Positions 1 through 27,592 of a stretch of DNA of 27,592 nucleotides are shown piece by piece (the stretch's first letter is position 1; each line of letters starts with the position of its first letter). The position numbers were made by a program, and so were the translations under genes. Location of the stretch: IMG/VR virus record IMGVR_UViG_2522572164_000008. One strand, written 5' to 3'. The DNA is from a virus (lineage: Duplodnaviria; Heunggongvirae; Uroviricota; Caudoviricetes). The notes beneath the pieces were generated by a model that did no database searches, was not told where the DNA came from, and saw only the letters and a program-made list of their open reading frames with translations.

Positions 1-153
1 ATGAAAAACATTGCAGCTATCAAACGTAATAACCGCAAGATTCACGCTCGTAAGTTCCTGTCTACGCCAGAAGGAAAAGCCTGGCTAGAGCGTAAACAGC
101 GAGAGAACGAAGAAAGAAAACTCCTTAGTGAGTTGAAATGGCTTAAGGATTGA
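1..153 (+). CDS. Possible small basic protein (50 aa) or 3' end of a gene truncated by the window start
   Basis: Open frame from position 1 ATG to TGA at 151-153 (MKNIAAIKRNNRKIHARKFLSTPEGKAWLERKQRENEERKLLSELKWLKD). Below the 60-aa cutoff of the ORF track; no upstream context visible. Confidence 0.2.
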   Translation: MKNIAAIKRNNRKIHARKFLSTPEGKAWLERKQRENEERKLLSELKWLKD

Positions 154-219
154 ACCACCAGTAGGCGCATAACACATCCAGCGATCAAAGATGTGTTTAT
201 GCACCTGATAGTGAAATTA

Positions 220-378
220 TTAAAGTCGTTTAGTTAACATCGCCATTGCTTGAGCAATAATTGCAACAGCGTCCATCTCTTCACTGGAAGCGATGCAAAT
301 GCGGTAACTAATAGCCACAACGAATACATCAATAACGAGAAAGTGAATAGTGTGAAGATGTTTTGAAAGTAAATGCAT
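220..378 (-). CDS. Unannotated 52-aa ORF with hydrophobic N-terminal half
   Basis: Minus-strand ATG at 378 preceded by GGAGG 5 nt upstream; translation MHLLSKHLHTIHFLVIDVFVVAISYRICIASSEEMDAVAIIAQAMAMLTKRL, stop at 220-222. Missing from the ORF track only because it is under 60 aa. Confidence 0.35.
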   Translation of the reverse strand: MHLLSKHLHTIHFLVIDVFVVAISYRICIASSEEMDAVAIIAQAMAMLTKRL

Positions 379-718
379 AACTTCCTCCGGTTTTACGATA
401 GGAAGATTAGAACATGCATTAAATGATGTTACAAGGGTGGTAATTTACCCTAATAGTCTACTATTCACCTCAATCTACGTCAACCAATATTTGATGTAGA
501 TTTAATTTTCTTTTAAAAACAATGTGTTGCAATTTGTTGAATTTTGGGGTTAGGTTGTTTTTTGAACGTTTTCATCAAGTGTAAAGATACGTTTAGCCTT
601 CATAGTGAGTTCAGTTACTGTCTTTTTCTCTGAAATCGGCGCAGACGTGATCAATGTTTAACGCGAAGATCAGCGGCGTCAGGTCCACGCAGCGACAATT
701 CTCAAATATCAGGAGGCA

Positions 719-1270
719 TTACGCTTCCTGCTCTTTCTTGATACGTTGCACCGTCTGTGTGCTGACACTGAAATCTTTTGCTACGCTCCGAATTGATCCA
801 CCATTCGCGAGAGCGGCAACAATTCCCGCTCGATCAATTGCTTTTCCATTACCACGTTTTGCTATACGTCCAGCGGCCTTAGCTGCGGCGATCCCCTCAC
901 GCTGCCGCTCAAGCATCATTTCACGTTCCATTTGTGCCACTGCTGCAAGCACTGTGAGCATCATATTCCCTGCGGGAGAGTTCTTCCCTGTCTTAAAGTC
1001 TTCTTTATGGAAATGCACAGACACGCCGCGCTCTGTTAATTGCTCAACCGTTGCCAGAAGGTCGGCTGTATTACGACAAAGGCGATCAATACTATGGACG
1101 TGTAACACGTCACCCTCCCGCACATAGTTCATCATTGCCTCAAACTGTGGGCGCTGAGTGTTCTTGCCTGACGCTTTATCTTCAAAGACTTTATCAAGAG
1201 TTACTCCAGCTAATTGACGGTCTGTGTTTTGTTGCACAGTCGATACCCTAATGTATCCAATATTAGCCAT
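719..1270 (-). CDS. Serine recombinase, resolvase/invertase family
   Basis: N-terminal GYIRVSTVQQNTDRQ catalytic-serine motif and C-terminal HTH (SIRSVAKDFSVSTQTVQRI), about 183 aa. Start taken as the second ATG (MANIGY), which has AAGGA 8 nt upstream; ORF-track start is 1276. Confidence 0.85.
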   Translation of the reverse strand: MANIGYIRVSTVQQNTDRQLAGVTLDKVFEDKASGKNTQRPQFEAMMNYVREGDVLHVHSIDRLCRNTADLLATVEQLTERGVSVHFHKEDFKTGKNSPAGNMMLTVLAAVAQMEREMMLERQREGIAAAKAAGRIAKRGNGKAIDRAGIVAALANGGSIRSVAKDFSVSTQTVQRIKKEQEA

Positions 1271-1835
1271 TTTCATTTTCCTTCTGTGTTGATTTGAGTG
1301 TAGTGATTATTGATCGTGTTGATTAGGTGTGTAAAGGACTTTTTTCACTACGAAATTCGAAGGTTTTTAGTGTGGTGATTTAGCCTGCTTTATCACTACA
1401 CGTCTTGCATGAGAATCATGTAGTTACATTTTGGTAAAATTAGCAAGCTATTAAATAGTGTGTTTATTTTGAAAAAATAATTTTTTGTTGCATTAAAGGA
1501 AACTTGTTCGACAAATAATAGATTGATTTTTAATCAACAATTTCTGATAGTGCTCTGTAAGCCGTATTACACAAGGCTTTGCGAAAGTGATGTAAAAGTG
1601 AAGAAAGCTAACATTGCACTTTTTAAGCTACTTTTCATTGGATTTTTACGTAGGAATTACACAGGGATTAATCATCAATTACATTGAATTTAAGCCTGTT
1701 TTAGATGTTTAATTTTGGTAGCAAGAAACACTTTTAGAAGATCATTGCACAGATGCTATGTGATGATTGGATGTAACGGTAGGTCACTGTGAGCTACCCC
1801 TATCAAGTCTGATACCCGATAAGTATAAATAACAC

Positions 1836-1934
1836 CTGGGAAATGAGTTCCGATCTATTTAGGAAATAACCGTGGAAGTGGTTTCCTACCTACCTAGGAA
1901 ATGAGTTCCTATCACCTAGGAAATGATTTCCGAC
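1836..1934. repeat. Three copies of a 13-bp dyad GGAAATGA(G/T)TTCC plus one split copy, next to a roughly 90% AT stretch (1935-2000)
   Basis: Copies read at 1836-1855, 1895-1913 and 1917-1934; split inverted half-sites at 1861-1889. Iteron-like or operator-like architecture. Confidence 0.6.
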
Positions 1935-2944
1935 AATACTATAATTAAACTACAATTAAACTATATAATATAATTCTTTTTTATCTTTATAAGAATAATT
2001 ATAGGGATACCCGTTAGGGAGTCTAACGACTATCCCTTAATCTATTGGCATTCGCCAGAACCTTGCACAAGTTAGAGTGTTAGTCGTTAGACTGCTTGTC
2101 ATAACACATAGTTTTTGTTTGTTGATGTTAGTTAGTAGATCTATGTTCGCTAATGCCGCTCACAACGAATATGTAATCTACTATGTGCAAATAGCCTACG
2201 GCTTGCGTAAGGCTAAATAGTCTTGCGCTGTGCGCTTCAATAGTTCCATTGATGAGGCTTACGCCAATCTAACGATCATCAATCTATTTAAGAGAAAATC
2301 TATTGTGCAATACTCTGACGAGTGCAATAACCTTGTGTGCTACGCGTTAGCGATGTTAGCACATAGACACAGACAACAACCAACAACAAACAAAAAAGAA
2401 AGAATGGTTTTAGTAGTTGAAGGTTAAATAAGTTTCTACCGCTTAAATCAAGCCGTAGGCGAGCTAAACGTATATAAGGCAGGGAAACCTTAGCGGTAAT
2501 AGATTAGCTCATTATAGAGCTTCTGAGGAGCTTTACAGGTATTTTATAAGGTGTCTGAAATTAGAGTTTATCTATCATCTCCTTTTCATATACCTAACAA
2601 ATACAAAATAAGCCCCTTAAATAAACCTCTGGCGAGCTAAACTGTCATTACATAAGGGAATGTATTGTTTTTATCAAAACCTCGTTAGAACGCGTTTTAG
2701 AGAATAAGGAAGAATAGCATCACACAGAAGAGCACGAATTGCTAAGCAAAATCATAACATACTGAAAAATGATCAATATTTTATGGGCGGGGTTGACAAA
2801 AGCCTTTAGTTATGGTAAAGTAATATTAGGGGCAGGAAAACATTCCTATCCTCTAAATAATTAAACCAATGCACCGCACTTTGAAGCCCAAGAGGCTTGC
2901 AAGGTGTCTTTTTCTTTTAACCAAATAGAATAGGAGGTTAATTA

Positions 2945-3127
2945 GTGAAGTATTTCACTTCTCAAGATGTAGTTGAAGCCTGGAAACGTGGTGAGATCAA
3001 CCGCTTTAGGGTAAGAATGAATAGGAACACAGCGCGACGCTGTGGTTATCCAGAGCGTGAAAAATGTTTTGACGATGCACTAAAAATTATTGATGAACTG
3101 CGTAAGGCAGGAGCAGAGAAAGAATAA
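2945..3127 (+). CDS. Hypothetical small protein (60 aa)
   Basis: GTG start with AGGAGG 7 nt upstream; first gene of a tightly packed same-strand array. Confidence 0.5.
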   Translation: MKYFTSQDVVEAWKRGEINRFRVRMNRNTARRCGYPEREKCFDDALKIIDELRKAGAEKE

Positions 3128-3150
3128 TAACAGGAGAAGGAGAAAACCAA

Positions 3151-3339
3151 ATGAATATTAATTTTGATTCTGCAACTTATAACGCGTTGTTAAATCGTGC
3201 AAAGGCAGAAGGGAAATCAATTCCAAAACTTGTTAATGAATTACTAATTACAGTCCTTACAAAGGAGGAACTAAATGATCAAAAATATCAAAACAATTGC
3301 CGAAGCGAAAGCCAAATGTCTAAATCAGAAAGATGGTAA
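3151..3339 (+). CDS. Putative ribbon-helix-helix (CopG/Arc-like) DNA-binding protein
   Basis: N-terminal strand-helix-turn-helix pattern (INFDSATYNALLNRAKAEGKSIPKLVNELL); GGAGAAGGAG upstream. Family call by pattern only. Confidence 0.45.
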   Translation: MNINFDSATYNALLNRAKAEGKSIPKLVNELLITVLTKEELNDQKYQNNCRSESQMSKSERW

Positions 3340-3943
3340 ACAAAAATATGTAGTCGTTGAGCAGTGGTTGAAGATGTTTAAAAAGTGGTTCTCACCGTCA
3401 GGTAATGAATACACCGCTACACTGCCAGCCGTTGAAATCTATAGCTATATAGCTGGATTCAATGAACAAGGGCAAGAATGTTACGCCACTCAAAAAACAT
3501 TATCTAATATTGGAATGGTTAGTGATCGCCAGGTTCGCAATATTATAAATATGTTTGTTGATATGGGAGTTCTTTCTGTAGAGGCTCGGGACGGGCAAAC
3601 ATCACTCTATAAAGCATTACCATTCACAGATGCACATATTACTCCCCCTGGAGAGTCATCACTACCTGATCCTTCTGAGAAAGAAGACGAATCTAATGAA
3701 ATATTGAATGTTTCCGAAATCATCGTTGAAGAAGAAACACAAGAGCCAGAGTTCCCTGAGCGGCCCGAAATTTTTACTTGGCTTCTTTCCCTTGATAAGA
3801 AGAAACCACCGCACGAAGAAACAGAAGATTTTGTAAAACGAGCATTAGATTCAAAGAATATCTATCTTTGTGAAAATGATTTTGACTCTTTGATAATTGA
3901 TCTCAAAAGTGAGAGCACAATATATGATTCACTACCCTTCTAA
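3275..3943 (+). CDS. Winged-helix/HTH protein with acidic C-terminal tail (222 aa), regulator or initiator-like
   Basis: AAGGAGG 6 nt upstream of ATG; HTH-like segment YATQKTLSNIGMVSDRQVRNIINMFVDMGVLSVE; C-terminal half rich in E/D/P. Overlaps the preceding ORF by 65 nt. Confidence 0.6.
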   Translation: MIKNIKTIAEAKAKCLNQKDGKQKYVVVEQWLKMFKKWFSPSGNEYTATLPAVEIYSYIAGFNEQGQECYATQKTLSNIGMVSDRQVRNIINMFVDMGVLSVEARDGQTSLYKALPFTDAHITPPGESSLPDPSEKEDESNEILNVSEIIVEEETQEPEFPERPEIFTWLLSLDKKKPPHEETEDFVKRALDSKNIYLCENDFDSLIIDLKSESTIYDSLPF

Positions 3944-3952
3944 GGAGAATAA

Positions 3953-4222
3953 ATGACTTATAACATCACTATAGGAAACAAAACTATTGAAATAACTGAA
4001 AGCGGATACAACATTTTAAAAGCTATTTTGGACATAGAGTTTTCACCACCGACAGTGGTTAGCTTTTGTAGTTTAGGCGGCTACAGCGCACAACACGTAA
4101 ATCATTGGTTAAATCATTTTACATCGTTCGGTGTGCTGGATTATGAAGGGATTAACAGCACTACATTTCGTCTTTTGAAATTAAACAAAGATTTTGAATT
4201 GTTTCTCACAAACAATCAATAA
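3953..4222 (+). CDS. Hypothetical protein (89 aa)
   Basis: Strong RBS (TAAGGAGAATAA-ATG); same-strand operon context. Confidence 0.5.
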   Translation: MTYNITIGNKTIEITESGYNILKAILDIEFSPPTVVSFCSLGGYSAQHVNHWLNHFTSFGVLDYEGINSTTFRLLKLNKDFELFLTNNQ

Positions 4223-4319
4223 CAACAGATCGGGCAATACATATGGCAAATGCATTTATGGCGATATTCATCGTAACAATGGCGTCCAGTTTTTATAATC
4301 CACATAAAAAGAGGGAAAA

Positions 4320-4703
4320 ATGGGAAGAAAGAAAAAGAACAACTTAAAACGTATTGAAAAAAACAGTAATTTCAATTCAAAAAGACAACGTCCACCGACA
4401 CACACCAATAACGAAATTCCAGGGGAAGAGATAATCTTTATTCTTGAAACAGAATCCCCTGAATTAAGTGATGAAGAATTAGAAATAATCCAATCAATGC
4501 CAGGCGTTTACTTTCGCCCAAGAACAAGAAAACAAACTATCATTTCTGATGGCACTCTGAAACGTTGGCAGCTTTTAGGGTTTAGCTCCTATCATCATTT
4601 TTTGGGATTTAACGCTTTCAATAATTGTGTAGGTGGTGCATCGGAAGTCGATCTGATGGCTCATTTAGAAGATACATTAGCTTCTAACAAACGTTCTAAC
4701 TAA
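4320..4703 (+). CDS. Hypothetical protein (127 aa) with basic N-terminus and acidic centre
   Basis: RBS AGAGGGAAAA-ATG; N-terminus MGRKKKNNLKRIEKN. Confidence 0.5.
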   Translation: MGRKKKNNLKRIEKNSNFNSKRQRPPTHTNNEIPGEEIIFILETESPELSDEELEIIQSMPGVYFRPRTRKQTIISDGTLKRWQLLGFSSYHHFLGFNAFNNCVGGASEVDLMAHLEDTLASNKRSN

Positions 4704-4718
4704 TAAAATGATGGGTGT

Positions 4719-4964
4719 ATGTATAAGCGCCCAATGAAAATATTCAAAAAAGGAAAAATAATGATTGGCTATATTCAAGAAACACAATTATTTCAGATGA
4801 TCCTGTCTGATGCAAAAAACTATGCAGAGTTAATTCGGCTGGCAAAAGAAACAGAAGACTACGAAGCATTAGAGCGTTACCGTGATGAAGTGCTGACGCT
4901 CAAGACACCTTTTAACATCGTATTGAATATGATTAATGATGCATTACAAGGAGAATACGCATAA
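4719..4964 (+). CDS. Hypothetical small protein (start ambiguous, alternative ATG at 4761)
   Basis: Open frame with AGGAAA upstream of the internal ATG at 4761; stop overlaps the start of the next gene. Confidence 0.4.
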   Translation: MYKRPMKIFKKGKIMIGYIQETQLFQMILSDAKNYAELIRLAKETEDYEALERYRDEVLTLKTPFNIVLNMINDALQGEYA

Positions 4965-5263
4965 TGGAAGAAGATATTAGCAATGCAATGGAACAACTTT
5001 TAGATCTGACTATCTCACTACAAACAAGAATAAATCAAGCCTATTCAGATTTATGCGATTACACGCTCTCTCAATGCGTTATTAGCTTAATGAAGGTGAA
5101 TGTAAGCCTTGACGATTTTATCTCTCTGGTGAGCGTATCAGAGGACGATGCAAAACAGTGTAATCAAATCATCACAGACATCGCCACCACGTTAAAGGTT
5201 GCAAGTGAAGAGATTCAGCAATTAGTAGATGATTTAGCAAAAAGTGCTATTTTCTCTAAATGA
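4964..5263 (+). CDS. Hypothetical protein (99 aa)
   Basis: RBS AAGGAGAA upstream; ATG overlaps the previous stop (TAATGG), suggesting translational coupling. Confidence 0.5.
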   Translation: MEEDISNAMEQLLDLTISLQTRINQAYSDLCDYTLSQCVISLMKVNVSLDDFISLVSVSEDDAKQCNQIITDIATTLKVASEEIQQLVDDLAKSAIFSK

Positions 5264-6253
5264 TAATGAAAATTATTTGCATTTATAATGATTTTGTTAT
5301 ATAATAATTTAGGGGTAGATAAAAAGATTTTAGTTGGTGTTAATCCTTCTACTGTCATAAATCCCTGCATATGGAAGGTGATAGCCTCAAAGGTTGAGTG
5401 GCATTAACCTCTAACAAATATTACCTTCCATCTCTCAAGAAGTTTTAGAATAATCATAACTCCCTCTTTGATTGTTGATTGTTGATTGTTTCTACGTTGT
5501 GTTGATGAATGTTGTTAGGCATTGTGCTTAATTTTGATAAAAGCGGGTAGGTGTTATCTCCTTGCCCTTCCCGCTCTTATTTTTCATCTATGCTTATCCT
5601 AAAGCTCCTTATTTTGTCAGAAAACATTAAAGAGCCTTACACTGATAGTTATATTTTATAACTATTTACTAACATCATTAAACTATTATTTAATGACAGA
5701 AGTTAGTAACAGAATAATCTATTAAGTTGTTGTCAAAAACAATCATCTGCATAGCGTTAGCCGCAAGCAGAGAGAGTTTAGCTAAGAATGGTGCAATAAA
5801 CTTTGGAAATATTGATAGCAAAACGGGTTTTATAGAATGCGGATCTATAAGCTTTGGTTGTAAAAACGATTTTCTGAAACGGTAGATTACTGTTGGTGTA
5901 GTTAATCATTATTAAAAATTTAATCCGTGAGTAGATTGGAATAGTGATTCCTTAAAATCTGACTGGTGCATCCACACCATGAAAGATAGCGGTTGGCCAC
6001 CGCGCCCCGAATAGATATTCCTGATTGATTCCGCATGTTTTCCTAAGAGCATGTTTTCAGGAGTATCTATTCACCCTTTAAGCATATCATCAAGTATATT
6101 TAAAAAGTGTATTTGCTGATATGTTTAATCCTCTTATAGTTTAACTTATCAATTATGTAATTGCCCGCACGTTAAAGCCCCTTTGCTGGTCAGAATTAAC
6201 CTCTTACGGCATTGGGGCTTTTTATTTGTCTGGCACTAACAGGAACATTATTT

Positions 6254-6451
6254 ATGAAACAAGAAATGATTATCAGCAAAGACGGGGAAACGATGATTGT
6301 TAGTGATGAAAACCTCATTAAGGTTGCCGCACTGTTGGGAGTTACTCCCGAAAGTCTTCGTTCTACCACTGCTCAATTATTTAAATCGGCTGATGCGGTT
6401 AGTCTTGCTGATGCCCTTAAATCTAAAATTAAACAACTGAAAGGAAAATAA
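6254..6451 (+). CDS. Hypothetical small protein (about 65 aa)
   Basis: ATG at 6254 with AGGAA 8 nt upstream; the ORF-track start at 6212 lies inside a terminator-like hairpin and is unlikely. Confidence 0.45.
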   Translation: MKQEMIISKDGETMIVSDENLIKVAALLGVTPESLRSTTAQLFKSADAVSLADALKSKIKQLKGK

Positions 6452-6455
6452 TCTT

Positions 6456-6839
6456 ATGGCTAACCCATATGGAAAATTAAAAGCAGTGAATGCGGATAAC
6501 TCCCGTTCACGCTGTAAGGTAGTAGCTTACGCTGCTGATCCAGTGCTGCAAGATCGCCTCGTCAAACTGGCTTCACCTCTCACTGACGATCTTATTGTCG
6601 GGGCTTTGCTGAAAGCCGATGGCACCAAAGCAACAACCGCATCTGATATTGCTCACGTAGTAGTTGAACCGGCTTATGAAGGACAGGAAAGCGTAGTGGT
6701 TGCACATCCTACTTTCGTTATTCTGGCTGAAGATGGGATTGAATTTAACAGCATGGAAAAGGCAAGTGTTATTGCAAAACTGCAATCTCTCGGCTTTGTA
6801 ATTGCTGGTTATGAAGAACTTGCGATCCCTACGACTTAA
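6456..6839 (+). CDS. Hypothetical protein (127 aa)
   Basis: RBS AAAGGAAAA; starts 4 nt after the upstream gene and is followed 14 nt later by the next gene. Confidence 0.55.
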   Translation: MANPYGKLKAVNADNSRSRCKVVAYAADPVLQDRLVKLASPLTDDLIVGALLKADGTKATTASDIAHVVVEPAYEGQESVVVAHPTFVILAEDGIEFNSMEKASVIAKLQSLGFVIAGYEELAIPTT

Positions 6840-6853
6840 CAAGGAAAATAATA

Positions 6854-7885
6854 ATGAATGATTTATCAACATATTTTGGCGTTAATACTGCGGTAGTAAC
6901 TCCATTTGCTTATGAGAATGCACTTAATACCCTGATTACTAATCTCGATCTGTTCGATGTGCAATATCATACAGAAAACAGCATTCTTCTTACCGACCTG
7001 ATTGATCAGTTTGTGCAGGTAGCTGGGGAAACCTCGCCTTACGCTCAAAGCGACTGGAACGCCTCTAAACGTCAGGAATGGTCAAACAAACTTTTCCAGA
7101 TGAAACACGTCGGCAGTATTAACGCTGTTACTTCTCGTGACCTGGAACAATACAGCCGCCAATATCCAAACCGTTCTGATGCTATGCTGATAGCGGTTAA
7201 TGATTTCTCTGAGGCTCATTACCGTTCACACGCAAACCGTGTTGAAGTGGATCTGATTACCGCGCTGCTGGGCCTGAAAGTTGAATCTGAATATGCCGGA
7301 CAAGGTGATCTCGACTTCCTCGACGGTCAGGCTAAAACCACGGTACCCGCTATCGACTTTGCATCGACTACTGTTAACCCGTTCCTTGCTATTCGTAAAG
7401 CGGTGCGCTTACAGAGTGAAAAGCTGGGGTCTGGTCTTGCTGCAAAGCGAACTGGTGTAATTATCTTTGCTGCTGGCACTGCTGCTGATGGTTTGTCATC
7501 TAACCCGCTGATCAGTGACATGGTGAAATATGCAGGCGATGCGAGTGCTACGGCCCTGTTTACCCGTATGGTTGATTCTAACCCAGCCTATGACTCTTTC
7601 CAGATTGGTGGGATCACTGTTATTGATGTGTCAATGTTTCCTGAGATTGTTGCTCACATCGGAGAGAACGGTTTCGCAATTGTTCCGGTAATGGATAAAG
7701 CGGCACAGTGTTACCAGCTTCATAGCGGCGTTGGTGTGCGTCATGCTGAGTTAGGTCAAGATGCCGTGTTGCATCACCAATATCTAATCAAGGATGAATT
7801 CCAATTCCCATCTGTGGTTACTGAGACATCTTATCTGCCAGTAAACAACATTCCGCAAGCTATCATCTTCGGATCTGCTGCGTAA
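6854..7885 (+). CDS. Hypothetical protein (343 aa), no recognisable catalytic or nucleotide-binding motif
   Basis: RBS CAAGGAAAA; long ORF with protein-like composition; no Walker A seen. Confidence 0.65.
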   Translation: MNDLSTYFGVNTAVVTPFAYENALNTLITNLDLFDVQYHTENSILLTDLIDQFVQVAGETSPYAQSDWNASKRQEWSNKLFQMKHVGSINAVTSRDLEQYSRQYPNRSDAMLIAVNDFSEAHYRSHANRVEVDLITALLGLKVESEYAGQGDLDFLDGQAKTTVPAIDFASTTVNPFLAIRKAVRLQSEKLGSGLAAKRTGVIIFAAGTAADGLSSNPLISDMVKYAGDASATALFTRMVDSNPAYDSFQIGGITVIDVSMFPEIVAHIGENGFAIVPVMDKAAQCYQLHSGVGVRHAELGQDAVLHHQYLIKDEFQFPSVVTETSYLPVNNIPQAIIFGSAA

Positions 7886-8036
7886 TAAAGCGTTAATAGA
7901 CGATTCCCCATCGGGGCAATAAGGGTAAAGGGATTAACTAACCTGTAGGCGCAAATACAGTAACGAATCTCTTTGCCCTTTTTGTTTTTCTACTGTCTAC
8001 AAACCCAAATAAAAATATATATGTGAGAGAAAACCA

Positions 8037-8234
8037 ATGAATACAGAAAACCCACAATCCTTTATTCTTAAGGCTGTAAAAGAACTGGCAGCTATTAGCG
8101 AGGAATCAGTTATAAACACATCGGCGCTTTGCCGCCTTTTAGAAATTGATGCAAATAATGTGCGCCAGCGTGTCTTTCAGACTGGGTGCAGCACTTTCGA
8201 AGCAATTCAATACTATTGCTCTAAAAAACAATAA
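8037..8234 (+). CDS. Possible small HTH-like protein (65 aa)
   Basis: Weak RBS; segment TSALCRLLEIDANNVRQRV is HTH-like. Could be non-coding leader. Confidence 0.3.
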   Translation: MNTENPQSFILKAVKELAAISEESVINTSALCRLLEIDANNVRQRVFQTGCSTFEAIQYYCSKKQ

Positions 8235-8268
8235 TAAACAACAATCATAATACAGGGAAACAATTAGC

Positions 8269-10110
8269 ATGTTAGAACTTAACGTCAGCCGCTTATCAAA
8301 CGTTGTCACCTTCCAGGTTGATCGACCATCATTAGAGAAAGCAAAAGCAGAAGTAGAAAAACTTCGTAAACAAATGGCGGCGGTGAAAGATATAGAATTG
8401 CGTGTTAAGACACATAAACAATCAACTTCTAAAGCAAAAAAAGACGTAGACGATATTGCTAAAAAGCAAGCACAGGCAGATAAAGCCAATGCTAAAGCAC
8501 AATTAGCCGCTCAACGTGTAGTTGCAAGAGAACAAAAAGCCCTGGCAGCACGCAAAGAGAAGGCAGACTTAAAACTGTTAGACGTTGGATCAAGCATTAG
8601 TGCATTGCACCGCCTTTCTGTAGCGGAACAATATAAAGCTATTGCACAGGCTAGAGAAATTGCCCTCCAATATGAAAGAGGAGCTATTAGTCTGGCACGT
8701 ATGAATAGCCAAATGAAACGCCTACAACAGCAACAACGTAAGATTAATGGCAATCGTAACGCTCACGCTAAAGCCTATGCACCTGTTAAGGGTAGCGGGA
8801 GTATTGGCGGCGGTGCTGCGGCTGTTATGCTGGGTGGCTTAGGCGCTGGCGCTACGTATATGGCTATGAGCAAAGCCTCTGAATTTGTTACTAACAGCTT
8901 TGCGAATGCTGAAACGCTGGGTGAATTGTATAGCCGTGCGAAGCTGGGCGGTGTAGACGTTAACCAGATGAACAATATTGAGCAATGGGCCTACAAAAAC
9001 GGCGTTGATTCAATGATGGGGGATCAAGGTAAACGTAAGTATCTCGATCAGATGAAAGATGTGCGTGAGCGTGCAACCAAAAGCTATGATGAGGCTGAAT
9101 ATGTAGTCGATAAAAAAACAGGCAAAGGTGAATGGAAGGGCGGCGATAGCGGCATCAATACTTTAATGAATGAAGGATTCTTAACTAAAAAGGATCTAAA
9201 AGACTTTGCTGATAATCCGGCTGGTCTGGTTAGTAAAGCAGTTCAGGGAATGGTGAAGAAAGGCTATTCAGATGCACAAATCGGTAGTCGTCTGGAAGAT
9301 CTGGCTGATGATTTGATGCTCACCTCTAAATACTGGACACGCTCCGCTAAAGAAGTGGAACAATCAGCACGAGAACAACGAGAATCAGGGCGCTGGGTAA
9401 CACAGGCACAACAGGAAAGCGTTATTAAATTCCGTGAACTGAATAATGCACTTAGTGGGCTTTCTGACTCACAAGGGATCGCCTTTGTTGATGGCTTTAT
9501 GAAATCTCTTGATCCGAAAGTGATTGAAGAGTTTAAAAAGAGCATGGTTGCAATGCTGCCAATGTTTACCAAATTAGGCGAGGCTATCGGCGGATTGGTT
9601 AACGCCGTAATGAAAACAATCAACTGGCTGATGAAAAACGACGAGAAGACGGAAGCTATTCAGAAGAATTTAGGGGATGCACCGCCACTATCTAACGAAG
9701 GAATGAAGCAGAATCTTTCTAATCTCACTCCTGATCAATATAAAGGCGCTGGCACCGGAACAACTAAGCCAGATAACAGCAATTCCCTGGTTAACACTAT
9801 TAAAAGCTGGTTTATGCCAGAAGAAACGGTAGGTGGGGCGCAGGCTGTAAATCAATACAGTCTCGAAGGACAAAACATTGCAAATCTGAAACAGAGTGCA
9901 GCACAACAAGCTTTCAAGGCTCCTTCTTACACCTTTGCACCTGTTATTAACTTCAATCCAGAATTACAAGTAAATGCAGAAGTGCCGCTAACTATCGAAT
10001 CAGACACCGGACGATTGAGCGAATTTATCGACTTCAAATCAAAGGCATCCTCCGCTGAGTTTAGCAAGCTATTAACGCTGGGTGTTATGTCAGGCGGGTC
10101 AACCTATTAA
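8269..10110 (+). CDS. Large protein (613 aa) with Lys/Ala/Gln-rich N-terminal predicted coiled coil, a Gly/Ala-rich hydrophobic segment and a roughly 400-aa C-terminal domain
   Basis: RBS CAGGGAAACA; residues about 20-160 are K/A/Q/E-rich heptad-like; about 170-200 reads GSGSIGGGAAAVMLGGLGAGATYMAM. Confidence 0.7.
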   Translation: MLELNVSRLSNVVTFQVDRPSLEKAKAEVEKLRKQMAAVKDIELRVKTHKQSTSKAKKDVDDIAKKQAQADKANAKAQLAAQRVVAREQKALAARKEKADLKLLDVGSSISALHRLSVAEQYKAIAQAREIALQYERGAISLARMNSQMKRLQQQQRKINGNRNAHAKAYAPVKGSGSIGGGAAAVMLGGLGAGATYMAMSKASEFVTNSFANAETLGELYSRAKLGGVDVNQMNNIEQWAYKNGVDSMMGDQGKRKYLDQMKDVRERATKSYDEAEYVVDKKTGKGEWKGGDSGINTLMNEGFLTKKDLKDFADNPAGLVSKAVQGMVKKGYSDAQIGSRLEDLADDLMLTSKYWTRSAKEVEQSAREQRESGRWVTQAQQESVIKFRELNNALSGLSDSQGIAFVDGFMKSLDPKVIEEFKKSMVAMLPMFTKLGEAIGGLVNAVMKTINWLMKNDEKTEAIQKNLGDAPPLSNEGMKQNLSNLTPDQYKGAGTGTTKPDNSNSLVNTIKSWFMPEETVGGAQAVNQYSLEGQNIANLKQSAAQQAFKAPSYTFAPVINFNPELQVNAEVPLTIESDTGRLSEFIDFKSKASSAEFSKLLTLGVMSGGSTY

Positions 10111-10157
10111 TCATCACTGTGGGGCTGTTTAGCCCCCTTAAATAAGGATTACAAATT

Positions 10158-10835
10158 ATGGCAATGGGTCCGTTAACCATTGGTCGCCCGACTGAGGCGA
10201 AAATCAACAGCACAAGCAACGATAGCAACGGTAGAACAACCAAAGGGGGTAACGGCTTTGCGATCATTACCTCTAATCTCGGCAGTGGTGCAAATGCTGC
10301 TTACAATGACTACCAGGCATTATCATTTGATAGCGTGGAATCGACGAAAGTTAGCAGAAATGCGGACGTTACAAGCTATGCCGTCGAATCAGGATCAGAA
10401 GTTAGTGATCATGTTCAAATACGGAATAACAAGTTCACATTACAAGGGCGTATCTCTGAAACCGTATTGAAGCTCAATCCTGATATGATTAAGAATGCTG
10501 GAATTAACGGCAATCGACGTATGCTTATGCTTGAATACCTAAATCAGTTGATGGACAGTCGCCAACCTTTCCTACTTGTCACTGAGTTAAAAAATTATGA
10601 CAACGTTGTGTTAGTTGGCATGTCTTACGAAGAAGAAGCAAGCGAAAGCCTATTGTTTACTCTTGATTTTGAGCAAATCCGTCTTGTCTCTAAAGCAACT
10701 ACAAGCGCAATTGCGGTAAAAACAGCACCAAATAAATCTGTAGGAGGCCAGGTTAAAATGCAGGTAAATACAACAGAACAGAAAAATCAAAAAAGCCCAG
10801 GGCAAGACGTTGTAACGCCAGTATTTAAACAATAG
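10158..10835 (+). CDS. Hypothetical protein (225 aa)
   Basis: RBS TAAGGATTACAAATT-ATG; last gene of the same-strand array. Confidence 0.6.
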   Translation: MAMGPLTIGRPTEAKINSTSNDSNGRTTKGGNGFAIITSNLGSGANAAYNDYQALSFDSVESTKVSRNADVTSYAVESGSEVSDHVQIRNNKFTLQGRISETVLKLNPDMIKNAGINGNRRMLMLEYLNQLMDSRQPFLLVTELKNYDNVVLVGMSYEEEASESLLFTLDFEQIRLVSKATTSAIAVKTAPNKSVGGQVKMQVNTTEQKNQKSPGQDVVTPVFKQ

Positions 10836-10876
10836 CCTTAAACGCCTATGAAACGCTCTGTAACGAGATAATCATA

Positions 10877-10908
10877 AAAGAGGCATCAGTCTATATTGAA
10901 GCCTCTTT
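10877..10908. terminator. Putative bidirectional terminator between convergent genes
   Basis: AAAGAGGC ... GCCTCTTT 8-bp inverted repeat followed by T-rich sequence, between the 225-aa gene stop and the integrase stop. The loop is long (16 nt). Confidence 0.4.
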
Positions 10909-10915
10909 ATTACGT

Positions 10916-11820
10916 CTATAGCGTTGTTTTACGCCTTAAATTTGATTTTTTATTGATTGATAAGCCTTTCTCTATTTCAGGGTAGCGTAAAAGCTCAATA
11001 TATTTTTTAAGCTCTATTGGAGAAGCTGCATTTTTGCTATATGTGCGGAATGTTTCTGTATTGCCGCGTGTATGGCCCAGGAGAAGGGCGATCCTGTCTT
11101 CTGGAATTTGATTTCGATCAAGAAGCTGTGCTACTCCGTGTCTCAGAGAATGAAACACTTTCCTTTCTGTTCCCTTTTCCCCTAAAGCCTTTCGTTTAGC
11201 TCTTGTAAATCGTTGTGTATGCCACGTAGAGCGTTTACCGTCAGCACGTTCTGTAATGCTGGCGTGATAGAACAAAAAGCCATTGTGAGGCTTTTCACGC
11301 AGCGACAACACCAACGGAGTGATAAGGTTATGCACAGGCACAACACGTGCCGCAGCTTTCGTCTTTCCCTGTGTGATTTCAAAACACAGCACACCTTCGA
11401 TCTCTTTCACATCGTCTATTGTGAGACTTGCTATCTCATTGATCCGCATACCTGTATATAAACCGATAAGACACAAAGCCGTCATTTCTTTGTTTTCTGC
11501 TGAATTACCGGAAAATACTTGCAACACCTGCAATAGCTCTTTGTTAGAAAATGCCTCGTAGCTCTCTCTACTTTGTGCCACATCAAGCCTATGCCCTCGC
11601 CAGGGGGAGAGCGCCCTTTCTGGCGCATCGTGGTAACGTGATGAAGCTAATTCCCATAGCTGGGCCATTGGACTGATATAATTTGCAATTGATTGTTGTG
11701 AAAGAGTTTTTTGCATGTGTTCAATCCAGCCTGTAACAGTGGTGCGGCTTACATCTTGCAATGCAATATCAGGCTTTTTACGGTAGGAGAGAAACATCTC
11801 TACCGCTTTTCTTGCCTTAG
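10916..11820 (-). pseudogene. Tyrosine integrase, C-terminal catalytic fragment (separated from its N-terminus by IS5)
   Basis: Contains H-x-x-R (FHSLRHG), LLGH and a C-terminal Tyr (RTYSK) typical of tyrosine recombinases. The first 23 codons of the ORF-track protein are read from inside IS5. Confidence 0.8.
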
Positions 11821-13015
<1,195 letters not shown>

Positions 13016-13479
13016 TTAGCTAAAGTGGCTGGCTTCTTCTTCGTGCTGTTAATTGTCAGGTAGATTTCAAGAATTTTAAGCAATGACGGACACGAAGACG
13101 CTGTATCTTGCACTCTGGTAGCTGTTTTGGCGTATTTAGCCTTACTGCGTAACAGTTCCAGCGTGTTTTCTATTGTGCTGTTTACAGGGGCAACACTCTC
13201 CCGTAAGCAATGGTATTCATCTGCAATCTGATCACGCTTTCTACGTGCAACACGAAGATTACTTGTGTGTAGACTTCTGACAAACGTCCTTTTTCCTTCA
13301 AAAAAGGGCTGCATATACACAGGCAGCGTGATCCTTAAATAGTAGTTACCGTAAGAATCACAGATTAAGTATTGGTTAGGCTTGTATCTCATAAAATCTC
13401 CGGCTAAAGTGTCGGAGCGTTTGTAATGTGAAAATTGATTGTGACGCATAGAAAATGATGATTTTTCTATAAGATTCAA
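13016..13479 (-). pseudogene. Tyrosine integrase, N-terminal fragment (continues at 11820-10916 across IS5)
   Basis: N-terminal integrase-like segment (YYLRITLP...GKRTFVRSL). The ORF-track protein then reads through into IS5 (about 36 aa of IS-derived sequence). Frame arithmetic shows the two fragments are in frame once IS5 and one TTAG copy are removed. Confidence 0.8.
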
Positions 13480-13644
13480 TCAATTAGTAATGGTCGTAGG
13501 TGATGGCATTAACACGAGATTAATCGAGTGTTTTACTCCTATTATCGGCACCATTCTAATGTCTCCCCAAGTCTACTCAAGTATTTAAAAACCTCTTATA
13601 ATCCGCATGTTAGCGCCCCTTTTAGTCTTTTGACGTCTACTTAA

Positions 13645-13717
13645 GTACCCCAAAATCTACAGTCAATTGGGGGTACTTTTGGGGGTATTTGCTGTTCAGT
13701 TTAGTGGAGGTACCCCC
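13645..13717. promoter_or_regulatory. GGGGGTA(C/T)/TACCCC(C) repeat cluster in the inter-integrase region
   Basis: Four copies in rev-fwd-fwd-rev orientation (13645-13651, 13669-13676, 13681-13688, 13709-13717), immediately upstream of and overlapping the integrase RBS. Confidence 0.4.
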
Positions 13718-13719
13718 AA

Positions 13720-14934
13720 GTGAAACTCAATGCCCGTCAAATAGACACTGCCAAGCCAAAAGAGAAGGCTTACAAGCTGGCTGATGGTGGTGGTCTGTAT
13801 CTCTTGGTAAAACCTAGTGGAGGAAAATATTGGCGCTTCAAGTATCGTGTAGCTGGTAAAGAGAAGCTGTTAGCACTAGGTGTGTATCCTGAAGTTACTT
13901 TGGCTGATGCTCGTGCAAAACGTGAAGAAGCTAAAAGGGGTATCGCTGGGGGTATCGATCCGATGGAAGCGAAACGAGAGGAAAAGATTGCCCGGGAAAC
14001 GCAGTTAAACAACACCTTCAAAGATATTGCCCTTGAGTGGCACAGCAGCAAATTAAAAAAATGGTCTGCTGGTTATGCTTCAGACATCCTCGAAGCCTTC
14101 AACAAAGATGTGTTCCCTTACATTGGCAAAAAACCAATCGCCGAAATCAAACCACTTGAACTGCTGAATGTGCTGCGGCGCATCGAGGGGCGCGGTGCTA
14201 CCGAAAAAGCCAAAAAAGTGAGGCAGCGATGCGGGGAAGTTTTCCGCTATGCAATTGTCACTGGACGTGCTGAGTATAACCCTGCACCGGATCTCACCAG
14301 CGCGATGCAAGGTCATGAATCTAATCATTATCCTTTCCTCACAGCCAAAGAATTACCTGATTTTTTCAAGGCATTGTCCAGTTACTCAGGAAGTGCATTG
14401 GTTGTTATGGCGGCTCGTCTACTGATTATCACCGGTTTGCGGACTGGCGAACTGCGCGGTGCATTATGGGATGAAATCGATCTCAACAAGGCTATCTGGG
14501 AGATACCTGCTTCACGGATGAAAATGCGTCGCCCTCATGTGGTGCCTTTGTCTAAGCAGGCTCTTTCGCTTATTGGGCAGATTAAAGAATTAACTGGCAA
14601 TTATCCGCTTATGTTTCCCGGCCGTAATGATCCAAGGAAAACAATGAGCGAGGCTAGCATAAACCAAGTATTTAAACGCATCGGCTATAACGGAAAGGTT
14701 ACTGGTCATGGATTCCGGCACACCATGAGCACCATTTTGCATGAGCAGGGCTATAACACCGCGTGGATAGAGACGCAGCTCGCACACGTCGATAAAAACT
14801 CAATTCGTGGCACATACAACCATGCGCAATATCTGGATGGACGGCGGGAAATGCTTCAGTGGTACGCCGATTATATGGATTCGCTCGAGCATGGCGGAAA
14901 TGTGGTGCATGGTGAGTTCGGAAAATGCGGGTGA
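13720..14934 (+). CDS. Tyrosine integrase, P4/CP4-57-like family (404 aa)
   Basis: GTG start with GGAGG 9 nt upstream; N-terminus ARQIDTAKPKEKAYKLADGGGLYLLVKPSGGKYWRFKYR typical of P4-type integrases; catalytic R...HGFRHT...Y region near the C-terminus. Confidence 0.9.
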   Translation: MKLNARQIDTAKPKEKAYKLADGGGLYLLVKPSGGKYWRFKYRVAGKEKLLALGVYPEVTLADARAKREEAKRGIAGGIDPMEAKREEKIARETQLNNTFKDIALEWHSSKLKKWSAGYASDILEAFNKDVFPYIGKKPIAEIKPLELLNVLRRIEGRGATEKAKKVRQRCGEVFRYAIVTGRAEYNPAPDLTSAMQGHESNHYPFLTAKELPDFFKALSSYSGSALVVMAARLLIITGLRTGELRGALWDEIDLNKAIWEIPASRMKMRRPHVVPLSKQALSLIGQIKELTGNYPLMFPGRNDPRKTMSEASINQVFKRIGYNGKVTGHGFRHTMSTILHEQGYNTAWIETQLAHVDKNSIRGTYNHAQYLDGRREMLQWYADYMDSLEHGGNVVHGEFGKCG

Positions 14935-15062
14935 CTGGTTGAGTATACAGTAGTAGACTTTGAGCGACGAAAGAAAAGGCTGTGTCTAGGGGCGCTCCCG
15001 AAAATCCGTACATCTCGACGGACTGGTACAGCCACTACAGTAGAGGACGCTGAGGTGTGCGT

Positions 15063-15860
15063 ATGATTGATATTCATGCCGAATTAAACGAATACAAAAA
15101 AGATTTTATTTCTTTACGTGAATTTCTTGAGGTCGTGCTTAAGGTCGCTGGTGATGATTATGATGTTTCAGATGTCATAACTTGGATACTCAGGAGAATA
15201 AGCGGAGAACATATCCGCCTGTACACAGTAAATGAATTTAAGCTGTTGGAATCTTTTTGTAACCCGTATCGGGATGAATTTGATTATGATGTTCTTTATA
15301 GAAATCTGAATGCGGTTCGGAAACGTGGTTGTTTACCTGGTGAGAGGGATGAAAATGGTTTTCTGGTGTCCGGTTATTGGGAAGATCCCGAATTTGAGAA
15401 CATTGGATTTATAAGGGGTGAAATTTTCGCAATTTTTCCCGATGTCCTTGACGCGTTAACGAAGCTGGAAGGCGCTAACTCTTCTGAAAATGACGAGGCA
15501 CAAGGACGCGATATTGAAAAGAAAGAGTTGCGTACAGAGGATGATTTATTATCCCAAATCGCAATGCTGGAAAAAGAAAACGCAGAGTTAAGGGCAAGGA
15601 TAGAGCAGTTAGAGCAAGAGCGCCCGATACACTTATATAAATACTGGGATAAAGACCCATTAGCTAAGGCTATTGAGATTAGAAACAGAGAGTGGGCCAA
15701 TTACGATCCAGAAAATGATTTTGCCACTAGGGGAAATCAAGAAGCGATAACCAGGGAGCTTAAGCAGTGGGGGGCAAGTAATGCTCTTGCAACGCTCATA
15801 GAGAGGACTGCCTGCCCTATTAACCGAGACAACAGCCAAAAGAACGCAAAGCCGGATTAA
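15063..15860 (+). CDS. Hypothetical protein with predicted coiled-coil segment (about 265 aa)
   Basis: ATG at 15063 with GAGGTG 6 nt upstream; coiled-coil-like EDDLLSQIAMLEKENAELRARIEQLEQE. Sits between int and alpA. Confidence 0.6.
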   Translation: MIDIHAELNEYKKDFISLREFLEVVLKVAGDDYDVSDVITWILRRISGEHIRLYTVNEFKLLESFCNPYRDEFDYDVLYRNLNAVRKRGCLPGERDENGFLVSGYWEDPEFENIGFIRGEIFAIFPDVLDALTKLEGANSSENDEAQGRDIEKKELRTEDDLLSQIAMLEKENAELRARIEQLEQERPIHLYKYWDKDPLAKAIEIRNREWANYDPENDFATRGNQEAITRELKQWGASNALATLIERTACPINRDNSQKNAKPD

Positions 15861-15875
15861 CGCACCATACCGCAT

Positions 15876-15985
15876 ACCCTGAGGGTGATTTACTGTTACC
15901 CTGAGGGTATTTTTTTATCTTCCCCGTCAATTTTACCATCACCCTTAGGGTTAATTTCCTTCCGGTAACCATTAGGCCTGAGGGT
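15876..15985. promoter_or_regulatory. Array of ACCCT-N-AGGGT palindromes upstream of alpA
   Basis: Perfect copies at 15876-15886 and 15898-15908, variant ACCCTTAGGGT at 15941-15951, partial at 15977-15985. Confidence 0.5.
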
Positions 15986-16054
15986 ATGAAAATATTCGTT
16001 ATTTCTGTGCCATGATTACCTCGTCAAATTGAGTAGACGTTATGAGGTAAATAT

Positions 16055-16252
16055 ATGTCAAATACGCTTATTCGTTTAACAGAAGTTCAGCGTAGAACTG
16101 GATATAGCAAGGCATGGATTTATCGCCTTATGGGGCAAGGTAAATTTCCTGCATCAGTTAAAATTGGCTCGCGAGCTATTGCTTTCGTTGAGAGTGAAAT
16201 TGACGAGTGGATTAATCAGCGTATTGCTGAATCACGCGGAACAGCTACCTGA
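16055..16252 (+). CDS. alpA: AlpA-family phage transcriptional regulator/excisionase-like HTH protein (65 aa)
   Basis: Sequence LIRLTEVQRRTGYSKAWIYRLMGQGKFPASVKIGSRAIAFVESEIDEWI matches the AlpA family pattern; RBS GAGGTAAATAT-ATG. Confidence 0.85.
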   Translation: MSNTLIRLTEVQRRTGYSKAWIYRLMGQGKFPASVKIGSRAIAFVESEIDEWINQRIAESRGTAT

Positions 16253-16330
16253 TTAAATGGCTACGGGGCCAGAAGCCCCCAGCTATCCACCAGCAAATAA
16301 AAGTAACTTAATTCGATAGCAGGAGTTTTT

Positions 16331-17131
16331 ATGAAACTGCGAAAAACGCCCGTACAGGGGCAGGGCTTCGTTCGGCCTGAAAACCAGAATCTGCAAAATT
16401 TCGGCGAAATTATCCCGGTTATTTCCGGCGTTATTGGCGGGCGTGAAACCAATATTGTTAGCGGCAGAGCGTTGCATAAGGCGTTAGGTGTAGGTCGCGT
16501 TTTCCGTTCGTGGATCAAGGGGCGCATTGAAGAATACGGCTTCACGGAAGGCGTGGATTATGAGGTTGTTGAATATTTGAGCCGACCCGATCCGGTGAGC
16601 GCAAAATCTCGCCAGCAAACAGCTCTTGAGTACATCATTACCGTGAACATGGCGAAAGAACTGGCGATGGTCGAACGCACCGAACAGGGGCGCGCCGTTC
16701 GTCAGTACTTCATCAAATGCGAGGAAGAGCTACACAAGGTTGCGCCTGTACGTTCCGCAGCGTTACGCCGGGAACTGAAAGCCCGTATCACAGTTGCCAG
16801 CTACTTTAAGCCAATGTGTGCCGCGCTGGAGGACTACCGGGCTGAACTGGGTAAAAACACTCTACAGCACCACTACACCACGGAAGCCAATATGCTGGCG
16901 CGTATCGTGCTGGGTGGCATGACTGCAAAACAGTGGGCGCAGGTGAACGGCATCACAGGCGAACCACGCGACCACATGAGCACGTTGCAGCTTGAGCACC
17001 TTTCTTACCTTGAGCAGAGCAATATCACGCTGATTGAGTTAGGCCAGGACTACCACCAGCGGAAGGCTGAATTAATTCGTCTTTCGCAGCGTTGGTTAGC
17101 CCGTCGCATGGAGGAAAACAGCCATGTGTAA
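16331..17131 (+). CDS. Phage antirepressor-like protein (266 aa)
   Basis: RBS AGGAG; N-terminal region resembles prophage antirepressor proteins as recalled. Family assignment tentative. Confidence 0.6.
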   Translation: MKLRKTPVQGQGFVRPENQNLQNFGEIIPVISGVIGGRETNIVSGRALHKALGVGRVFRSWIKGRIEEYGFTEGVDYEVVEYLSRPDPVSAKSRQQTALEYIITVNMAKELAMVERTEQGRAVRQYFIKCEEELHKVAPVRSAALRRELKARITVASYFKPMCAALEDYRAELGKNTLQHHYTTEANMLARIVLGGMTAKQWAQVNGITGEPRDHMSTLQLEHLSYLEQSNITLIELGQDYHQRKAELIRLSQRWLARRMEENSHV

Positions 17132-17590
17132 CGCTCTGACCGTTACAAAAAGAGAAAGCGCCCCGTTGCCGGAGCGCCTTTGTGAACGAATAGCCTACTG
17201 CGCCATATTGCTTACTGTCTACGAGGCAGATTATAGCGTTGTGGTCGCACAGAGTGAAGGCGCTGATCACCGTTACTACAGCACGCCAGAAATGCAGAAT
17301 ATTTTGCTGCAAAATGCCGTTGGCCACGCTGTCCGGAAAGCAAAAAATTTTGCTGGTGGCGCGACTGATGCGATTTTGTCAGGTCGCCAGGTGCTGATCA
17401 ATCTGATGTCTGATTTCGTTCTGGATAAAACAAAGGCGACCGCAGAGAGCCGCCAGTGGAAAAGCTACATACTTGAACGCATCACCAACAATGCCACATT
17501 TGCGGCTGGTGGGCAATGTGTCAGCTTTGCACCAATGACTCTAGGTTTAACTGAGGGTCATTATGGTGAATATGCTGGCTTGCTGGTGGG
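17124..17590 (+). other. Coding-like 5' part of a 1.57-kb stop-free frame; status unresolved, possibly a decayed or fused gene
   Basis: ATG at 17124 overlaps the upstream stop and has GGAGGA 9 nt upstream, but the frame has no stop until 18692 and runs antisense through a plausible minus-strand gene and a promoter region. The end coordinate is arbitrary. Confidence 0.3.
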
Positions 17591-17848
17591 CTATTCCTGC
17601 TCTTTAACATCGCCATGCCGCGATGTTTTCCAGGTATGCGACCCCATTTTTGTGCGCCTGTACTCTTTAAGGAATTTCTCAAGGATAAACGCACAGGGCG
17701 CGAATCTGTCTGACTCATGCTCGTACGCTATCTTTCTGCGCTGTCTTTTCCGTGCCGGTGATGGTGTATTGGTTGATTCTTTGTTGGTCATGGCGCTGCC
17801 CTGTAAAACGATGCACCGTAGTTCCTCACACCACGGCGCTGGTGATGG

Positions 17849-18154
17849 TTACTCCTGTTCTTTGGCCTTGCGCCGCTGGAGTTCTTCACGCGCGACGGTG
17901 ACGAGTTGCCCGATCTCCTCGGCTGCTTTGACACCGATTTTTTCCACCTGCGCCAGTGCATCGAGCGAAGAAACCAGGGGATTTTCTCCGCTTCCTTCTG
18001 CCTGGCGGCGGGCGATTTCACCGCGAACGGCTGTAATCACGAAAGCGGCTATTGTTTCCCCTTCCGTTTTCGAATTTTCCATTTCCTCGATTACATCATG
18101 GGGGAAGCGGATATTTTTCATTTGCGATCTGCTGTTGATGTTTCCTGTTGCCAT
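17849..18154 (-). CDS. Putative ribbon-helix-helix-type regulator with C-terminal coiled coil (101 aa)
   Basis: MKNIRFPHDVIEEMEN strand-helix pattern; divergent from the downstream plus-strand operon across a palindrome-rich region. No clear SD. Confidence 0.6.
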   Translation of the reverse strand: MATGNINSRSQMKNIRFPHDVIEEMENSKTEGETIAAFVITAVRGEIARRQAEGSGENPLVSSLDALAQVEKIGVKAAEEIGQLVTVAREELQRRKAKEQE

Positions 18155-18176
18155 CAGAATGTCCGGTTATTTTGAG

Positions 18177-18279
18177 GTGTGTACACATTACACCAAAAGG
18201 TGTGTTGATAAAACACTTGACACTGTAGCACACTTAAATCTAATCTGTATATACACTAATGATTGTGGTGTATATACAG
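18177..18279. promoter_or_regulatory. Divergent promoter/operator region with three palindromes
   Basis: Perfect 12-bp inverted repeat CTGTATATACAC (18245-18256) / GTGTATATACAG (18268-18279) with 11-bp spacer; TGTGTACACA (18177-18186); ACACCAAAAGGTGT (18190-18203); TTGACA at 18217-18222 with a TAATCT -10 candidate 18 bp downstream. Confidence 0.55.
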
Positions 18280-18346
18280 CAACGCCCCGCAGTGGTGGCA
18301 CACATGCAGGGCGTCTAACCAAACCGTTAAACGAGGTAACGATTAT

Positions 18347-18692
18347 GGCTGGAACACAGCATACCCAAACTCACCCTAAATTTATATACACCTTCCTGGC
18401 GGTGCACCGTGATTGCATAGCTGACGGTAAAAACACTGTACACGTAGCCGCTGATACGCTGGTTGATGCCTGCGAGATGCTCAATGACATGGGCTATATC
18501 TCGGCAACATGGAAAGGGCGCGAAGAAAACACGCTGTTTATTCAGAAATGCGAGAACAATTTTATCTGGCGTTTTATCGCCCTGAGCACAGCACAACCGC
18601 GCGTAATTCACATCGAGGCCACCAGCGAACAGGAAGCGCGTCAGCAATCTCCTGATGGCTGCGTGATGGTATTCGCTGCCCGTATTCGCTAG
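18347..18692 (+). CDS. Hypothetical protein (115 aa)
   Basis: ATG at 18347 with GAGGTAACGATT upstream; this is the 3' part of the long stop-free frame and is probably the real gene. Confidence 0.5.
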
Positions 18693-18702
18693 GAGGTGCA
18701 CC

Positions 18703-19068
18703 ATGCATAACCTGTCAATTTATGACCTTAACAGCATTCAGTTTCGTGAGAAATTCACCGAGCAGCTACTGGTTAACGTGGAGAATGGACGCGTGGTAAG
18801 TAATTATCACCTGCCGGATGGTGCAATTGCCGGAAGCGTTGAAGCATTGCTGGAACTGGCAGAACGTGCGCGACTTATTAAGCCGTTAACGAACCATCAC
18901 GATGATGATCTGCATTTTACCGGACGCATGGTGAGTCACTACGAAAACGGCGTCGAGGTATCCCGCGAACGGCTGCGTGATGATTGCTGTTTCGGAACAC
19001 TGCCGGAATTTAGCGAACTGCTGACCCGTTGCGATTACCGGATCATTCAGGGGGGAAGTCATGGGTAA
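18703..19068 (+). CDS. Hypothetical protein (121 aa)
   Basis: Strong RBS TAGGAGGTGCACC-ATG. Confidence 0.6.
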   Translation: MHNLSIYDLNSIQFREKFTEQLLVNVENGRVVSNYHLPDGAIAGSVEALLELAERARLIKPLTNHHDDDLHFTGRMVSHYENGVEVSRERLRDDCCFGTLPEFSELLTRCDYRIIQGGSHG

Positions 19069-19261
19069 TCAGCCAGCAACAATGACAATTACCCTGAATG
19101 TGCCAGATGATTTCACCGGGCGCGTACTGGTTTACCTGGATAAAGGGAAAGTGAAATCACAATGCCGACTGCGAAATAATGAAATTGTAAGTACGGTAGA
19201 AGGCTTTTCTGAACTATGTATTCGTGCAGGAATAAAACCGGAACTGCTGACAGGAAAATAA
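19061..19261 (+). CDS. Hypothetical small protein (66 aa)
   Basis: RBS GGGGGGAAGTC-ATG; start overlaps the upstream gene end. Confidence 0.5.
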   Translation: MGNQPATMTITLNVPDDFTGRVLVYLDKGKVKSQCRLRNNEIVSTVEGFSELCIRAGIKPELLTGK

Positions 19262-19265
19262 AACC

Positions 19266-19556
19266 ATGAAAAAGAAAAATTCTGGCTTTACTGCCAGCGG
19301 CCTCTCTCGGTCTGCAATTCGCTCTGGCGATATTTACCGCGACACCAGACGTGGGGGACGAGTGGTTATTCGTCACGTTACGCCAGGCAATATCACCTAC
19401 CGCCGTGAGGCTTACGAATATGACTGCGTAATGCCGCGCCGTCAGTTTGAGCGTGATTTTATTCTGGTGGAAAACAAACAATTGGCGGTGGCAAGACGTG
19501 CAGCCTCGAATATTAAAAAAATCCGGGCAATGTTGGTTGCGGGAGGTAAGAAGTGA
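19266..19556 (+). CDS. Hypothetical small basic protein (96 aa), possibly of a conserved island-associated family
   Basis: Motif GDIYRDTRRGGRVVIRHV...YEYDCVMPRRQFERDF resembles small proteins recalled from P4-integrase islands; stop overlaps the start of the next gene. Confidence 0.5.
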   Translation: MKKKNSGFTASGLSRSAIRSGDIYRDTRRGGRVVIRHVTPGNITYRREAYEYDCVMPRRQFERDFILVENKQLAVARRAASNIKKIRAMLVAGGKK

Positions 19557-21685
19557 AAAACGCACCGAATTTAAAATATCAGCCAAAGGATAAATTCACC
19601 GAGGTAATCATTTTTGCCGGGACGGATGCTTACGCCCATGCTCAACACTGGATTGAAAGCGAAGGACGAAAACACGGCGATAACGTGCCACCTGTTTACC
19701 TGGGGCCAACGCAACTGGCAGATCTGGCTAATATCCGCATTATCGACGATGAGCGCCGCTTTGCGCGTGTTTATATCGCGGGGGAGATAGAGCCAATCCA
19801 GATCAATGCTATCGCTGAAAAGCTGGCGCTGGCTGGCGTACAGGATGCGAAATTATACAAAGGCATCACCGACCGGGAGCCGGAGAACTGGCGCGACTAC
19901 CTGCAACGGATCCGCGAACAGGCAGAGCGCGGGGAAACCATTCCTGAAGGAATCGGAATAGCTGGTGGATCACCCGGTAAAACAGACCCCATGAAACCGC
20001 ATATTACCGAAAAAGACGGGGCGCTCTGGTATATCGAGCCAATCCCCAACACCAGGGCAGAGGAGATGAATTATAAAGAAACCTGGCTGAGTGACCGGAT
20101 GCGCACGGCAGGTATTGGTAACGACGGAAGGGAAGCGTATCTGATCATTGAAATGATCCCGGAAGGGACACAAAAAATTATTTACGAAGCGATGCCGCGC
20201 AATGAAATCGGTATGCCCGCAGGATGGGCGCGATTACGTGGGCGGGGAGTTGCAATCACTACCAGTGCCCATTTACTGAACAAACTGGCGGAATACCTGC
20301 AACGTCATGGAGATCGCACGGTGTGGGAGGTCACATCAACAGCAGGTTGGCATTGTGGAGCCTATGTTATGCCTGATGGCGAGGTGATTGGTGTGCCTGA
20401 CCGTCCCGTAGCATTCTGCGGCGGATCTGCCGCCATCAAAGGCTATATTGTCAGGGGCACGGTGCATGAATGGCGAAATAATGTTGCTTCTCTGATGCGT
20501 GGCAATCACTCAATGATGCTTGGGGTGCTGGTCGGGCTGGCAGCCCCGCTAAATTCCCTTGTGGGTGGTAGTTGTTTTGGTATTCATCTTTTCGCGCAGT
20601 CGTCAGCGGGGAAAACCACGACTGTGGAGGCCGCCACCAGCCTTTATGGCGACCCTGAAATGCTTAAACTCTCGTGGGATGCCACCCGGCACGGGCTGAC
20701 AGTGGAAGCAGCTGCACGTAATGACGGTTTTATCCCTATTGATGAAATTGGTCAGGGAGGAAGGGTTAATGACATTGCGCAATCCGCCTACAGCCTGTTT
20801 AACGGTGTGGGCAGGATTCAGGGGCGCAAGGACGGCGGTAATCGTGCGGTAATGCGCTGGAAAATAGCGGCACTAAGCACCGGAGAAGAAGATTTTGAAA
20901 CCTTCCTGTTAAAAGGGGGAATTGCCCCAAAGGCAGGGCAACTGGTGCGACTGCTAAGCATTCCCTTTACCGATACAACGGTGTTTAACGGTTATGACGA
21001 TGGTGATCAACATGCCAGGGCCATAAAGCGACTTTCATCAAATTATTGTGGCGCTGCGGGACGTGAGTGGGTGCGCTGGTTATCCGCTCACAAGGAGCTG
21101 GCTATCAACACCACTTCAGATAAAGAAAATGCCTGGCTGGGAAATCTGCCTGAAAATGCCTCGTCACAGGTAAGGCGAGTGGCATCGCGATTCGCCATGC
21201 TGGATGCAGCCGGAGAGCTTGCCACCGCAATTACTGGCTGGACAGCTGAAGAATGCCGGGAAGCAACGCAACGGGCTTTTGATGACTGGCTACAGGATTT
21301 CGGGCTGGAAAACCGGGAAAAATATCAGGTCATCAGTCGCGCCCGTGACTTTATTCAGCGCCATGCCCTGAGTCGTTTTCAGCCTTATACCTACGGGAAA
21401 AGCAATGGGGATATGGATAACCACTATGCATCCCGTATAAGCAATCTTGCAGGCTATCTTGTCAGCGGTAAGCGTGAGGATGGAAAACCCGAATATCACA
21501 TTATCCCGTCAGTGTTTGATAGCGAAATTTTATGCGGTATATCCAGGAACTTTGGGTGTCAGGCGCTGGAAGAAGCCGGAATGCTGGTTTGTGCAGAACC
21601 TGGTCGCTGGACATCGAAAACAGTGAAGATTAACGGAACACAGCAGCGATTTATCGTGCTGATTGATCAGGCAGAAGACGAATAG
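19553..21685 (+). CDS. Replication protein, primase/helicase-like P-loop NTPase (710 aa)
   Basis: GTG start with GGAGGT upstream; Walker A GxxxxGKT (FAQSSAGKTTTVE); large N-terminal domain; followed directly by an iteron array. Confidence 0.75.
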   Translation: MKNAPNLKYQPKDKFTEVIIFAGTDAYAHAQHWIESEGRKHGDNVPPVYLGPTQLADLANIRIIDDERRFARVYIAGEIEPIQINAIAEKLALAGVQDAKLYKGITDREPENWRDYLQRIREQAERGETIPEGIGIAGGSPGKTDPMKPHITEKDGALWYIEPIPNTRAEEMNYKETWLSDRMRTAGIGNDGREAYLIIEMIPEGTQKIIYEAMPRNEIGMPAGWARLRGRGVAITTSAHLLNKLAEYLQRHGDRTVWEVTSTAGWHCGAYVMPDGEVIGVPDRPVAFCGGSAAIKGYIVRGTVHEWRNNVASLMRGNHSMMLGVLVGLAAPLNSLVGGSCFGIHLFAQSSAGKTTTVEAATSLYGDPEMLKLSWDATRHGLTVEAAARNDGFIPIDEIGQGGRVNDIAQSAYSLFNGVGRIQGRKDGGNRAVMRWKIAALSTGEEDFETFLLKGGIAPKAGQLVRLLSIPFTDTTVFNGYDDGDQHARAIKRLSSNYCGAAGREWVRWLSAHKELAINTTSDKENAWLGNLPENASSQVRRVASRFAMLDAAGELATAITGWTAEECREATQRAFDDWLQDFGLENREKYQVISRARDFIQRHALSRFQPYTYGKSNGDMDNHYASRISNLAGYLVSGKREDGKPEYHIIPSVFDSEILCGISRNFGCQALEEAGMLVCAEPGRWTSKTVKINGTQQRFIVLIDQAEDE

Positions 21686-21717
21686 CACAACCTACGCTCG
21701 CAGAGGGTCAAAAATCG

Positions 21718-21990
21718 CGGGATATGCGGGATATCGGGATATGGAAATATATTGCATAAATATCAGTTATTTATGTGTTGTTGTCGTATCCCGCTGTATC
21801 CCGCCGTATCCCGGTATTTAGGTTTACGAGTGGTTGTAAAACAAACAAAATAACCGTATCCCGGAATGTATCCCGCAATATCTTATTGATGCATAAGCAA
21901 AAAAAAACTTACCGGGATATGGCGGGATATGAAAAATCACATAACGCTATGAAATAAATGGGTTTTTTTTGTTTATATCCCGATATCCCG
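21718..21990. repeat. Iteron array: 12 copies of the octamer CGGGATAT (or its complement) in alternating blocks, with A/T runs; candidate replication origin
   Basis: Forward copies at 21718, 21727, 21735, 21913, 21923; reverse copies at 21787, 21797, 21807, 21857, 21868, 21975, 21983; A- and T-runs at 21899-21907, 21963-21970 and 22005-22013. Confidence 0.7.
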
Positions 21991-22143
21991 GTAAAAAATG
22001 TTTTTTTACGCCTTATAGAGTACAGAAAAAAAGGTTGTTCAAATTTTGTATTACGATTGACTACTGTCAGCCATCCCACCCGGAAAAGGCATAAAAGCTG
22101 ACAGGTAACTGACAATGAGACTGTTTTATTTTTACGTGCCGAT

Positions 22144-22701
22144 ATGACGGCAACAATGATGGGGCAGAGCATGACAAAACTGACCATTAACAGAAAACCG
22201 AAAGGTATTTACGGCACGCCGCAGAAAACGACGCAGGCGGCACAGAAGCAGGATAAAACCACATCGGCACATAAAGTGATGCCCGGTAACCAGAAAGCGC
22301 AGCAGAAGCCCACAGGGGCGACACCGTGGCGGCATATGACCAAACGCCAGCGCAAAAACCGCAGGCGCGTTAACCGTCTCACTGAGTTGTGGCCTGAATT
22401 ATTCAGCCGGGAAGCACCGAAGCCACTTAAGGTGGGGATATTCGACGACCTGATGCAGGATATCGCCGTCAGGGGGCTGGCATTCGGTCCAGGGGCATTA
22501 CGTGCGACGCTGGCATCTTATGCGCAGTGTCCGCGCTATTACCGCGCCTTAATGGCTGGTGGGGTGCGCTATGACCTGAAAGGCCAGCCGTGCGGCGAGG
22601 TGACACCACAGAAACAGAACGAGGCAGAAATGCGGCTGATGGCGCTGAATGAGAAGCGCAAACGCCAGCGCCGGGCAGCCAGGGAGAAAACAGGCGCATG
22701 A
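22144..22701 (+). CDS. FinO/ProQ-domain RNA-binding protein-like (185 aa)
   Basis: Core PLKVGIFDDL...LRATLASYAQCPRYYRALMAGGVRYDLKGQPCGEV follows the ProQ/FinO domain pattern as recalled; basic N-terminal tail. Start codon uncertain. Confidence 0.65.
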   Translation: MTATMMGQSMTKLTINRKPKGIYGTPQKTTQAAQKQDKTTSAHKVMPGNQKAQQKPTGATPWRHMTKRQRKNRRRVNRLTELWPELFSREAPKPLKVGIFDDLMQDIAVRGLAFGPGALRATLASYAQCPRYYRALMAGGVRYDLKGQPCGEVTPQKQNEAEMRLMALNEKRKRQRRAAREKTGA

Positions 22702-22985
22702 TTCACGACAGCAAAGCGGAAGCACTGGAAGCGCGTGGACTGTACCGGAGAGCGGCGGCGCGGTGGGCTGAGGTCATCATGCTGGCGAATGATGACAAGG
22801 CACGGGAACAGGCGGCAAAACGTCGCGCGGAATGTATCCACAAGGCAGCACGCCCACCAGCAAGGCAGGATAATTTCGGGGAGATGCGCGAAACCATCAG
22901 CCGGGCACATGCCGGGATGGGATTACATCAGCCCAATGGTGAGGCATTCAGGAAATACCAAAAAAAGAACAATTGTAGTCAGTAA
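22698..22985 (+). CDS. PerC-like transcriptional activator-like small protein (95 aa)
   Basis: N-terminus AEALEARGLYRRAAARWAEV resembles PerC/Pch-family activators as recalled; ATG overlaps the upstream stop (ATGA). Confidence 0.5.
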   Translation: MIHDSKAEALEARGLYRRAAARWAEVIMLANDDKAREQAAKRRAECIHKAARPPARQDNFGEMRETISRAHAGMGLHQPNGEAFRKYQKKNNCSQ

Positions 22986-23119
22986 CAGAGGATGGGATTC
23001 TCTTGGTTTTTTGTTGATGCTTTCTGAGGAAATCTACTACGTTGCTGAGCAGATGAATATTCAATTGCATCTGGGTTCCTGATAAGATTAATCTGAATAT
23101 TTTCATTTGGAATAGGGAT

Positions 23120-23923
23120 ATGAATAAAACTTTAATTGCAACATTAGTCGGTATAGTAATGTTAACCGGATGTGGGCCAGAAGAGTTAACTCCAGAACAG
23201 AAACAGGAAGTAGCTGCTCTTAAAGCTGAACTGTCGCAAACGGAAGGTGAAATATCAGCAGCTAAGGAAGTTGACCAGCAGTTTTCTGGTGGGTTGATAA
23301 AAAATCTGACAACAGCAAGACTGGAAATATTAGGAACTAATAAAGCGCTTTTGGAACAGCGTATTAATGCTATTGAATCAGGTGCCAAAATTGATGTTGT
23401 TGTATCTGGAGTAAAACCTGATCCTGAGCTTGCGGCTTCAATTAAAACTGAAATTGACAGCTTAGATGCAAAAATCAACGAAGCCAAAGCTGATGCTCGT
23501 CAGTATAGTGGTGGTCTGATAAAGGTACTAAAATTATCTACTGTTGCCACTGAAGAGCAGACCATGGCAATGTTGCAGCAAAAGTACCTCACAGCCAAGT
23601 ATGGCCTCGCTGAAGTTAAGCTGGCATCAGTACAAGCTAATGACGCAAAAAACAGTACTGAAACGGAAGTAACAGCCAAAAATTCCCAAGAGCAACTTCC
23701 TTTACTCCCGCCAGCGGATGGTCCGTTTGGCTTAGAAGCCGGTCTTACACAGAAAAACATCGAAGATATGATCGGTGCTAAGCTCAAGCCACTACCAGAC
23801 AGTGTGAATCTGTATACTTCTGATAAATTACCGAAGCAAAACGCAGATTTTGAAATGTATGGTTTGCTGATCTCCCCGAAAGCTGGTTTATGTCAAATAC
23901 GGGCTTTAGGAAAAAAATATTGA
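23120..23923 (+). CDS. Lipoprotein (267 aa) with internal sequence repeats
   Basis: Signal peptide plus lipobox (MLTGC); internal repeat QQFSGGLIKNL / RQYSGGLIKVL; AT-rich relative to neighbours; RBS AGGGAT. Confidence 0.7.
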   Translation: MNKTLIATLVGIVMLTGCGPEELTPEQKQEVAALKAELSQTEGEISAAKEVDQQFSGGLIKNLTTARLEILGTNKALLEQRINAIESGAKIDVVVSGVKPDPELAASIKTEIDSLDAKINEAKADARQYSGGLIKVLKLSTVATEEQTMAMLQQKYLTAKYGLAEVKLASVQANDAKNSTETEVTAKNSQEQLPLLPPADGPFGLEAGLTQKNIEDMIGAKLKPLPDSVNLYTSDKLPKQNADFEMYGLLISPKAGLCQIRALGKKY

Positions 23924-23939
23924 TACTGATAGCTATGGA

Positions 23940-24263
23940 TTGGCTCTTAAATCCAAGTTTGAAGAATTGAGTAATTCTTTAAGTTCTCTGTATGGAAAGG
24001 CTGATACTACAGACTTTTTGCTGGCTGGTTCAATTTGGAAAGATCCTCAGGACTGGATGAGGGGGCTAAACAAAAAAGAACGCTTCTTATCTGCCACATG
24101 GAAGGGAACAAAAGAAATACCATTAAAAAACAATATTGATACTATATCTATTGAGGCCAGAGCGAACAATTCCACTCAGGGATATGTCTATCTGCAGTAC
24201 TCATTTACAAATGACGAAATTTGTCAGGCAGAAATTGAAGGGGCGAAAAAAAGTTCCCTTTAA
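23940..24263 (+). CDS. Hypothetical protein (about 107 aa, start uncertain)
   Basis: Open frame right after the lipoprotein gene; the first codon in the track is a non-ATG start; followed by a clear terminator. Confidence 0.35.
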   Translation: MALKSKFEELSNSLSSLYGKADTTDFLLAGSIWKDPQDWMRGLNKKERFLSATWKGTKEIPLKNNIDTISIEARANNSTQGYVYLQYSFTNDEICQAEIEGAKKSSL

Positions 24264-24275
24264 ACAATCCGTGCA

Positions 24276-24300
24276 AAGCCCCTTAGTAAGGGGCTTTTAT
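24276..24300 (+). terminator. Rho-independent terminator
   Basis: AAGCCCC-TTAGTAA-GGGGCTT stem-loop followed by TTTTAT. Confidence 0.6.
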
Positions 24301-24327
24301 ATATTAATGTTCAACGTGGGGGATTAG

Positions 24328-24651
24328 ATGAAAGATAATCTAGCAAAACTAATTGAAAATACTTTAAAAGATATTCTATTAGCTAATGCTGCTCTAACAT
24401 TCATTTTTGCAATACCAATGGCTATTATCAGTAGGCATGGGATGGGCATCACAATCTGGTTTATAACTGTGCTCATTGCACCTGCTCTGTGTGCAGTAGG
24501 TGCATGGCTTGTATCTCGAACATCCGGCCATGCTGAGGAGTTCTTTCATCGTCGGTGGGCTAAGCGAATTTATGTTTTTTATACTCTTGCGGCTGCCGAG
24601 TTTTTGCTTGTGTACTCAATCGCGCAAATAATGAAAAATCTGATGAAATAA
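24328..24651 (+). CDS. Small membrane protein (107 aa, two to three predicted TM helices)
   Basis: Hydrophobic segments AALTFIFAIPMAII and ITIWFITVLIAPALCAVGAWLV; RBS GGGGGATTAG-ATG. Confidence 0.6.
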   Translation: MKDNLAKLIENTLKDILLANAALTFIFAIPMAIISRHGMGITIWFITVLIAPALCAVGAWLVSRTSGHAEEFFHRRWAKRIYVFYTLAAAEFLLVYSIAQIMKNLMK

Positions 24652-24840
24652 TTAACAAGTTATTATCATGGAGCTTGTGGCTGTTAACCTGCAGTGAGGC
24701 GACAATCGTGTATTTATAAAAACTTCCCCTTTTCACTCCCCGCAGCTTCTTCTGCTATTGCCTTTATGTTTGCATGCACCAACATCTGCCATACCTTTGC
24801 AGAAAAATCAGAGCATTCAGTGCCGAAGGTTGGTTTATTG

Positions 24841-24933
24841 ATGCTTTTCGTTTCATTTGTTGCAATTGTCTCTGGTATCATTTCAATTTGTGCAATAATT
24901 GCAATTATTGTCATTCAGAAGGGATCATCATGA
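24841..24933 (+). CDS. Possible 30-aa single-pass hydrophobic peptide (alternative 55-aa form from ATG 24766)
   Basis: MLFVSFVAIVSGIISICAIIAIIVIQKGSS; stop overlaps the next ATG (ATGA). RBS spacing is suboptimal. Confidence 0.3.
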   Translation: MLFVSFVAIVSGIISICAIIAIIVIQKGSS

Positions 24934-25097
24934 AAAATCACGGAGTAAAGCCAGTTTTACTTTCCCGGAGGCAGATCGAAGCCCTGCAACGCATCCAGGA
25001 CGAAGAGCGTCAGAAATCTGTGCTTGGTGTGGCACCGTCGATTCATGTTATCGCTCGGCAACTGATGGATAAGGCACTTAAAGAGGTGAGACTGTGA
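24930..25097 (+). CDS. Hypothetical small protein (55 aa)
   Basis: ATG with AGAAGGGA upstream; overlaps both neighbours through ATGA and GTGA junctions. Confidence 0.4.
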   Translation: MKNHGVKPVLLSRRQIEALQRIQDEERQKSVLGVAPSIHVIARQLMDKALKEVRL

Positions 25098-25366
25098 AAT
25101 TAAATATCAGAGTGGATAAACGCCAGCTATGGCAGAAAAAAGAGAACAGCGAGGCATTCAGGGCGTTGCTGGTGGAAAATCTTCAGCATCGGTTCAGTGG
25201 AGAGTTGCCTGATGCTCTAGGGAAGAAACTGGAATCCCTGACGGTGGAAATTGGCGATTATGGCTTTGTTGATGTTGAAAGCACGACTGCCAACACAGAA
25301 ATCGTAAAACAGGTCGTCAATGATGTAATGAAAACCACGCTTAGCCAGCCATCCTGGCGCAACTGA
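25094..25366 (+). CDS. Hypothetical protein (90 aa)
   Basis: GTG start with AGAGGTGAG upstream; followed by a hairpin. Confidence 0.5.
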   Translation: MKLNIRVDKRQLWQKKENSEAFRALLVENLQHRFSGELPDALGKKLESLTVEIGDYGFVDVESTTANTEIVKQVVNDVMKTTLSQPSWRN

Positions 25367-25372
25367 ATCAGT

Positions 25373-25397
25373 AAGGGGCGGTTATTGCCCCTTTCCT
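25373..25397 (+). terminator. Putative terminator hairpin
   Basis: AAGGGGC-GGTTATT-GCCCCTT stem-loop followed by a weak T-rich tract. Confidence 0.45.
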
Positions 25398-25465
25398 CCA
25401 TACCCACAACGCATTCCCTTTCCGCATGAAATTATTTTTTATCGTATATGCATGAGGTGAGCTAC

Positions 25466-25993
25466 ATGTTGATGAGTAAAGCCGAATACGCCAAATACAA
25501 AGGCGTAAGCCGCCAGACAGTTTACGACTGGCTCGAGAAAGGCGAAGTGGTCATGTCCGGTAAAAAAATTGATGTGGAAGCGACAGAGCAGCGGAACAGC
25601 CCACCAGCACAGGGGAAAGACACCATTTCTGAAATGTGGCCAGAAAGAACGCTGGAAATGACATGGGGCGAGTTCTGGAAAGCAGTTAAGGCCAGAGACG
25701 GTAAAATTCCTGCGCCAGTAACGGACGAGGGCATACAGCAGCGTGTGCTGTATGCAGCCGGGGAATTAGGCTGGGAAGTGCACTTTCTTGATGATGGTGC
25801 TATCTGCCTTGAGGATGATGAAGGGCAGCATTACTTTGAAAAATACAATTTGCGAGGTAATGCCAGGCTGGCAATTCGTATGCTGCGTTGCGAACTCTGC
25901 TATGTTGCAGGTGATTATCCCGATGAACCGGAATCATGGAGTGAAGCCGGGTTAAACGCCCTGGCTGAGTGGGAAAAATCAGACCATCAATGA
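25466..25993 (+). CDS. HTH DNA-binding protein (about 175 aa), terminase-small-subunit-like or regulator-like
   Basis: N-terminal HTH SKAEYAKYKGVSRQTVYDWLEKGEV; GAGGTGA upstream; its stop is followed immediately by an array of direct repeats. Functional call speculative. Confidence 0.55.
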   Translation: MLMSKAEYAKYKGVSRQTVYDWLEKGEVVMSGKKIDVEATEQRNSPPAQGKDTISEMWPERTLEMTWGEFWKAVKARDGKIPAPVTDEGIQQRVLYAAGELGWEVHFLDDGAICLEDDEGQHYFEKYNLRGNARLAIRMLRCELCYVAGDYPDEPESWSEAGLNALAEWEKSDHQ

Positions 25994-25997
25994 CATC

Positions 25998-26221
25998 AAA
26001 AAGTGTCAAGTTGAGCAGCTTGCCGGGTTGACACTTTACACTCTGAACACGAAAAAGTGTCAACCTCGCTGTAAGCCCCGCCGTTACTGGCCTTGCGCCA
26101 GATTTACCACGTCAAAAAGCCGAAAAAATCGCGAAAAGTGTCAAGTTGCCATGCTTAGAAATGCCAGGGGAGGTTAAGTTTTGTTAAGGTTTTTCCCGAA
26201 AAAGTGTCAAGTGTGTCAACC
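25998..26221. repeat. Array of six copies of GAAAAAGTGTCAA(G/C)-type repeats (one inverted)
   Basis: Copies at 25998-26010, 26028-26039 (inverted), 26053-26066, 26133-26145, 26198-26211 and 26211-26221. Confidence 0.6.
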
Positions 26222-26596
26222 CGCGATATACAGATTTATTAAGGTTTTGAGCCAGAAAGAGTTAACCGCGCCGCTTTAGAAAACTTCAGGCACGCATTTG
26301 TGAAAGCATCAAATGAAGTTCTGTCATACTTTGCAAATCATGCAGATGCATCGTTACTGAGCATTTTAAGTTACAGTTGATGCGGACTGTCCACTTTAAC
26401 CTTTCAAAACGTTTCGTAGTAGGTACTAACTAGAATGCCAAGAGTCTTTCAGGTTCCGTGATGTTTAGCGTTGGATTTGATATTAAGTGTTTAAATTCAA
26501 TGTGTTACATTGTATTATAAAGTTTATTGCTAACAACTGTAGGGTAGATGCCAAGCGCACGCTAAGCATGTTATAATCATTTCAACTTTCATAATA

Positions 26597-27592
26597 ATGG
26601 ATACGAGAGTGGCGACGATAATCAAAAATATAGCAATCAAAGGTCTTTTTAAACGGAAGGACATTGATTGGAGTTTAAAAGATGTGAATGTTTTAGTGGG
26701 TAAAAATGGCTCAGGTAAGAGCACGATAATTCAAAGTGTTTTTGCCCTCTTAAAACAAGAATTAAATGAAAGTTTAAGTAATGCTGCGTTGGCTCAAATA
26801 ACATTGGCCAATGGAGGCACAATTACTCACAAAGTTAATTTTCGCGAAATTGACTCTGTCCAGCTTCTAAACCTACTTAATAACCTTAAGAAAAACAGTA
26901 TTAAAGGTAAATCAAAGGGTAAGGAAATAAAGGAGTTAAATGAACTTATTGAGTTGCTTGAATCGAAAAAAGAAGACACTGAAATTAAAGAGTTCGGGAT
27001 GGGAACTGTTAGCGTAAGTGATAATATTAAAAACACTAAGCGAATAAATGTTGAGTTAATATCAACTATCAATATGAGTGCCAATTCCATCTATGAATTC
27101 AAAAAAAGTGATGGTGAGCGCACCACAATTCTTGATATGGAAATTGCTGGTGAATTAGAAAGGTTAAAGAATACTTTCAAAGTAAGTGAGTCTAAAGGTA
27201 TTCTCATAAAGGATAAGTTGGAATCAGCTATAAATAATTTATTTTCTGAATGTAACAAAGTTGTTTCTTTTAGTAATGGTAACATTTCTATTAAGATGAG
27301 TGATTCTGGTGAAGATATTAGGTATAATCTTCTTTCATCAGGTGAACGTCAGTTGTTATATATTCTGATTAAAACAGCTAATACTTCATTGGATGAATCT
27401 GTCTTGTTGATGGATGAGCCAGAAATATCCTTGCACCTTACGTGGCAAGAAAGATTAATAAGCACCATCAAATCAATTAACGATAATTGTCAGTTAATTA
27501 TTGTTACTCATAGTCCTGCAATATTAATGAAAGGCTGGATGGATTCTTTCGTAGATATAAAAAATATTTCAAAGGAATCTTCTCATGACTGA
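26597..27592 (+). CDS. ABC-type/SMC-like ATPase (331 aa), defence-associated type
   Basis: Walker A GKNGSGKST, ABC signature LSSGERQ, Walker B LLMDEPE, H-loop IVTHSP; very AT-rich versus island backbone; TATAAT at 26573-26578 upstream. Confidence 0.85.
   Translation: MDTRVATIIKNIAIKGLFKRKDIDWSLKDVNVLVGKNGSGKSTIIQSVFALLKQELNESLSNAALAQITLANGGTITHKVNFREIDSVQLLNLLNNLKKNSIKGKSKGKEIKELNELIELLESKKEDTEIKEFGMGTVSVSDNIKNTKRINVELISTINMSANSIYEFKKSDGERTTILDMEIAGELERLKNTFKVSESKGILIKDKLESAINNLFSECNKVVSFSNGNISIKMSDSGEDIRYNLLSSGERQLLYILIKTANTSLDESVLLMDEPEISLHLTWQERLISTIKSINDNCQLIIVTHSPAILMKGWMDSFVDIKNISKESSHD
27585..27592 (+). CDS. Start of a translationally coupled downstream gene (truncated by the window end)
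   Basis: ATG at 27585 overlaps the ATPase stop (ATGACTGA) with AAGGAA 8 nt upstream; only 2.7 codons visible. Confidence 0.3.

Follow-up and report, generated by a model that had tools for sequence, protein, structure and literature searches.

The FinO/ProQ-domain gene and the PerC/Pch-family gene that lie side by side in the right-hand part of the window (the whole stretch of DNA analysed, 27,592 nucleotides) are best explained as a conserved, replication-proximal backbone module of a PICI-type phage satellite, a regulatory pair which would serve the satellite itself and might affect the host as a side effect. We put the probability of this reading, a joint figure for position and role in the satellite, at about 0.5. 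The features concerned, with coordinates in the window, are as follows.

13720..14934, + strand: gene adjoining tRNA-Thr (thrW) in strain 55989 (RefSeq annotation)
16055..16252, + strand: small HTH regulator in the AlpA position (RefSeq annotation of 55989; Pfam Phage_AlpA at the same position in the related loci L019 and L022)
19266..19556, + strand: DUF4222 protein of the RgdR family (LEE regulator), PF13973 at E = 2.6e-19; just upstream of the replicase gene, conserved
19553..21685, + strand: DUF927 primase/replicase (RefSeq annotation of 55989; Pfam DUF927 in related loci)
21714..21995, both orientations: iteron field, about 12 copies of (C/G)CGGGATAT with AT-rich spacers
22171..22701, + strand: gene for the FinO/ProQ-domain protein, 176 aa, identical to RefSeq WP_000164228.1; alternative start at 22144
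22682..22701, + strand: FinO–PerC junction, with the Shine-Dalgarno (SD)-like GGGAG at 22682-22686 and the ATGA stop/start overlap at 22698-22701
22698..22985, + strand: gene for the PerC/Pch-family small regulator, 95 aa, identical to RefSeq WP_000581045.1

The region from 22000 to 23100 is 100% identical in E. coli 55989, in O104:H4 outbreak strains and in several other isolates, and in these identical copies RefSeq names the two products “ProQ/FINO family protein” and “PerC family transcriptional regulator.” A relative at the DNA level is present in 321 of 5426 complete E. coli genomes (about 6%), always on the chromosome. In strain 55989 the island is located at thrW, and its genes follow the order integrase, hypothetical protein, HTH regulator in the AlpA position, AntA/AntB, Icd-like, DUF4222, DUF927 primase, FinO-like, PerC-like, several hypotheticals, AAA ATPase, and DUF4435 protein; the last two score as AriA and AriB of the PARIS system. 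No phage structural genes are annotated from the integrase to AriB in this identical island. Co-oriented integrase, AlpA-type and primase genes, an iteron origin after the replicase, a length of approximately 15 kb, and a tRNA insertion site are the marks of Gram-negative PICI-type elements, and all are found here. Judged by this gene content and order, the island is a PICI-type phage satellite, and the iteron field between the primase and FinO-like genes is its probable origin of replication. Among related elements, mobilisation is documented for EcCIEDL933 and EcCIMP1 (10.1101/2022.09.08.507074, PMC11773190). The DUF4222 protein has a counterpart in strain Sakai, where ECs1581 (RgdR; PMC3378721) matches the same family, PF13973.

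The first-pass annotation had assigned both products to families from remembered motifs, and profile searches uphold both assignments. The Pfam ProQ/FinO model PF04352 matches the first product with 82.3 bits (E = 3.1e-23, profile positions 5-108 of 109), the gathering cut-off being 27 bits, and the predicted fold agrees. A phmmer search of PDB sequences returned the N-terminal domain of ProQ (5.8e-12) and FinO (3.4e-10), with NMB1681 and RocC also related. In the AlphaFold2 model, built with 49 homologues, residues 1-52 are predicted to be disordered (pLDDT <50) and are basic and rich in Gln and Lys, while residues 55-175 are predicted to adopt the FinO fold, ending in a long C-terminal helix (pLDDT approximately 90). 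The best 26 Foldseek matches of this model in the PDB (E-values of 1e-6 to 4e-5, target TM-scores of up to 0.84) are all NMB1681, FinO, RocC, or the Legionella ProQ homologue, and RocC bound to a terminator is among them. In the alignment, cpRYYralmaggvRYDLkG pairs with swRYLygvkpgatRVDLdG of ProQ and with the corresponding segments of FinO and RocC, and Y117, Y123, R125, R133, and D135 are invariant or nearly so across the FinO-like subfamily. This RY...G..RxDL stretch is presumably the site of the Tyr/Arg pair which contacts the RNA 3′-end (Y70/R80 in ProQ).

Against the NCBIfam models for FinO (NF010317) and ProQ (NF003434) the protein scores only 62.5 and 57.2 bits, below the respective cut-offs of 136 and 127, which points to a separate subfamily and an orthologue of neither. 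Plasmid FinO is approximately 32% identical over the domain. Essentially no close relatives occur in plasmid records, the single near match being on a record of 4.8 Mb that is labelled a plasmid, and none was found among the approximately 50,000 phage genomes searched. On sequence grounds, therefore, the protein represents a separate subfamily of FinO-domain proteins which is chromosomal and satellite-borne. Binding of terminator hairpins is described for FinO-family proteins (PMC9674577, PMC9977716). Among the RNAs considered, none emerged as a partner of the FinO-like protein. The int-alpA motif, situated 7 kb upstream, was the sole match at or above the gathering score in an Rfam search of the island; it is absent from Sp7 and EcCIMP1, both of which are without FinO, but a single positive case is too little to claim an association. 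In related islands the IsrK and C4 antisense RNAs are present whether or not FinO is there, and the window contains neither; they were rejected as partners. Synonymous diversity is reduced in the first approximately 65 codons of the FinO-like gene, in a set of nine mosaic sequences that is too small for interpretation.

The second product matches the Pfam PerC model PF06069 over its full length (109.1 bits, E = 1.3e-31, profile positions 1-89 of 90; gathering cut-off 22.6 bits), so that the resemblance to PerC and Pch, initially recognized in the N-terminus, extends to the whole protein. Its best match among the PHROGs is phrog_994 (4e-35). The sequence is 63% identical to a RefSeq “PchABC family” protein, 51% to PchE of O157:H7 Sakai, 48% to EcCIMP1_025, and 47-58% to plasmid PerC proteins. 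The N-terminal 50 residues are modeled with confidence, as a three-helix unit of TPR/ANR-like type, and no DNA-binding motif is recognizable within them. A search against PDB chains yielded a designed coiled coil as the sole match, which is meaningless. The NCBIfam ANR model (NF033650) gives 14.9 bits against a cut-off of 32; sub-threshold matches to it are found in 62 of 77 PerC-family members, the best with an E-value of 6e-6. These scores suggest that the PerC family is remotely related to ANR while lying outside that family, a link also proposed by the authors of the EcCIMP1 paper (PMC11773190). Activation of LEE1 by Pch consists in the relief of H-NS silencing (PMC4764244), and ANR/Aar proteins, which are without a DNA-binding domain, have AggR and H-NS as partners (PMC5570504). 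From these precedents we infer that the PerC-like protein most likely works by protein-protein contact.

Both open reading frames (22144..22701 and 22698..22985) can be read on the + strand, as first described, and the reported ATGA overlap is likewise present: the stop codon TGA of the FinO-like gene (22699-22701) overlaps the start codon ATG of the PerC-like gene (22698-22700), with a ribosome-binding site for the downstream gene inside the upstream one. The start of the first gene has to be revised. Most likely it is not 22144 but 22171 (MTKLTINRKPKG...), 27 nt later, which is the RefSeq start in the identical island of strain 55989; most FinO-like homologues begin with M[TV][KT]LTINRKPKG, and the DNA similarity of the gene to related islands sets in at approximately 22155-22171.

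The GGGAG motif stands 11 nt ahead of the PerC ATG, within the 3′-terminal part of FinO. The same layout, that is, an SD-like GGAG/GAGG within the FinO 3′-end together with a 4-nt overlap, is seen in loci L003, L004, L018, and L026. In the Salmonella locus L030 the overlap measures 14 nt, again with an SD-like motif within the end of FinO, and in the E. coli island L035 the two genes are separated by a 2-nt gap. An SD-like GGAG/GAGG was found inside the end of the FinO gene at every FinO–PerC junction examined; where PerC follows SSB, it has an SD of its own and a gap of 9-16 nt. Translation of PerC may initiate at the SD within the FinO gene and is possibly coupled to translation of FinO. Since PerC is preceded by an SD of its own in all contexts, also downstream of SSB, coupling may nevertheless not be required.

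A PerC-profile search of a collection with one genome per species gave 16 loci, the neighbors of which were typed, together with those of Sakai Sp7, by local HMM and BLAST searches. SSB–PerC was found at ten loci and FinO–PerC at three, neither gene precedes PerC at L012, L014, and L017, and L013 is too short to judge; because each species is represented by one genome, these frequencies of SSB and FinO are rough. The order which recurs in many Enterobacteriaceae is DUF4222/RgdR, replicase, origin or gap, SSB and/or FinO, and then PerC. SSB–PerC is seen in Sakai Sp7, where the SSB is confirmed by Pfam, and in Atlantibacter, Enterobacter, Kluyvera, Shimwellia, Buttiauxella, and others, FinO–PerC in E. 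ruysiae, and SSB–FinO–PerC in E. albertii. Look-ups of abundant protein clusters and of E. coli matches revealed SSB–FinO–PerC in further E. coli islands. One Enterobacter locus has PerC without a preceding SSB or FinO, and locus L018 carries a divergent FinO–PerC pair with 28% (FinO) and 37% (PerC) identity to the proteins of the window. FinO–PerC stands downstream of a RepA-family helicase in some islands and downstream of a P4-alpha-like primase in Salmonella, and the order is kept across three types of replicase. Exceptions are a lone PerC homologue in a P22-like prophage, adjoining Abi_2 and SieA, and a lone “PchABC family” gene amid IS elements. In EcCIMP1 the PerC gene is distant from the primase, which indicates that the backbone position is not universal.

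This arrangement tells against the description of the pair as island cargo in the first-pass annotation. The pair directly follows the primase gene and the iteron field, in an order conserved among satellites of many Enterobacteriaceae, and the variable AT-rich cargo begins only downstream of PerC. The base composition reads accordingly, with a GC content of approximately 50% in the backbone, 55-60% in the FinO–PerC pair, and 31-46% in the DNA after PerC.

It is nonetheless conceivable, if on balance unlikely, that the pair is accessory cargo which rewires host virulence, adhesion, or motility genes and so links carriage of the island to host regulation. Such host effects are documented for relatives: in expression experiments in EHEC, PerC/Pch proteins regulate the LEE, and PchE regulates csgD/curli and flagella (PMC4764244, PMC6265319, PMC7369912); EcCIMP1_025 silences LEE1 in Citrobacter rodentium (PMC11773190); and papers on PICIs class PerC among virulence or accessory genes (PMC6092414, PMC13612085). 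The N-terminus of PerC is, moreover, weakly ANR-like, and an AggR/Aar circuit is present in EAEC (PMC5570504). Most of the reported host effects, however, come from overexpression on plasmids, no host phenotype has been reported for the FinO-like protein, and the origin-proximal position of the pair is conserved over replicase types and genera. To our knowledge, EAEC of the 55989/O104:H4 type are LEE-negative, which counts against this reading as well.

A narrower form of the same idea, a link to chromosomal virulence loci by analogy with the activators of pathogenic E. coli, is weak and finds no support as first stated, since the tested PerC relatives differ in their effect on the LEE. PchE has little effect on it and, when overexpressed, represses csgD/curli (PMC6265319); neither PchE nor EcCIMP1_025, the characterized satellite-borne relatives, activates LEE1 (PMC6265319, PMC11773190). 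E. coli PICIs carry variants of RgdR and PerC, and only some of the PerC variants activate the LEE (PMC6092414). Given these opposing effects, membership in the PerC family predicts neither the direction nor the target of regulation.

The FinO-like protein could instead be a replication accessory factor parallel to SSB, acting on an antisense or primer RNA at the origin or the replicase gene to set the copy number, as in FinO/FinP and FopA/Inc, with PerC as an independent neighbor. This would accord with a gene that directly follows the iteron origin, alternates or co-occurs with the SSB gene in the same slot, and stays intact where PerC has decayed, and with the control of replication or transfer through antisense RNAs by the FinO-family members of plasmids (PMC8136791, PMC7491321, PMC9977716). 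We consider it improbable. Around the origin and the replicase gene the searches showed neither an antisense RNA nor a promoter or terminator. The DNA homology of the FinO cassette begins at its start codon, whereas origin and replicase come in three types, from which it follows that a partner RNA at the origin would have to differ from island to island. SSB and FinO also co-occur frequently and are thus not simple alternatives.

As regards the tightness of the pairing, the FinO–PerC combination is frequent, modular, and optional, and the sequence comparisons indicate that the two alleles recombine independently. FinO and PerC homologues share contigs down to approximately 55% identity, and both genes are under purifying selection (dN/dS of 0.2-0.3). 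Between the window and L026, FinO is 90% identical and PerC only 64%, a discordance which argues against a co-evolving, physically interacting pair, and many of the E. coli DNA matches end at the junction. The commonest FinO-like cluster, present in over 4000 index blocks of the assembly collection, has a frameshifted PerC remnant downstream, and in one other island FinO is intact and PerC frameshifted. An open reading frame of 138 aa that follows FinO in the commonest lineage was considered as a divergent PerC and rejected (hhalign probability 0.3%); the remnant lies farther downstream. PerC is also seen next to SSB without FinO, without either gene, or at other places in an island or prophage. 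That the two proteins form a physical complex, one bipartite regulator with proportions fixed by the overlap, would suit their shared contigs and the 4-nt overlap kept in L018 despite its divergence but is very unlikely, the pairing being optional in both directions, the divergence discordant with mosaic breakpoints at the junction, and PerC equipped with its own SD everywhere.

Under the preferred reading, that of a module serving the satellite, FinO–PerC would be transcribed with the rightward replication operon. This co-transcription is an assumption, made for lack of a convincing promoter belonging to the pair itself: a promoter and terminator scan of 21500-23300 yielded nothing convincing, the one minus-strand promoter-like site and the one weak minus-strand hairpin seen were both within chance expectation, and the fold z-score for a terminator after PerC (0.31) was not significant. 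The FinO-like protein would bind and protect hairpins of the terminator type in a single RNA or a small number of RNAs from the island or the helper phage. The PerC-like protein would act on nucleoid or activator proteins through protein-protein contact, the candidates being relief of H-NS silencing, as with Pch, or ANR-like anti-activation, and would thereby alter the expression of AT-rich, horizontally acquired DNA, with the nearest AT-rich genes downstream as the first target to consider. A response of LEE1, csgD, or similar host loci would be limited to hosts that have them.

A bolder version of this proposal, to which we give rather little credence, is that the satellite FinO-domain proteins are a distinct class of RNA chaperones in the core life-cycle circuitry of enterobacterial PICIs, placed beside the origin with an SSB or in its stead. 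Together with a translationally linked PerC/ANR-like protein which remodels H-NS- or AraC-dependent transcription, they would make up a switch working both on RNA and on the nucleoid, by which satellite replication and the AT-rich downstream genes are timed during helper infection; the latter would be the capsid genes in cf-PICIs and the defence cargo (PARIS) here.

The presence of PerC beside the satellite origin in both LEE-positive and LEE-negative hosts suggests that its original job lies within the satellite. If so, the effects on the LEE, curli, and flagella would be side effects, and annotations of these proteins as virulence regulators would have to be read differently. Because the background is the O104:H4 outbreak lineage, an influence on genes under AggR or H-NS control would be medically interesting.

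The observation of a FinO–PerC pair is correct and was already on record, both in RefSeq and in the literature of 2010, when the genome paper of EAEC 042 listed the pairing for island ROD34 (PMC2808357); a 2026 survey names PerC and ProQ among the accessory genes of Enterobacter PICIs (PMC13612085). Each of the two proteins is an ordinary representative of a known family, and the remaining interest lies in the satellite-specific FinO subfamily and in the conserved slot after the origin. The closest known systems to the PerC-like gene are PchE (ECs1588, in Sp7/OI-51 of EHEC O157:H7) and EcCIMP1_025 (E. coli MP1), which likewise belong to PF06069 and have 90-95 aa; their islands, like that of the window, are satellites with a P4-type integrase, AlpA, and primase. 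Sp7/OI-51 is the Sakai counterpart of EcCIEDL933, the prototype of the capsid-forming PICIs (10.1101/2022.09.08.507074), and its pchE, flanked by the replication genes and by the capsid operon, follows primase and origin just as PerC does in the window, although the gene upstream is SSB and not FinO. EcCIMP1 shares the thrW site with the window island, but its PerC gene, remote from the primase, is without a FinO gene.

The LEE1 activators PerC (EAF plasmid of EPEC) and PchA/B/C (EHEC), which counter silencing by H-NS, share with the PerC-like protein the N-terminal motif KAExLE-x-GLYRRAA-RW; they are found in the plasmid per operon or in lambdoid prophages, whereas the gene in the window is part of a satellite backbone. 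The ANR family, represented by Aar of EAEC, comprises small anti-activators which bind AraC-type regulators and H-NS (PMC5570504) and which, like the PerC-like protein, are small, all-helical, and without a DNA-binding motif; residues 6-52 of PerC cover almost all of the ANR model in the alignment, and the additional C-terminal 40 residues are found in PerC only. FinO of F-like plasmids, FopA of the IncI plasmid pCol1B9, ProQ, RocC, and NMB1681, all characterized RNA chaperones, have the same domain as the FinO-like protein by profile and predicted fold, and the basic, disordered N-terminal part of the FinO-like protein and its long helix at the C-terminus recall the layout of FinO. As in the characterized FinO-domain group, the gene resides on a mobile element beside replication functions. 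Studies of FinO-domain proteins have so far dealt with those of plasmids (FinO, FopA) and chromosomes (ProQ, RocC), from which a subfamily confined to satellites stands apart.

The replication side of the island and the features flanking the FinO/ProQ-like and PerC-like genes (22171-22701 and 22698-22985) are listed below in window coordinates.

14979-15046, +, int-alpA RNA motif (Rfam RF02996)
19266-19556, +, DUF4222 protein gene, just 5′ of the primase gene
21714-21995, both orientations, iteron field of about 12 copies of the 8-9-nt (C/G)CGGGATAT with AT-rich spacers
23120-23923 and 23940-24263, two parts of a split lipoprotein-like gene
26608-27592, truncated by the window end, genes for an AAA ATPase and a DUF4435 protein, scoring as PARIS AriA and AriB in PADLOC

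The (C/G)CGGGATAT repeats lie directly 3′ of the DUF927 primase gene, and the field is probably the replication origin of the island. On the other side of the primase, nearly all related islands keep the DUF4222 gene at the same upstream position. The window protein is of one family with RgdR (Sakai ECs1581), for which regulation of LEE and of motility has been published (PMC3378721).

Comparison of nine homologues of the FinO-like gene reveals a synonymous diversity of 0.06-0.25 in the first ~65 codons (22171-22365), against mostly 0.2-0.3 over most of the FinO domain. In so small a set of sequences, the lower values at the 5′-end may stem either from recombination in the recent past or from a superimposed constraint at the nucleotide level. 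Some E. coli loci (L026-L028) possess a second PerC-family gene approximately 4 kb 3′ of the FinO-PerC pair, at 9045-9353 of these loci and near a Phage_Nu1 gene, and thus PerC paralogues can build up at one site. An enterobacterial-type FinO-PerC-SSB set, together with a DUF4222 gene, is also found on a 5.7-kb contig (JAHEOE010000100.1, locus L018) from a metagenome-assembled genome labelled “Candidatus Paceibacterota”; this contig is probably misbinned or a contaminant.

Relative to strain 55989, the window carries a single SNP, at 18690, and a 1-nt indel at ~23917, which leaves two open reading frames in place of one lipoprotein-like gene of 380 codons, whose signal peptide is MNKTLIATLVGIVMLTGC. 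The defence genes lie at the island's right-hand end, with PADLOC scores of 5e-43 for AriA (the AAA ATPase) and 3.6e-22 for AriB (the DUF4435 protein); an uncut copy of both is found in locus L001 (16609-18565). The DNA 5′ of the island (1-13555) is another mobile element, with annotated matches including a phage baseplate protein, a recombinase and an integrase, as well as an IS5-like transposase in the annotation of one strain. ARAGORN revealed no intact tRNA in the window, whereas the 55989 island adjoins tRNA-Thr.

The int-alpA motif, which sits just 3′ of the integrase gene, reached 44.2 bits, above the 35.8 set as gathering score for the family; at that threshold none was found in the related satellites Sakai Sp7 and EcCIMP1. 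Neither IsrK nor C4-antisense RNA was found in the window, even with E values up to 1. Many related satellites (loci L004, L005, L006, L007, L009, L030 and L033) carry these two RNA genes side by side, 5′ of the Icd/ash region, an arrangement resembling a P1 immI-like module.

Follow-up and report, generated by a model that had tools for sequence, protein, structure and literature searches.

Gram-negative PICIs carry a cos site and the specificity protein Rpp at an end of the element equivalent to that considered here (PMC6739421, PMC9026076, PMC10111431). In the EcCICFT073-type islands, Rpp, a protein of 135-153 aa with a helical dimerisation region, is paired with a PICI-specific cosB, for which a single R3-like site was proposed; cos lies upstream of rpp, and lambda-type cosQ-cosN adjoins (PMC6739421, PMC9026076). 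In the SaPIs, the accessory genes are located downstream of pac, between pac and the SaPI end, which has been tied to lateral transduction (PMC12829572), and in the PLEs of Vibrio cholerae, the satellite factors GpsA and GpsB steer the packaging motor of the helper to satellite DNA (PMC11417361). Many enterobacterial PICI-like islands encode an integrase, AlpA, and a primase but no recognizable terS, rpp, or cos; they are scored as incomplete or as having unknown packaging, and PICIs with such gene content have been described as having no identifiable packaging module (PMC11773190).

In this study we analyzed an island of this class and found in it a module that is real, conserved among enterobacterial PICI-type satellites, and not described before; it consists of a gene encoding a winged helix-turn-helix (HTH) protein and an array of short sites directly downstream. 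We class it as a DNA-recognition module of satellites with Rpp/cosB or TerS/pac as analogs, its protein being a member of neither the Rpp nor the TerS family. The protein has no detectable sequence homology to Rpp, and neither its sequence nor its structure is homologous to RppA/B/C over the full length; unlike Rpp it comprises 175 aa and ends in an orphan alpha/beta domain. Instead of a single site and an upstream cos, this locus has five to nine sites downstream of the gene, and it has neither cosQ nor cosN, the helper of this satellite being probably not lambda-like. The N-terminal winged HTH is shared with the gpNu1-type TerS of lambda, which acts on the R-sites of cosB, whereas the oligomerisation and TerL-binding region of TerS is not recognizable in our protein and no terL is found beside its gene. 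Pac sites composed of repeated elements, such as P1 pac and SPP1 pacL/pacR, form another parallel, but the bipartite layout of the array is not conserved across genera. With the PLEs only the concept is shared, since proteins, host, and helper are unrelated, and the PLE mimics the pac site of its helper, whereas our array is absent from the candidate helpers.

The window, that is, the whole analyzed stretch of 27,592 nucleotides, corresponds to the chromosome of E. coli O104:H4 FDAARGOS_349 (100% identity over the 901 bases queried and 99.98% over 14.6 kb). Judged by its gene content, the host element is a PICI-type phage satellite. Measured from int to where the cargo ends, it is about 15 kb long, and its components listed below, up to the array, are co-oriented.

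13720-14934: tyrosine integrase gene
14979-15046, plus strand: int-alpA RNA (Rfam RF02996, 44 bits, above the gathering score), directly 3' of the integrase gene
Also in the island, according to the PGAP context: small HTH regulator and AntA-type protein
19553-21685: DUF927 primase-helicase gene
21700-22000: probable replication origin, which adjoins the 3' end of the primase gene and has A/T runs surrounded by more than 10 GCGGGATAT iterons in both orientations
Further downstream: ProQ/FinO and PerC genes, a few small genes, then the HTH gene with its array
26597-27592, plus strand: gene for the PARIS AriA ATPase, the start of the variable cargo, outside the module (PADLOC AriA, E 4e-43; Pfam AAA_21 and AAA_15)

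The HTH gene and the array form the 3' end of the late zone and are the last conserved module, located just before the swapped-in PARIS cassette. The second gene of the cassette, AriB (DUF4435), lies just past the window (PADLOC E 3.6e-22); the pair occupies 15210-17166 of locus L001 and is annotated by PGAP as an AAA ATPase and a DUF4435 protein. The presence of both AriA and AriB identifies the AT-rich cargo as a PARIS defense system. The GC content falls behind the array, and the PARIS pair is followed by the chromosomal pao genes. In related islands the same slot contains a Panacea-domain pair, membrane proteins, and other genes, PARIS thus being one of many interchangeable cargos. A dedicated regulator of the ATPase operon, proposed in an earlier sequence-only reading of this DNA, was rejected, as the operon is this interchangeable PARIS cassette and has a promoter-like site of its own at 26548-26577. 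In 47 loci the array is followed by a small conserved gene, c0 (phrog_1561/7271), which is absent from the window and has no match in the phage collection. No terL was found in the island and no terS in the window.

The HTH gene (25466-25993, plus strand; start ATG 25466, stop TGA 25991-25993) encodes a protein of 175 aa beginning with MLMSKAEY. A GAGGTGA Shine-Dalgarno sequence is situated 6 nt 5' of the ATG, and the same start is used by PGAP. The array that follows covers 270 bp and is composed of AAAGTGTCAA(C/G)(C/T) sites. Five of these are exact 10-mers, four of them direct and one inverted; two more consist of the heptamer only, and one is decayed. The exact 10-mer core AAAGTGTCAA occurs at 26000(+), 26028(-), 26054(+), 26135(+), and 26201(+), that is, five times within 211 bp, and has no exact copy outside the array in the 27.6-kb window, the chance expectation for a given 10-mer on both strands of the window being about 0.05 copies. 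The five direct and one inverted copies seen over 25997-26221 in the sequence-only reading were recovered, with the correction that the first 13-mer begins 4 nt, not 5 bp, after the stop codon. The 13-mer itself, GAAAAAGTGTCAA, is exact only at 26051 and 26198 and has one or two mismatches at 25997 and 26132, and the sixth copy of that reading is the 9-mer GTGTCAACC at 26213-26221. The module is organized as follows.

25466-25993, plus strand: gene for the winged-HTH/orphan protein, with the winged HTH at about residues 1-45 (25466-25600), a disordered linker, and a C-terminal alpha/beta domain at about residues 58-172 (25637-25981)
26000-26011, plus strand: site 1, AAAGTGTCAAGT, preceded by an A-tract and invariant in 13 aligned relatives
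26026-26041, minus strand: sites 2 and 2b, GGTTGACACTTT and the overlapping heptamer TTTACAC (26035-26041) at a 7-bp offset, invariant but for one substitution in one locus
26054-26065, plus strand: site 3, AAAGTGTCAACC, the full consensus
26066-26134, no strand: central spacer of 69 bp, site-free and relatively GC-rich, with a CTGGC-N5-GCCAG palindrome, parting two site clusters
26135-26146, plus strand: site 4, AAAGTGTCAAGT
26153-26203, plus strand: second conserved motif, consisting of a degenerate TAAG dyad (26153-26169), TAAGTTTTGTTAAGG (26175-26189), and a T5-CCCG-A5 palindrome (26190-26203)
26201-26221, plus strand: sites 5 and 6 in tandem, AAAGTGTCAAGT and then GTGTCAACC, at a 9-bp offset
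26230-26267, plus strand: decayed last unit, ACAGATTTATTAAGG (TAAG dyad) and AAAGAGTTAACC (site 7, 26256-26267, two mismatches)

The second motif, TAAGnnnnnnTAAGG followed by a T5-N4-A5 palindrome, recurs between the sites (26153-26203 and 26230-26244). It is present in the E. coli relatives, and a recognizable form persists in loci with 37-44% protein identity from Enterobacter (GCTAAGAAATGCTAAGGTTTTTTGCGCAAAAA) and Serratia. At the position of the decayed last unit, the relatives have the intact arrangement TAAGATTTATTAAGG...AAAGTGTCAACC. The central spacer is moderately conserved in close relatives and not conserved in Pantoea or Klebsiella; we infer that it could be a cleavage region, and no cleavage-site-like element conserved across genera was found in the array. 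An RNA element was ruled out, as the array has no Rfam match and an RNA fold z-score of -0.8, which is no better than that of shuffled sequence.

The pairing of the gene and the array is maintained in all relatives considered. Homologs of the protein are encoded in 92 related loci from six or more genera (38-100% protein identity), and the motif clusters only in the 400 bp after the gene. In the 80-92 homolog-encoding loci, about 423 of about 530 GTGT[CA]AA matches fall within 400 bp 3' of the stop codon, with a background of about 0.04 per 400 bp, and no second cluster was observed within 10 kb on either side of the gene in 80 IMG/VR loci. In all divergent loci that were read, which were from Pantoea (62% identity), Klebsiella (55%), Serratia (44%), and Enterobacter (37%), arrays of AAGTGT(C/A)AAC in both orientations extend from the stop codon on. 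The consensus derived from 73 distinct arrays is AAAGTGT[C/A]AA[C/G][C/T]. In 13 aligned arrays of the E. coli type the cores are invariant, the spacers drift, and units of about 55 bp are gained or lost whole. On the protein side, residues 1-42, including the recognition helix SRQTVYDW, are nearly invariant across the family, and the remainder diverges. A cognate pair would be expected to leave this trace, a near-invariant recognition domain matched by an invariant motif.

The homologs are limited to the Enterobacterales, and nearly all of them are annotated without a functional name, a few being labeled as an HTH-domain protein, a DNA-binding protein, or a repressor. Apart from E. coli, where the gene and the array are present in 166 of 5426 complete genomes (about 3%), the module was found in Klebsiella, Enterobacter, Serratia, Pantoea, and other genera. 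It is accompanied by unrelated integrases, of a 404-aa arm-binding type in the window and of a 292-aa type in Klebsiella and Serratia, and by unrelated replicases, of the DUF927 or the D5/Pox_D5 types. The homology between islands ends at 26224 or 26267, that is, at the end of the array, the megablast matches stopping at query position 825 or 868. The ends of several contigs at or within the array were not counted as evidence, as assemblies can be broken there by repeats and by multi-copy islands. A search for circular or terminally redundant satellite contigs, which could be used for mapping DNA ends, yielded none. The array and its conservation, the exclusive association with this gene, the DNA-binding fold class, the position in the island, and the independence of the integrase and replicase type are established observations.

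AlphaFold2, run on the family alignment, gave a confident model (mean pLDDT 88), in which a disordered linker joins the N-terminal winged HTH to a C-terminal domain that is compact and of alpha/beta type. The likeness of the N-terminus to small-terminase or excisionase-type domains, suggested by the sequence-only reading, holds: PHROG 57 (terminase small subunit) matches residues 5-48 with E 2e-6, Pfam HTH_17 and the excisionase family TIGR01764 match below their curated cut-offs, and the first 32 residues are 34% identical to lambda Nu1. The best structural match of the winged HTH is mycobacteriophage Xis (6.9), followed by the DNA-binding domain of a small terminase (7lxs, 6.4), lambda TerS (6.1), BldC (5.9), P2 Cox (5.8), RdfS (5.5), and RppC (5.4). 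The N-terminus is thus a winged HTH of the Xis/lambda-TerS/Rpp/BldC/Cox class. The C-terminal domain is an orphan: it has no convincing relative in PDB or BFVD, including no TerS match, and a set of 1.84 billion representative proteins yields only about 20 clusters that contain it.

Cooperative loading on arrays of short repeats is characteristic of the fold class that comprises Xis, Cox, BldC, and gpNu1. The repeats are present in every divergent relative examined, and the suggestion that the DNA-binding protein lies beside an array of its own sites gained ground, as the pairing is kept down to 37-38% identity and the domain class binds repeat arrays. The 175-aa protein probably binds the array.

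The structural match to Xis, together with those to RdfS and AlpA-type excisionases and the weak TIGR01764 match, raises the question of a recombination function. The protein could be an excisionase, a recombination directionality factor, or an oriT accessory protein, and the array a set of arm-type or accessory sites that might promote cargo exchange; indeed, the array is the exact breakpoint between the conserved island and the variable cargo. We consider this highly improbable. Xis, Cox, and BldC, MerR-like winged-HTH proteins of 55-90 aa (55-80 aa for the excisionases), have a single domain, polymerise along direct repeats, and function at att sites or promoters, whereas our protein has two domains, the extra one being of 115 aa, and is uncoupled from the integrase type. 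Directionality factors normally co-vary with their integrase, but the module is common to islands with unrelated integrases. Further, the sites are not in an att arm: in relatives without cargo 250-500 bp separate the array from attR, and in the window it is more than 3.4 kb away from the island end. The island also has its own AlpA-type gene and int-alpA RNA beside the integrase gene, and neither a relaxase nor a nic-site consensus was seen by eye. An excision factor was rejected because of the size, the two domains, the distance from the island end, and the unrelated integrases.

Like this module, sopB-sopC and many iteron origins place a gene beside an array of sites. By this likeness, the array could be a second iteron origin, a cis-replication region, or a plasmid-type centromere, and the HTH protein an initiator or adaptor, as in P4 ori/crr or sopB-sopC. 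A scan of IMG/VR for inverted pairs of sites returned mostly unrelated AT-rich viral contigs with origin-like GTGTAAAC arrays that flank poly-A/T tracts beside HTH ORFs, which is in line with such a role, but these contigs have no protein similarity to the family from the window. A canonical iteron origin is already present 3' of the primase gene, and the array, with a GC content of 35-65%, contains no AT-rich unwinding element of the kind expected at an iteron origin, where DnaA or IHF sites are also frequent; motif searches detected no DnaA, IHF, or GATC motif in it. The co-occurrence with both DUF927 and D5/Pox_D5 replicases argues against a replication role as well, and no ParA-type ATPase that would be expected for a maintenance role is adjacent. 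Replication or maintenance functions are therefore quite improbable, and the array as the replication origin of the island was rejected because of the separate iteron origin, the missing origin features, and the independence of the replicase. The probability left over from the other readings is spread over maintenance or recombination roles. As to the AT-rich metagenomic contigs (L124, L209, L108, L143, L113, L094, L208, L180, L136, L168, and L128 from IMG/VR), they contain 9-13 GTGTAAAC/GTTTACAC repeats flanking poly-A/T tracts, and several of these arrays begin at the stop codon of an HTH ORF (ending in LLGVSRNMIYKYMKK) and look like iteron origins.

The main and serious rival to a packaging role is a local transcription regulator. 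The protein would act at the array to activate or repress transcription of the genes just downstream, c0 in most relatives and read-through into the cargo, or would form a roadblock or insulator between the late operon and the cargo, in the manner of BldC, Cox, PrtN, or AlpA. The DNA-binding class includes transcription factors (BldC, P2 Cox, AlpA, MerR, and PrtN), the other strand of the motif reads TTGACA or TTTACA and resembles a -35 element, and c0 is the gene behind the array in the 47 loci mentioned above. The c0 start codon of the E. coli relatives follows the last site at a distance of about 35-45 bp, with TAAGAT in between (4/6 of the -10 consensus, by eye). Yet five to nine sites across 130-300 bp exceed the need of a simple operator, and a consensus scan for promoters and terminators inside the array revealed nothing, including no sigma-70-like promoter. 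In Pantoea and Klebsiella the gap between the array and c0 is 90-130 bp and contains other sequence, and in some loci whole genes are inserted there. The window retains an intact array without c0, its cargo having a separate promoter-like site, and the variable C-terminal domain would be left unexplained. On balance, a local regulatory role appears rather unlikely. Even if the protein is only a regulator, the module would offer a clean and testable case of protein-DNA recognition that involves an orphan domain.

We tentatively suggest that the module is a satellite-specific packaging-recognition module, analogous but not homologous to Rpp/cosB. In this reading the ORF would encode a DNA-binding protein specific to the satellite, for which the array would serve as the cognate loading site. 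The N-terminal winged HTH would recognize GTGT(C/A)AA through the major groove, with the adjacent A-tract probably read by the wing, and several copies of the protein would load on the five to nine sites to form a nucleoprotein complex. The variable C-terminal domain could then link this complex to TerS and/or TerL of the helper, so that satellite concatemers would be chosen over helper DNA. Such a system would parallel Rpp/cosB of the lambda-dependent PICIs, in which Rpp forms a heterodimer with TerS of the helper and inhibits helper packaging, or pac with TerS, with a different protein, a different site, and non-lambda helpers. Rightward packaging from the array would explain why interchangeable defense cargo collects directly downstream. 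In this scheme we infer three elements, namely the binding to the array, the packaging role, and the contact with the terminase.

Several observations bear on the likely helpers. In the Klebsiella relatives a gene of the DUF5681 family (TerS-like) directly follows the array, and its phage homologs are located immediately upstream of terL. The Klebsiella and Serratia islands L006-L009, L052, L060, L062, L063, and L065 are helper-embedded satellites, inserted within late genes of a prophage whose head is Mu-like and whose tail is E217-like. The targets of the embedded islands include the major capsid gene and a position after a MuF-like gene, and in L063 the capsid gene is the site of a tandem of two elements, each with an integrase. 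In some E. coli relatives the HTH gene is directly preceded by a captured DUF2213 head gene. This gene shares 54% identity with its counterpart in Rac-SA53, a phage with the head-tail architecture of the Klebsiella host prophage. Two further candidate links were discarded. An origin of the DUF5681 island gene from the Klebsiella host prophage was rejected, as the prophage, whose 258-aa TerS is encoded at L212:3817-4593, does not encode that protein, and the embedding of the O104:H4 island in the same helper type was dropped, as the ORFs in the left part of the window have no sequence similarity to that prophage.

The packaging signal proposed in the sequence-only reading is plausible from the position of the array, the absence of cos and terS, the TerS-like gene in Klebsiella, and the cargo behind it. 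The further expectation that the motif would be found near the terminase genes of helper phages failed in the phage collection and in two candidate helper lineages: no match was obtained with either the protein (tblastn) or the array (blastn) in 50,697 phage genomes, and no array was detected in the Klebsiella host-prophage type (80 loci scanned, including the terS/terL/portal region) or in the head-terminase region of Rac-SA53. The absence from helpers fits a satellite-private site of the Rpp kind, though as negative, not positive, evidence. Known cos sites were not recognized either. Lambda cosN (GGGCGGCGACCT) has no match in the window with fewer than 2 mismatches, and the 8 matches at up to 3 mismatches are not above chance; in the 92 related loci (1.3 Mb), lambda cosN and P2 cos gave chance-level matches only.

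With somewhat more reserve than for the recognition module as such, we propose a packaging-specifier system in which a two-domain protein and a private pac-like array would redirect the terminase of a non-lambda helper, convergent with Rpp/cosB but independent of it. The likely helpers would be prophages of the Rac-SA53 kind, with a Mu-like head and an E217-like tail, and the direction of packaging could make the adjacent locus a hotspot for the capture and spread of defense systems such as PARIS. If the module is a packaging determinant, it would explain the mobilisation of this class of islands and the swapping of anti-phage systems such as PARIS exactly behind the module, and it would provide a sequence marker for the annotation of such satellites and a pointer to their helpers.

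Additional features were observed elsewhere in the window. At 11821-13010, it contains a 1.2-kb insertion relative to NZ_CP027394.1 with a 326-aa ORF (11889-12869), probably an IS, which splits a second, oppositely oriented integrase gene beside a gene for a Dit-like tail protein (10158-10835). A 380-aa lipoprotein-like gene that is a single CDS in FDAARGOS_349 (PGAP, L001 11722-12864) is listed in the window as two ORFs in different frames (23120-23923 and 23940-24263); a pair of indels in the 14.6-kb alignment fits a 1-nt frameshift that would lie near 23930. Finally, a ribbon-helix-helix-like protein of 55 aa (KPVLLSRRQIEALQRIQDEE...) is encoded at 24930-25097 on the plus strand; of 85 related loci, about 60 have this gene conserved on the upstream side of the HTH gene. 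Variable captured genes, including those for DUF2213 and a gpV-type spike, are situated between the two genes, and the 55-aa gene may mark the other edge of the dynamic late zone of these satellites.

Follow-up and report, generated by a model that had tools for sequence, protein, structure and literature searches.

A probable PARIS module of an ATPase and an overlapping nuclease gene in the cargo slot of a thrW-integrated island of Escherichia coli

The window analysed here is a 27,592-nucleotide stretch of DNA, IMG/VR virus record IMGVR_UViG_2522572164_000008, and an open reading frame that runs to its last base is very probably the AriA-type ATPase gene of a two-gene PARIS module. The second gene probably encodes an AriB-type DUF4435/TOPRIM nuclease, and the module is the sole cargo of a slot in an island integrated at thrW. 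A preliminary description of the window had proposed a candidate anti-phage system made of this ATPase and a downstream effector, and the sequence evidence, namely a published rule and PADLOC, supports the proposal and points to PARIS. The rule (Rousset et al. 2022, PMC9122126) calls for AAA_15 at 32 bits or more, or AAA_21 at 27 bits or more, together with an adjacent DUF4435 at 27 bits or more. The ATPase scores 74.2 bits for AAA_21 and 71.9 bits for AAA_15 in Pfam, and the adjacent DUF4435 protein scores 62.6 bits. In PADLOC, AriA and AriB are the best models for the ATPase and its partner, respectively. The pair is therefore of a known kind and can be detected with existing tools.

Public records name the two proteins only “AAA family ATPase” and “DUF4435 domain-containing protein”. 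The PARIS name thus provides a concrete annotation for the E. coli O104:H4 outbreak lineage and for strain 55989, in which the pair is found. Against phages equipped with anti-restriction proteins, PARIS acts by aborting the infection. Its presence would therefore matter for the host range of phages and for phage therapy directed at the O104:H4 lineage.

The ATPase gene and its overlapping partner

The ATPase ORF was confirmed as a plus-strand frame for 331 aa, whose TGA stop (27590-27592) ends on the last base of the window. The RefSeq start is a GTG at 26609, which gives a protein of 327 aa (WP_000190961.1) and agrees slightly better with the N-terminal consensus of the homologues, MxxxIKxIxIK; the longer N-terminus is covered by 332-aa homologues at 79% identity. 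All four ABC motifs listed in the preliminary description occur at the places claimed for them (Table 1), and the catalytic motifs are intact, with K41, D273/E274, LSSGERQ and H305. In the alignment to the solved AriA, K41 pairs with AriA K39, and D273/E274, which are invariant in 45 homologues, pair with AriA D392/E393, for which mutant data have been published (PMC10802264).

Other features that had been read from the letters were also borne out. The insert between the two halves of the ATPase is indeed rich in Lys and Glu, which together make up 37% of residues 87-135, compared with 19% of the whole protein. The ORF is AT-rich, with a GC content of 0.323 versus 0.476 for the island backbone (13720-26000). 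The gene also has a TATAAT of its own, which is part of an extended -10 element (TGTTATAAT, 26569-26577) and is recognized as a consensus match; the region holds 12 promoter-like sites versus 12.4 in shuffled sequences, which is no excess.

Table 1. Features of the island, the ATPase gene and its partner. Positions are those of the window unless given as L001, the corresponding locus of E. coli 55989.
Feature	Position	Strand	Evidence or remark
Integrase	13720-14934		Annotation by Pfam/PHROGs
int-alpA RNA (RF02996)	14979-15046		44.2 bits
AlpA	16055-16252		
AntA-type antirepressor	16331-17131		
Icd-like gene	C-terminal end of ORF 17124-18692		
DUF4222	19266-19556		
DUF927 primase	19553-21685		
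ProQ/FinO	22144-22701		
PerC	22698-22985		
AT-rich variable cargo module, left part	26268..27592	.	Extends ~1.2 kb beyond the window and ends just before attR
Promoter-like ATGCCA-18-TATAAT, TG extended -10	26548..26577 (L001 10149-10178)	+	Best match of the region, 10/12
ariA-like ABC ATPase gene	26597..27592	+	PADLOC AriA PDLC04164, 4e-43; AriA first in Foldseek
Walker A GKNGSGKST	Residues 35-43, 26699-26725	+	Invariant in 45 homologues; GKNGAGKST in AriA
Lys/Glu-rich helical hairpin	Residues 87-123, 26855..26965	+	AF2 helices 87-101 and 108-123, pLDDT 60-82
ABC signature LSSGERQ	Residues 246-252, 27332-27352	+	Invariant in 45 homologues; LSSGERQ in AriA
Walker B LLMDEPE	Residues 270-276, 27404-27424	+	Aligned to AriA
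H-loop IVTHSP	Residues 302-307, 27500-27517	+	H305 invariant in 45 homologues
Shine-Dalgarno AGGA and first 8 nt of the ariB-like gene	27574..27592	+	AGGA at 27574-27577, 7 nt upstream of the ATG
ariB-like gene, 326-aa DUF4435 protein WP_000134255.1	L001 11186-12166 (E. coli 55989)	+	Genome annotation

The search of defence-system HMMs proposed in the preliminary description returned AriA (PDLC04164) as the best PADLOC model for the ATPase, with 145.8 bits. At an E-value of 4e-43 for this model and 74 bits for AAA_21, the matches of the ORF, read as sequence similarity, are not due to chance. Structural databases point the same way. Searched with the ATPase sequence alone, the PDB yields AriA (8ux9, 8v45-49) as the best match, at 4e-17 and over the C-terminal half only; with a profile of 45 homologues, AriA again ranks first (8e-31). 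An AF2 model of the ATPase (pLDDT 86, pTM 0.82) has AriA chains as its top matches in Foldseek, at 1e-13.

The coupling of a second gene to the ATPase, also proposed from the letters, holds. An ATG at 27585 overlaps the ATPase stop (ATGACTGA, 27585-27592) and opens a gene of 981 nt. The remaining 973 nt lie beyond the window and were read from genomes that match its last 2.2 kb. The matching genomes are chromosomes of strains from the E. coli O104:H4 outbreak and that of the enteroaggregative strain 55989. There is a single difference from 55989 over 2,193 bases, located between genes at 26514, and the ATPase ORF is identical to that of O104:H4. The order of the two genes, with ariA upstream of ariB on the same strand, is the same in the homologous loci L004, L009, L011 and L012.

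The preliminary description had left it to the downstream gene to separate a nuclease or other effector from a transporter permease, and the gene encodes a 326-aa protein of the DUF4435/TOPRIM type, not a permease. The only PADLOC models that it matches are those of AriB, PDLC04165 at 3.6e-22 and PDLC02983 at 4.9e-17, and its Pfam score for DUF4435 is more than twice the cut-off of 27 bits. No HNH, RloB, OLD-TOPRIM or helicase models are found among its PADLOC and Pfam matches. Direct comparison gives a different result. Searches of PDB sequences with the single partner sequence or with a 15-member family profile return nothing, even at E <= 10, and when the partner family was compared with canonical-type AriB by hhalign, the probability stayed below 1%, with profiles (a single sequence and three sequences) too shallow to be informative. 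Because these direct sequence searches are empty, the homology between the partner and AriB rests on the DUF4435 and AriB HMMs, on motifs and on structure comparison.

The motifs were compared with a canonical-type AriB taken from a canonical-type PARIS recovered in IMG/VR; a fragment of B185 AriA, searched by tblastn in the phage collection, gave remote matches only. In this MAFFT-based alignment, the partner holds the residues expected of the two-metal TOPRIM site of AriB. E30, D34 and D83 (in DSDFD) are invariant and aligned to E25, D29 and D90 of the canonical-type AriB, and a GH motif is likewise invariant. In the AriB of E. coli B185, the two-metal site is made up of E26, D30, D88, E90 and E122. 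Partner E30, D34 and D83 correspond to E26, D30 and D88, while D85 and E115, which are invariant in the partner family, match E90 and E122 by position and spacing. The partner was modelled by way of an 89%-identical homologue, at a pLDDT of 75 overall and 38-55 in the N-terminal TOPRIM part. As modelled, the two proteins have the folds of the solved AriA and AriB, with low confidence for the N-terminus of the partner.

The thrW island, its cargo slot and related pairs

The pair is carried on an island integrated at the thrW tRNA-Thr gene, with a thrW attL, in enteroaggregative E. coli O104:H4 and 55989. The partner gene is followed by attR and a yagP remnant, and a truncated LysR gene and paoD come after attR. 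The attR-like repeat, tcctattatcgcaccat, lies about 320 nt after the partner stop and is an imperfect copy of the thrW 3′ end. The preliminary description called this element a satellite island, and the claim is reasonable: an integrase, an int-alpA RNA, AlpA, a DUF927 primase and a tRNA-Thr attachment site are all present (Table 1). The P4 hallmark genes are another matter, as a scan of island ORFs with Pfam and PHROGs showed no Psu, Delta or Sid family. The one packaging-type match in the island is to the small-terminase-like phrog_57, and it is weak (2.2e-06). Since psu, delta and sid were undetected, it is reasonable, judging from gene content, to regard the island as satellite-like (PICI-type) and not P4-like.

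The pair occupies a slot at the right end of the island, between a gene for a 175-aa HTH protein and attR. Homology to the same island in strain MFDS1006657 ends at 26267. It is picked up again some 80 nt short of attR, at L001 12404 (position 28803 if the numbering of the window is continued). The GC content drops from 0.48 to about 0.33 where the cargo module starts. Because the homology breaks at 26267 and resumes before attR, the module consists of the promoter, ariA and ariB only. The flank of the slot is present in 166 of 5,426 complete E. coli genomes and the ATPase cassette in 19 of them. In sister islands, the same slot holds GapS1, DUF4747 with a hypothetical protein, an Orc1/Cdc6-like ATPase, a 662-aa RNA-binding-domain protein, or two hypothetical proteins. 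It is thus a swappable cargo site. For several of its occupants, PADLOC gives no match, and the slot of the thrW island family looks like a compact place that could easily be mined for defence cargo.

The ATPase and its partner have also been kept together in four further mobile contexts, with identities of 42-76%. In Proteus mirabilis (76% identity for the ATPase), a lambdoid prophage carries the pair behind its tail-tip genes, and in Citrobacter (56%) a P2-like prophage carries it between the tail genes S and V. A further E. coli pair (45%) is located among IS elements on a Rep3 plasmid-like contig, and one from Acinetobacter (42%) adjoins Arc and P22-AR-like genes. In Shewanella, a homologue of the ATPase has no partner ORF of at least 80 aa in the 1.6 kb downstream of it, which is probably the result of decay.

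Alternative readings and the short form of AriA

ABC ATPases with AAA_15/21 domains occur in several defence families, and the pair could in principle belong to one of the others (Septu PtuAB, Menshen, MADS, AbiL or Gabija/OLD) and resemble PARIS only through these shared domains. The ATPase does match the PADLOC models of PtuA (89.8 bits), mad3 (82.1 bits) and NsnB (77.8 bits), PtuA structures lie close behind AriA in Foldseek (about 1e-10 versus 1e-13), and the partner has no detectable sequence similarity to the solved AriB. However, the AriA model leads the best PtuA model by 56 bits, the family profile gives 111 bits to AriA versus 59 bits (4.6e-15) to the retron PtuA that comes next, and AriB and DUF4435 are the only models that the partner matches. 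The ATPase and the TOPRIM domain are also separate proteins, unlike those of class 1 and class 2 OLD nucleases. Membership in another of these families is therefore very unlikely, and Septu, Menshen, MADS and retron PtuA were rejected for their lower scores and wrong partner type. A housekeeping role, either as a transporter ATPase with a permease or in repair of the RecF/RecN/SMC type, has a practically negligible probability. What speaks for it are weak Pfam matches to SMC_N (44.5 bits) and ABC_tran (24.5 bits, under the cut-off of 25) and NCBIfam matches to transporter and UvrA/RecF models at 26-41 bits. The latter fall far under their cut-offs of 172-1147, with transporter equivalogs at 41 bits or less against cut-offs of 190-693, so that the clear orthology to a transporter or repair protein against which the preliminary description had weighed its proposal was not found. 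No permease gene is annotated near the pair, the partner being a DUF4435 protein, and the gene is a rare one (19 of 5,426 complete E. coli genomes) within AT-rich mobile cargo. An ABC transporter or repair ATPase was rejected on the equivalog scores and the DUF4435 partner.

A different kind of alternative accepts the PARIS ancestry of the pair and questions its function. The genes might be a PARIS-derived module that stabilizes the island by addiction, in the manner of a toxin-antitoxin system, or a silent remnant, with no active phage defence in either case. AriA and AriB behave like a toxin-antitoxin pair (Deep et al.), the distant PARIS of E. coli O42 showed no activity when expressed from its native promoter (Rousset et al.), and the Shewanella homologue lacks a partner ORF. 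Set against this are the catalytic motifs of both proteins, which are intact and invariant across homologues, the recurrence of the pair in known phage and satellite defence slots, and the other defence genes that sister islands hold in the same slot. We consider such a loss or change of function very improbable indeed, and a PARIS module for phage defence remains the preferred reading.

The ATPase also differs from the solved AriA in its length. The preliminary description suggested that it might be a distinct or minimal variant on account of its 331 aa. It is indeed shorter than the characterized AriA, yet it is one of a large family of about 300-360 aa. A word-indexed search found 2,898 relatives, and the best 120 of these 2,898 are 203-362 aa long, with the full-length ones at about 306-362 aa. 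An exhaustive search of representatives gave 93 clusters with E-values up to 1e-30 and 2,672 with E-values up to 1e-10, and the top 150 clusters are mostly of 300-360 aa. The PADLOC AriA and AriB models score the short family above the canonical-type pair. A literature search found no experimental or structural characterization of the short AriA clade, and a search by RefSeq accession found no papers on the pair.

Profile alignment of the ATPase with AriA pairs residues 4-88 with 5-90 and residues 198-318 with 318-440, that is, only the two ATPase halves. About 109 residues lie between the halves, versus about 227 in AriA. At 327-331 aa, the protein is about 118-130 aa shorter than the 464-aa AriA, with about 118 aa missing from the helical region; the gap in the MAFFT alignment with AriA probably mis-pairs the ISTINM strand, and the deletion is given here by this size and not by its borders. 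In the AF2 model, two short helical hairpins (87-123 and 178-219) are found between the halves, whereas AriA itself has a three-helix insertion and a four-helix coiled-coil bundle (PMC10802264). This four-helix bundle is the builder of the AriA6:AriB3 propeller of B185.

The shorter insert also affects the part of the protein that faces the trigger. The residues of B185 AriA that contact Ocr are R212, R213, R244, R345 and R346 (PMC10802264). When AriA is aligned with the short family, R345 and R346 lie within an insertion, and R212, R213 and R244 in the unaligned middle. Burman et al. found that the trigger-facing parts of AriA are poorly conserved across 11 PARIS clades. Residues 51-150 are the least conserved part of the short ATPase family, and the hairpin at 87-123 lies inside them, with a column conservation of 0.22-0.41 versus 0.7-1.0 in the motif blocks. 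This hairpin is a candidate sensor surface. Because the helical insert is about 118 residues shorter and the Ocr-contact residues have no aligned counterpart, the short AriA clade would be expected to respond to a different trigger than B185, and possibly to have a different oligomeric architecture.

A more far-reaching idea is that the clade of about 330-aa AriA proteins represents a minimal PARIS, in which the truncated helical region is unable to form a coiled-coil interface of the B185 type, and the assembly, the trigger and possibly the RNA target differ as a result. We put this forward tentatively, as a possibility on the doubtful side. If true, a simple AriA dimer might cap AriB, for example, and another class of phage trigger might be sensed via the variable Lys/Glu-rich hairpin. 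The short clade could also reveal which parts of AriA are dispensable for AriB sequestration and sensing.

Likely mechanism and comparison with known systems

A mechanism has been described for the PARIS system of B185 (PMC11464382, PMC10802264, PMC12409363). This system is activated by phage anti-restriction proteins (Ocr), upon which AriB cleaves tRNA (Lys, Thr, Asn). By homology with it, we infer each functional step of the pair described here, as well as its trigger and target. An ATP-bound AriA oligomer would keep AriB monomeric and inactive at the head-to-head interface of the ATPases. Binding of a phage protein to the variable helical region of AriA, together with ATP turnover, would release AriB. 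The free AriB would then dimerize into a two-metal TOPRIM RNase that nicks specific host tRNAs, and this cleavage would stop translation and abort the infection.

Among solved structures, that of B185 PARIS (8ux9, 8v45-8v49) comes nearest to both proteins. The likeness includes the two-gene operon with an ABC ATPase followed by a DUF4435/TOPRIM protein, the conserved Walker A and B, signature, H-loop and TOPRIM acidic residues, and the mode of carriage, as cargo of a phage satellite or prophage hotspot. There are also differences. B185 AriA has 464 aa and the Ocr-contact arginines, whereas the ATPase here has 327-331 aa without aligned counterparts to them. B185 AriB has no pairwise or profile-to-sequence similarity to the partner here that could be detected. 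B185 PARIS is carried on a P4-like satellite, and the pair here on an int-AlpA-primase island at thrW.

PARIS-1 of E. coli O42 is also a divergent PARIS from an enteroaggregative E. coli, and is located in a P4-like hotspot. Its AriB has FEGxDD and DxD-type motifs as in the partner here. However, this AriB is only about 12% identical to canonical-type AriB and does not look like the partner here, and PARIS-1 belongs to a different clade. The difference in AriB sequence led us to reject identity of the pair with PARIS-1 of O42. The systems tested by Rousset et al. (PMC9122126), those of E. coli O42 and B185, both come from other clades than this pair, and distant PARIS clades were found in that study to defend with different phage profiles.

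Septu and retron PtuA have the same AAA_15/21 ABC fold with a helical insert and provide the second-best matches in both sequence and structure. PtuA nevertheless scores well below AriA for the ATPase here, and its partners are the HNH nuclease PtuB or a retron reverse transcriptase, whereas the partner here is a DUF4435 protein. OLD, Gabija GajA, AbiL and MADS3-4 follow the same general scheme, in which an ABC ATPase serves as the sensor and a TOPRIM nuclease as the effector. The ATPase and TOPRIM domains are fused in OLD and GajA and are separate proteins here, of 331 and 326 aa, and Gabija also has the GajB helicase. AbiL, OLD and Gaj models are absent among the PADLOC matches of the partner. 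Burman et al. place OLD/GajA, AbiL, MADS3-4 and PARIS in one super-group.

The tandem element upstream of the PARIS island

A second integrase-bearing element is found in tandem with the PARIS island, placed between thrW and that island, and includes a stretch of 35% GC at about 1000-6000 of the window. Its integrase gene is the insertion site of an IS5-family element resembling ISKpn26, which is bounded by inverted repeats with the sequence GGAAGGTGCGAA. This insertion is absent from the O104:H4 reference genomes and is present in strain 1070/13.

Features of the upstream element and the PARIS island (window coordinates)
Feature	Coordinates	Size	Description
Upstream tandem element	1-13500		Recombinase, 613-aa and 343-aa hypothetical proteins, “phage baseplate protein”
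IS5-family element	11821-13013	1,193 bp	ISKpn26-like
Transposase ORF	11889-12869	326 aa	ORF of the ISKpn26-like element
int-alpA RNA	14979-15046		Rfam RF02996, 44.2 bits, above gathering threshold
Open frame	17124-18692	522 aa	No RefSeq annotation
ORF	23120-23923		Part of split WP_001044338.1 gene
ORF	23940-24263		Part of split WP_001044338.1 gene

Doubtful reading frames in the island

In the PARIS island itself, the int-alpA RNA follows the integrase gene and precedes the next ORF. The 522-aa open frame is probably largely non-genic: its matches, to Icd-like and phage repressor PHROGs (1e-25), are confined to the last ~50 residues, and RefSeq instead places two small minus-strand genes in this region, one of which is YlcI/YnfO. 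Further along, a run of seven A residues (23910-23917), where O104:H4 and 55989 have six, causes a frameshift that splits the gene for the 380-aa hypothetical protein WP_001044338.1 into two ORFs. The frameshift represents either a true pseudogene or a homopolymer sequencing error.

The ATPase gene and its relatives

Across the last 2.2 kb, the window differs from E. coli 55989 at a single position (26514, A versus G); the ariA-like ATPase gene has its promoter-like site ~35 nt downstream of this position. Shewanella xiamenensis encodes a 317-aa homologue of the ATPase (locus L005, 5001-7582) that is followed by 1.6 kb without any ORF of at least 80 aa; this homologue is either an orphan or its partner gene has decayed.

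In the protein collection, the ATPase (P0001) is the representative of a 90%-identity cluster whose members also include the DUF4435 partner proteins, which looks like a database clustering artefact. Since the partners were clustered under P0001, the partner's own sequence was not returned at 100% in the search of this collection.

The cargo slot

The site 3' of the 175-aa HTH gene (26268 onward in the window; 6859-9493 in L010; also in L013-L016, all loci outside the window) is a cargo hotspot. Its occupants in sister islands include GapS1, an Orc1/Cdc6-like ATPase, a pair of hypothetical proteins, a protein of 662 aa with an RNA-binding domain, and a DUF4747 protein with a hypothetical protein, for which PADLOC gave no match. 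Several of these occupants may be uncharacterised defence genes.
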